A stretch of DNA of 62,893 nucleotides, counting the filler, from Sphacelaria rigidula (Eukaryota): assembly GCA_964200075.2 (NCBI GenBank). It is 9 parts of 9 records of this genome, joined end to end, with 100 filler letters (N's around TTAATTAATTAA, not from the genome) between each part and the next. Parts side by side here need not be neighbours in the genome. Positions count along the whole stretch, not along the records: positions 28,000 to 34,898 come from CAXNAA020017512.1; 8 more parts are not named here. One strand, given 5' to 3'. Both the position numbers and the translations under genes were made by a program. Under the pieces are notes generated by a model. The model was not told the origin of the DNA and ran no database searches. It was given only the letters and a program-made list of their open reading frames with translations. Below, piece by piece: positions 1-62,893 of this stretch (its first letter is position 1; each line of letters begins with the position of its first letter).

Positions 1-3000
1 GGTGGTGTGGGGGGGGGGGGGGGGGGGGGGGGTGTCCTCGTTGGTTGCTGTGGGGGCGGTAGGGGGGGAGGGGAGCAGAGGAAGGGGATCCCAGTCGGCA
101 CGCAATACTCTTTCTTACTATCCGGTATCTCCCATCATTTTATCGAATGAGCATGTGAAGACGTTCAGGCGGAGCGCACAACATATCCCGAAAATCTGTG
201 CGAAAAGCTGCGCAACATTTCCCGAGGTCGGCATTTTCGCGAGGGACACACAAGTTCCACCTGTGAATCAATCGCATCATACACTGTGGTTCGTGCCAAA
301 CTCGGACACTGAAATGTTGTTGTTGGCCTGCCTTTACCTGGCACGATTCACCACACAATATTTCCATACAATTTCGACGTCAATTTACTCTCACCATGCC
401 AGAACGCGGATGTCTTCACACCATGGCCACCTTAACGGGAAAAAAATATGTATAAGGAGAGAAAGAGACCGAGAAGTACTCGGAGCAACTACCCCTGTAG
501 CATTTTTCGAAAAGACGGTATCCTACGGGCAGCAACCTCGAGCCAAAACTTCATGACCCACCGTTTGGAACGTAATACCCTCCTTGCGCACCACATCAAG
601 CGGGGCGCAACAATCGAGCATGGATTCATGGTACCAACGCCAAGAACCTGGGCGCAGTAACAACATGGGGAGAAATACACGCACACACAGACGGATGGAA
701 GAAAGGGGGGCGTTCGCGTTGTGCTCTCAACAGACGTGAAGTGAGTGATGACACGTACATATATTTTTCACGTGCCCTCAACACAGGTTGCATAATGGCG
801 AGCTTTCGAGGACCATATGGCGAGGAAAATGTTGACACGACCGAGCCGGACCGGAAGGAGCTGTGTCGGGCAAGACCGCAGTCCGCCCGGGAGTGAATGT
901 TGTGTGAGAGCAAGCCCGGGCAGGAAGGACGAAGAGTCTTGTTCTCTTGTTCGCGCAGCCCGGCTGTGCGAAAACAGCCTGCCTTGAGTACGGTGCGAGC
1001 AGCTTTTTCTGCCGATTGCCGTCGCCGGCGAATGCTTCTTTCACCAGCAAGCCGACCTGCATCCTACCGATGGTACATCGACCGGGCGCTTCTCGAATGA
1101 CAAGCAAGCAAGCCCTCCTCGCTCGTTTGCCAAGAAAAACTATTTCACGCAAAACACTTGGCGGTTTACGCACATCCGCTGGCATCGAGCGTCGTGCTGG
1201 CTGACGCAGCACTTCCCCCGCGCCACTCGGCGCTTGTTGTGCATCGGCAGTAAACACAAAACAGCCGGGACAGTAGTAGCAACGTTCATTTCTTCCTCCG
1301 TCTTTGGGACAATCCGTCCTGTGCTCTCGGTCTTTTCGGATCAATGAACATATGTACAATCCGTCCTGTACCTACGTGAGGAAGAAAGAACGGCGCACAC
1401 ACAGGTTCATACGAGGCGGATTGTCACCGCGATAATTCCTAGTACGCCGGGCACCACGGAACGGGGGGAGAGAGAGAGACCTACCTGTACATTAACTTCG
1501 AGGGGGAAAAATGTCAACTATGCGAAAGCCTTGCGCAAGCTGCAAAATTACCGCCGAAAAAAACGAGACACGAAACAAAAAGTATGTAAAAATACTGGCG
1601 GCACGCGGCGGACTTCACGTATGTATGCCCCAGGGGCAACAGCCCAGGTCCGTGGCGTGTACGTGGAGCGTGGCACAGCCGACAGACAGTACGCCGCAAA
1701 AGCAGCAAAACATTGTCGCAGCAGGCACGGACAGATGTACACCTTGTAGAGGTGCTGTTGTTCTATTACTCGTGTTGAAAACAGCAGACTAGAAAGATGC
1801 TTCCATCCATCTCGACAGGGAAACAAACTATTCATGCAGCACACAGGCAGCCTCGTACTACAACACAAGTTTCGGTCGATGATTCTTCGGGGGGATTTTG
1901 CAGCAAAAAACACCCGACCTCATAGGAAGCAACGAGAGCTGTCATGCAATGATGCAATCGCCCCCCTACTTCATTTTACTTTTCACAGTGCACGTCGGTC
2001 GCGAAAACAAAGAACGCACAAAACCCCTCGGCCATACCCCGGCAATGAACCGCGGAAATAAGGCAGGCACATAATTCGACCTTATCCCACATAAAACCTT
2101 TGCGGTATGAGCTAGCTGGCATCTATACCACCTCGGGGCAGAATGGTCCGAAAAGGTGCCATGTGCGCCCCTTTCGTGTGTTGATGCTCGGTAGTCACCC
2201 AAGCCCTCCAGACAAGTCATGTGTACCAACTTTTGTTGTAGGCGACCTGTACATCCTTGAATCTAATTCACTGTCTACATACACTGCGCAACTCTGCTGT
2301 GTGTGACTCGCCCTAGCATTTTCTTTCATCAGTGACGATGACCACAGAACTCCCCGTACAGCACAGCACGCACACGTACACGAATAAATTAGAACAAAAA
2401 CTTGTTTCATGGAACAGGAACACCCTACTCTATTAATGGTGCATGTCCACGTATACCCCTACCGAACGGTGGACTGTACCGTATTCCACGAAGAGCATGT
2501 TGCAATCAAACCTACAGGGGCGATGCAATCCTCTATCAAAGCTGCCGGATGCCCTCGCACCCGCGCTACAGTACTCACACACACACATGTACACACAAAC
2601 CTTTCCAGACCCGACCGGGGTCCACTGAAAGCGCGTTGAGTACCATCGTGAGGGTGGAGAGCCCGCAAAATGCCGGGTCGTCTTGAGTTCGGAATTGCTC
2701 CGCCAGTCGGAAGTAGCCCTCCATGTAGCCCTGCTGCATTGCTTCCTTGAACAGCTTACGGCCGGCTTCCGAACTGCGGCACGAACATGGGGACAGGGCG
2801 TTGTGGGAAAAAAGAAAAAGAAAAACAGTTTTCTAGCTGTCACCGTTTTCCTGCGAAAAATGGCGAAAATTACATGCAATTGTCAGAATTATGTGAAAGA
2901 AGGAAAAAAAAATGCATGCCTCCGTGAGCCCTAGTAATTGCCTCAAAGTCACCTTCATCTACGGTACTCACAGGCGTTACTATTGCAAACATATCGCGAC

Positions 3001-3944
3001 CAACACTGAGGCTTACAGCGATAGGGTCGTCCGCCACAAAGCACGATGCGAGTTAGTAGCTTGTGTAAGTTTAGCGGTAGAGCACAGCAGTGACGCCGGC
3101 AAATACCGAACACGGATCACGCACCCATCCCGAGCTGTAGTACAGTGCGCACAGCAAAACAAGTCACGGGAATGTGGTGTTGGCGGAGTGCGTGTGAGTA
3201 TGTTTGGGTTTCATGTCTTCCACAGACCATCATATCCCATTTGCTTTTGAATTCAGCCGGCCCGAAGGGAGAACATCGTGAGCGGATCAAGGGCTACGAC
3301 TCGAGCTATGCTGTTCAAGACGAGTGGGGCAGCGAGCCCCGGAAGTTCGTGTACGGATGTGTCGCAGGTCTGAGAAACATCTATGCATGCGGCGCCTTCA
3401 TCACTAGGTTTACACTCTCCCTCGAGCAACCTGCTTTTCGAATGGCAATTTTATTCGCAACGATTAATAGGGTAAAAACCCCAGTATTGAGTACGGCAGA
3501 CTGCCGCTTCAGGTGGTTATGTACCCCTTTTATGCGACGGGCCTTGGGGGGGTACATCTCCTGGTACTCACCACTACTGCGGATTACCCCCCTTTTGGTT
3601 CATTTTCCCTTAGATTTAGTACCCCTTTTTTGTCCGTTTCCAGGCAAGTTGGGGACGCGTCGAAGCACTCTGAAAGTGGTTACCCTTCCCTGTCGCACGT
3701 GAATAGCTGCAGGCCGACAGTGAGCAATGAAGGTGACGCGCTTGTGACGATATAGATGCAAGCGGGCGACTAGTATGCCTGAACTGTACGGTGTAACGCT
3801 GTTTATTTTCCACCCTTATTTCCCTTCCTTGCCCCTTGGTCTCCACCTCTCTCCTTTCATGTGTGCGTGTGCTTTTTCTTTTTTGGCTCACTACTTCTGG
3901 GTTTGCGTTGTTCGGCTCTGTCTTATTTCCGTTTCCCCCCTTTC

Positions 3945-4030
3945 TAGACGGCAAAACAGGAAGGGGGATAAGACATGTGAAAGGTTTTTGTGTATTGCAT
4001 GGAAAAAACGTGATGAGCGCCGACATGTTG
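3945..4030 (+). mobile_element. Short 3'-region fragment of a LINE ORF (poly(C)-tail LINE family)
   Basis: Translates to TAKQEGDKTCERFLCIAWKKRDERRHV, homologous to TAKQDVDKICKRFLCDVWKK at 55833-55894 and to the minus-strand copy near 52200-52300. Confidence 0.75.
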
Positions 4031-4332
4031 TGTACTCATCATCATGCATGCCGTAGTCATGAGACCTTTGACCTCGCATCCCTTCAAAGCCGGGACGAAG
4101 CACGCCGGGTTTTCGCCCGACCAGGCTCGCACTCAATCACCAAGCGCGAAGCGCCGTGATGTGGTGTTCAGCGAGTCGCGCGAAGGGTGGGCTGCATCCT
4201 GCTAAGATTGTTTGGCTCGAGGCCTACTGATTGTCTTGCATGTAGATGACAGCCTACAATGAGTTGCTTTATTTTCTGGTATCGCCACTTCCAGAGACAG
4301 CCACGGCCTATACACTGCCTCATGGGTGTCTT
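4030..4332 (-). mobile_element. SINE-like element, family A (~300 nt), full-length copy
   Basis: Colinear with 56188-56480. Minus strand starts AGACACCCATGAGGCAGTGTATAGGCCGTGGCTGTCTCTGGAAGTGGCGATACCAG and ends ...ATGACTACGGCATGCA..ATGAGTACA. Other pieces at 6130-6370, 6843-6900, 27843-27899, 41998-42072 and 62850-62893. Confidence 0.85.
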
Positions 4333-4579
4333 GCCATCGCACCAGCACCAGCGCCAACATGTTGGAGGTGTCTCTACTTGAAAGGGAGAAGAGAACTTGA
4401 ACGATAGGAGAAAGACAGGATTACCAGTTTCCGTCTTATTTTATCCTCCGCCCTTCATTCCTAGATGTATGATCACGCGGGTTACTGTTCCAGTAATTTT
4501 CTTCTTAAATTTCCCGCGGGCTTGCAGCTTGTCTTGTGCCAGCGATGGCGGCTATTCTGCCTACGACTCTCAACGCGAT

Positions 4580-5600
4580 AGCCTCTCGCTCATGACGTCG
4601 GTCAGACTGGCGGAGATCTTCGCATCTCCACGCCTCCTCGGACTCCCCCGGCCCCTACTCGACAACTAGGTGCCATCTGCCCACGTTCTCAGCGAGAGTG
4701 ATCCAAGCTTGCAAGGTTTCGATCTCGACATCGTGAATAATCCACTCCCTTCGTACCCCCTTGCGCCGGATAGCTGCTAGGACACGCAAGTTCTCCTGGA
4801 GGCGGTTCCCCGAGTGCTTCGAAGGCCGCCCAGTGTCCTCGGACCCTCGTGCAGCCAACCGTTCGAACAGAGTGCGCTTTCGGAAGAAGTATATCATCCC
4901 GCCGGACAAGGGCCTCCGCGACACCAAAAGGTGAAGCTTGGCGGTAGTCGCCTGGATAAGTTCGCATGTGGTCAACTCGAGTACAGCTTTGTGTAACAAT
5001 TAGTTTCGTATCCAATGCCATCGTTTCCTGCGAGAGCCAAGTGCTTGCAATAGCATCTCGTGGGTAGGCGGTGCGAAGGCTCTCGAAGTTCTCTGGGCGC
5101 GGCTTCCAGGTGGCAAACCCGTATACCACGGCTTATAACACCTCCGTCGAGCTTTTGGTCGATCGTAACGTTCAGAGCAATACTTTCAGAGACGGTGAGG
5201 CGGCGCGTGGTGCGTCTTCGCTGATAGCACCCCCAAGGTGAACAAACTTGGATGTCTACTCGCACCGTCGGCCTGATGCCTTGATATGCAGTACGATCTC
5301 TGGGAAGCTGGGTACTGACCATAGGTGCATGGCCTGCGTGTTGTTCCCCAATACCGTCAGCTCGAACTCCTGGCAGGCCATCTTTGCCACAGCCATCATC
5401 CGAGCGAGCTCGCCTGGGGACCCTCACGCCGCGCATCGCACCCTATCCAGTCGCGTCTTCTAGGGGGCTACCATCCTCAGCCTTCGCCTCACCATTCAGA
5501 TATACGACGTCTGGAACCACCACTGGATTTGTCGTGGAAGGCTGTGAAATCTCGTCAATGACTGCTGCAACGTCAGACGAGGAGGTATCCCCTAAATGTC
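4580..5600 (-). mobile_element. Decayed RTE-type LINE, reverse transcriptase and C-terminal region (frameshifted, with stops)
   Basis: Minus-strand pieces in changing frames: VAAVIDEISQPSTTNPVVVPDVVYLNGEAKAEDGSP; MACQEFELTVLGNNTQAMHLWS; FVHLGGAISED; VYGFATWKPRPENFESLRTA; KRTLFERLAARGSEDTGRP; WITLAENVGRWHLVVE. These follow the RTE RT order (YLG motif, LYG.xTW, LPK..FG.L....GRP). The YADD motif is not retained. Confidence 0.8.
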
Positions 5601-6104
5601 CATTGCCCCCTAAAATATCAATCGGGAATTGAAATCGAGTGAGAAAAAGGGTAGTGTGGTTGGCCTGCTGCCAAATCGATGTTGATATCTCGAGCCCTAG
5701 GAAGATCCCAACCCTTGCCTGGCTCAAAAAGATGCTGACTTCTATCGAAAACGCGGATTGAAGAGCTCACGTTGCCAATGGGTGCGGGGCATGACGTTTC
5801 GGGATGAAACCGTAACCCCGATACTTTCGGACAAGTGGTGTCACGCCAGCTACCCACAATGGAGCGCACGCCGATCCACAGATGACACGACTCCCTTAAA
5901 TTCAACATTCTCCAATCGAGGGGATTCGCTTTCATGTTTGTGCGAGCATCGGCGATGCACGCAAACGACTGTGCCGTCTTTCCGTTCTCAAAGTATGCAG
6001 TTTTGGCACTACTTGTGATGCGCACTCTTGCACTCTTGTAAAAACAATTCCATACTCTACGTCAAGTTTCAGCTACTATTCCCTCGGAGCTATCAAGTTC
6101 TCTC

Positions 6105-6400
6105 CGGGGGAGAGGGGGAGGGAGGCGGGGTGTACTCGTGATCGTGCATGCCAGAGGGTGAGGGGTGGGGTGGGGGGACGTACTTATTCGTTGCTTGCCT
6201 CAGTCGTGTGGCCATTGACCACGCATCCCTTCCGAGACGGAGCACCGTTCCTACGCCAAATAAAAGACACCTCCCAACAGGGAGGGAGGGGGGGTGTACT
6301 CATGATCTTGCATGCCGTAGTCATATAACCATTGACTTCGTATCCCTACGAAGCCGGGACCAGGCTCGGAGGGGGGGAGGGAGGGGGAGGGGCAGGGGGT
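6105..6400 (-). mobile_element. Stack of three 5'-truncated retroelement 3' ends (family A / LINE / family A) separated by G-rich tracts
   Basis: G-tract + GTGTACTCGTGATCGTGCATGCC; then G-tract + GTACTTATTCGTTGCTTGCCTCAGTC...GAGACGGAGCACCGTTCCTAC; then G-tract + GTGTACTCATGATCTTGCATGCCGTAGTC; then another G-tract. Confidence 0.8.
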
Positions 6401-6842
6401 ATGCAACTTTCCGGGCCTTTCTTTGAGCCCGCTTGGATCGACTGTAGTTGTAAGCTGTTGGTAATACCGGATCCAAATGTGATGTATCTCAAGGAACATT
6501 TCCGCTTCCGTTGTCGGACCCAAGAGCAACATCAAACGTCGAAGGTCGTAGTTCGATTTTGATTGCTTCTTGGAAGGACATGCCTCCAGACTCTTCTACA
6601 AACTGCCGTGCTTTCGAGTCACATCGCCCTCGTGTCAACAACTCAATCTCCGCCCACATGGTCCTGCAGGTAATAATTCCACGTGGCGGAGCCACGATGG
6701 AAAACACACAGATGATACGAGGGGGGTCGACGATCAAGGTCTCGGTGCGCCTTCATAGGGCTGGCGTTGCGGTTGAAAAACAATGATATCCCGATTTTGC
6801 GGTCGCGGTCCGTCTGAAATTCCCCCACAGTCTGACTGGTTT

Positions 6843-6900
6843 AGACACCCATGAGGCAGTATAAAAGCCGTGGCTGTCTCTGGAAGTGGCGATACCAGAC
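6843..6900 (+). mobile_element. 5' end of SINE-like family A, cut by the contig end
   Basis: AGACACCCATGAGGCAGTATAAAAGCCGTGGCTGTCTCTGGAAGTGGCGATACCAG is the reverse complement of 4276-4332. Confidence 0.85.
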
Positions 6901-7000
6901 NNNNNNNNNNNNNNNNNNNNNNNNNNNNNNNNNNNNNNNNNNNNTTAATTAATTAANNNNNNNNNNNNNNNNNNNNNNNNNNNNNNNNNNNNNNNNNNNN
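6901..7000. other. Artificial contig linker (N44-TTAATTAATTAA-N44). Identical linkers lie at 13901-14000, 20901-21000, 27900-27999, 34899-34998, 41898-41997, 48897-48996 and 55896-55995.
   Basis: Eight identical 100-nt spacers with stop codons in all six frames. The segments between them are 6900,6900,6900,6899,6899,6899,6899,6899,6898 nt, i.e. length-sorted unplaced contigs. Confidence 0.98.
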
Positions 7001-8065
7001 TCAAGCGCGTTGCACTACAGTAGACCAAGTATTCTTCCACAGCCCACCGCGAAACCGGTTCTCAACACAGCCACGGCGGAGGTAGCCATACAAGGCGTGA
7101 CATCTGGTTCAGACTGGATGAAGCACCTCGCATGGGCACTACTGGCGAAACAACCCCAGGCGTGGGACTAACCCTTACCCCCGTTGTGTGTGTGTGCAGC
7201 TTTATTGTGGGGCACCGGTATATCTCAGCAGACTGCTGAATGATGATACGTTTCAAAGATCGCTGGCATCTGCCGCCGCAGTGGATCGTTTCGCTGACGG
7301 CGGTCGTCGCCGGCGCAATAGTATGAAGTCTCTCTGAGATACTGAACAAGAGGCGCTCGAAAACTCGATGACTAATCCAAATAAGTATATTTCCAGCATG
7401 CTTTGTTACGTGTTCCGTAGCGCTTAGACGCAGGGAGGGGTTGCTCAAAAGAAGAGGCACAATGAATGACGGTGGCTTTTCTGTTGGATTCCTCACCATC
7501 ATGCTTTCGCTGCCGCGCAGAAACTTCTGCGTTAGGGGCACATTGTCGAAAGCGGTTGCGAATCGCGAGCCTTTTGAACAAAGTAAATGATTTTTCGATA
7601 GTCCGTCGAACCTCAATTAAATGTTGAACCTCAAAAACGAATCCAGGCTGGTCCAGGTAGTGAGGAGTTGCATGTTTCAAAACCACGTCCTCCACAAACG
7701 CGTAAACCTTCACGCCGTTATTAGGAGTTTAGATCCTGCAACTTTGCATGACTATGCCACGTATCATTGCGCAACTTTCCACGGACGATGACTTTCTATT
7801 TCTTGAGTTTTTCACCGTTTTTCGGGGTTACGACGGGATCCAAGTCGTTTTTCGGTGTAGTCTCCATCCTGGGACCCTGGAAAACCGGCACTACGATATA
7901 TATTTTTTCATTTTTCGTGAACTAGCTGTCGCCGCATAACCCAAGGAAGGGTCCCACAAAATTTCGTCTCAAAGCTCGATCAACTGATGCTTGAGTTTTC
8001 ATGTTCACGTCAAAGAAGGCCTCAAAAACCAAAAACGCCGTTTTCGTACTAAAATCGAGTAGTTT

Positions 8066-8322
8066 GAGCAATGCTACGGTAGGAGTGCACTTTTTTCGCG
8101 CAATGTTGTCTAGTTCAGGGGCTCCTAACGATTCTAGACGCACAAGAATAAGGGCCAGGGCATCCCCGTTTGCAGATCAATTCGAGATATCCCCAGCACA
8201 TTGTAATAGTAATCCTGGGGTACTCTCGCATTTTTCCATAAGTCGTGTTTTGGATGAGATAAAGGGCTCCTAACAATTCCAACCTCAGAAAATGTATGTG
8301 TACCCCTACCGTAGCATCACTC
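8066..8322 (+). mobile_element. ~257-bp MITE with GAG...CTC termini (Sola2-like), copy 1
   Basis: TIR GAGCAATGCTACGGTAGG ... CCTACCGTAGCATCACTC; flanks GTTT/GCTT; internal sequence shared with four other copies. Confidence 0.85.
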
Positions 8323-8716
8323 GCTTGCGTTTTCACCGCGGCACGTCAAAGTTCATCGCACAAAAGCGAAAATCCTCACGCCGTTTTAAGGAGTTATGAA
8401 AACCTGAAAATTTGCACAACTGTGCTATAGGTCATTACGCAACTTCGGATGAACGAGGTTTTCTCAGATTTGTTTTCTTTACCGTTTTACGGGGTCCGAT
8501 TGAATCGATGTTTCCCGGAAAAAATGGAACCCCCGAAAAACGGTAAAAAAGACAAAAATTCCAAAAAACCTCGACCTTCGAAAGTTGCATAATGCCCCAT
8601 AACAGTGGATTCTCGAAAATGGACTTGAAAAAGAAAATGAGGTTCAACTCAAAAGCCGTGCTTTCCCTGACCTAATTCATGACTGTTCCATGAAAAATCT
8701 GTGCAGAGTTTCAGGG

Positions 8717-9003
8717 GAGTGATGCTACGGTAGGCGTACACATACATTTTCTGAGGTTAGAATTGTTAGGAGCCCTTTATCTCATCAAAAACACGACTTA
8801 TGAAAATATGCGAGAGTACGCCAGGATTACTATTCCAATGTGCTGGGGATTTATTATTATAATTATAATGTGCTGGGGATATCTCTAATAAATCTGCAAA
8901 CGGGGATGCCCTGACCCATGTTTTTGTGCGTCTAGAAACGTCAGGAGCCCCTGAACCAGACAAAATTTCGCGCAAAAATTGCACCCCTACCGTAGCATTG
9001 CTC
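8717..9003 (-). mobile_element. Same MITE, copy 2 (inverted, with a ~30-bp internal duplication)
   Basis: GAGTGATGCTACGGTAGG ... CCTACCGTAGCATTGCTC; flanks AGGG/GGGG; AATGTGCTGGGGAT occurs twice. Confidence 0.85.
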
Positions 9004-11316
9004 GGGGTCCAACTCCTTCAAACGGCGTGAGGTTTTGCCGATGAGTATTTTATGTGATCAGCCTGAACCAGCCTGTGTACTGCAATACAACACTCAGCAC
9101 ACCCCAGTACAGTACAACCCCGCGCAGCAAAGCACAGCCCACCCCAGCGTAACAACAGAACAGCACAACTTAGTGCCTGAAGTGCAGTGTAATGCAGCTC
9201 ATTGTACCATCTGTGAAGTGTAGAGTATATTGTAGTGCCTAATGACGGTGAAGGCCGTGTGCCGGGGGAGATACGGGATGGTACCTTGAGACCACGGACC
9301 CGCCCCCCCAAAGGGCAGTGGTTAGAAGTGTGAGTAAAAAAGCATTAACGGTGTGTAGCACCCATATTATCCGCCCTCTCCTCACCACACCATCGAATAC
9401 CCTCATTAGCTGATGCCTATAATGCAGAGGGAGCCGCAGGTGTTCAAGTACAAGTTCATCCATTTGGGCACCACCAAGAGTTGGTCTAACTCGAGAGCCG
9501 CGATTTACCGTCTTGCCGACATACGCTGCATGAGTGAGAGGAACGCGGCGGCGAAATGTATGATTCCCGGCGCCCAGGAGATGTTTCGGTTCATATGCCA
9601 CCTCATCCGGAGTAATCCCGGCCAACATCACTGGCTCAAAATATACGTAGGTGACTGGCATCCTCTGTACCGCATAACGAAGGCAATGTTAAAGCGATAT
9701 TGGGGGGTTGGGGTAGAGTAGATCGAAGAGACACGTGCTGTGGACGGGGACAGCAGCGGAGGCTAGCAACTACCGAGTAGCACACCATGCCATCAGCATG
9801 TTCTTAGCGGTAATGTGGGACAATATCGTCGTGGAGAATACCGATGGCGCAGCCGCGGCGGGCCCCGCCCTCAAAGCACCCGGCGCTGCCACAGCACCAA
9901 CATCTGACCCCGCGGAAGCATCAATACGAGCACCGGCCGCGGCGGCAATGCCGCCGGTGCCACCGGACGCCGCTAGCAAAATTCAATCTGCATGCGCCGC
10001 CGCGGCATCGCCTCCGCCGAAGGAGAGTAAGGCAGCGCCTCCACTCGGCATGGGGCCAGCGGCGCCCTCCGAAACCATAATACCATCAGGCCCTACAGAG
10101 GCGACAGAGGGTGTCGGCGCGGTCAGCAGTCATCGCGACCGCCGTGCCTTCTGTCTCGAAACCCCGTTGTGACTGAACGATGGAATATCATCGTGAGGGC
10201 TGCAGCTCCGGGGCGACGCACGGTATTGCGGGCACCAGGAAAACGATGTTCTGCATCTTCTACGCCAGCGCGTGACTCCTAGATTTCCGCGAATGTACCC
10301 CGGCTATTCCTCTTGACTGCCTACAGAGAAAAACGCTGACGACCGCCTCGGGCGTCGGCGGGGAAGGCGGACGTGCCGACGGAGCACCGGCCGCCATCAG
10401 CATGGGAGCATTCGCCACAGCCGGCGCATCATGAGCAGCGCCCGCTGGTAGCTGCATAGGGTCGGTCGCGGCATCACATCAGCAGCGTTCCCCAGCACCG
10501 GAACAGCGGCGGCGGCGAATGAGCGCCGACGTGACCAACACAGTGACAGCTGTGAATCCCTGGACGAAACCGTGGAGCAGTTGACAGAGAAGTCTCGCGA
10601 AGTCGGTCGGAAGGTGAAGGTACATGCAAGGGGGGTGGGCATCCCCGCCATTCGCTCTTAGGCTCGGACGCGGACAGAAAACCACAAAAGCTTCGGAGTG
10701 TAGGATAGCTTCCTTCTCAATTACTACCCAGCGTATATAGCCTATAGTGCTTCGGAAGGGTTCGGCATATCTCCTGTCGCCTTTCACCTGAAGGCGCAAC
10801 AGAGAGTTCCGCATGCCGCAGTAGACGACAACTGCTAAAAAAACGTGCGAGACGTCACGGATTCATTTCTGCCTACAGAGAGATGCGTTGGGTGACGCAA
10901 GATTCGCACTGTGAGCTGAGCTCAGCTTTTGAGAGTCAATCGACCGAGGGGTGACCCATGCCAATAAAATGACACACCTTTTTCTATTGTCGCTGACAGA
11001 GACCAAATCTCCTATCACCGGAGCTTGGGAATATCGGACCTGGAGAGGGCTCACTCATATCAATGCCACCCCGTTGCACTTCTTCGTTTCTCACCTGCTG
11101 TGTTTTCAAGTGCCGGTTTGCCGGATCTTGAGTTGTCAGCGCTTGCTTCATGATGCGGAAACTACATGGCCACCACATCATCTGCGCCATCACCCTCTTA
11201 GCGTGATCTCTGTTGCGCGTTAACAACTGTTTGTGGTTGTTCCCCACTTTTTGCCCAAGAGGATGATAAACAGAAATGTTCGCGCGGTCGAGGATATGTT
11301 TTCAAATGGAGGATCA

Positions 11317-11730
11317 AACAGTGGACTTTCGAAACTGGGATTGAAAAACAAAATGAGGTTCAACTCAAAAGCCGTGCTTTCCCCGACCTAATTTCATTAC
11401 AGATGACTTTCATATGGACCACCCTATCCCTCCCGACGTCCCTAAAATTATTTCGGGGGATTTACAGCTTTCCATTCCCCCAAAGGGTATGTGCGAAAGC
11501 ACGATTTCGGGGTGAAAAAAGGATGTTTTCTGTCCCCCAAATCGTGCTTTCGCACATACCCTTCGGGGGAACGGAAGGCTAGAAATGCGTCGAAATAATT
11601 TTTAGGGACGTCGGGAGGTATGGGGTGGTCCATATGAGAGTCATTTGTCATTAATTTAGGCCATGGAAAGCACGGCTTTCGAGTTGAACCTCATTTTGTT
11701 TTTCAACCCGATTTTCGAGAATCCACTGTT
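11317..11730. repeat. Fold-back element: ~195-bp inverted arms around a ~20-nt loop
   Basis: AACAGTGGA...AAAATGAGGTTCAACTCAAAAGCCGTGCTTTCC...AAGGGTATGTGCGAAAGCACGATTT pairs with AAATCGTGCTTTCGCACATACCCTT...GGAAAGCACGGCTTTCGAGTTGAACCTCATTTT...TCCACTGTT. A solitary arm lies at ~8600-8685. Confidence 0.9.
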
Positions 11731-12221
11731 ATCAGATGTTTTCCGCAATTTTGAGGCAACGAGGACCGGTTGAGAGCTCTGCGCGGCGGAACTTCAACAA
11801 CCGCCTACCCCGTGCGGTCTACAAGAAGGAAGAAGAGTAAATACCGTGAAAGCCATTACTAAGATGTGAAGCGAGCAGTCTTGAAAAACAAAAAGGTTGA
11901 AAGTTTTTGTATGATGAGTCATAGTGAGAAAAAAAACTGACCAGATTCCAACGTCCGAATAATCGAACTGACCGTATTTCGAGGGTGGTTAAGAAAGTCC
12001 CGATGTGAAATCTCCCAATAATCGGTGGTCTTTGCCTCTAAAATCGCGAACAACCTCTAAGCATCCACTCCAAAACGTAACCCCCATCTCACGAACATGC
12101 TGTTGAGATCGGAATACATGCGGTTTTTGTGAGATTGAGGGTATAACTTTTGATTGAAAGCGAGCTTTTAGCCATTCGTGGATTCGGCATCATTTTCCCT
12201 TGAGAGAAGCTACTGCATGAA

Positions 12222-12924
12222 ACACGGGATCTTACAAATTGGGCATGGATCTTTTATTGGGGATGAGAAACACGGAGAATTAAAATTTTCGTATGAGCAA
12301 TGCTGCGGTAGGGGTAAACTTTTTTCGCGAAATTATGTCTAGTACAGGGGCTCCTAACAACTATAGATGCACAAAAATATGGGTCAGGGCATCCCCGTTT
12401 GCAAATTCATTCGGGATATCCTCAGCACCTTGAAGTAGTAATCCTGGCGTACTTTTACATATGTTTATAGGTCGTGTTTTGCATGAGATAAAGGGCTCCT
12501 AACAATTCTAACCTCAGAAAATATTCATGCACCCCTACCGTAGCGTCACTCGTATCCGCACCAAATCTTCGAAATATGGTTCCATTTCTTCACCTACTGA
12601 TAGCTATTGACAACTGCTACACGCCGAAAAAATTTGGACTTCGATCACCGAAATTTCGAGGTCCTAGGTGTAAAAACAATTCCGGAACCATTTTGGCGCC
12701 CGTTCGGACACCCGAAATTCCCCAAAATTGGTCATTTACCTAGGACCCCAACATTTCGGTGATCGAAATCCAAATTTCTATGGCGTGTAGCAGTTGTCAA
12801 TACCTATCAGTAAGTGAAGAAATGGAACCATATTTCGAAGATTTGGTGTGGATACAAAGATTTTAATTCTCCGGGTTTCTCATCCCCAATAAAAGATCCA
12901 TCTCCAATTTGTAAGATCCCGTGT
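12222..12924. repeat. Fold-back element (~190-bp arms, ~65-nt spacer) whose left arm is interrupted by MITE copy 3
   Basis: ACACGGGATCTTACAAATT...GTAT[MITE]GTATCCGCACCAAATCTTCGAAATATGGTTCCATTTCTTCAC...GGTCCTAGGT is the reverse complement of 12737-12924. Confidence 0.9.
12295..12551 (+). mobile_element. Same MITE, copy 3, with a perfect 4-bp target-site duplication
   Basis: GTAT|GAGCAATGCTGCGGTAGGGG ... CCCCTACCGTAGCGTCACTC|GTAT. The opposite hairpin arm shows the empty site with a single GTAT. Confidence 0.9.
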
Positions 12925-13344
12925 GATGACCCGGACTTGCAATCCGGGCGGTCAAAGATTCAACATTCCAACGAGTTAGTCGTTGGATTTATTATCCGAA
13001 AGCGAAAAAGAAGGCAATATGCGACTTTTTGGAATCGACGGGTCAATACCCTACGCTCGCATCTAACGTATACATCGGAAGGACATTTTAGGAATGTACA
13101 TGTATGTCCGACGGGAAACCTACGACATCGAACCAATGACATGAATGTTTCGATGGTTGATGTGCGTTTTCCCCTTGTTTTTTTGTAATTAATACTTCAA
13201 CGAAGCGGGCCGTTCCCCATCATAACTCGTCAGTGTCCCTGATAAAAGCTCACCCTCAATCAGAAGCTACACCCTCTACCTGAAGAAAATGTGAAATCTC
13301 GTGTACAACAGATACTAACAGAGGATCCTGAAAAATGAAAATGA

Positions 13345-13600
13345 GAGTGGCGCTACGGTAGGGGTGCATGAATATTTTCTGAGGTTAGAATTGTTAGGAG
13401 CCCTTTATCTCATCCAGAACACGACTTAAAAAAAATGTGAGAGTACATCCGGATTACTATTCCAATGTGCTGGGGATATCCCGAATGACTTCCCAAACGG
13501 GGATGTCCTGACCCATATTCTTGTGCATCTGGAATCGTTAGGAGCCCCTGACTCAGACAAGATTTCGCGCAAAAAGTGCACCCCTACCGTAGCATTGCTC
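13345..13600 (-). mobile_element. Same MITE, copy 4 (inverted)
   Basis: GAGTGGCGCTACGGTAGGGG ... CCCCTACCGTAGCATTGCTC; flanks ATGA/GTGA. Confidence 0.85.
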
Positions 13601-14960
13601 GTGAGATTTTTCTATCGGAACTAGTTGGCGTCGAAACTGTGCGTCAATAATTCATGCAATTTCGACGTCAGTACGTTCCGAAAGAAAAATATATTTCTCA
13701 TTCATCAGGGTCCCCTGTTCTTAGTCGACGGAAGTCGCTTCAGTAGTGAATTAGCGATACCATGACGAGCGCGAATTTATTATGGAAACGGCAGGGGGAA
13801 GCGCGGAGAAATAATTCGGACACGTAGCTTCCCCCCCCCCCCCCCCCCCCCCCGGGGGGGGTGGGAAAAAAATAGTGTTTTTTTTTTTTTTTTTTTTTTT
13901 NNNNNNNNNNNNNNNNNNNNNNNNNNNNNNNNNNNNNNNNNNNNTTAATTAATTAANNNNNNNNNNNNNNNNNNNNNNNNNNNNNNNNNNNNNNNNNNNN
14001 GGACTTCTTTTGTTGTCGGCGTGTGCGGTGCGCCTGGGACCGGCGGCAGGGTGTCGGGGGGGGGGGGGGGGGGGGGGGGGGAGGGGTTCGCGAATAAGCG
14101 GAAGATGGTCAACCATATCGTCGGTTACGATTACCGGCGTCGGAGGTCAGCCGTCGAAGTTGTTCCGAAAATATGTCCGGCGCCCAACGAGTTAGTTGAG
14201 GGTACTCTGCAGCGTCAGGAATTACGCCATGTGTAGGTATGTTTCATGACGCTGCACATTCGCCCGTACGTACACAGGAAGGTCAGCCTGACGCCGCATG
14301 TTGTCCTTGTCTTATGAGATGGCGAGCAGGCGAATTTCATCCGTTGCACAAATCCGATTCGATATCCGGCTGTAATTCGGCTATATGCTGTAATCTGGTG
14401 GATGTGTTTCAGTACGTGATGAAGTTTCGCATGGTACTCTGTTGTGCTAGGAGTAGTCCACTCCTGCTCTACTACGTCTGGCTCCAGCTACACCCGGCTG
14501 TACTCTTGCAAGTCTAGAGCATGTTCGTGTTTCGATGAATTCGTAACATGACACTTCATCGTGCGAATGATAGTCGAGTCTATTGCGAGATCGATCCCAC
14601 CCCTTCTCCACGTACTGTACCGCTTGTATTTCTTCTCCGATGCGGCATCCTGGAAATGAATACGGTTCACGTCTCGACTCGTATTTTTAGATCGCGCTGT
14701 GACACGAATAGCGCCTCTATTCACTGACTAAAGCTTGATTTCATGCACGGGTCGATTGTCGCACATCAACATTAACTGATCACAGAGAGATCCGGCCCTG
14801 GTCACGAGATGGACGTACAGTATCCTGGCCAAAAAAAACTGGAAGAAGTCGCTACAAAAACTCTTTATCCGGATGCAATCTACACAATCCGATTGCTCGA
14901 ACAAAGTACGCTGTCCGATGGCACGTCCCATATCCGACTCTAATCTATTGAATCCGGCAG

Positions 14961-17900
14961 GTGGGGGATACGTTTTATGTTATGGAGGAGGGGTGTGCTG
15001 TGGTGACGCAGACGAACAGCCGGGGGGTCACGCGAGAGCTGCGGCGCTTGAGGGAGTACGCTTGCTTCGGGGAGCGCGCTTTGCTCACGGCGGAACCGCG
15101 AAGCGCTAACGTGATCGCCGAGACCAAGGTTTGTTTTATATGAACGTGTTGAGGATGGTCGGGGTAGGGTACCGCGCCATAGTGGACAGAAACCGACTGA
15201 AGCCAAGAAGGGTGCGAATATATCTTATCCGTGACGATCAAGAGCCTACATGTTTCCTACGGTACCCGGCGACAGACATCAAGGCTGTGCCCGTCGGCAG
15301 CACATGCAACTTTACACAAAGTCTGCCACGCAAGTTTGTTTCTTTTTCCTTGACCCATTTTTAGCATCGAGTACCTCAGGGTATCAAGGGTACGGTAGCC
15401 TAGGAGTACCCTGGACCTCCAGGGTTTTTGCAGTACCGACTTCCTCAGGGTGTTTGCAGTTCCAACTACCCCAGGGTATCTGCAATATTGACTACCCCAC
15501 GGCACAAAGCGTATCATATCCTAGGAGTAGACTCGAGATTTCGAGGCTATTTTCAGGAGCGAGTACGCCAGGGTATCAAGGGCACTGTACCTTAGGATAC
15601 CCAAGGTTTACGGGGTGTTTGGAGTACTGAGTGCCGCACGGTACCTGGATATTGACTGCCAATAAATTAAGCAATTCAAGGGTAATTGGCGATACATCTA
15701 TCGGCTCAGGGAAATGGCCGAAAAAAAGGAGAGTGTTCGAGAGACTCGAAACACGGAGCTGTCTGCACCCGTCCGTACCCGTACCCTACCCTATCGTCAA
15801 TACCTTTGGAATAGTCCACGGTGTGAATTTCGCGGAAAGCAGGACTCTGCGTTGTCCAAAACATGGCGATTTTTACGTTTTCTTCATGAATTGGTCAATA
15901 CTATTTTATCCCCAAAATATCAAGTAGTGATCCTACCAATTTGTAGGGTGCTCATATCTGCACTGGGGTCCATAAGAGGATGTCAACGAAAGATCTCGCA
16001 TGGCACCATGTCCTGCGGCGTTGCAGCCACAAGGGGAAAGCAAAACCACCCCCTGTTGAACACTACTTGATATTTTGGGAGAAGGGAAAAGCAAAACCAC
16101 CCCCTGTTGAACAGAGTGTTGAACTCCTTCACGTAGACGAGCTCGATTGTTTTTGCTGGCTCGTCGTTTGCTCTCGTCCCCAATCGCTTATTGATTGGGA
16201 AGAGTACCCCTTTTGTCTCCTAGCCAGGGATATCTTCCTACATTGATGACCCTACCTTTGTGCTATGTCAGAAACTGACAGTCACCTCAAGTCTTCCACG
16301 CGTCGGACAGCTCATGAGCTAGCTTATCTGCCGGCTGTAGCTCACCTGTAACAACATCAACATATGAGTGACGTCCGATAGCTCACCCAGGGAGAATATG
16401 AGCTGATGAGCTACGGGTTGGTAGCTCATCTAGGACAAACGTGCGTAGCTCATGTTGCTCTCATAGCTCACCCAGGGCAAATATGAGTTGATGAGTTACG
16501 GGTTGGTAGCTCACCCAGGATAAACGTGCATAGCTCATGTAGCTCTCATAGCTCGCCCAGGGGGAGAATGAGCTGATGAGCTACGGGTTGGTAGATCACT
16601 TACGGTGAACATGCGGAGCTCATGTAGCTCTCATAGCTCACCCAGGGAAAACATGCGCGGACGAGCTACGTCCGGTAGCTCACCCAAGGCAAACATGTGT
16701 AGCTCAAGTAGCTCTTGTAGCTCACCCGGGAAAACATGAGCGGATGAGCTACGCCCGGCAGCTTACCCCAGGAACATATGCTCCTAGCTCACTAATGTCA
16801 TGTACCTAGCTCGCCGCCGGCAAACCAGTTGTCGCTCATGATGCTACATTCTTGTTTGAACGGATGACGTAACATACCGTAAGGTTGTAGTGTTCTGCCT
16901 CGCTTTTCGCGGTAGGAAGAAAATAAGTCAAAACAATTCCTTGTCCGCTTGGTCGAATGGTTCAAAACAAAATTATTTATTTTAATATTTGGTGTATTCA
17001 ATAATCGACCTATTCATTTATTTTGACCGTTTAGCCGTGAGGGTACGAGTCCATCTGGTCATGCATACTTTTTTAAAGTGAAATTGAAGCCGTATTCGAC
17101 AGATGATGTATGCTGGCCGTCAAAGGGTTAACCCTTTGACCGCGAGGGTAGGCGATCCGTTAAATCAGCGTAATGCATACTATGTTCCGGGTGTGCATGA
17201 CGCCGGTTCAACAGGCTTACCATCGCCGTCAAAGGGCTTCGTTTCCAACTGAACCGCCGCTAGAGCTGCTGCTCCCAGTGGTCGCCATGCGGGTTGTGTG
17301 TGTGTGCGTGGTTTGTGTGCGGATGTGGTGGCTACGGTGCGGATGGCTTCTGATGCGGTCATGTTGATGTTTACAAAAGGGAATCCATCGCTGCACAAAA
17401 CGGAACACAGGTGTGCACACATGTAACCGTTTTCACGTATCAACGGGCATGAGGATTGTAACAGAAACAACTCCAAAGTCGGCGTAGCTCCCGTAGCTTT
17501 TTAGCTCATGCAGGGCAAACATGCGTAGCTCATGCAGCTATCATGGCCCATCCAGGAGGGGAAAGAGCTGATGAGCTACGGGTTGGTAGCTCACCCAGGA
17601 AAAGCATGCATAGTTCATGTAGCTCTCATAGCTCATTAGGGAGCTACACTAAAAAAGAACTAGCTCGAACTACAGGGAGCTGATCTGTCCGATGTGTGAA
17701 ATCTTTCAAAGAGATGGCTTCACCTTTGCAAGCTGCGGCCTCGCTCTGAAGCAAGCCGTCTGAGAGTTGCTTTGGGTCAACAGGTATCATGTATCTTGAT
17801 TCGCGATGCTGTAAATGTTTAGGTGTGTTCAGATGAATTTGTTTTAGGGAATTTCTCTTACCCGCCAGTCATGTCGAATCTCGGATGCCGGTCAGTAAAC

Positions 17901-20133
17901 AACACTCATGCGGAGAAATTTGAGTTGAAAGCAAGATTTTCAATTTTTTCAGTTACATTGATTTCATCACGGTGGACGTTGAATACCAAATATTGGCGAT
18001 AGAGAGACGTCAGTACCCGAAACAAAGTCTGAAAGAAAAAACACTCATACGAGCAAGTCTGAAGGATCCACGGGCTGGCCGGTCGTCGGGGGTCCCACGA
18101 GTACACAACCTCAGGTTACACCTTTTTTTTATATTTTGCGTCGATCGAAACCAATCCCGATCGTTCTGGTTGACAATACTCCAGACACGCTATTTAAAAT
18201 TGTCCAGCTACTTTCGCGCGTTAAAACGTTATTCGACAAAAGTACGGGTGGTGACACGCCCCGCAAAATTGTTGCCCCTATGGCCTCGACAGTACAGAAT
18301 TGGGAGGTATTTTCCGGGAATTACCTGTCTCTCTCTTCTCCCAACATCTACCAATCCTGGAGCTTTAGAGTGACATGGAAAATTTCTTGCGAAACATTCT
18401 CAACTGAGCCATATTCTCCGCTTGAACGTTTACGATGTGATGATATTCGAGTGTGTTGGTCAAGTCCGTCAATTTGTCCAACGAACAGGGATTGAAAAAT
18501 GCTCCGAAATGCAGATAGCGACAGAGCTGATTACTTTGTAGCACTGGCTGTACAAGAAGAACGAGCTTTTCTGTAGTCCCCATGACGCTCTTATTCACGC
18601 AAGTACATTTTTTATTTTTTCCTTGAAGGAGGAAACTTGACGCGAATCATTTCTATGCACACAGCTGACGCCGTTAGTTATTCGTGTAGTCGAGTCGGTG
18701 TCCATGATAGGTTATTGATCGTTGGTTCCTACGCGGTCGTTTTCTATGTTGTACGTGTTTTCGCAGGTGAAATGCTTGGAGCTGTCACAAAAAGCGTTCG
18801 AGGAACTTCTCGGGCCGTTATCGGGGTTGATGGATTCCAATAGGCAACGGAGAGGTCAAAGGCCAGGGGTACCCATGTTGCAGGTGGGGCGTCGTAGATT
18901 CTCTCGGCCGTTTTCCTTTTGATGGTAAGGTGTGGTGTATTTTCGGAATTTTTTGAGTGCTTTTGTTCAAAAACCGTGACGTGTACGCGAGTCAAAGTCG
19001 AGTACGCGTGTCCCATGTGTTGTGTAGAGTGTCTTGTGTGTGTTCGCATGATATGTTGAAATTGGTGTTTTGTTCTCCAGACCTTGTCTGGGATCGTGTA
19101 GTGGGCTCTCTCGTGTGGTGTAAGGTGGCGTGTCTTTCCGCTGCAGTCTCATATGTCGTAGTTTACCCTCGCATTAACAGTATCGCAAGGGTGTGTTGGA
19201 AAGGGTATTTATTTCCTACATTTACATTTGGGTATTTTGAAGAATCATGCCCTCAATACCCGAAACTTGGGTATGGAGTAGAGTATTGAAATCGTACTCA
19301 ACAATACCCAGATATTGGGTAGCGTATTGGGATCGTACCTTACGCCACGCAATATGTGGGTGGAGTTTGGGAATCGGACCATCGCAATCCATAATTCGGC
19401 AGAGTACATACCGGGTATTTACCCCACCCAACAGATCCTTGATATTTTTTTCGCTGCTTCATGCGGTGGCGCTGTACTGCTCTGTGTAGTGAAGTCCGTG
19501 ATATTGGATGATTTCTTCGCTGCGGAAGGTCGGGGTTGTCGATGTGGTGCTATGTTGTGGAAATGACGCTAGCTTTTTTATTCGGTTGGGCATATCATGA
19601 GTTGAGTGTGTTTTTGGGCAATTCCGTCGTCTCGCGTGAGTTGGGGGCTTAATATCAAAAGCGCCCCTGTTTTCTGCTTTCTTCATGTAACGGCAAGTGA
19701 ACGGTTCGTGTGCTGTAGATCCGAATCATCCGAAGACAGTAAATATTTTTCATGTCTAAGCGATAGTGCTGTGCTGTGCTGTGCTGTGCTGTGCTGTACC
19801 ATGCCTAAAACTAGTATATTTCACTGTGCCCTCGCCGACGGAGTTTCGATCTATTAATGAACCCTCGGGACACCTGCAGATGGGACACCTGACCACTCGG
19901 ACATGTCATTTTTAGAATGAAGATGGTGCCGATTCAAGAGATATACATCAAATGGTTGAAGTCACGTTGGGGTGTCAGGATGACCATCACGTTTTGTGAC
20001 ATGCCGTTTTGTTTTTCTGCGACGGTCGGTCTGTCTCGCAGGAGCTGCAGCTGCTAGGAGAGGTGACGAAAGATGATCTAGGCCAGATCAACGCCTGCCG
20101 ACTACCGAATAACAACACGCCCTACACATTAAG
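14961..20133 (+). CDS. Partial spliced gene: cyclic-nucleotide-binding domain followed by the start of an atypical kinase-like domain (PKG-like or PP2C-cNMP-kinase-like). Exons 14961-15128, 18767-18883, 20042-20133.
   Basis: All exons are bounded by AG/GT and join in frame: VGDTFYVMEEGCAVVTQTNSRGVTRELRRLREYACFGERALLTAEPRSANVIAETK / VKCLELSQKAFEELLGPLSGLMDSNRQRRGQRPGVPMLQ / ELQLLGEVTKDDLGQINACRLPNNNTPYTL(R). GD.FY...G, FGE.AL...PRSA.V and F..LLGPL are classic cNMP-binding motifs. Confidence 0.88.
15158..15793. mobile_element. Degenerate intronic MITE-like element with GGGTA(C/T)-rich internal repeats
   Basis: Left end GGTCGGGGTAGGGTACCG is roughly complementary to right end CGTACCCGTACCCTACCCTA. 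GAGTAC..CAGGGTATCAAGGG is repeated at ~15369 and ~15561. Confidence 0.5.
16308..16792. repeat. Tandem array, 85-bp period, built on TGAGCTAC-N6-GTAGCTCA palindromes; resumes at 17485-17680
   Basis: ATGAG(C/T)TGATGAG(C/T)TACGGGTTGGTAG starts at 16398, 16483 and 16568; more diverged units at ~16660, ~16744 and ~17565. Confidence 0.85.
17132..17236. mobile_element. 105-bp piggyBac-like mini element
   Basis: TTAA|CCCTTTGACCGCGAGGGTAGGC ... GCTTACCATCGCCGTCAAAGGG (22-bp TIR, 3 mismatches). A second right end GCCGTCAAAGGG abuts the same TTAA at 17116-17127. Confidence 0.6.
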
Positions 20134-20803
20134 GTACGAAATCGCATTTTCTCGTGCCTCAGGAACGGTAGACAGAATCGAAATCAAAAGGTTGGCTTGA
20201 CTCGACTACTACACCTTGAACGCAGCACGTGCTCCATCTACTCTGCATGCTTATCGTTGATATTCATTCCCATCGTGCGTGTAAGCCCCTCGTCCTTTCC
20301 TGGGAACAAGTCCGCAGTTCCTAGGGGATCAAGCTATAGCCATCTCTCCATCGGTACTTGCCGAGCACGTTGGTCACTGAGCACGGGATCAGCACTCGCG
20401 CCTGCCGTCGACTCTTTTCGAAATTTGTCTTGGCAACTCTCGTAGATTTCCAGGGTGATCATTGTCCGCTTGCTTGAAGACACGAAAAACTATAATTAAG
20501 CGAGATATCGCAAACGAATGAATACCCGCTACTCACCTTTCTCCCACCCTTTTCGCGAGTAAAGTGAGTGAGAGATATTGTGTTTGCGTGTTTCCTGTGA
20601 GCGTTGAGTTACCAACCTAGGTTTGGTGCACACCCGCTCGAGGAAGTGAGGAAGAGTGATTTGCAACATAATACATGTCTTCATATTTGCTTTGATGCCT
20701 CTGCTTGGATTCTAAAGTTATCACCAACAGTGTCCTCTGAAGCATGAGTGTTACCTGTTTTCCCTATTCTCCTACTCCTGTCGTTATTTATCCCCTTCTT
20801 CGC

Positions 20804-20838
<35 letters not shown>

Positions 20839-21842
20839 ACGCCCCCCCCCCCACGCTCGCACCACCCAACCACAGAAACAAAAACCCAAAAAAAAACAAA
20901 NNNNNNNNNNNNNNNNNNNNNNNNNNNNNNNNNNNNNNNNNNNNTTAATTAATTAANNNNNNNNNNNNNNNNNNNNNNNNNNNNNNNNNNNNNNNNNNNN
21001 AAAACAAGAAGAAAAAACAAACAATGTAAGAAGAAAAAAAAAAAAAAACGGATCCTCATTTTTCTGGGAGGGGGGGGAGGAGGGAGAATACACCAAAACC
21101 AAACGTGGCCTGTAAGTGAACTGCGAAATACTGTTCCGATTTTCTTCCTACCCCATCGCTAAACGGCCCATTAGCCGGCCAATATGTAGAGTTGGGGCGT
21201 AAAATTTGGTATGGACAATTCATAAGGCATGAAGAAACAAATAACCACTATACACAAGTGTATTTTTATTTTTCAAGAGTTAGGGGCAGTGATCAATTTT
21301 CAGGTATCAGTACAAATCCTTCAACACATGAAAGAAAAGAAAAAAACTCTTGTGCACAGGTATCTGTTTTTAGTATGCCGTATTCGTTGTCCATACCAAC
21401 TGTTAGGGTCCAACTCTAAATATTGGCCGGCTTTTTGGGCCCGCAAACTATGAATTCGCTTCTTTGCTGGCTTAGCCTGTATTGGCGAGCGATTTTCACG
21501 TACTGAAGTAGGGTACCGAATTGCAGTAGGACCTGATGTGTAGGCTGTATTTGATGGTTCTGCTGCGGGCTCTTGGATGTCCATGTTAACGATATCCTGA
21601 AAGTATTTTGGGTGCTGCCTTAGAGGAGCGTTTGCATTCGAAAGTACACTGAGTTTTCTTGCGACTATTGCCACAGTTGTGTTTCGGGGCAGGCGATGCC
21701 TCCCGCGTTGGGTAAATGGTTGCTGTAGCTCATATCGTACTTTTGCTGCTCGGTGTCAGTAGCGTATACAATCTTACCGGCCCTCGCCCCTCGGTCGTTT
21801 TGCGTACGTGCGCTGTGGTGTTTTTTACCCACCTGCCTGAAG

Positions 21843-24800
21843 GCGGAGCTTGCGGAGGCAAATCGTAAGGCAGACCAGCGCATCATCTCGGCACGTGCTG
21901 TGCAATTGGACCTGGAGAAGCTGCGTCCGCGAGTGTGTCGCCTGGTTGCTTCAGTCACAGGTACCTCCGCCAAGGTATTCGGCGGTGCGGAGGAATCGGA
22001 ATGGTCAACCGACTCACACGGGGGTGGGGGCTGGAGCGGAGACCGGTGGGGTCGGGGCGGCGGTTTGTTGGGGTATGGCACCGGTGCAGGTGTCAGCAAG
22101 GATGAACCGAGAACGTTGTCTGGGGTGCTTCGCCGGCTCGCTGAGGGTAAAATGTCTGTTCACCCAGTCGAGGCAAAACATGCTGGTGGTGGTGTTGGGG
22201 GTGGAGGTGGAGGTGGTGGTGGCAGCGTTTCTTCCTCGGCGTCGATGTCTGCGGCCACCGCGCGCGCCTATCCGTACTCGCTGTTCCCGCAAGACTTCGC
22301 CGACGATCCATTCCGTGGAAGCCGGGCTCCGGCTATCGGAGGTGCTTCGACTAGGGCACTGGCTCGAGGAAGGAGGGCGGCTGGATTGGCGGCGGCGGCA
22401 GCGGCGGTCGGAGGCGGCTCCAGTGCGCCCGACCCGGGTCAGGAAGGGCTCCGAGCGTCTCTGGATGAGCTGTGCAATCTGCACGAGGAGCTCGGGGCTA
22501 TCGGGAGAATGGACCCCGGCTCGGACAGTAACATCGGCCGCCTGATGTCGATTCAGATACGGCGCGCTGAGACCGAGGCGCGACTGGGAGAACACGCGGC
22601 GGCAATGTCTGACGCAACACAAGTCCGCGAAAGCGCCGCTGAGGCGGCGCGTGCAGCCGCCGCGGACGCTGCCCGCGATCGCACGGTGGCGAGGCGTATG
22701 CGGATCGGAGAGCCCTACATCCCAAACACCAGGCGAGTCGTCGCCGCTCCGGCCCCTGCACCTCCTGTAGAGGCGGATGAGGCAGAAGACGGTACGGATT
22801 CCTCTGCAACGAGTCCTGCCGGTGCTATTTCTGCTGCTTCTGCGGCGGCCACGTCGTCGACCACGGCATCAGCAGACACGGCAAAAGCGACACGGAGTCC
22901 GTACGCCAGGGAAGGAGGGAACCTCTACGTACCACCTCCCCCTCGTGGACGCCGGACTGGGCCGCAGCGAGATGATGGCAGTGTACAATCGACGAATAGA
23001 TCTGGAACGTCGGGAACGGCGGCCGCGAATACTCAATGGGAGAGGCAGCCGACGGGCAAATATATCCCCGCCGCGAGGCGAAGACCGCAGTCGCATGATC
23101 CGGAGCCCTCACGCCAGTCTAGCACCAGCGCATCGCGGTCAGTCAGAGCGGCGGCGGTAGCGGTGGCAGCCGCGACGACGTCCGGCTCGAGCGGTCCGTC
23201 CCCACATTCGCAAGCTCCCGCGGCACCAGCGCCCGCGGCCGCTCTCTTCTTCCCTCCGTCGGCTGCCAGGGGTGGCGGCGGGGTGGGAGGCGGCGGGCAG
23301 CCGCCGCCTATGCCATCCGCCGCGTTCCAGTTCGGCCGCACGGCCTCGGGATCTGCGGGTCTTCGAACCGTTTTCCCTGCTGGTGGCGGCTCTTCGGCGG
23401 CATCGTCTCACCGGCCGAGCGGTGCGGGAGTTTCCGTGCGCCGAGCAAGAGCCACCAACCGGCGAGGCTCCAGGGCGGAAGAAACTGAGAGATTTTTGAC
23501 TGGGAACGCGGCGGACGAAGGCGGGGATGGCGCTGAAGCCTTCTTTTCGGCGCTACCGCCTTTGCCTCCTCCCGCCCCACAGTACCGTGGTAAAGGGGCC
23601 CCTGCCGTAGGTGCGCCATCGTCGGCGAGTGGGTCGGTCCCCGGCAATGCGGCGGCTGCGGCAGCCGACGCGGCGACAGCGGCGAGGGGGGCGGGTGGAG
23701 CAGGGACTGGAACGGGAGCACCCTCTGACGGTGATCCCGCATCGGCTTCTCAAGGGCAGCAGGCCTCGGAAGTGGCGCCCGAGCTTGCAGAGCTCGTGGA
23801 GTTATACTGCGGCCGTTGTCAGGACGCCCAAAGGCGTTTGCGGTCGGCTGTTGCGGAGAGAGAAGCCCTGTCTGCGTCTACCCTGGCGTACCTACGCCGT
23901 GGGCGCCGAGACGGGGCGGGTGGGTCGTTCACTGCAGGGGCTGGCGGAGGCAACGCTGGCAGCAGTGCAACTACCACTAGTTTACTGAGCAAGGCTACGA
24001 CCAGGAGAGGGTCGACCAGTTGGGGCGGTGACGGGGGACAAGCGGGAATGAGGGGCACGGACAAGGGAGTTGCGTGCTGTTCCAAGTGCACGGAGGAGGT
24101 GAGGTGTTCTGTTGGTGTATAGGCTTGCTGTGCATATCTTGATTGTGTTAATCCTGTCGAACTTTCGAAGGTTAGGATCGACGTTGCATGCATACGGAGC
24201 GTGTGTGCAAGTTCTACTTTCGTGTGCATTTGATCGGAGCGGTAAGAGCCGGGTACTGTTTTCTCATGAGTTCGGCTGTCAGCATTGACCGGTTAAGACA
24301 GCTGGTATGTGTCGGGTTTCTACAGGAAGTCACAACGATTGTGGAATACACGCCCCACCTCCTCACCTCACCACGCCACGCGAGTGAGTGAGATTTTGCT
24401 GCTGAAAATATACTATCTCCGCCCTTCGCGCGTCAAGTCGGGCGATTGCATTACCATGTGCAGTATTTTACATTTGCTCTCATTCCACGATCTCAGCAGG
24501 TGACTCGGTTGTGTTGTTGTTGTCTTCACATTAAAAACCGTTCCGATATCTGCGCGGTACATTCGAACTGGGCATCTGATGCGGACGCCTTCCGTGGTCA
24601 CAGGCTAGCAAAATAAAATAAAATAGACCCAGATTGAAAAAGCTCACAAAACGCGATACAAGCAAAACAGGGATGAATAATGAGAAAGAAAGGGAGTACA
24701 TGTGGCTAACCTCAGAAGATCCGGTGCCGCAGGTGGCCATTCGGACTTCAGGGGGTGGCACTCGGTTTTTGAACTCGACGCGCGACAAGTGGAAATTAAC

Positions 24801-27194
24801 ACAGGGTCGGACTACGAGCGAGACTCAAGGCCCCAAATACCGCCAACTAAAGAACTAAAGAACTAAGAATCGCAGCGTTCCATCCTGCGGCCTCTCGAGG
24901 GACAGTCATACGTACAAGCATACCAGGTGTATTAAGACAAGAACTGCATGACGTAACGACACCCCTCATCGGGGGATTGTGTGCGGGCTCTCATCTCACA
25001 CCCCACACCTCACTTTTGCACGCGCAGTCGCACCTGTAGATGAGCCTCCCTTCTAATATCTTCTCATCCATCGAACCCGCTGATTCGTTTTGTTTCGTTA
25101 GGCCTTGAGCCTTGTGCTGGGAATTGTTCGGTCGGTGCAGCTGTGGCCGGGCTCCGCGCGTTTGCTCCGGCAAGCAGGTTTACTGGATTTGTTGATGGGA
25201 ATATGCTCAAGCGGGACGGCTGGTGCCGCCCCGGTCGCGTCCACCCGCGTATTGTTGGTCAACATGGCCCTGCACGACCCAACCTCGGCAAGGATGGTCC
25301 GAGACGAGTTGCTGACAAAGGTGAGAAACGGGCGGTATTGGCACTTGATTGCCACCTGTTGATTTGGGGAAAATTAATGACGCGTGCTGGTGAAGTGCTG
25401 CATTTTTTCGGGCTCGTGTCCTGTGCATCCTGCCGTGTAATTGTGTCAAGTCAAAATGTTGCTTGTGTGGCTCAAGAGGCGGTCGTGAAAAAGATGAAGT
25501 TCTACGAGAGAACGGAAGGCGATGAGCGGGCGAGAGCTTCGGCGGAAGTACTTCATGCCGAAAGTCTCAGCACGTCCTTGAACGGAAGCAAGGCTACATT
25601 TGGATGGACGTGGAAATGACGCGTATTTTGTCATGATTCTTGCACTCTGTTCCTCGCTTTCTTTTGTGGAGCCATGTGTCCAAGGGAGTTGTTACCAACA
25701 TACTCGACCTTCCGCTCACCCTGAACCTCACCATCCATCCCGTTCCCCCATGCGCCTCCCCCCCCCTCATAGGTCGACTTCGTGCTCCAGAGGTATCAAA
25801 GCCTGGACGTGCGTGGCCTCCTCGAGCAGGACGTATTGCTGCTGCGTGATCTCTGCCTGTCATCCGCCTCTATCATCCCGCGTCACGGTGGCGATGCCGC
25901 CGCCGACAGTGAAACGTCCAGTACGGCGGCGGGGGTGGTGGCGCGTTGCTGGAGGCTCCATGTCGGTCTCCTTATGCATATCCTCCAGCGGATACCCGAA
26001 GCGGCCAATGACAGCCTCGCCGTGGTCGAACACGTCGCGCTCCCTTGCTTGGAAACGCTGGCGGCGGTATGTCTGGACGGTGTCTTGTACCCTGTCTTCG
26101 AACCACCTGTTGAAGCAGGCAGTCGCGCAAGAAGTGTTGAGGGGGGGGGCAGTGACGACCAGAGCTCCATCGGACTGACCGTGGCCGAAACGCGTACATC
26201 GTCTGCTGCTGGTACTAACCCAAGGAGGCAACAACACACGCCGAACGGCCGTGTTCTGGCGGACGTGGTGCTGCAGCAAGTACTCCGGGCCTCTGCAAAT
26301 GCGTGGGGGGCTGACGAGGGGGAACTTGGGGGATTCACCGTCGGCCGACGCGGCGGCGGGGTAGTGTGGCGGACGCCTATGCAAACGAGGAATGCGAAGC
26401 TTGCGCGGCGGGCGTGGCAAGGCCTGGTTTCCGGGTCGACGGGCACCGCTGGTGGTGCCGCTGCGGTTTGCTCTGGTAGCGCCGGCGGTGAATTGCCGAC
26501 ATCAGCGATGGCGAACGAGTCGGCAGTGAGTTGCTTGCCGGATCACTGGTTGTTGAAGCTCCTGGTGAATCGGCGATCAGCTGTTTTGCGAAAGTTCTCG
26601 AGTCTAGTGCTTGGAACCCTTGCGACGTCGATGGGAGCGGAGTTTGGCGAAGAGACGGCGGAGGTGGCCGCTCACCTACTTGGCTGTGTTGCCGCAGAGG
26701 GCTCGGAGGCTGCGGCACTCCAGGTCAGTTTTTCGTTCGTGTGCTTATTTCTACGATACGACGCTGCGTGCTGTACGCGTACACACTAGACTCTTTCTCG
26801 TTTCATACGTTACAAGTACTGTGATGAAGTGGAAGAATATTTGTGTTTCGGTGTGTACTCCGCTGAAGTGGACGGGCCCCGTACGGTGCTGTTGTGACTC
26901 GTTTGCTTTTGGGGGGGGCATGTGTATTTGGCAAAACGCGTGAAAATTAGCCGGTCTACATTTCGTGGTCTCTGTTTTGGTGTTTCTTGGGAACGTTTCG
27001 CACCATTCCGCAACTTGTTCCACCTCTTTTCTCCCTTGAATGTCCCCCAATTATCCCTCGCGTCCGCCATTATTGAGAAGGCGTTGTCTTTGCTGGGTCG
27101 TCTCTGCTCCGGCTTCGGTGTCGAAGGAGCAACACAGGCTTACATGGAGAGGCGCGGGCTGCGCGGATTTTTGGCTGCGGTAATTTTACAAGAG
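21843..27194 (+). CDS. UBR4: Partial spliced gene: BIG/UBR4 (p600) family giant E3/E4 ubiquitin ligase, C-terminal half. Exons 21843-24098, 25102-25320, 25773-26723, 27081-27194.
   Basis: Four phase-0 exons with AG/GT boundaries. Motifs in the BIG/UBR4 order: LVELYCGRCQDA...; CCSKC; LRQAGLLDLL; RYQSLDVRGLLEQDVLLLRDLC; VVEHVALPCLETL; WLLKLLVNRRSAVLR; AAEGSEAAALQ; YMERRGLRGFLAAVILQE(V). Compare plant BIG HRSMDIA...EMLLL.EVC, ISEHIILPCL and TICKLI.QEV (from memory). Confidence 0.82.
24510..24870 (-). mobile_element. SINE-like family B with (CAA)n tail, intronic
   Basis: TGGGCATCTGATGCGGACGCCTTCCGTGGTCACAGGCTA is identical here and at 39016-39054. Both copies are preceded by (GTT)n-GTCTT(C/T)ACATT..AACCGTTCC. 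B-box-like GAGTTCAAA on the minus strand near 24768-24776. Confidence 0.75.
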
Positions 27195-27339
27195 GTGAGT
27201 CATTTGCTCCAACGCATTTTGTACCGGTGGTTGCCACAACACCTTGCTACTGCAGAGTAGTATCACCGTTCAGTTGACGTTTGAAAAGAAACTGTCAGCA
27301 TGGCCAGTGAATGTGTAGGCATTGTTAATGCCCAACTAT

Positions 27340-27517
27340 TTTTCACCAGCGCGTTTTGCACTCTTTCAACCCCCCCCCCCTTCGTCGGGATGGGTCTGTG
27401 GTCACATGGGATCAACTCTTCCCCCCCGCCCCGCCCCCCCGGTACACGCCTTTCAAGTTTGGTATCGCGGATTGGATCATGACTATCCGTACTCCCGCAC
27501 CGCGTCAACTCTCGTTC
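27340..27517 (-). mobile_element. tRNA-derived SINE family C, 3' body only
   Basis: Reverse complement of ACGAGAGTTGA(C/T)GCGGTGCGGGAGT..GATAGTCATGATCCAATCCGC seen at 62487-62536. Confidence 0.8.
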
Positions 27518-27842
27518 AGTGTTATTCCTTGTCGATACTGTTGAGGCGGTGTTTTGACAGAAGCTTGGGCGTGAAGATAACCCGTACCTCGCTTCAGATG
27601 ACGCCGAAAGTTGAAGAATCTCTAGATTGGCATCAGAGGAACGTGTCACAATCGCAGCTGCGGCAGCGGAAGTCGCTTAGGGCCCGGTCTGCATTGATAC
27701 TGTGGATACTACCGACGCCGGGTATTATATTTTTTCAACACCCTTCTGTCTGACGATGATTATAGTGGGTACAGTGTCAGTTGGGCACGCACGCCGCGAC
27801 GGATCCTGCCAGCCTTGTGATTGATCTTCACCCACTTATGGT

Positions 27843-27899
27843 GAGACACCCATGAGGCAGTGTATGAGCCATGGCTGTCTCTGGAAGTGGCGATACCAG
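27843..27899 (+). mobile_element. 5' end of SINE-like family A, cut by the contig end
   Basis: GAGACACCCATGAGGCAGTGTATGAGCCATGGCTGTCTCTGGAAGTGGCGATACCAG. Confidence 0.85.
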
Positions 27900-27999
27900 N
27901 NNNNNNNNNNNNNNNNNNNNNNNNNNNNNNNNNNNNNNNNNNNTTAATTAATTAANNNNNNNNNNNNNNNNNNNNNNNNNNNNNNNNNNNNNNNNNNNN

Positions 28000-28070
28000 G
28001 AAAGGGATGCGTGGTCAATGGTCAAACGACTAAGGCAAGCAACAAATGAGTACGCCCCCCCCCTACTCCC
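28000..28070 (+). mobile_element. 3' terminus of the poly(C)-tail LINE
   Basis: AAAGGGATGCGTGGTCAATGGTCAAACGACTAAGGCAAGCAACAAATGAGTACG then a C-run; reads KGCVVNGQTTKASNK* just before the tail. Matches 56102-56168 and 6180-6278 in reverse. Confidence 0.8.
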
Positions 28071-28121
28071 TCTGATCTGCTTTGTATGCAATTGTCAATT
28101 CAACTAACGACGGGCGAGCAG

Positions 28122-31100
28122 GGTGAACGTCGGTTCTCTCTGGGCGGCGTGGTGGACGACCACTTCCTGTCGACGGGAGTGTTTGAATTCGAAGCGCCCG
28201 AGCAGACTGGTCCTACGGTGAGCGCTACGGTCGTGTATGCGTGAGTGGCGCTTGCTTGGCTGCTACTATGCGCACAGGCCGTTCTCGAGCTATAACGTCC
28301 ATCTCGAGCACCACCGGAAGACAAGTCGGACACAGTGTCCAGCGCATCCATCTCGCTTTACTTTCCCACAATATGGATCGCTTGCATACTCCTCCGTGGT
28401 TTTATGCCCGTAGTCAATGCGGGATTACCGTTGAAGCACCTGTTTCAGGCATCTCCTCGGAGTTGGAAGCAACACGACTCACTTTGACGTCCTTTCAAGG
28501 TAACAACCGATGGTATTCACGATATCAGAACCCATCGCACACGCACGGCATAGTAAAATGACGCCTTCCGACGGACGCTTGAGGGAGCGTGTATTGAACT
28601 GTGCCGTACGAATCGTTTTGTCCGGCGTAGACTAAGGCCAGTGTATTTGATTCATGAATGATGACTGGTTCTGCCGTCCGTATACGCAAAATTCGGCAGC
28701 ACGTACCACAGCCTGCAAGGTAACACACCAGGATGACTATCCTCCTACAAAAATGTTGCTTCACGTCGAGCGCACCCCTGCCGATCTTTCTGTCGCTGTT
28801 AATTTCCTATGGTCGACCGCTTGGCTGGTTGGTTGATTGATTAATTTCATATCCTGGACAAGAGACTGCATTGTTGAAAAGTGTGCTGCGTACAGTCTCG
28901 AGCATTGCGTCTATTCCAATAAATATTACACTGCATACGGTACACAGGACACTGTTTTTGACAAGGTAATCCATTGTCCAGTGTGTGGTTGATTCATTGG
29001 TCGATTTCGCACATTCTTCTATAATCCCTTCAGGGGTGTGTTTTGCGTGTTTAGCCGCACTCACAAAAAGGGCGTACCCACGGTGAAAACAACGGAAACA
29101 CCAGACCAAGGAAGTCGAGCAAGGAGGAAGATGCAGGAACAAAAACTAGAAAGCATGGCAAGCTGAACAATGAGAAAACGGGAATATCCGGTCACGATGA
29201 AAAGCAATATACTTGAATAAAGAATAGTAAGATGAAACGAATAATGGTTAATATGCATGGAAATAGGAACGGCTGACGGGCGACCAGATGAGGATCATGG
29301 CCGCTGCGCAAGACAGCTTGAACGCACAGTACGGGGCTTCCGTGTTCTCCGACTTCGCCTTCAACGGGCTTGGCATCCTCGACAAGGTGACTGCTGTGTA
29401 CCGTACAACTCCTGTTGTCCTAACACTCCGACTACATGTACACGGCAATGACCGACATTGTGGCCAAACCTTGCGAGTTTGCGTCTTTCTAGTGAAGAAA
29501 TAATTTACACCGCCTTGTACGTGTTGGAGAAATGCAAGCCAACCCGAATAGGTCACCATATGAGACCTCAGAAGTATATTCATAGGCGATCCATCTACTG
29601 AGAATCATATGTACTGGTAGGTGGCTTCCTGCGGTTGATTCCTTATAGGACATGGTGATGTGCGATTTGGTTTTCGTAAGTCGGAGGCGGAAACAACCAC
29701 ATCTGATGTAACCTAGCTAGCTTGAACGATTTTGGTGGTTTGGGTGATGATGGTGACTGCTTCTTCATTCACCACATGAACAATCAGGGCACAGGCCTGC
29801 AACAGACGGTTGGTGTCGGGGTTTGGGGTTGTCTCTGCTTCCGCTTGGGCGTAGTCAGTCCATCCTTGATGTACGGGCGCCTTTCGTCTGCATACAGCAG
29901 CGGCATGGGTTTGCCCTCTTGCATCCAATCAATCTCCACCTTACAGCGGGTGAATGCTCAATAGCTAAAGCTCCGCAATTCGTGCAAGCTGGAGCTCACC
30001 TCTGTTTCCGATTGTCACCAATTGGATACGATATACACAGTATATTTACTAACAGCATATTTTGGACGTGTTCCCCTACTCTTACTGCGCTGCCGGATGT
30101 GGCGCCCGTCCTCGTTATCCCTTCAGGTGGAATCTGCCTACCGTGCTGCTGGCCCTAACGCTGATATTGCCCTTTTGCCCAAGGGACAAAAACCCAACCC
30201 TCCCGAAGGTAAGCGCTCAGTGTTGTTCTCCGTATTTTGCGTGGGATGCACCGCCGTGAGCCCGTATTCAAGCAAAGTCTATAACGAGGACTCATAATCA
30301 ATCCTTCCTAATTGTGACGGTTGAGATCCTTTTTGTTATTTTGAGTTGGGTGCATCGGCAATACTACCTGCAATAAGGCCGATGTAGCAGCAAAGCGAGT
30401 GATTCTGGCCTACCGTTATGCCGCCCTATTCCCGGCCCATTTCTACACAGGCCTGTCGGGAATCGTTTCCGCACTACTTCAGGGTGTTCTTCTCTTTCAG
30501 CCGCGTGTTTTGCATATCGCCGTATGGATAGCCGACGCAAACACGTAATTCGACTTCGGTTTGTCATCGCGTGTCTGTGTCGTCATCCATCCCACCCTCA
30601 CTCTCCAAAACTCTACACTGCCGTACGTGAACTTGCTGAATACAATCGACCTATGCTGATTCAATCGTGTGAAGTACTGTAAACTTGCACAACATCACCC
30701 CTTCCTACTGCCTGTCTCCTCGCTTTTTTTACGACCGCGTGTGTTACAACCGCCGAAAAATTATCAGGAATCGTGCCCCAACTGCCGGTTAACTGGCTGG
30801 CAAACTCCGTGCCGGGCATGGCTCAGGAGTTCCCTACCTGGAGGGCCAAAGACGATCTGCTCGACGCCACGATCAGCCAGGCAATTCTGGACAAGTTCCA
30901 CTGGCAGAGCCACACGTACTCGCATCTGGCCAGAGACAACCTTGGCCAGTCCGACTGTGATATCGAGGACGGTGGTGAGCGATGGGGCATACGAGTACAT
31001 GCATCAATTTAATAGCGTGCACTACGTTCGTCCACTGTACGAAACGCTCGCTCTCCTTGTCGCAGACGTATCGAACATATCACAGTAGTGTGCATTGGCG

Positions 31101-32170
31101 TGCATTGACTAGAATACATGCGCAGTGCGTTTACACTTGATACATGCGCTTCGATGAGGCGACATTTACTGTGCTCGGCTTTCCTTGTAAGCGCCTTTAA
31201 ATCAAGGCACGATCCAACAAACCCGATGCCATATTTGACCGAGCAACGTTTGAACCGAAGATCGCAGCGGAAGGGCATACACGACTGGATATGCGAACAA
31301 ACATGTTCGGTATGAAAATAGCGATTGATTCAGCTTCCACGCAATTCACAAACTCAGCAGCTGACTTGAAGGCGTTGACGGCCGCAGTGACCAAGGCGTG
31401 AAATATTCGCCCGAAAGCAAATTTCATGTCTCTTGAATTACGGACGGTTGCTATATATGTCGCCCATAACTGTACTACTCCGGTGGTTATCAGGTAACGC
31501 ACAGATCGCGGTGATCACCGGAATGTTCGACAATGATAACTACAACTGGCGAAGCATGACAAGCCCTGGAATCACTGGCCTCTTCAACGCTAACTGCCTC
31601 GCGTCCGGGGCTGCGAACCTGATGAGATGCTACCCCGGGGACAACACGTACGATGGAGAGCTGACGACCGTGAGCCTCGTCAACATGGAGAGCCAGTTCC
31701 ACTCCATATACACAACGGTGGCCACCAATGGTGAACGCTCACTCGCTTCCAAAGAGCACAATGTTTCCGTTCCCTATGTGGTCTCAAACCATGGCCGTGT
31801 AGTATCTTTCGTACAGTGCGATCACGCTAGCGTAGTACGAACAGCAGTTGAAACCGTGACAATACCTTCGAGTTTCCGTAGCAGAACAACACAGGTTGTT
31901 TGTGGAATATTAAAAATTAGGGGGTACAAATCGATGATGATCACATCTATTCTTTCCGTGATGGTTTTGTGTTCGCATGAGTGAGCCTGCCAGAAGACCG
32001 CAGTATCCTGGGGTGTGATGGACGACCATCGAGCCGCTTTTTGTATAAGGGTGGCACCGTAGGTTTCGTTCGTCCCGCCAGTTTGAAATTCAAGAGAATT
32101 TTTCCGCGTTGGTCAGGCAAGAAGCAGGCCTAACCTTTCGATCGCTCACCACGTACCACACACTACCCTG

Positions 32171-32204
<34 letters not shown>

Positions 32205-34768
32205 GGATCCGTTATGCGATCGATTCCATTGACCGTGACAAATTCACCAATCCGCTGCGAATCCAATTTCTCCCGGTGTATGTATGTTCTCCTGCGCCGG
32301 TCGAACTCTCGCTGCATCATGTCTGCCGCGGTGGTTGGAGACGAAAAACGTTTCAGCGGTGTCTCTCGCTCATATCTGCCCTCTTTTTGTGCAGCGGACT
32401 TGTTTTGCTCTCGGTGACCTTTACCTTGCTATGTCCTCGCTGTGTCCACCAAAAATGTGTTTCTTGCGAGCGGCTCACTACTACTGTTGTATATGCGAGT
32501 GGGGGTGCTTATCATGTGGCAAAGCCAAAACTTACCCCACCGACCCGACAATGCTGGCCATTAAGAGGTCATCATTGTTGGAGGTGTATCTCGGATGGCT
32601 CGCTCGTCTCGTGCTCTCGCGTCTACACGCAAACAGGCTTGAAACTCACGAAAACGCCGCCGTTGCTGTGATGTATGCGTGTTGTATGTGTGTATGCAGG
32701 GTACGCTGGTGCGCAGATTATTCCTCGGTTCGCCACCAATGTCTACTACAATTGTGTGACTACCGATGTGAGTTGCTATTGTCATATTTCGAAGCATACG
32801 TTTACGCATTAATCGAATGCTGCAATGTCCTTTTTGTACGCCGCCGTGCTCCGTTGGGGTAATGTTCATGGTCCAACTGACACCGGTGGAGTGGAGAGAA
32901 CGCGGTTTCGATCCTCGCAAGCTGCTTTGACTTTTTCATCAAAGTATATGATTTTCGCCGTTGAAAGGGTGAGAATGTGAGGAGACGAAGTGTTTTGAGT
33001 CTGCTTTGACGACAGTTGACGCGGTGCGAGAGTAGTGCTGACCCCATCCGCGAGACCGAGAAACAAGGGGTGTTCCGGGGAGGAGTGGGCTGATCCTTCG
33101 GACCACGAACTCTTCCCGAGGGAAGGGAGGGGGGTCAAAAGTGTGACGGGAAAACAAAACATTGCCCCAGCTGCTCTATTTATTCGTCCGCTGGTCATAA
33201 ATGATCATCGTCTGCCCCGCGCGTGGTATTCTCCTCTTTGTAATGCTTTGGCGAAATGTTATTTTTTTCTGGTACACACCTATCATTTTGCTATTTTGTT
33301 TCATTGAGATCAAGTAAGTACCTTCAGGTTGGCGTGTTTCTCGTCGCGCCCGCTTTAAGCGTACGGGAGAGGCTGTTACCATGAATGGTTCACCACGCAC
33401 TCTCTGCAAAGACTGCGTGTTTGCTCGTCTAACTTCAGTCTCTCCAGCGTTGCATGTGTCGGGCTGCCATGTGTTACCAAAGCCACCTATGAATTACATA
33501 TGCCGAAATGTTGAGGTGTACCAGCGCACCGCAAACACTTCGAACGGACACTGCACATCCACATTCCAACCCTTACAAGGCCCCCCGCCATCACATGGCG
33601 CTCGTCTATCGCTACCTCCCCCTCGCGCTGCGCTTGGTAATATCATGATCCAGTGCCTGATCAAGGAGAACGAGAAGATCCGTCGCGATGTATGCGGCTG
33701 CATTCCACTCAACCCCAACCTTCCCATCCAGGTACGCGCCTACGCACATAGCTCCATGATGCACCGTGATTAGTGCGTGTTCAAGTCTGCGCGCCTTTCA
33801 GAGAAGGAAATGTTTTACTTCTAACCTTATGCCCCCTTGAAACGACATCGTAGTGAGCGGTTTAATCAAAACCCATTTTCCCCCTGGCACGTGCCTAGTA
33901 CTAAATTCTCATGCATTGGATCAGCTCCCACGTAGGCCATTGACTCTCCTGGTGGCATTTTTATCATGGCTCATGTGTATTAATGTGTTGCTCTTCCAAA
34001 AGCCCCGTCGTATGTCCAAGGCGCTGCGTTGGCTTGCTGTGTGTAGGCGTGTAGGTATGAATTGCTCCATGAGACTATAACCCCCCCCCCTGGGAACGGC
34101 ATCTGACATCAAAGAGCGTTTTCAAAATAATGCACACCCTAGACATACGGGTTAATGGTTGCAGTAGGCCCATACCTGATGCAGTTTTTCTGGTGCAATT
34201 ATTGGTAATATATCATCCAGGATGTGAAATGATGAGACGTGGATTGTCGCCGATATTCTCTTGATGTTTACTCACTCTCGGTCGATATGCGAATGAAGCG
34301 ATGCATTGACACCACCAGGGCGAGGGAAGCGCGGGCTTGCCTTTGATTGATCCAACCCGCGATACCAACATGTAAGGCAGGCGTGTATCGGAGGAGAGAT
34401 GGGTTGATCCCTTGAGATCACGGACTCGTCCCGAGGAAGGGATGAAGTCGGAATTGAGTAAAACGGGGAAAAATCTGACGTACATATATGCACTCGTTCA
34501 TATTTGCGGTATGCCCCTGCAGTCATGCGCCGACTGCCCTGAGGACGACATTCAGTCCTTTGGCACGGTGGAGAAGCTTTTCAAGACTGAGCAAGACACC
34601 ACGACGCGGTACATCCTCAGTGGTCGCAGGGACAAGTACATGTTCCACCAGGCTAACGTGATCCCCACGCCCACCCCTACCGGAAAAAAGTCGTTGCTGG
34701 AGTACTGGTACGAGGTGGTGTTCGCCAAGATGGCTGAGTTCATCAACACGGACTCCTTCCCCATCATG
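28122..34768 (+). CDS. Partial spliced gene: Agd3-like (carbohydrate esterase family CE18-like) polysaccharide deacetylase catalytic domain. Exons 28122-28217, 29267-29386, 30127-30208, 30768-30974, 31494-31730, 32700-32767, 33654-33731, 34523-34768.
   Basis: Eight AG/GT exons with compatible phases give one open frame: GERRFSLGGVVDDHFLSTG...FAFNGLG...FHWQSHTYSHLARDN...MTSPGITGLFN...PGDNT...NGYAGAQIIPRFATNVYYNC...RDKYMFHQAN...SLLEYWYEVV. Order and wording match fungal Agd3 as I recall it (G.RR..L..QVDD, H.SHTFTH, PPAITGLHN, GDNT, NGY.G..I.PRWAT.IYYNC, DPFMFHQAN). Confidence 0.85.
32836..33160 (+). mobile_element. tRNA-derived SINE family C, diverged full-length copy (intronic)
   Basis: Head GTACGCCGCCG...TCCAACTGACACC...CGCGGTTTCGATCC and body TTTGACGACAGTTGACGCGGTGCGAGAGT are colinear with 62304-62643. 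Confidence 0.75.
34305..34472 (+). mobile_element. SINE family C, internally deleted copy (intronic)
   Basis: TGACACCACCAGGGCGAGGGAAGCGCGGG joined to TGATCCAACCCGCGATACCAA...GATGGGTTGATCCCTTGAGATCACGGACTCGTCCCGAGGAAG. Confidence 0.7.
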
Positions 34769-34844
34769 GTGAGATACGCGCAACACATATTCGGTATACT
34801 CTGTCGCTGCCCTGCCATAACCCGGCCGCTTCGTGTTATCAGCT

Positions 34845-34898
34845 GAGTGATGCTACGGTAGGGGTAGAGAAATAATTTCTGAGATTAGAATTGTTAGG
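34845..34898 (-). mobile_element. End of the GAG-terminal MITE (copy 5), cut by the contig end
   Basis: GAGTGATGCTACGGTAGGGGT...TTTCTGAGATTAGAATTGTTAGG, as at 8717-8770. Confidence 0.85.
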
Positions 34899-36383
34899 NN
34901 NNNNNNNNNNNNNNNNNNNNNNNNNNNNNNNNNNNNNNNNNNTTAATTAATTAANNNNNNNNNNNNNNNNNNNNNNNNNNNNNNNNNNNNNNNNNNNNTT
35001 CAGCTGGAAGATGTGGCTGAGAAGCTCGGCCAGGACGCTGCCAGGCGTTTCGCCGAAAAAGCTGCAACAGCGGTTGGGGCAGCCCATTGCCCCCCGGCTC
35101 ACACCGATCCCCCCGCTCGCTTACTAAACGTCAACACAGTAACCGCGGCAAGTGAAAACGCTGCGAGGCACGCAAGATTATGTAGGAGACACCAGGCGGA
35201 CGTGATTGCAAGCTTCCAGACAGGCGATATACTAGCAAAATGGTCGACAAACGACCGGGACAGCCTTTCGCAACCAGCCTAACACAACTACAAGTACAGT
35301 CAGTAACTACAGTTCACTACAGTCCAGTAAAACTGAATAACGATGTAACGGTCTTCTTTGCCAGAAGACAGAAGGTATGCAATGTCATTGCATGAAATAC
35401 CAACGCCACCCACGAGGACAGACGGTCCAAAGGCGATAGCGCCAGCCGGAGTAACACACCTCACGCCGCACAAAGTACGGCTGTGCAACGTTCAGACATG
35501 ACCAACCCCCAGTATAGAGGTGATGTCGTGGGAACGTATAGCACAAAGCACAGGATGAGATATGCCGCAAGATCACAGCCTAGAAAGTGGCAGCCTGTAT
35601 CGGATATGCCAAAGTAACGGCCCCGCCTACGCTGCACCAGGAGTATGTATAACGGTGGGGTACATGACATTCTCGTCGCCGTTATGGAATGATCAAACCG
35701 CAGTTTTGTGCCGTATAAACGCGTATGACAGAGTACAGTAGGGTGTACGGTATGAGTTTACCCTTGACATGAGCGGAAAATATCATGATAACACGCAGTA
35801 CAGAGGAGTAGGTGAACACATCCCCACAGAGCCTAACGGTGACTGTCTGCGAATACAGACAGTAAACGGGGGCGTACGTGAGGTAAATGTGCCGTCGGTT
35901 TCGCCTTTGATATTTCAACTTAGGCGCAAACTTGCTATGACGCGGTACAAAGCATCTACTGCGTGTGCGGCGTGAAGATTGCTCCACGGAGAGTCAGCCG
36001 TGCACTCTGGCCGGGGTTACAAAACACCGACGGGTCGAACAATTCGTCATACCCGTAAAATAGAGAACCTTCGAACCTTCTTTTCTTCCACATTCCATTC
36101 GCACGGATCTGAAAAACACACTTTGGGCGAATCGTTTGCTCAAAAGCTGTAGAACGACAACCATTTCTTGCCCGAAAAAAACGTCGAATGCAAATCGTCA
36201 ATTTTCCATCAACGGTTCCAAAAGGGTTGAACACCGTGGCACAAGAGGACTCGAATGAGATACTTCGCGGTTACAGGATTGACTGATATTGCATGATGCA
36301 GACTTTTCTTTCCTCATGACTTGTCACGGGGCGGGAGCGGCGTGACGAATGCACATCGTCGGTGACGGTCATTTTTTGTAGAT

Positions 36384-39300
36384 ATGGAGAACACGTCGGT
36401 GCTGTCCTACCTCACCACCGTTACAGTGCTTACACGTTTGATTGGGTTCTAAGCTTCAGCAACAGACCCTGCACCCCTGGCTCTGGTGAATATCTCTCCC
36501 CCTACGCAGAAAGCGGCACCGGCGCCACCGCCCGCTAATGTCCCACAGCAACAAACGCGCGGAATGCCAGCCCTTCCCCCTCCCCCTCAAGTCCATTCAG
36601 GTGAGGTATCGATGCGTTAGGGCGGCGCTGCTTGTAGATTGTGCAGTCTGTTGCATCTTCGGCCTTTGGCCCTTTCTTTTACCCAGTGAAGTCTCAAGTG
36701 CATGCGCCTCTACTTCGGATTCAAAGCACTTGGGGCTCAAACTTGAGAGTGAGTCGGAAAAACTAGGCTGATTGGTCTTCCATGTTCCAGCAGACACCCT
36801 GTGCTTATTTTCATTCTCGAAACCATTTTGCTGTGACGGTGCAGGGGTATAAACGTCTTTTTCACGTTCCACGTTTTGCTCGGGGCTGTCGTTAAACATA
36901 TAATGTACGTATATTTTATTGATTCATTGATTTCTAAAGATGTATACATGATGAGATTAAAGCCCATGTTGACGAGATTTGAAAATCATTTTAGAGACAT
37001 CACTGGACTCCGCCCTGCACTTGGTGACTCACTAGCTTATATTACGCAGAAGACATCGCCAGATGACGTTTTTTGAATAAATTTCCGGTTACGCCAATAT
37101 TAAATAGCGCCGCTGGGTGTTGCTGTCGCCCTGAACCAATTCGTGCTGTTTTTCACACATATCATGACGTGTCTACAAACATTGATCATGGTCATCTCTT
37201 GGCCATTTTCCCATCACAGCGTCCAGACATCAGTCATCTTCACCTGGATACCAGCAGCAGCAGCAGCAGCAGCAAGGGTCGCCAGTAGCCGCTCCAGTGA
37301 TGCCACCGCCAGTAGCGTCCGCAGTAACCCAGTCACCGCCGGTGTTTTCCTCACCCCAAGGGCGAGGTATAGACGATCTGGTCAATGAATTTCTCGGAAA
37401 CAACACGCCGCCGCCCCCGGAAGCGACGGACCAAGACTCGGCGATGGCGGACCCGCAAGGGTGGGTTTCGGCGCTGGCACGCCTTGCGAGACGGAGAGCG
37501 TGGGGTACGCTCGTGGATGTTGCGAGTACCATGCTTGTGGTGCATCGGGGCGGGGGCGCTCCCGGACTCACGGTTGAGCAGGCAAGAACGAACATACATA
37601 TCCACTTGCTGTGACTGCACATGAGTCGTATTACATATTCTGTTTCCATTAACGAGGAGGGTTCGTGTTGTGGGGATTTGCGGGCACCTGCGGTTGCTCA
37701 CTCATTTCCTCCTTGCTATTGCTACGTGTTCTAGGCGATGAATGTACGGCTCCGACGTGCATTAGGGCTGTTGAGACTCGGTCGGGGAGTAGAAGCGGCG
37801 GAAGCTGCCGCAGAGGCAAGGGAGGAGGGTAGACAAACAAAGCTCGCACCCGTGAGTATTGCTGCTAGGCTTGCCGCGGCAGGAGCGAAAGCGACCTGTG
37901 GTGGGTCTGCGGAATTGGACGCGGTGGACGAGTTAACTGCACTGAAGGTGATCACAGTTTGTTCATGCGTGATATATATATATATATATATATTTGACGG
38001 ATCGTTGGCATGGCTCCCGCTGTCGTGGTTGGCTTTCCTCATCCGCCGCTCACGTATTTGGAAAAAATTCCCAGCGCAAAAAAAGGAAGACCCCGACGCG
38101 ACGTGAAATGCTGTCCGTGACGCCTAAAAGGCATCTCCGCGTATATCTCACAACCTGCCCATATCGCCCTGCAGCCTCTTGTCATCTCCCCCGTCAACCT
38201 TTTGTGTCTCAACGTACAACCGCGTCTCCTTGTACCCACCGTATGCCAGCTCGAACTGGAGGGCCTCATTGCCACCGCCGTAGCAACTGCTACACCTTCG
38301 TCGCAGCCGGCACCTGACGGCTCTAGCGGCAGAACGTTACCCTTGACCGTTGACCAAGCATCGGTCTGGCGGCGGCGGGTGATGTCCACGTTAGCTAATG
38401 TATTTGTAATGCGAGGTAACTGGCGATTGGCTCTGGACTTGCTGGAGACCATGGGGGAAGAAACTGAGGGAAATGCTAACGTGGGAAGGGGGAGTGGCAC
38501 TGAGAGCACTTGTCGCGTGGAGTTGCTTTCGAGGATTGGTCGAGTTTTTTTGCAATTCGGCGCACTCAAGGACAGCGAAATTTATTTCCGATGTGCGGAG
38601 GAGATTGTTTCGGCGGAAGCAGAAGCAGGAGACAGAGGCCATGTGGGCGACAATGCTAGGGTGGGTGAAAAGCTCCATGAAGAACTGTGGAAATATTCGT
38701 GATTTTCGGAGCAATGGGTAAAGACTCTCAAGAATGTCGTTCGACTTTGTATGTTGCTTCCTGTACGTTGAATATATTGCGAACAGTTAGCCCTGGCATT
38801 TGTGATGACGCCGAATTCTGTACTGTTAATCCCGAGTAGCGAGAGTAGATCATCTGTTGAATGTCATCAATTTCACTTGAAAAAATACGCATGCTCCAGA
38901 TGGACGAACCTTGCGGTCCAAGGGTTGCGGGAAGGAATTGTGCCCGACATCCCGGTGCGCTTTGTTGTTGTCTTTACATTGACAACCGTTCCTATATTTG
39001 CTCTGTACTCTGTGCTGGGCATCTGATGCGGACGCCTTCCGTGGTCACAGGCTAATTACGGCAAAACAGGGTAAAAGAAAATGAAGATGAAATTGGACCT
39101 TGAAAAATTCACACAGACGCTGTAAAAAAGGAAGAAAAAAAAGCAAACGAATAACTCAAAGTAATACTACGAAGTAGTATTGGAAAAAGACGACGGAATT
39201 TAAAAAATTGCTGACCTTGTGAGTCCCGATACCGTATGCAACCATTCGGGCTCATGGAGGCAGGGCCCATTGGTCCACCCCACACGCTAAGCCAAACAGG

Positions 39301-40655
39301 AAGGGCGCCAAACTCAGGGATCCAAGATCACCAACCATCGCGATAAGAATCAAAGGGTTCTATCCCTGTACCTCTAGAGGGACAGCCACGTGTACGAATA
39401 TACTAGGCATCCCAAGAAGAGCACCACATAACAACACACAACCTCGGGGAAGGCATCCATGGAAGACAGGAAATAGAAGAAAAATGAAAGAAAACAAGGG
39501 GAGATGATGGGGAGTCCTGCCACTTCCGCTATGTTCAGTTCCGTACAAGCTGACTACGCATTCTTCCATCTTATCCCTGTTTTTCTGAGACCCTATTTCA
39601 TCGCACGTACATTGTGTGTGGTAAATAGCATGCTGGTTTCGGGGCTTATCTAGGCCTGGCCAAACATCCGAATGTCGCACGTTTACGAAACTCACCCGAA
39701 TATGGCTAGCCGTATGGAGGGCTGATTGCTTACTGGCTCTAATTCTGACTCTTTTACCGTTTGCATGCACGGGCATTTTCACACGCACGCAGATACTGGT
39801 GAACCGTGGTTTGCTTCTGCTGTCCAAGAATGACTTCGTGTCAGCGCAGGAGAATTTTGAGCAGGCTGTGGCAGTGGCAACTGCTGCTCTCAATGCCAAG
39901 CAGAAACAACTCCAGCGCACCGATGGTGAGAAGATAACTTTATTTTCAACAGTACCTTGTTGCAAGGTTTCGCATTAGGGCGCTGCGTTACATGGTACCA
40001 CGCAACGTTAGCCAATCGGTGCAGCAACATCGATGCTGCTGCCGGAAATATTTTGTAGCTGTGGCGCGGGTTCGCATACGCATGCCTCCCGAAGAAACGT
40101 GCCCTTTTTCATGAGTTAGACTTTGTGCATTCAAGGCAACAGTTGATCATATGAAGTTCGTCACAGACCGAACATCATGTTACGCTACTAGCAGAGAAAA
40201 TACAGCAGCCACGGACAGAGAGTAAACTCAACCTAGCAACGGCTTAGATGGTGCATACAAGTGATGAAACACCCGTCGAACACGAATGACGAAGCGCCCC
40301 CTGCCCAATGTCCCACGCAATACCCTACGTGTTTTGGGCTATCGCGGAAACAGCAGACGACTGGGACTGGACGACCTCGGGCGAGGGAACTGAACTACTG
40401 GGCTCCGCCCTGAACAACTTGAGTCTGGCTATGGTGTACTCGTGCGATGTCATGCGAGGGGTGCGAACGCTCGAGGAATTGATCAGGAAAAATCCGCGCC
40501 TTTATATGCTTGATGTGGTGGTCTTCAACCTTTGTACGCTATACGACTTGTCATTCGATGCTGTTGCCAGTGCCACGAAGAAAAGGACGTTGCAGGCGGT
40601 GGGACAGCGGTACCGTCTCGAAGACGTCGACTCCGCGTCCTTCCGCATCAGCTGA
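36384..40655 (+). CDS. TRAPPC12: Trafficking protein particle complex subunit 12 (TPR protein), possibly complete. Exons 36384-36398 (tentative), 36510-36600, 37220-37581, 37735-37947, 38250-38660, 39793-39925, 40354-40655.
   Basis: Spliced frame gives WRRRVMSTLANVFVMRGNWRLALDLL, ELLSRIGRVFLQFGALKDSEIYF, ILVNRGLLLLSKNDFVSAQENF, NNLSLAMVYSCDVMRGVRTLEELIRKNPRLYMLDVVVFNLCTLYDL...KKRTL. This matches TRAPPC12 motifs (LLSGIGRISLQIGD, NNAAVCLLY, VLFNL.T.YEL). The first two exons are low-complexity and less certain. Confidence 0.88.
38962..39350 (-). mobile_element. SINE-like family B with (CAA)n tail, intronic
   Basis: Shares a 39-nt identical core and the tail with 24510-24610; diverged similarity continues (GCT.ACCT...CCG.T.CCG...CCATTCGG). 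Confidence 0.72.
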
Positions 40656-41045
40656 CACGAAATTGCTCTATTTACTTGTTGACTGTTTTGACATTTTTAT
40701 GTGGAATTGCAGTTTGTTCGCAGGGTGTTTCTTTTCATTTCAGAACGGTGCAGTGCTCCTGTTGATGCATTTTCGTCGGCGACACGATTCGGTTTCAGTG
40801 CTGTAGCCTTTGCTGGTGTGTGAGCGATACGTTGCTCCGATAAGACATGATACGTCGGGTTTTTGTTTTGTAGTTGGGGCAGAATTCCCAGCAGCCCAGC
40901 AGTCCAGACACGTCGAGGAAACACCATGGCTACTCGGTTGTGCATCATGAACGCACTCTCTCGGTGGTGACGACTTGGCGCACGGTGCAGTGTACAGCCA
41001 TCCGTTATGCCCCGAAGTTTGGTCGATTCGTCTGCCGCTTCGTTC

Positions 41046-41166
41046 TTACTCGTCGCCACGACTGAACGCCGGAGTACGCACCAGACGTGTCCCAGCGTTG
41101 ATCACCATGATCAAGTCGGAATATTTTATGTGGTACTCTTGGATTGTGACGAGCACGTAAAAGAGA
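41046..41166 (-). CDS. Possible terminal exon of an unknown gene convergent with TRAPPC12
   Basis: Acceptor CTGTGTAG then an open frame LFYVLVTIQEYHIKYSDLIMVINAGTRLVRTPAFSRGDE*. No family recognised. Confidence 0.25.
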
Positions 41167-41997
41167 CTACACAGGTTGGTTGGTTCACGCTTTTGACCCC
41201 AATTTCACTATGCGGCCTAGGCCTCCCGCGATACCAACCCACATGTCGCATACATGCTACCATACTGACCGCCATGGACAGCTGAAGATATTTGTTCGCC
41301 CGTGTTGTGCCAAATGTTCAACCCAACTTTCCGCATCTCCACAGCTTCACACTGTAGTAGTCGCCACCAGCTCAGGAACCTCACGGATTTTTTTTTTCAA
41401 ATCGGTTTCATGAGATCGAAATATACCCCGAAACCATGGTACTTTGATGGTGGTTTTGTCGAGAAATTTCTACAGATGCCACCGACGGAAGACCCAAGAA
41501 GATGTCCCTGAAATGTGTCCTGAGAAATCATAGACTTCCCTCGAACTTTTGCGGCTTCCGGAGATCCCCACGAATAGACTCCCCGAAGGTGGTTGAGAAC
41601 ACCTTGAAATAAAAAAAGAAGCAAAATTCGTCAAGGCGTAGTCCAAGGGACACGTAATGAAGTGTCGATGCGTTACTGAATATGCTGATACAAGGGGGTT
41701 GTTTTGACGTCAAACGTACTCGAAAAAGTCATTACAAAACTAGAGCGAAGGAGTTATAATGGGATTTTTACCTTTAACAGTGTTTTCGTGAGATTGAGAG
41801 TATATGATACGATTGAGAGTGAAAAGCGGTCAATCAGTGAATGACTGGATTGCGTCGCGTAAGGCACTACTATAGGTCTCAATGTGCTCTTTGCAATNNN
41901 NNNNNNNNNNNNNNNNNNNNNNNNNNNNNNNNNNNNNNNNNTTAATTAATTAANNNNNNNNNNNNNNNNNNNNNNNNNNNNNNNNNNNNNNNNNNNN

Positions 41998-42072
41998 CGC
42001 CCCAAAGCCTACTGATTATCTTGCATTTGGATGACAGCCTACAATGAGTTGCTTTATTTCCTGATATCGCCA
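41998..42072 (-). mobile_element. Internal fragment of SINE-like family A at the contig start
   Basis: GCCTACTGATT.TCTTGCAT...GATGACAGCCTACAATGAGTTGCTTTATTT.CTG.TATCGCCA matches 4222-4287. Confidence 0.85.
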
Positions 42073-43499
42073 TATTAAGGGGAGAGATCCTGAGAAGTGA
42101 GGTTAGACAAAAAAATAAGGAGTCTCAACCTCAAACCGGTGAATTGATTCATTCCCTGAGGGAAAAAGCAAACGTACTTGATGACTTTTTTGTCGGCCCA
42201 TCTCAATTGTTGTCTTGGCGTCTCCTTTTATTATTTTTTTCAAGTATTCTGTTTGGTTGTTTGGTTGTTTTTGTTTCACGTGTAGAGTCCCAGCAATAGT
42301 GATGAGAGTTGTATGTCTCGTAAGGAAAAGCAGGGACGGTATCAGAAAGACGAGCCTACGTCTGTGACCACGGGTACGAGAGATAGGAGTAGTGTGTGGA
42401 AACAATAATGATAATGTTGCCCCGCGATCGCGTGGAACCTGTTCCAGCGCATTTTGCCGACCATTTAAACTCACAGCGCTGAGCCAAAGCGCTATTTTAC
42501 CCGCACTTTGGGGTTATTGAATGTCTCGGGATCTGACGCTTTCGCTTAGTGCTGTGGGTTAACAAAGTGAGTGGAAGGAACTGAATATAGTTTGCACACG
42601 ATCGAGGGGCATTAGACCGACAAAAACGTCATTGAGTACAACAATTTTTCCATCGGGGAATGCACTGTTTTGGAGTTGAAACTCTCTTATGTTCAACCTC
42701 ATTTCTCAGGATCCTCTCTTTTATGTGGTATGTCGTAATATTTCGGGTATCGCCAGTTCCTGGCGATGGACACGGGCTGCACACGGACGAGGGTAGCTGT
42801 CGTTGCTTATCACTCTTGACTGCAACAAGTGACCTTCGGTGAACCTTTGTGGCGCTTCTCTCTGGGAAATGTCGGGCTGAACTCCGAGTTAGGAGTCCTA
42901 AATGTGCGCAAAAAATGCAACAGGCACAAGAAAATGTGCATTTGGTAAAGCCCCAGATCGTGACAGGGTGAGCGGCATGATGACACTGACTCACACCGAC
43001 ACCCGCGCGCCATATAGCATCTGCACGGCACCTCTGACTGTAGCGAACGAAGCTGTCGACACAGTTGAAGCCATGAGGCATGGGTGGGCGTTGTACCGAA
43101 CACTATCCCCCGGCCCTGTGACGTACGCTTGTGCATGTGTCCACATCTCTACCGAGCTCCCGCAGGGGTGCAGAGGTGACTCCAGAATGTTTCGGTACGT
43201 GAGATACCCGGCGTAGCCGTAGGTGGTGTACCATTTGATGGTTTATTGATGTCATTTTCCATTTTTTTTCAATCATTTTTGTGAGTTTATCGACCACGGC
43301 TGGAGGGACCGCCGTGAAACTTGGTGTACTATTATAGTCGGGCAAAACGCACAGAGAGCATCTACACCAGTCGGTGGCTCCTTTCGGCCTGCAGGCCAAT
43401 TGAACAAAGCGGAACAGTAGACCTAAAGCTCTGGTCGTATATTAATGGTTGACACAATGACTACTTGATTTCAGAGCTGAGAAAGTTCTCAGAAAATCT

Positions 43500-43665
43500 A
43501 TGGTTTTGTTCTTTCTTTTTTTTTCCGTTCCTGTTTTTTTTTCTCTTCTTTTTTTTTTTTTAAGCGTGTTTCAGTTTCGTTTTTTTTGGGTACGTCTACC
43601 ATGAGACCACGGCTGGACCCCTGGGGGGTCAGTTAAAGTGCGACAATTAATCAATCAAATCATCA
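43500..43665 (+). mobile_element. Retroelement 3' end with (AATC)n-like tail (RTE-type SINE/LINE remnant)
   Basis: T-rich tract, then TACCATGAGACCACGGCTGGACCCCTGGGGGGTCAGTTAAAGTGCGACAATTAATCAATCAAATCATC. Confidence 0.55.
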
Positions 43666-46600
43666 AAAGAGTTCGGGGTCCTCGAGTGAGTGTATATCTG
43701 GATATGGTGGTGCACTCACTTTCACATCATGACCATCTGGAAGGGTGAACTGCTGGCAAACGAACATAAAGCTGTACTGGGGATCCCTCTTGAAAACGAC
43801 AATCTGTACAAAATTTCATCCAGGTATCGCCTGTAAAGATGCTCAGTGCGGGAGGTACGGTCGTATACGCGCTGTCGCCCCCTGCGACGGGCTGAAACTT
43901 TGGCCACAAGTCATGCAAACCACAGTCAAAAAGCCCATGTGCCTGGATCTGGGGCGTTGTGCGTTGCAACGGTGCGCGACGGGTTGAAAAGAGGTCAGAT
44001 TTTTTTCCGATTTTTTTTTATTTTGACGGAGGACTGGAAGGCCAAGTTTTTGGGCCCGTTCAATGTTTTTGGCGGTTTTGGAGTGGTTTTTGTTACCGCC
44101 CGTTCAAATAATCCAGAGGAAAAAAATGAACGGCTCCCATAAGAGTTGGTCTCATACCGAACAATTTCGACCTCCGTTCATTCCTCTACCAATTGTTCGT
44201 CTCCTTCAGTCAACACAGGATTTTACAAATTGCAGATGATGTTCCGAGAATGAACGAGGTCACGCATCACGGGCGGATGGTGTATTTTCATTTTGTTTCG
44301 AGAATATTTCAATGCGTATGATTGGGTAAAAATTGACTGAAGAATTTATGTTTTCAATTTCAGAAAAACTTGAGGGGCGCTGATTGGTCGAGGTACATTT
44401 TCGCCCTTAGCACCACCGCTATGGCCTTGAACAAAAATCTGACTATGTCATCCTCTTCGTCCGTTAATTGCGGTCAGTATGACATCATGCGCGCGACTAT
44501 TGGGTAGGTATTGCGGAAGATATTTGCTGATGACACAATTGTGGGTGATGAGCGTGAATCAGCCTGTATGATGGACATGCACAGCAGGTGCGTTGAATAA
44601 AAAGGGAATGGCGCGACGCTGGTGTCCACCATTTCGATGCACACTGCGCCCTAATGTATTTGCACCATTGAAGCTATGCCTTTGAAGCCTACGCACGGTA
44701 CCAACCACGATACGTTCGAAGTGTCTCACCAGCACTCCTCATTTGACACGAGGTGCGCCTTGTTTTGTAAACAAAGTAAATATAAAAGCTGGATTGAGAC
44801 TTGTTTGCGTTGCAAAACGACGCACCTCATATCAGATGAATGGTCTTCCCGTCCTCGTCTATGTAGCACAGCTCGTGAAAGATGAATGACAGCCACCCAG
44901 CTGTAGACATTCTCTGGATTACGATACTCGTGCGACTTTTTCATCAATTCACCTACGAGTATCAACGTCGGAGAACCCATGTGGCCACGGGTCTGAGAAT
45001 GTTTAGCCGTTTCCATTTTCTACAATACAATACAGTATGACCATCATTTGGTTTTCAAGCAAAAAAGGGGTTCCGATAGCACCCTCCAGGTCGCGGTGCG
45101 GCACGTGTAGGGTGAAGGTCCCACACGTATCGAGTTGGACCTGCACAAAATAAATAATCAGTGCCAACGGAATATTAACGGATAAGCCCCTGGAGCTCAA
45201 GAGAGCCTATCACCATAACTGTTCAGTGCCCGAGGTGAGTCTGTGCTACCATCTACGAGGGCGGACATATCGCTCGCACATGTAAATTTTGTTTCAGCAC
45301 CTTGCTGTCGTGTACCGAGTGTGCTGCCCAGTCTGTTGTTGTATATACTGTTTGTTGTACCGAAATATCTGAACTTCTGCGTTATGAAGAGTTTTTGGTG
45401 CATTCCCTGTAGAGCAGATACCACAGCAAGTGAGGTCTTACAGTTTGACCGTCGGTGTTGGTAGTACAGACTCAAAGACATCTGGTAGGTTCGCGAGCGC
45501 GCTGATGTAGGTCATTTACCTGCGCCGGCGCTGACCTGCCGTGTCTCGGTCGGAGAGTTTGACGATGTTTTTATTACTCTGGAAAGGCGAGTGTCTGAAA
45601 TTTTGCCTTTTCATTACGAGCACTTGTTCTACGCTATATACCACCCCCAACTGACAACATTTCCAATATGCAGTGTTCCCTGGTGTACCCATCAACAACG
45701 TACTGAGGTGGAAGCCAGCATGTGGAAATATTAGCATCGATCAAAGACGGCATATATCGTACCTCCACGTATTTCTTTTAGCGATGCTTCAGGCAAAATG
45801 GGCGCTGAATCAAGCTTCCCGTCCGGGCTGTCGTCTCACGAGCGACGCTAATCTATTTTTCATTTTTGCCACAGCACACGGCACCCACACACCTAAAGTA
45901 TCTCATTTTGTTTGATGACAGCAGTAGTGTCCATGCTCCTGCAAGACATCATTACAAAACAACTACGCCCCTGTCGGCTGTGCTGTATATGGCATGGTAC
46001 CGTCATTTTAATGCAGTACTGCTTACGTCTTGCGTTTCAGTGCAGCACACCGCAGCTGAAAACTTACGAAATATGCGCGCATCTGACATTCCGAACCTGC
46101 TTCGATTTGTTGACGGCAGTATGGTGCAGTATCTTCGACATGCCTACAAGTTCTTCACGTGCAGATGTCGAACATAATCTGTTGCTTGGGCTCGAATTGT
46201 GTTCCCTAGATCTAATTTTTCAATGAAACTGGCACCTTCCCGAAACCCGAGAACCTGTGGGGCAGGTGGGGGGTTCTGTTGCATTGCACATAGAGAGCGG
46301 ATAATCTCGCCTCATGTTGCTCCAGAGAAGAAAATGAAGCAGCACCTGCATCAGCGGCGGGTGCGTGGCTGGTATCTCTTGCACCTTGCAGGCCCCCCTC
46401 ACCTGTGCGTATAGCTCGCAGCCTGCAGATAGAAGACTTTTCTGCGTATCGAGACTTCTGTTCCGATCACCCCTCCCAACTTTACTACGTATTTTGAGAG
46501 TTCAAATATGCAGTATGTCGGACTCCGGAGGGCGTGATGTTGTGTTGAAGTGCCTCTAGTATTCTTTTGGCCGCCATCGTTGGTTTGTTCGACTCAACCT

Positions 46601-47561
46601 GAACGACAAGCGTGTACAGACAGCACAGGTACTGCCTTGGCGCAGACCAGTTTATTCGCCCAGTACTGTGATATTCTTGAGCGAGCGACCTTTCAGGTTT
46701 GCCCGTTTACCAGCGCACGCGCGCAGGCGAAGTCAACCACGAATGAGAGAAAAATCAAATTTCAAATTGCATTGCACGGAGTCTCTCTTACATGTGTTTT
46801 TCTTTCACCGTACAGTAGTATACAAACTAAACACATTTGCACAAAATTCAAAAAGTTGGCGCGAAGCGGAATTGGTCTGCTTTCTGATTTGGGCGATTTG
46901 AACGAACACAGTACCCCCCGCTTTCCCCGACCGGTCCACTCGCTTTCAATCCCAAACACTTGAAAGTTGCACAACAGTCAGTACAGCGTGTACAGTGCCG
47001 TATTACGGAGAGGTATGCATATAAATACGCTTGCCACATGACGTTCACCAAGCGTGGGCGAGACATCGTAAGGGGTGGGTGTGGGGACTTATCTAAACCT
47101 CGGGTTACTGCACAGTTTGTGAATCGTTTTTTTTCATGTTCAGAGTAAGTGTGGTGGGCGACTACCCGTTCCCTGGTGCCGTGTGAAAGGGGAAATGTTC
47201 AGTAGCATCCGAAACGGTCTTGTCAGCGAGATATTACTTCACGAAAGTGACGCTGTGAAAGAAACAAACGGGTTTCCGCAGCTGTCTGGTGTGAAGTTGC
47301 TTTCGGGGGCCGTATTTATGAATTCCCTTTCCCTGAACCTTTCCTCACCCCGACCTTTGCCCGCGCCTGCCCTCCTGCCGTCAAGTCTAGGACGAAGAAA
47401 GAACGTTGTACTTCAGGGGAACGAATTAGCAGGGACGTCAGGGCAGCATAAGCTTCACACGGTATATAAAGTATCATCAGAAACGAGCGAGCGTAAGTCT
47501 CGGCTACTCGCTGAGAGGTTGAAACAAGATCGAAGGAGCGGTTATTGCACGTGGAAATCAG

Positions 47562-47814
47562 GTCGAGTCGGTTCGACACAGACATCAAACGAAGCACATT
47601 GTAGAAGAGTACCGCCTTGGCAACATGGGAGATCCATTGGACGATTCTCTCGATGTGACCCCACCCCCTGATAGTGAGAAGGGGAGGAGGACGAGCGCCG
47701 CGAAAGGGCACGGACGAAAGGGGCCGGGTAGAGCGAACAGCAGCGGGCCTGTAAGGAAGGTGCTTGACGTTGACGTGCTTATTGAGGAACTGTTGTCGGT
47801 TTCTACCAATACAG
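47562..47814 (+). CDS. Possible internal exon of an unknown low-complexity protein
   Basis: AATCAG| acceptor, open frame VESVRHRHQTKHIVEEYRLGNMGDPLDDSLDVTPPPDSEKG...VRKVLDVDVLIEELLSVSTNT, and a strong donor CAG|GTGAGT. No partner exons identified. Confidence 0.35.
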
Positions 47815-47990
47815 GTGAGTTTGCGCAGGGAGGGGGTAGATGGTTGTTCGCTGGTCCCTCACACCAATTGTTGGTATCTACTTAACTGTATGCTGTTGCG
47901 ATGAAAGTCAAGGGCTCTGCGTGTTTTCTTGGGGCTCTCTCCCAGACAAGAAATTGAGGGTTACCTCCTCAAGGGTTAGCTGTGATTGTA

Positions 47991-48030
47991 CGATGTGCCT
48001 CGTACGATGTGCCTCGTACGATGTGCCTCG
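47991..48030. repeat. 14-bp tandem repeat x3 (TACGATGTGCCTCG)
   Basis: Directly visible. Confidence 0.9.
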
Positions 48031-48835
48031 CCTGGTGGTGAATAACTCTCGTCACTGGTCCTCTGATGGTGCTGTACAGACAGCACAGCACAGAAACAAG
48101 TGCCGCAGTATACTTGCCTGCACTGCAAGACTACGGTTTCACCAACTGAGTGTCCCATATTTGTATCTTATTTTCTTCGGTGATGCTCTTCCCTGACACG
48201 AGGGTGTCATTTAGTTTAGCCGCTCCAGTTGCGTATGAGTGTGGAATGCAAGCCAGGGCACTCAGCTGGTTGTTGCCGTGTATATTACATTATACCGCGC
48301 TGCACCTTACAACGGAGACTCACTGCTCCTCGAATGTTTTGTTAACGAGTCGAGCCGGCTGCGGCAGTGCACAACATCGTGCGCAAATTCTCGTTCTCGT
48401 GTTTGTAAAAACCGAATGGAACATGCGCATCGTTATTTTATGGTAGATACAGGAAAGGTGCAGTTGTACAATCCAGTATACCGTTCATGACCCCCGTTGC
48501 TCCAAGCGCGCGATTTTTTGGCGCTCTCTCAGGGGTATTGTACGGCATTCTTCATCTTGGGTGTTCCCTCAGGGACACACGTAGCAAAAAAAGTCACCTC
48601 TCAAATCTTGCCGTGTTGACGAGCTGTGGCACGCTCGCGGGGATTCATAGTCTGTTCCGCGCGCGGCATGTGCCCGCCCCGCTCGTGCGTGCGCAGGCCA
48701 GGGTCAGGAGCAGACCAACGCACACACCAGCAAGAAAAGGAATGACCTTGAGCATCGTAGGGTAGCGCATATGGTCTCCTGTCGACCTACTTGGACCTTG
48801 CAAGTAACTACGGCGTAGCGAATTCTGTCGTCAGT

Positions 48836-48876
<41 letters not shown>

Positions 48877-48896
48877 CTTCACATTAAAAGCCGTTC
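48836..48896 (-). mobile_element. (CAA)n tail and 3' end of SINE-like family B, cut by the contig end
   Basis: (GTT)~12 followed by GTCTTCACATTAAAAGCCGTTC, as at 24513-24543. Confidence 0.85.
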
Positions 48897-49105
48897 NNNN
48901 NNNNNNNNNNNNNNNNNNNNNNNNNNNNNNNNNNNNNNNNTTAATTAATTAANNNNNNNNNNNNNNNNNNNNNNNNNNNNNNNNNNNNNNNNNNNNATCA
49001 CGCAAGAAAAAAAGGACGAAACACATATATATCCGATTTATTGCAAGACCGGTTTTGTAGGTGGGTACTAGAAAGACTCAAGTCTACGTTCACACACATA
49101 CGTAC

Positions 49106-52100
49106 ATCAAGGAAGAGCATCAGCGCTGGTAGATAGGGCATAAGCTCGCTGGTTTGATTGTTGTTTTCTTCGTTGAGCCCCTGTGATACCCATCGCATCA
49201 CATGGCCGCCGTCGCAGTCACCAATCATTACATGCACACAACGGCGGCAGAGCGCGCGCGGGGCACAGAGTGGCGCGGAGGGCAAGGGGCGGCAGCAGAT
49301 CATTCGTTGAACGGTTCAGGTGAGAGAACAACAGAACATCAGAGGGCAACAAGGAGAAAAAACAAAAGCAAGACGGTGCGTACATGAACCTGCCACGGTG
49401 GGGGAGGGGGGATGCTGATAAAACCATCACTTTTCGTCACTCAAGCACGTCAGAAGATGCGATAGACAAAATACAACAACAACAACAACAACAACAACAA
49501 AAGTCGAAGACAGACAACTCGACGTTCAGACATGAATTACCCCAGTAGAGTAGGAGTAAGGACAAGACTCCTCGAAGATGAACAACTAACACCCACCCAA
49601 ACCTTGCACGGTTAGGACGAATCAGAGTTAATACGAGTTGACTCCCCAGGAAATAACAGGATTCAACCTGTAAAACTTGTTGGTCCCGCAGAGTCGAGGG
49701 TGCGTAACACATACGCAGTGCAGGCATCTTGCGCGCTTTACAGATGGGAGAAAAGTACGCGTGATTCAGGGCCCATAATTTGAGGGGATTCAACCGTGTG
49801 CCGACTCTTTTTCCCGCATTAACCCGAAGGTGGGAAAAATATGCGAGCGCTCGCCTCGAACGACTCGGTCAAGCAAGTTGTACATGCCGTTCACGCCTCA
49901 TGATGGTAAGAAGGGCGTGGCATGTCCAACCAATTCATTCAGATTGCAGTAGAGGGGATGAATATGTGCCCGTGATATACCCCGTATAAACGGAAGGTAG
50001 GAAACAGGTACATTTGACGTGTCCTGCACGACTCACGAGCTTAAAAGCTGTATATACTACAAACGATGGAATTATGAATATGAGTTACATCACGATTTGA
50101 TTTGTCCCAACCGTGAAACCTCACGAAGCAATAACTCACCCACGAAGTATGTCGGTGAATCAGATGACCAAATTTACGATTGCTGGCGCCTGACTACTCG
50201 AGAGAGAAAAAAATGTTGACCGCGGGTAAAAAATAACTTGCAAATGTTGCGCTATTGCACGTGCTTGCGCGTACCTGGGGTGCAACGCGAAAAACAAAGC
50301 CCAAATTGTACTGTACGAATAAAATACACTAAACGCCTTTCAGGTGAATCATTATTGGTCCTACCTCGATTGTCTCGAAATACCAACTGGTCAGTTCTAA
50401 ATCTAGGGGAACCCGGCAGTCACAACGGAGACATAGTCCTGGTAATTAACCGAAAACACACACTCCGCAAGATATTTCAATAGAAATACGAGCACATGTT
50501 TGTGTGTGTGATTGTGTATGTGTGCGCGTTTGTCCTATTTATTCTGGACGCCCACGCCTTTCGGTGTATAGTAGTCAGCATCAGAAGTTTTCAGAATTGG
50601 TAGTTGTTATATTTTTGTAGTTTTTCTGGAGTACTATTATTTACTACTAGAAAGTGCTAGCGCCGGTAGATTTCGGGAGAAAGCGTAGGCCGCGCTCAAA
50701 CTGCAGTGCTCAAGTTGGTGTTTTTGCGGCGATACGGACTTGGTACCCCATTCAATAGGAGGGTGTTATTGACCGTTTTTGGTCCAAAACGCGCAGTTTT
50801 TCCGCTCTTCAGCGATGGAACGGTGGATATTCAAATATATGAACATGTATAAAAAAAAGTTACAGTAACCATCGAGATCGTGTTTCCCTCCTACACTGCA
50901 CAGACCTCAGTCTAGAATTTCCTGCGGATGACCTATTTTCGGGCTTTGTTCGCAACACATTTTCGATGAGCACTCGGAAGTGCTTTTATAGGGTCGATAT
51001 TTTCGGGAAAATAAGCAAACCGTGCTCAAATCATGATAGCCCAAGTTCGTGTCGTGGGGGCGATACCGGGTAAAGACCCCGTTTATCAGGAGGGTGTTAT
51101 TGACCGTAAATGGTTCAAGAATTATAGTTTTCCTGCTTCAGCGTAGTGACCAGGTGAAATTTCAAGAAAACAATTTTTTCCAAGTCTTCATTTACATTAT
51201 CCGGATCGAGTCGGTCCACCGAAAATACCGAAAAGCTAGAGCCTGGGGTCGTATTTTCGCAGGACCCTCACAGATCGGTCAAGCCCCTAAGTCACTCATT
51301 ATTGATCGCAGATGATTTTTCTTACAGTATTTGTCAAGGTATAAAAATATCTCCGGGTGCCCATTTTTTGGCATGCAATAGCCACTGTGATGAGTGGTGG
51401 CGAGCAAAACAAATTTGGACAACCTTTGACAAACCAAGAAATTATGGATTTTGCATACTTCTGACGCTGACTACTGTACGTGGGCTCACCACCCGAGGTC
51501 ATACCGACGTTTGTTTTTCTCTGCCTCCCTCCAGCGGTGCTCACCTTGCTTATACCCTACGATGGGGATAAAATATCTACATTTATCATACACATGTCCA
51601 TGAGAATCATCATGCATTTGATGTGTGGACGGGCTGCTGGATATATTGCTTGGCTTTTTCTCCAAGGGGCAATGACGCGAGGTTTTCATGAAAAATCCAC
51701 GGCTAAAATGGTCCGAAACTGCTCAATAAACAATAGAAGGTCCTACCCAGCAGAGAAGAAGAGAACGAGGAGGGGGGAGGGCAACAAGCTACCATACGAC
51801 AGCGAAGTGTGCGTTGGGAGAGCTCATATCGGCGCGGCCGGCGACAAACATGATCAAGTTTCGCATGCTCACGAGGACTTCTGGCTTCTAATGGGGACAC
51901 TGTCACCCTGCCACAGACCATTTGCTCAGCAGGTTTGTGGGATCTTCATCGCAGCTACCTCATGTGCATCTCATACCATCAAAACTCGGAAACGTTCGCA
52001 TGATTTCAGCACGTGTGCATGGAACTTCCATCACTGAAGAACGAGTAATTCTTCGCGTCCACATTGAATGAACACAACATATGGCAAGCGGGGCCGGGGC

Positions 52101-54618
52101 CGGGGCCGGGGGGGGGGGCTTCTCATTCGTGACCTACCTCATTCGCTTGATCATTGACAAAGCATCCCTTTCGAGACGAAGCACCGTTCCTACTTCCGAC
52201 AGAGACATCTGCAACACTCCGGTGCTCATTACGTTTCTTCCATACACTACACAGAACTGTTCACGTATCTTATCCCCGTTCTGTTTCGCCGCCTGCGGTC
52301 AACACCTATCTCCTAGCATAGCCATCGTTTTTTCCGTACTGTTTGATGCATTAAACGATTTAAAGCCACCTTCATCCACGTCTCGCATTCCTCCTATAGA
52401 CCGTACGTCCCGTTCCTCCTTGTATACTTCACATTCTGCCACTGTATGAGTTCTATGCTTTATTGCTTCTCCACGGGGGCAATTCTGTGCATCTACTGCC
52501 TCCTCCCGGCTACTGGCGTATATTTTTCTCCTCTCTGGGAGGTTCTCAGGTCCCCCACCCGAAATGACAGTTTCAACTTTTTCGCCGCGTCTATCTGTCT
52601 CCTCTCTCAACAGGGGGGGAGAAACAACACTGTCCACCTGGGACCCTTCAGCTCACCTGCACAATACCCGAATACGCCTCAAGCACACTCTCTCTGAGAC
52701 CGTTAATGTAGTCCACCATATCCTCATCCTGGCCCTGGGTGGTTCCACATACGCCTTGCGCCTGCGCCAGCATGTTCATCGTCATCTGCGAAATACGGCA
52801 GGACGAAAAGGGGTGGAGTGGGTTGGGGAGGAAAGCACCACACACCAATATGTCATTCGCACCGAAACTCACCGTGTACCACGTATTCCTGACGTTATAC
52901 AAGCCACATCGTACACCCCTCACGAGGTCAAAAGAAACACCCACCAACGGTCCACGCCAAAATATGATCACATGAGCTCTTGCAACTTCTTCGAGCGCTC
53001 GTGCTCATCCCCCCCCCCCCCTCTCCCACTCCCCCCTCACGGTTTCCCGCTGGCCACCGGTTCAGAGTTCCGCCGATTTGGGACGGAAGGGGACAGGGCG
53101 TGGAGGCGTGCCCTCCCTGAAAGAAGGCAGCGAGATGGGCCTCAACCCCGTAGAATAGCCGTCTAACTGAAATCCAAGCATATACTCAGACGCTCAGTGA
53201 GGGGTCAACATATCTCCTATGACCCACCAATTGCACGTGTTTCTAATCAAGACCCACCTCCAGATATTGGCGGAACTCCCCCTGAATGGCCAGAGCGATG
53301 TCGCCCAAGCACGCAAGAACCACCGGCTTCACATCCCTGATATATCGTTCATCACCCACAAACCACACAAAATCATGCCGAACACATCATAAGAAGACGA
53401 AGCGAACACGATTACTACTGATAATACCACGCACAACAAAAAAACGACGGTGCAGGAATGTTGGTGGATAACAGGCTTGCGCTCCGCAGAACAACACCAG
53501 AACGGCATGATCATATTGCCATACATTCGTCATTTTGACCAAGATGTTCACATGTACAGCAATGTATATACTGTGACACATCTTGCGCTCCAAACCGTCA
53601 CATGGAGATCTTCATTGATCGCTCAAAGAACAAGCGCGACCCGCGGACGACTGGTACGGCCCATCTATCCCAGGACGAAAGGTGTGTGCAGGCTTTAGCA
53701 TCTCAATCAGTGTAGGGTATACGGAGCGCCTGGGGACGCGACGGGTACTTGGAGTTGATGAGCCTTGCACGGCATGAGCACAGGACAAGAAAGTGACACT
53801 AGGGGTGCGGCGCGCGCACCCTCAAAATAGAGGCGGTAATTACTACACAAACGAAAATAAACATGCGAGATCGTGTTCCGTAGCGTAGACAGACTGAGAT
53901 TCGGGTGTTTTACGAGAGTATACAAGAGGTGATGTTATCGGTAAATGACCTTCCCAAGGATACCGGAGTGTCCGGGACAGGGCTCGATACCCTGCTGGAT
54001 CACACCGAGATGCTCGGTACATATTCCGGTATGGTTTGGTACGCCAACCAAAAATCCCCGCACTTTCGGCTATACCTTGTCTACACAGAACACAACCTTG
54101 GAATTATGTATCATGATGCGGAGTGATTTTTCACGGTTGAAAAACAAGCACTGTAGGCAGCATCACGGAAAATACCGTTGGATAACGACACAAGTGCGAG
54201 GTTGACATTTTTTCAGATGCGTGTACACGCTGTAACATCTACCGTGCCATCGCATCAGCCGCGGAAGAAAATGGCAAGAGGGCGGGCAGCAAGCAAGCAG
54301 CGACGGAATCACTTTTTGAAATATCGACAACTTACTCCACAGCTTGTGATGAAACCGGTGCGAGTAGATCTGAACGTAAAAATGGCCACATTATCCATTC
54401 CTTCATGTTTCAATCCGTGGAACCGGACAACATATACAGAAACCTGAACCTGAATTCAGCGGGGGCTCGACGCGATCAACAGATCAAACCCACCGGTTAA
54501 TGCTAGCCCCCTCGAGGTTGGCCATGAGCCAGCCCATGATGTGCTGGCAGTATGGCAGCATATCCCTTTCCAAAGCGCGGCAAATATCGCCCACCACACC
54601 CGTCGCTACGATGCACAC
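49106..54618 (-). CDS. KPNB1: Partial spliced gene: importin subunit beta-1, C-terminal HEAT repeats. Exons 54618-54494, 53336-53258, 52785-52657, 49180-49106.
   Basis: Phase-compatible AG/GT exons: VCIVATGVVGDICRALERDMLPYCQHIMGWLMANLEGASINR / DVKPVVLACLGDIALAIQGEFRQYLE / MTMNMLAQAQGVCGTTQGQDEDMVDYINGLRESVLEAYSGIVQ / GLNEENNNQTSELMPYLPALMLFLD. These are hallmark importin-beta motifs (GLVGDLCRAL, VKP.ILS.FGDIALAI, DMVDYLNELRE.CLEAYTGIVQGL). Confidence 0.95.
52088..52600 (-). mobile_element. Decayed 3' ~500 nt of the poly(C)-tail LINE (C-terminal CCHC zinc-knuckle region), intronic
   Basis: NLPERRKIYASSREEAVDAQNCPRGEAIKHRTHTVAECEVYKEERDV...NSTEKTMAMLGDRC*PQAAKQNGDK..., running into the common 3' end and a C-rich tail (G-run at 52088-52119). 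Confidence 0.8.
53945..54105 (+). repeat. Interspersed repeat, second copy at ~56868-57003
   Basis: AGGGCTC.AT.CCCTGC...CCGGTATGG.TTGGTA.GCCAACCAAAAATCC...TACAGAACACAACCT.GGAA occurs in two different contigs. Confidence 0.75.
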
Positions 54619-55357
54619 CTGTCACACCACGTTATCAACAATCCACAAAAATGAACAACTTGCCGGAAATTTCGCAACTGCAGTCCTTGAGACATCTCAC
54701 AACTGATCGTCAGTGCAGGCTACATGTGCAGTATGACCGTGTATTTCACGAATTTGTACGTTCACCGTCACCAACATGGCACAAAAACTGGGTGTGATTG
54801 GACGTGCATGTACCGACTGTACTGTACTGTGCTGATCCTGCTGCCGCTACTGCTGATGCACGGTACGGTGCCGACAGAAAGCAATGTGCAGTACCCGATT
54901 CCAAAGCACAACACCGAAGGGAATAAAACAAACTGCCAGAGCGTCTACTGCTGTGTAGTGTTTCGATCTTTGGGATGGCAGCACTGTGTTGACCGCGCCG
55001 ACCAATGTTGACGCGTGCGCTCTGTTCGTTGACCCTTGCACGAATCAAGTGATGGTACACTCACCAACAATGGACACCACGGGTTTTGAACAAGGTGTTT
55101 CTCCCTCGGGAGACGGGGGGAGCGGCGGGGAACCCCGGTCATGAAAAGGAAAGGAAAAATTACTGGGATATAAACCAATCCTACGCCGACTCTAAAAGTA
55201 TATACTCAACTGTGAGAGTGGCACATGTCACTGAGGTTTCTGTGAACATTCATCACCAGCAGGATAGATCATCTCTTGAAACGGGATCACTCTTCACCTC
55301 GAAACATTTCGCACGTCGGACAACACAACTCAGGTTACTCCGAGTTAACTCTTCTTG

Positions 55358-55690
55358 GCATAACTCACCAGTGAGTTATAGCAGCATCACTAAGTTATGC
55401 GCATTCTAGCCGGGTAAGTTATAATATGTAACTCAGGTATGCGTATCTCGGGCAGGTGAGTTATGAACTATAACTCACTTTACGCGCATTCCGGATGGGT
55501 GAGATATGAACTACAACTCAGTTACGCACATTTTGATTGGGTGAGTTATAAACTATAACTCAGTTGTGCACATTCCGACCGGGTGAGTTGTATACTATAA
55601 CTCAGCTATAAAGATTCTGTCTGCGTGAGTTAAAGACTAAAACTCATCGGTGCACATCTTGGCCAGGTGAGGTAAAAACTATGACTCAGT
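55358..55690. repeat. Tandem array of ~7 x 42-bp units, each with a TGAGTTAT-N4/5-ATAACTCA palindrome
   Basis: GGTGAGTTA-like motifs start at about 55413, 55455, 55498, 55540, 55582, 55624 and 55666. Confidence 0.88.
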
Positions 55691-55741
55691 TTTGTACGAA
55701 CAGTGCAGAATAAGAATACCCTCCCCCTCCCCCCGCCCCCC

Positions 55742-55895
55742 TCGGACGTGAACAAAGGTGGCATGGAATCGTTTGATGCATTCGACAGTAGGGAGAAAGC
55801 GATGGCTATACAAGGAGATAGATGGTGGCTCGAGACGGCGAAACAGGACGTAGATAAGATATGTAAGAGGTTCTTGTGTGATGTATGGAAGAAAC
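55742..55895 (+). mobile_element. 5'-truncated poly(C)-tail LINE fragment starting immediately after a C-tract
   Basis: CCCTCCCCCTCCCCCGCCCCCC then DVNKGGMESFDAFDSREKAMAIQGDRWWLETAKQDVDKICKRFLCDVWKK, homologous to 52200-52400. Confidence 0.8.
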
Positions 55896-56034
55896 NNNNN
55901 NNNNNNNNNNNNNNNNNNNNNNNNNNNNNNNNNNNNNNNTTAATTAATTAANNNNNNNNNNNNNNNNNNNNNNNNNNNNNNNNNNNNNNNNNNNNAGCGT
56001 CATCGCCAACCGACGCCAACCCCATCGAGGGTCC

Positions 56035-56480
56035 GCCCCTACAAAGCCGGGACGGAGCACGCCGGATTCTCGTCGGACCAGGCTTTCGGGATGGGGGGGG
56101 GCGTACTCATTTGTTGCTTGCCTTAGTCATTTGACCATTGACCACGCATCTTTTTCGAGACGGAGCATGCTTTCGGGATGGGGGGGGTGAACTCGTGATC
56201 CTGCATGCCGTAGTCATAAGACCATTGACCGTGTATCCCTACAAAGCCGGGACGACGCACGCCGGGTTTTCGCCGGACCAGGCCCGCACTCAAACCACCA
56301 AGCGCGGAGCGCCGTGATATATTCCGCGAGTCACATGCAGGGTGAGCCGCATCCTCCTAAGATTGTTCGGCCCTACGCGTACTAATTATCCACCATAAAG
56401 ATGGCAGCCTCACATGAATTGCTCCATTTTTTGGGATCGCCACTTCAAGAGACAGCCACGGCCTACACTGCCTCATGGGT
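56035..56480 (-). mobile_element. Nested retroelements: family A fragment, LINE 3' end with a 19-bp duplication, full-length family A copy
   Basis: GCTTTCGGGATGGGGGGGG occurs at 56082-56100 and 56169-56187, flanking the LINE end (56101-56168). Family A spans 56188-56480. Confidence 0.85.
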
Positions 56481-58808
56481 GAGAGGAGGGAAGGGAGGAG
56501 AGGGGTAATGAGATTCGAGTTCTACATTTTTACTTTTATTCGGTCGTGGTATTGTAGGCCTCGTCACTGTAGCCCGCCGTCTCTCACCTTTTTCAGCACA
56601 TCTACATCTATGGCAGACAAGTTCACACCTTGTCTTTCGTTTCACGAGTAGTCACCGCCGAGTTAAGGGCGATAAGTTAGTGCCCGTAAGGTGCATGGCG
56701 TTACAATGGTAGCCCCTCCCAATATGTCAGACTCTGATCCCGAAGCATACGATGCCGCATCATTTTTACTCAAAAACGCTTTCGAAATTTTCGAGGTTGC
56801 GTTCCGTAGGGTATAAAAGCCGGGTGTTTAAACAACAATAAAACAGTTTTTTTATCGGCAAAAGAATTCGGAATAGGGCTCAATGCCCTGCCGAACGACA
56901 GCGGAATATTTTCGATACACATGCCGGTATGGCTTTGGTATGCCAACCAAAAATCCTTCATCTCCGGGTATATTATACCCTACAGAACACAACCTCGGAA
57001 ACATTTCATGTTTGGGCTACTTACCGTAAATAGCCTGTGCATTAATATCAAGGGTCGGACGAATGAATGATTCGTCTGGAAATTAGTTGACTTTAGTGTT
57101 GTTGATTCGTACCGTACGAAGCAATCCTTCGGCTTTGTTTTCAGCGTTCCAACCCAGGTACGCGCAGTCCAGGCACGTGGAATGGCGGAAAAATTGCGTG
57201 GAGACCTTTTCGACCAGTGGTCAACTTTTTCTTTTCTTCACTCTTTTGAGCAATCAGGCCTGAAAAATCGTCGATTTGGTGATTCAAACCGCCGATGATT
57301 CGTCCGGACCTTGATTAATATCATGAAATACATCATACAGTCAACAGGGTGCACACTTCCTCATGTTCAAGGTTCTTGGTCCATGGGGTACGCCCCGAAT
57401 GCGGTCTGTTGGGAGACAGGGCGGGTGGCGGCGAGTGGTAGCCCCTGCCCGCCGCATACAGAGGCACAGGACCTATACATGGGAATGATATTATTGTAGT
57501 GAATTAAATTATTTGCGCGAAGCGCGGTTATGGCCGAGCGTTCAAAATCGGCACCCGGCAAACACTGAGGACCCGTTTAAAACCAGCCAAATGACTGAAA
57601 CATGGGACATGTCATGTTTCACTGTACTGCAGCAAAAACACACTCACGTCCGCTCTCATATGTGCTGTAGCTATCACTGTTCTGTGGGGTGTTTAACCTT
57701 GCGAAGACGGTTTGGTCTCCGCTGAGCTTGCCTCAGTTGCTGCACTGTTGTGTTCGTCTCTCTGTAAGATGTAGTATCACAGTCGGGACGCAGTGCGGTC
57801 TACACACTTGACTGTCTCTTGAAAACTTCATGGTACCCGGACCCATCATTTGCGCGATACCAAACATGGCTGGGTAAAGACACACAACCAACGCCGGTAT
57901 ACACCGCTCCACCGGCTGGGCCAGACCCCGCGCTCCGATGAAAGGAGCAACGCACGGCATAGTGCGAATGTACTGCACTGCCAGGGTATTGCTTGCACCT
58001 GTCAACATGGCGGCCGCTGCCGCTGGCATCGGCGTCAGGGCTCGCGGCCACGGAAAGACACAACCAGCCATGGCAAGATGAGGATATACCGATACACGAG
58101 CATCGCAATGACCCACTGTGGCGGAAATGTACCACTCACTGTCTGCTTGTCTGCTTGCAGCTTTGTCTTTCTGCTGCTGTTCTATCCGTCCCGGCGTACA
58201 CTACAGGTGTGACTCGAGTGTGCGAGCCAACCACAAGCATTTTTCACTACATATTTCACTACGAAGGTCGCATTTCATTGGCGCTAGGCTCCGCCGATTC
58301 CTTGCTGAAGGGCCTCTGATTGGTTGAATTTCACATTTCACAACAAAAATCTATCCCCACGTATGGGAACTGTGCCCATACAGAACAACATATACGTACC
58401 ATTAATGGTACGTGAAAGAGTAGTGATACGAACCACACCGCTTCACCTCCTCTCCCCTCCGTCCCCCCATCCCCCACTCGAAACACTGATATTTATTCTT
58501 GGTGAGGCCATACACTATTCGCGACGCCTGGATATACCGCAACGGCCGTCAAACTTCCTGCAAAAATATCATGATTGGAACTGTAACAGCTACCCTACGT
58601 TTTTGTCATGCTTCATTTTTCGAGCACGTCAAAAGGGTACTACTCACTAATCTCTGTGTCGAAGGTACTTGGTACCCGGGGGGTACGCGCGCCCTGAGGT
58701 GTGGTATGCAAGTTTGTTCTCCCCCATCCTTCTTCCCCCTCCCCTACTGTATAAGAAGTACGCAAGTCTCGCCGCTTGAACTGATAGTCGCTGAAGTGTT
58801 TCTCTCAC

Positions 58809-61800
58809 CGTCCATGAGTTCCAGGATGAGAGTCATGTTATTGCGGAGGGTATCTTCGTCGAAGTCACGCTTGAAGTAGGCTTTGAAGATCCGGATCTTC
58901 TGGTACAGAAACTCCAACACCATGGCCGGGTTCACGTTGCCTCGTGTCACCGCGACGAAGTACAGGTTGATGTGTCTCGTGTATACGAAGGTGTTCCCAT
59001 CCAGCTGCAACGCAGCACAAATGCCGCCCGCCCCCCCCCCAAAAAAAACGACAGCGATACGACAAGCATGGTAACGAGTGAGGCCTCTTGCTGTGGGTGC
59101 AATATATTTATATATATATATATATATATCTTGATTAAAACATGCCTGCTTTAGCCGTTCGCCGGTTATTTTTTCCCGTAAAATAGAGGCCTGACGGATT
59201 CTGCCACCTTGGGGAAGACTGCTCGCAAGGACTACAGAGCATTTTTTTACGCCGTTCGTGCGCGGCCTCACTTGATCTTGGTCGGAATATCGATTTCCCA
59301 TACAATCCGAAATATTGACACATTCCTGCGAGGTTCTTCAAGCTATATTCTTCAAGAGCTCAGAGGACATTTTTGTATGCATGACAAATTGCTAGGTCCG
59401 GCCGAAAGTCAAACATGGGCGGACGAGATAACGGGAAAATGCGCCGGAATCTTGCCCGGAGAGTACGTGCAGCAAGTTATTCCGAGGTGACAACGCAATC
59501 CGTTGAACCCCTTTTGGGAGGGGCAAACCTAGGAGCTAAATTGCCAAAAAAATAAGCACACATACACACACTAGAAGCAGGTTGAGGAGGAGACGAAAAA
59601 AAGAAATCGGAAAATCAGTGGTGAGGATGATGAGTTAATGATAATAATGACAAACGATGATGACGACCATGACGACCATGATGAAGGGACGGAACGCACA
59701 TACATAGTGTTGTGAACTGGCAGTCAGTTTGACTAACCGGTTACAGTTAACTGGTACAACTGGTTATCTGATCGGTTTTGTAACCAGTTAAACAAGTTAT
59801 TTCACCCAACATATGTGTCATACTGTATGACACTAGATCTGTGAACTGGGTGCCAGTTTAACTGACCAGTTACACTTGACTTGTACATCTGGTTAACTAA
59901 TTGATTTTGAAACCAGTTGAACCAGTTACTTGACCCGACGTATGTGTCATACTCCAAAGTGTTATGTGCCCGTATGCGTCATACTCAAGTCAATATTTAT
60001 GACGTATTGCCGTACTACAATGACTGTGGGGACGCTGTTACAGAGGCGAGTACATGACCGCACAGCGCACACACATAGACGGAGACACGAATATCGCAGA
60101 CAATATCTTCTGATAAAAAAATATACAGATTGGGCACGGACAGTTGTTGATTGAGCGGATTTGAAATGTGAAGCAAGACTGCGTTGAATAGCGTTGTTGT
60201 GTGTGCTTTGCTTCATTCTCTCGGTATTAAGCGTTAAGCGTTCAGTGGTGGCTGGTCAATACGATACCAAAGCATGAGGAAGAGTCGAGATTTATGTTGA
60301 ATTCTCCTGGCTGATGAGGTCACACTCAATGTCGCCACCAACTTGTCGTGCTACAAGCAGTTCCTGGCGCTCGGGTGGTACACGCGGCACGCCATGTATG
60401 CTGCACTACATGCTGATGGGTATATTTTCGAGAGAATCGAGTACATCCGTCGACACCTCGGCTCGGCGTCCGTTTGGGATATACACTGCCATATCTCGAC
60501 ACGAGGGGCCAAGTGGTCTTACGCATGCATCGGTACCGCCATTTCCTCCACGCGGCACATACATACATTCGAGGCGGTTTTTGCCGCAAGTATCACAACA
60601 TGAAAAAGGATGCGGCGCGTACGTTACGCCCGAGTCAAACAAAAAAGCAAAAATCAACGGTCCAACGAGCAAAGCGCGACTATTTCGCGTCGTGGGCACT
60701 ACTTGGCAACACAAGATACGTTTGCAAAACCAAACCCTAGATCCCACGGTGGGCGAACAGCCGGAGCGAGCGACCACTCACAAAAAACACGATTCCAGAC
60801 GACCTTTGATTCCCCTCCATAGGCCAAGGACTTCATTCAGTACACGCGGTGATACTAAAAGTCGATTCTCGATTTTTCCCGTCAACGAGACTCCCGCGCC
60901 GCTGCAAGATTCTCGGTTGCCAAATATCTAGACGAGAAAATTCTGAGCACACAACTTGGATTATTATCGGCGACGTGGCTGCCGCAGCTGAGGAGGGCAT
61001 GGAGGTCGACGTCTTCATCGCCCGGTGTGGCCATCTCCATGAGCTCCACGATAGTACTGTGCTTGACTTCATTTGGGATAGGTGGGTTGGTGATGGATGG
61101 GTGAGAAGTACGACAGGGAGGTTTGAAAAGTGACACCTCGTTGTACTTTTGTAGCAGGGCAAAAAGTAAAGCTATGTGAAATGGTTAGTTCCACTGCATT
61201 TTCCGAATCACATTTCTGGAAAGCGGCACATATCGGTGTTGCCTCGCGCAAAAATCTGGACGGGTGTTGCGTGTCCAGAAACACCATCACAGCACTGTTG
61301 ACGGTGTCTGGTCGCCGCCGGCTGCATCGAAAATGTACACACACACACGCGTGCGCGCGGACTACCCCGCGCCCCACTTAATGTGCTGTACTGTATGGTG
61401 TTATTGCTGTCTGCCGTGTACGCCGCGTGCGCCTTGGTGGACATGATTCAACACACGCATGCGGCTACTATTCCACTTCACATGGGGTTAAAAACTACAG
61501 ATATATTGGATTCGTCAAAAACTGGATCATGACCAACTTGAGAAAAAAACTGTGCGCAAAAAGATTGCGCTGTGTACAGGTGCACAACGGCCACTACTAC
61601 CTCTGAGCCGAAGCTCTCAAGAGTAGTGCGGCGCGTGCACTACGCCAAATTGACAGGCGTTTTTAGAGGGTCGGACTCCCACACTGCCTTGAGCAAAGCT
61701 TGCCAACGCTCGAGGCGTCTGTCCCACATCCCACATGACTGCCGCAAGGCAGTCTAGCTGAGCCTCCCGGTAATCGGCGCGCGAACCCGCTTGCGAGCCC

Positions 61801-62763
61801 AGTGTTGGGCAAGGCTTCCTCCTTATATCTAGCAGCCTGCGCCTCCTGCATGTTCGCTAGGCTCTTGCCGACTATGCTATAATAGTTCAGGTCTCTTGTA
61901 TCGATTATAGAAGAAAAAAGTTTGGTGAGAGCATAATCGGTAGTAATGTTCATGCACGATTGTTGCAACATGAAAGGTGTCATTTTTCGTGAGCGCTGCC
62001 GTACTCTGCCGCATCCTTTCCTACATTCATTGTGCGTGCAATCGGCATCAACGAGCACAGACTTAAGGTTGATTGCATTGCGTTGCGTTTGCGCTATTAA
62101 TAGGTGGAGTGGAGTGTGGTAGCTAGCTGGGTGGTGGAGCCCGAGTGGACAGGTGGCGAAGCTAGGGTGTGTGGGAGGGTGGGGAGAAACCAGGGATGGG
62201 TGTTCGGAGCCGGTGCACCTGATAGTTGAGAGAAAACATGAATGTACGCCTCAGGTTTTCATGTAGATAAGCAAATCGGTTAAAACGTTAAAACAGGGTA
62301 CAGGTACGGCCGCCGCGACTCGGTGGTCTAATGATCATCATCCAACTGACACCATCACGGGAGGATAGAGCGCGGGTTCGATTCCCACCAGAAAACTTTT
62401 TCTTTTTTTTCGCCAAGTATTTGATTCCAGCCGTTGATAATGTGAGGATATAAATAGCAAAATAAGTGCTCAAGCAAGTTTATTTGACGAGAGTTGATGC
62501 GGTGCGGGAGTGCTGATAGTCATGATCCAATCCGCAAAACCGAAAAGCAAGGCGTGTACTGGGGCAGGGATGGATTGATCCCTTGAGAACACGGACTCCT
62601 CCCGAGGAAGAGGAGGGGTTGAGCGTGAGATGGGGAAAAAAAAGAAGCACATTTGCAAGTACCATCTTCACTCACGAGCTTGATGGGTGGGGATGACCCC
62701 GTTTCCTTTGACGCGATGACCTTGAGCCGAAAGGCGTCAGCAGCTGTTTTTGTGACGTCATCC
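58809..62763 (-). CDS. AP2M1: Partial spliced gene: AP-2 clathrin adaptor complex mu subunit, N-terminal longin-like domain. Exons 62763-62676 and 59004-58809.
   Basis: (R)DDVTKTAADAFRLKVIASKETGSSPPIKL / LDGNTFVYTRHINLYFVAVTRGNVNPAMVLEFLYQKIRIFKAYFKRDFDEDTLRNNMTLILELMD, with AG/GT boundaries and a phase-0 join. RDD....DAFR..VI and NVN.AMVFEFLY are typical of mu2. Confidence 0.9.
59712..59955. repeat. Two tandem ~128-bp units rich in AACTGG/CCAGTT inverted motifs
   Basis: GTGAACTGG...CAGTTT.ACT.ACC.GTTACA...AACCAGTT.AAC.AGTTA...TATGTGTCATACT occurs at ~59712-59824 and ~59841-59953. Confidence 0.75.
62304..62643 (+). mobile_element. tRNA-derived SINE family C, best-preserved copy (intronic, antisense to AP2M1)
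   Basis: A-box-like TGGTCTAATGA (62324) and B-box GGTTCGATTCC (62375), followed by an AT-rich middle and a body shared with three other copies. Confidence 0.8.
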
Positions 62764-62819
62764 CTGCGTGCCCACCGCCCCCGGAGAACAAAAAAAACAT
62801 TCAAAAACGCGAGCAAGGA

Positions 62820-62893
62820 AGGGAGGGGAGGGGCGGCGGCGGGGGGGGGGGTGTACTCATGATCTTGCATGCCGTAGTCATGTGACCATTGAC
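62820..62893 (-). mobile_element. 3' end and C-rich tail of SINE-like family A
   Basis: G-tract followed by TGTACTCATGATCTTGCATGCCGTAGTCATGTGACCATTGAC. Confidence 0.85.

What the first reader, a model, noticed from the sequence alone, without database searches (positions are those of the whole stretch)
28122..34768. Intron-rich Agd3/CE18-like deacetylase with intact catalytic motifs in an apparent brown alga
Seen: eight phase-compatible exons, invisible as a unit in the ORF track, that splice to ~380 aa containing VVDD, HTYSH, IPRFAT and MFHQAN. Known: Aspergillus fumigatus Agd3 (founder of CE18) uses an Asp-His-His metal site with a catalytic Asp/His pair to de-N-acetylate galactosaminogalactan and make it a cationic adhesive. 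Brown algal walls are described as alginate, fucose-containing sulfated polysaccharides and cellulose. Inference: the alga has either an unrecognised hexosamine-containing matrix/adhesive polymer, or a repurposed esterase (e.g. for O-acetylated fucoidan, or for microbial biofilm polymers). Seven introns carrying the host's own SINEs argue against fungal or bacterial contamination and suggest an old, possibly horizontal, acquisition.
Basis: partly seen in the sequence, partly recalled or inferred. Interest (0 to 1): 0.8.

Follow-up and report, generated by a model that had tools for sequence, protein, structure and literature searches.

The report
Brown-alga Agd3-like polysaccharide deacetylase gene fragment
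This is a real, spliced and transcribed piece of a brown-algal gene for an Agd3-type (CE18) sugar-polymer deacetylase with its whole catalytic site intact, which hints that brown seaweeds handle an amino-sugar wall polymer nobody has described yet.

Summary
Window 28000-34898 is one 6,899-base contig; the window is nine contigs joined by N spacers. It carries eight GT-AG exons (28122-34768, 378 codons). These are identical to the NCBI protein "unnamed protein product, partial [Sphacelaria rigidula]". Spliced contigs from three runs of one study join all seven introns exactly; the DNA run laid has none of these joints.

The product is a CE18/Agd3 catalytic domain. Pfam Agd3_CE scores E 7e-41, and the Agd3 crystal sequence scores E 1.6e-22. 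The AlphaFold model (pLDDT 94) has Agd3 as best fold match, at E 1.7e-24. All seven catalytic residues shown by mutagenesis in Agd3 are present.

The gene is cut at both contig ends. Transcript contigs continue about 2.5 kb upstream and 3.3 kb downstream.

It belongs to a large brown-algal paralogue family, some members fused to WSC or GH114-associated modules. The published brown-algal CAZyme census lists only one CE18 protein but reports an amplified GH114 family. An intronless relative sits on a giant-virus-like contig.

"SINEs in seven introns" is not supported. Substrate and the direction of any gene transfer remain open.

The parts
28000..34898 (.). One assembly contig (6,899 bases), bounded on both sides by N44-TTAATTAATTAA-N44 joiners. 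Everything outside it in the window belongs to other contigs.
   Evidence: P0002's contig length of 6,899 comes.
28122..28217 (+). Exon 1 of the fragment (annotated from 28119). It holds CM1, VVDD, at 28149-28160: the catalytic base Asp plus the metal-ligand Asp. An AG acceptor lies just upstream, and the transcript continues 5' off the contig.
   Evidence: joint 28216>29266; loose end before 28119.
29267..29386 (+). Exon 2.
   Evidence: joints 28216>29266 and 29384>30125; tblastn support.
30127..30208 (+). Exon 3. It encodes the variable insertion region. No tblastn hit from the nine relatives tried, but transcript contigs include it.
30768..30974 (+). Exon 4, with CM2, HTYSH, at 30911-30925 (the two metal-binding His).
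31494..31730 (+). Exon 5, the best-conserved block (ITGLFN...GDNT).
32700..32767 (+). Exon 6, with CM3, IPRFAT, at 32720-32737 (the Arg that holds the catalytic base).
33654..33731 (+). Exon 7.
34523..34768 (+). Exon 8, with CM4, MFHQAN, at 34640-34657 (Met plus the catalytic-acid His). A GT donor follows at 34769, and the transcript continues 3' off the contig.
   Evidence: contigs of 3,467, 3,257 and 2,886 nt begin or end at 34625-34768.
28000..28063 (.). High-copy interspersed repeat at the 5' end of the contig, with a poly-C tail. Copies lie on three other contigs of the window.
   Evidence: DNA word depth about 3.9 million.
32836..33159 (.). Interspersed repeat in intron 6, 67-69% identical to copies on two other contigs of the window.
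   Evidence: raised depth.
34348..34441 (.). Fragment of the same repeat family in intron 7.
   Evidence: depth about 178,000.
34839..34898 (.). High-copy repeat at the 3' end of the contig, inside the next, cut-off intron. Four copies lie on contig 2 of the window.

Best explanation
Window 28122-34768 is the middle part of an expressed, intron-rich nuclear gene of the brown alga Sphacelaria rigidula. It encodes almost the whole catalytic domain of a CE18 (Agd3-type) metal-dependent carbohydrate deacetylase.

Mechanism, by homology with Agd3:
- Asp14, His149 and His153 hold a divalent metal and its water.
- Asp13, positioned by Arg258, acts as the base.
- His339, in the Met337-x-His339 motif, acts as the acid that releases acetate.

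Shown here: the gene structure, the splicing, family membership by sequence, motifs and fold, and the fact that the gene is cut at both contig ends.

Inferred, architecture: the full protein is probably much larger. It likely has a CBM87-like domain in front of the catalytic domain, a small beta-domain behind it, and extra N-terminal modules as in its nearest paralogues.

Inferred, function: the enzyme acts outside the cell on an N-acetyl-hexosamine-containing matrix glycan. The most likely candidate is an alpha-1,4-GalNAc-type (galactosaminogalactan/Pel-like) polymer, which would become cationic on deacetylation. The amplified brown-algal GH114 family would then be the matching hydrolase.
For: Gene model:
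- Exact eight-exon mapping of P0002, with GT-AG at all junctions.
- Contigs of three runs (X1-X3, one study) join all 7 of 7 introns at exactly these sites with no mismatches. None of these joints is in the DNA run X5.

Family membership:
- Pfam Agd3_CE scores 140.8 bits against a cut-off of 27.6, E 7.2e-41, covering profile positions 4-337 of 366.
- The PDB sequence search gives 6NWZ (Agd3) at E 1.6e-22. The next hit is at E 0.46.
- Counting positions along the alignment puts P0002 D13/D14, H149/H153, R258 and M337/H339 opposite Agd3 D377/D378, H510/H514, R613 and M666/H668. Mutagenesis showed these are required in Agd3 (PMC7229062, passages read).
- These residues are kept in 25-27 of 27 brown-algal rows.
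- The AlphaFold2 model has mean pLDDT 94.2. Its best Foldseek PDB match is 6nwz_A, at E 1.7e-24 and TM 0.78. The next match, NDST1, is at E 1e-5.

Architecture:
- A model of the 749-aa Undaria paralogue P0033 covers the whole Agd3 crystal chain: E 2e-41, TM 0.78 normalised to Agd3, 757 alignment columns.
- The transcript contig has about 2,540 nt 5' of exon 1, and another runs about 3,300 nt past exon 8.

Substrate lead:
- The nearest paralogues P0018, P0044 and P0211, and the more distant P0212, carry Pfam GH114_assoc fused to Agd3_CE.
- Mazeas et al. 2024 (PMC11468063, passages read) report GH114 at about 5 genes per brown-algal genome. Its reported activity is alpha-1,4-galactosaminidase.
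- The Phaeoexplorer preprint lists GH114 among markedly amplified families (passage read).
- By the passages read, the GAG and Pel deacetylases characterised so far (Agd3 in CE18, PelA in CE21, PelADA in CE26) are close structural kin of this fold.
Against: - No biochemical evidence exists for any member of the brown-algal clade.
- The clade sits on a very long stem (1.4-2.2 substitutions per site). It scores lower against the Pfam model (127-170 bits) than fungal or environmental members (179-213 bits). Specificity may therefore have shifted.
- CE4-like folds include O-acetyl esterases.
- No hexosamine polymer is described in brown-algal walls in the papers I read. One literature search gave no relevant hit among the 15 papers listed.
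- No GAG synthase (Gtb3), GH135 or epimerase partner could be looked for, because no genome is held for this window.
- The signal peptide and accessory domains of this particular gene lie outside the contig and were not seen.
- Pfam's CBM87 model does not reach its cut-off in any brown-algal protein scanned. The best is P0222 at E 0.095.
- The runs called 'RNA?' are only guessed to be RNA, and all three come from one study.
Confidence: 0.85

Rival explanations
1. Same enzyme fold and chemistry, but the natural substrate is an O-acetyl ester on brown-algal fucose-containing sulfated polysaccharide (fucoidan). The family would be the alga's own fucoidan acetyl-esterase set, used for wall remodelling.
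For: - The catalytic machinery is the generic metal-water/Asp/His machinery shared with CE4. From general knowledge, not a call, CE4 also contains acetyl-xylan esterases.
- O-acetylation of fucoidans is also general knowledge rather than a call.
- The family is large. Many members carry WSC carbohydrate-binding repeats, like other brown-algal wall-remodelling enzymes. The passage read reports WSC orthogroups expanding.
- The long stem of the clade allows a change of specificity.
Against: - The characterised relatives in the passages read (Agd3, PelA, PelADA) and the next-best fold match, whose PDB title calls it the heparan sulfate N-deacetylase NDST1, are named as deacetylases of amino-sugar polymers.
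- The fusion partner in the nearest paralogues is a module named for its association with GH114 galactosaminidases.
- GH114 itself is amplified in brown algae. A fucoidan esterase role does not explain that.
Confidence: 0.2
2. The enzyme de-N-acetylates a GlcNAc-based glycan (a chitin- or PNAG-like polymer, or GlcNAc on wall glycoproteins) rather than a GalNAc polymer.
For: [quoted passage not shown]
- Phaeoviruses of brown algae carry a chitin-synthase-like gene next to a UDP-GlcNAc dehydrogenase (PMC5122149, passages read).
- A relative of this deacetylase sits on a giant-virus-like contig.
Against: - No chitin synthase, UDP-sugar dehydrogenase or GH114 gene was found on the 38.6 kb viral fragment. 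The fragment is estimated to be 17% of a genome, so this is weak evidence.
- The closest characterised enzyme is specific for alpha-1,4-GalNAc.
- The GH114-associated module points to galactosamine.
Confidence: 0.15
3. The family is directed outward, modifying exopolysaccharides (Pel or GAG-type) of epiphytic bacteria and fungi on the algal surface, as a defence or microbiome-shaping tool.
For: - Pel and GAG are widespread microbial biofilm polymers, and GH114/Ega3-type enzymes disrupt such biofilms (title of reference 27 seen; PMC10485009 seen as a search listing only).
- Brown algae have both GH114 and this family.
Against: - Deacetylation makes these polymers more adhesive, not less. That is an odd defence.
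- There are many paralogues with wall-sensor-type WSC repeats.
- The family is conserved from Discosporangium to Laminariales, which fits an endogenous matrix role better.
Confidence: 0.07
4. The fragment is not an algal nuclear gene. It is a contaminant, a silent viral insertion or a pseudogene.
For: - The contig is short and its ends are repeats.
- An intronless relative lies on a giant-virus-like contig.
Against: - Seven spliceosomal GT-AG introns are removed in transcript contigs of three runs.
- The reading frame is open across all eight exons, and the catalytic residues are intact.
- Unique parts have the same DNA depth (71) as expected for the host run.
- The contig shares repeats with other contigs of the same assembly.
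- Orthologous clades occur across brown-algal orders.
Confidence: 0.02

Closest known systems
Aspergillus fumigatus Agd3 (CE18 founder, PDB 6NWZ; Bamford et al. 2020, PMC7229062)
   Same: - Best and only significant PDB sequence match (E 1.6e-22).
- Best fold match (E 1.7e-24, TM 0.78).
- All residues of catalytic motifs CM1-CM4 are conserved: D377/D378, H510/H514, R613, M666/H668.
- A long insertion lies between CM1 and CM2 (135 residues here).
- A full-length brown-algal paralogue model matches all three Agd3 domains.
   Different: - About 25% identity in the fold alignment.
- The brown-algal sequences form their own clade on a long stem.
- Pfam's CBM87 model does not detect their N-terminal domain.
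- Paralogues add WSC, extensin-like or GH114_assoc modules that Agd3 lacks.
- The gene has at least nine introns counting the two cut ones, and belongs to a multi-copy family rather than a five-gene GAG cluster.
- The substrate is unknown.
Brown-algal Agd3_CE paralogues (for example Ectocarpus 'Agd3 deacetylase domain-containing protein' / 'WSC domain-containing protein'; Scytosiphon, Pylaiella, Undaria and Cladosiphon proteins)
   Same: - 47-60% identity over the whole 378 aa.
- One clade with 100% SH-aLRT support.
- Same catalytic residues.
   Different: - The window's gene groups, with moderate support (89 and 92), with the subclade whose members carry GH114_assoc. It does not group with the WSC-bearing subclade, which holds the other Sphacelaria protein P0037.
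- Its own accessory modules are off the contig.
Pel deacetylases PelA (CE21) and Bacillus cereus PelADA (CE26)
   Same: Metal-dependent de-N-acetylases. [quoted passage not shown] P. thermotolerans PelA appears as a weak fold match to the full-length paralogue model (E 6.6e-8, TM 0.24).
   Different: No significant sequence match. These are different CAZy families.
Heparan sulfate N-deacetylase domain of NDST1
   Same: Second-best fold match (E about 1e-5 for the window's domain; E 6.5e-16 for the full-length paralogue model). Its PDB title names it an N-deacetylase of heparan sulfate.
   Different: TM only 0.41-0.50 and 9-13% identity. No sequence-level match.
CE4 polysaccharide deacetylases (PgdA, IcaB/PgaB, chitin deacetylases)
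   Same: Same barrel core and the same Asp / His-His / His chemistry.
   Different: - Pfam Polysacc_deac_1 does not hit P0002 at E <= 0.01.
- Fold matches are weak (E 2.5e-4 or worse).
- The spacing between CM1 and CM2 is more than twice that of CE4, and the MT4 Asp is lacking, as described for Agd3.

Membership tests
CE18 (Agd3 family) | Significant sequence match to the Agd3 catalytic domain (Pfam PF25115 above its gathering score; match to Agd3 itself). | tested here: met
   140.8 bits against a cut-off of 27.6, E 7.2e-41. 6NWZ at E 1.6e-22.
CE18 (Agd3 family) | CM1: adjacent Asp-Asp (catalytic base D377 and metal ligand D378). | tested here: met
   VVDD: D13 and D14 aligned to D377 and D378. 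Kept in 27 of 27 brown-algal rows.
CE18 (Agd3 family) | CM2: HxxxH metal ligands (H510, H514). | tested here: met
   HTYSH: H149 and H153 aligned to H510 and H514. Kept in 26 and 25 of 27 brown-algal rows.
CE18 (Agd3 family) | CM3: the late Arg that coordinates the catalytic base (R613). | tested here: met
   IPRFAT: R258 aligned to R613. Invariant in alignment A1.
CE18 (Agd3 family) | CM4: M-x-H with the catalytic-acid His (M666, H668). | tested here: met
   MFHQAN: M337 and H339 aligned to M666 and H668. Kept in 27 of 27 brown-algal rows.
CE18 (Agd3 family) | Fold of the Agd3 CE domain. | tested here: met
   Model pLDDT 94.2. Top Foldseek PDB hit 6nwz_A at E 1.7e-24, TM 0.78, rmsd 3.6; next hit at E 1e-5.
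CE18 (Agd3 family) | Three-domain architecture: CBM87-like N-terminal domain, CE domain, C-terminal domain. | tested here: inconclusive
   The flanking domains of this gene lie off the contig. The paralogue P0033 model matches all of Agd3 (TM 0.78 normalised to Agd3). Pfam CBM87_Agd3 is below its cut-off in every brown-algal protein scanned.
CE18 (Agd3 family) | Metal-dependent de-N-acetylation of alpha-1,4-GalNAc polymer. | not testable with these tools
   Needs an enzyme assay.
CE18 (Agd3 family) | Listed as CE18 by expert CAZy annotation. | tested here: inconclusive
   The CAZyme table of PMC11468063 (supplement MOESM3) lists exactly one CE18 protein, in Desmarestia herbacea. Its CE section lists no Ectocarpus protein under CE18, although Ectocarpus proteins hit PF25115 strongly. 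In the part I read, S. rigidula has no rows.
Fungal GAG biosynthetic cluster (uge3-sph3-ega3-agd3-gtb3) | Physical clustering of the deacetylase with the synthase, epimerase, GH135 and GH114 genes. | not testable with these tools
   The contig holds only this gene fragment, and no genome is held. GH114 is present and amplified in brown algae according to PMC11468063 and the Phaeoexplorer preprint. In the supplement, all four GH135 rows visible in the passages fetched (of 5 occurrences) are Discosporangium.
CE4 | Match to Polysacc_deac_1 and the canonical MT1-MT5 spacing. | tested here: not met
   No Polysacc_deac_1 hit at E <= 0.01. CE4 structures match only at E >= 2.5e-4.
   ARAGORN found 0 genes in the window. 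Rfam gave no tRNA, 5S or 7SL match in the contig at E <= 1. Repeats occur only at the contig ends and in introns 6 and 7.

The most novel reading that the evidence does not exclude
Brown algae, and giant viruses related to those that infect them, make and remodel a so far undescribed cationic amino-sugar exopolysaccharide of the galactosaminogalactan/Pel type (alpha-1,4-GalNAc/GalN). An expanded Agd3-like deacetylase family would switch it from neutral to cationic. The amplified GH114 family would trim it. The polymer would act as the glue that binds anionic alginate and fucoidan in walls, adhesives or infection structures. The family would have moved between virus and host early in brown-algal history.
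Probability: 0.25. Interest if true: 0.85.

Novelty: new member of a known kind. Interest (0 to 1): 0.58.

Why it matters
Brown-algal walls are described as alginate, fucose-containing sulfated polysaccharides and cellulose. The published CAZyme census already flagged an unexplained, amplified GH114 family, whose reported activity is galactosaminidase. It lists only one CE18 protein.

This finding shows that a catalytically intact Agd3-type deacetylase family is present, multi-copy, expressed and modular across brown algae. Some members are fused to a GH114-associated module. That turns a vague oddity into a testable question: is there a GalNAc/GalN-type, or other acetylated, matrix polymer in brown algae, and is its charge tuned by deacetylation?

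It also extends CE18 beyond fungi and bacteria, to stramenopile algae and a giant-virus-like contig.

Tried and rejected
- Own-genome search: no genome is held for this window.
- SINE heads: Rfam on the contig gave only a chance-level mir-297 match at E 0.95. ARAGORN on the whole window found nothing.
- Run listing: no RNA holder is listed on record. The runs laid are only guessed to be RNA.
- Naming the nearest non-algal relatives:
  - Cluster look-ups named 6 of 10 proteins, including chytrids, Dactylellina and Corallochytrium.
  - In one search none of 10 got an organism name.
  - In one search the viral proteins stayed unnamed; four EukProt ids turned out to be Cladosiphon.
  - The profile search with A2 scored only the 7,999 candidates sharing most words. 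It returned 38 hits, 36 of them from the algal/viral clade. It did not label the outgroups.
- Protein Atlas: best score 0.90, with bacterial DUF2194/DUF2334 fragments and some Agd3_CE clusters. These are leads only.
- GH114_assoc link: a search with residues 1-160 of P0222 found only itself. Whether brown-algal GH114 proteins carry the same module was therefore not shown.
- Bacterial loci: the search for related loci on genome contigs failed, because the alignment had no stretch conserved enough. Not repeated.
- Family searches on the viral record found no NCLDV capsid, A32, chitin synthase, GH114 or UDP-sugar dehydrogenase. The fragment is estimated at 17% of a genome, so absence means little.
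- Other contigs of the window hold no further piece of this gene (tblastn with 9 relatives).
- Eight of the 26 ORFs of at least 170 aa in the window had no Pfam family.
- Literature:
  - 'Agd3' + 'brown alga': 0 papers.
  - 'CE18' + 'Ectocarpus': 0 papers.
  - 'Agd3' + 'alga': 13 papers; judging by the titles and abstract openings of the 10 listed, none concerns algal homologues.
  - One search was badly framed (any two of six terms) and is uninformative.
  - (galactosamine, brown alga, matrix, adhesion) listed nothing relevant among the 15 shown.
- Two supplementary PDFs of PMC11468063 could not be read and may bear on the CE18 count.

Full report
**What the window is.** The 62,893-base window contains paired runs of 44 N at regular intervals of about 7 kb. 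At the junction I read, the two runs flank TTAATTAATTAA. All eight junctions matched that pattern when the window was split on it. The window is therefore nine separate contigs of about 6.9 kb placed end to end. The finding lies in the fifth, window 28000-34898 (6,899 bases). Its neighbours in the window are not its neighbours in the genome. A tblastn of nine relatives against the whole window found pieces of this gene only in this contig.

**The observation.** Four of these ORFs hit Pfam Agd3_CE one after another, at profile positions 117-155, 161-235, 232-262 and 267-337.

A search with the largest exon found a 378-aa protein, P0002, at 99% identity over that exon. NCBI names it "unnamed protein product, partial [Sphacelaria rigidula]", on a contig of 6,899 bases. 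P0002 maps letter for letter onto eight blocks of the window.

Using the splice contexts and the RNA joints, the exons are:
- exon 1: 28122-28217
- exon 2: 29267-29386
- exon 3: 30127-30208
- exon 4: 30768-30974
- exon 5: 31494-31730
- exon 6: 32700-32767
- exon 7: 33654-33731
- exon 8: 34523-34768

This gives 1,134 nt, seven GT-AG introns of 519-1,049 nt, and intron phases 0, 0, 1, 1, 1, 0, 0. An acceptor precedes exon 1 and a donor follows exon 8, so the gene is cut by both contig ends.

**Transcript support.** No run is on record as RNA. However, four runs of one study hold 15-20% of the sampled words, close to the exon share of the contig. I laid three of them and one DNA run.
- In each of X1, X2 and X3, one contig of 3.5-3.6 kb joins all seven introns exactly at the GT..AG sites, with no mismatches.
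- The DNA run X5 has none of these joints and covers the unique parts of the contig at an even word depth of 71.
- In X1 the spliced contig has about 2,540 nt in front of exon 1.
- Other contigs (3,467, 3,257 and 2,886 nt) overlap the last 144 nt of exon 8 and run up to 3.3 kb further.

The window therefore holds only the middle of a much longer transcript. All three runs belong to one study, and their RNA nature is inferred from the spliced contigs.

**What the protein is.**
- P0002 matches Pfam Agd3_CE (PF25115) at E 7.2e-41, 140.8 bits against a cut-off of 27.6, over profile positions 4-337 of 366. No other family hits at E <= 0.01.
- Against all PDB sequences, the only significant match is Agd3 of Aspergillus fumigatus (6NWZ) at E 1.6e-22. 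The next hit is at E 0.46.
- Counting along the printed alignment, chain numbering is offset by 122 from Agd3 numbering. P0002 D13/D14, H149/H153, R258 and M337/H339 then lie opposite Agd3 D377/D378, H510/H514, R613 and M666/H668.
- In the passages of Bamford et al. 2020 that I read (PMC7229062), these residues are the catalytic base, the metal triad, the base-coordinating arginine, a conserved methionine and the catalytic acid. Mutating each abolished activity.
- In my alignment of 98 domain rows, the seven positions are kept in 25-27 of 27 brown-algal rows and 62-71 of 71 other rows.
- An AlphaFold2 model built on 54 sequences has mean pLDDT 94.2. Its best Foldseek match in the PDB is 6nwz_A (E 1.7e-24, TM 0.78, rmsd 3.6 Å). 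The N-deacetylase domain of human NDST1 follows at E about 1e-5, and CE4 enzymes at E 2.5e-4 or worse.

Every defining feature of CE18 that can be tested by computation is met.

**The family around it.**
- A scan of 1.84 billion representatives found only 368 clusters at E <= 0.001, and 15 at E <= 1e-30.
- Named relatives at 47-60% identity come from Ectocarpus (several species), Pylaiella, Scytosiphon, Hapterophycus, Undaria, Cladosiphon, Discosporangium and Choristocarpus. There is also a second Sphacelaria protein.
- Ectocarpus siliculosus alone has at least five distinct proteins. UniRef calls them "Agd3 deacetylase domain-containing protein" or "WSC domain-containing protein".
- Pfam finds WSC repeats in P0011 and P0031. 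It finds extensin-like stretches, below their cut-off, in P0025 and P0031. It finds the GH114-associated domain PF14741 in P0018, P0044, P0211 and P0212.

**First tree (quick search).** It used 98 rows from 95 proteins. I kept only hits covering nearly the whole domain, and dropped three near-duplicates and 92 partial hits.
- All 27 brown-algal rows form one clade (100% SH-aLRT) on a stem of 1.43 substitutions per site.
- P0002 groups with the subclade that holds the GH114_assoc proteins (support 89). In the second tree of 52 rows this support is 92.
- The WSC proteins form another subclade.
- Outside the clade, the nearest rows are unnamed environmental or MMETSP sequences with CBM87 + CE + EGF domains, weakly attached.
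- Chytrid, Dactylellina and Corallochytrium proteins lie further away.

**Architecture.** Pfam's CBM87 model does not reach its cut-off in any brown-algal protein I scanned. The best is E 0.095 in P0222. Yet a model of the 749-aa Undaria paralogue P0033 (pLDDT 81.3) matches the whole Agd3 chain: E 2e-41, TM 0.78 normalised to Agd3's 665 residues, 757 alignment columns. Further matches are to glutamine-amidotransferase-like folds, the fold that Bamford et al. describe for the CBM87 domain. The three-domain layout is thus kept in the family. For the window's own gene this part lies off the contig.

**Giant-virus relative.** A scan of IMG/VR found one contig of 38,613 bases, estimated at 17% of a genome, with an uninterrupted 763-codon ORF. 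The ORF is 51% identical to P0002 over residues 1-372.
- It begins with a hydrophobic leader and has DD, HTLSH, PRFAT and MFHQAN.
- It hits Agd3_CE at E 2.6e-37 and Agd3 itself at E 8.9e-26.
- Next to it lies a CHASE-type hybrid histidine kinase.
- The same record holds a VLTF3-like gene (E 2.2e-54) about 4.5 kb upstream and a D5_N primase-helicase domain (E 1.9e-9) about 4 kb downstream. These are core genes of nucleocytoplasmic large DNA viruses.
- No capsid or A32 gene was found in the fragment.
- In the 52-row tree, the viral protein forms a clade (98-99%) with three unnamed metagenome proteins. This clade is one branch of the unresolved base of the algal clade.

Genes of this family have therefore moved between brown algae and giant viruses. 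The direction is not resolved. Hybrid histidine kinases as a phaeovirus trait is something I recall, not something a call showed.

- Repeats shared with other contigs, or at high DNA depth, lie at the two contig ends (28000-28063, 34839-34898), in intron 6 (32836-33159) and in intron 7 (34348-34441). Intron 1 shows a slight rise. Introns 2-5 sit at baseline depth.
- Nothing resembles a tRNA, 5S or 7SL head.
- "Seven introns carrying SINEs" is therefore not supported. The repeats that do exist, the even depth and the spliceosomal introns still argue against contamination.
- "Old acquisition" fits the presence of the family in Discosporangium and Choristocarpus as well as in Ectocarpales and Laminariales. 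That these two genera are early-branching is my recollection, not a call result.
- "Horizontal" cannot be decided.

**Function.** The chemistry is well founded: a metal-activated water, an Asp base held by Arg, and a His acid. The substrate is not known. I favour an N-acetyl-hexosamine glycan of the matrix, most likely of the alpha-1,4-GalNAc type, for four reasons:
- Agd3 is the only close characterised relative.
- Members of the subclade that P0002 groups with are fused to a module named for its association with GH114.
- The brown-algal CAZyme study reports GH114 among the most populated GH families, at about 5 genes per genome. Its reported activity is alpha-1,4-galactosaminidase (PMC11468063, passages). 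The Phaeoexplorer preprint lists GH114 among markedly amplified families (passage).

O-deacetylation of fucoidan, action on GlcNAc polymers, and action on microbial biofilm polymers remain live rivals.

**Novelty.** The protein and its Pfam label are in public databases. The searchable literature has no paper linking Agd3 or CE18 to brown algae. The CAZyme table of PMC11468063 covers about 20 species, including Ectocarpus sp7. It lists one CE18 protein, in Desmarestia herbacea. Two supplementary PDFs of that paper could not be read.

The window's gene is therefore a new member of a known enzyme family, in a lineage where the family has gone largely unnoticed. Its interest lies in what it implies for brown-algal matrix chemistry.

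Noticed in passing
L001 2227-4518 (+), with L001 4565-6823 (-) and L002 1483-2379 (-): An IMG/VR contig of 38.6 kb carries an intronless 763-aa Agd3-like gene, 51% identical to the window's protein. It lies beside a CHASE hybrid histidine kinase, between a VLTF3-like gene and a D5-type primase-helicase gene. This looks like a giant-virus copy of the brown-algal family. It clusters with unnamed metagenome proteins P0215, P0213 and P0048.
   Followed up: partly
window 1-62893 (spacers at 6901-7000, 13901-14000, 20901-21000, 27900-27999, 34899-34998, 41898-41997, 48897-48996, 55896-55995): The window is nine contigs of almost equal length (6,898-6,900 bases) joined by N44-TTAATTAATTAA-N44. Gene order across spacers means nothing.
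   Followed up: yes
window 21729-24122 (+), on another contig: A 797-codon open frame in a 67% G+C stretch encodes an Ala/Gly/Ser/Pro-rich low-complexity sequence with no Pfam family. It may be a repetitive protein, or simply an open frame caused by the base composition.
   Followed up: partly
window 28000-28063 and copies at 56093-56156, 52110-52172, 6172-6231, 62843-62893: A short, very high-copy element ending in a poly-C run. Its word depth is in the millions in the DNA run and above 88,000 in the presumed RNA runs. It sits at contig ends and probably breaks the assembly.
   Followed up: partly
proteins P0021, P0025, P0031, P0210 (Ectocarpus); P0015, P0027, P0030 (Pylaiella); P0018, P0036 (Scytosiphon): Several paralogues of one species are reported from contigs of identical length (3,842,133; 573,958; 53,256). 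This suggests tandem arrays of Agd3-like genes in brown-algal genomes.
   Followed up: no
proteins P0060 (2,398 aa, Phlyctochytrium) and P0066 (1,926 aa, Chytridiales sp.): Chytrid proteins carry three and two complete Agd3 CE domains in tandem, with repeated CBM87 and Agd3_C domains. These are multi-catalytic CE18 enzymes.
   Followed up: no
proteins P0084, P0104, P0131 (unnamed environmental / MMETSP): The nearest relatives outside the algal clade combine CBM87 + Agd3_CE with EGF-like domains. This suggests a further, unnamed marine eukaryote lineage with CE18 enzymes.
   Followed up: no
window 32165-32213: A (TA/CA)-type simple repeat in intron 5, read as 'YIYIYIY' in translation. It breaks the DNA contigs of run X5 and gave the only, chance-level, Rfam hit (mir-297, E 0.95).
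   Followed up: no
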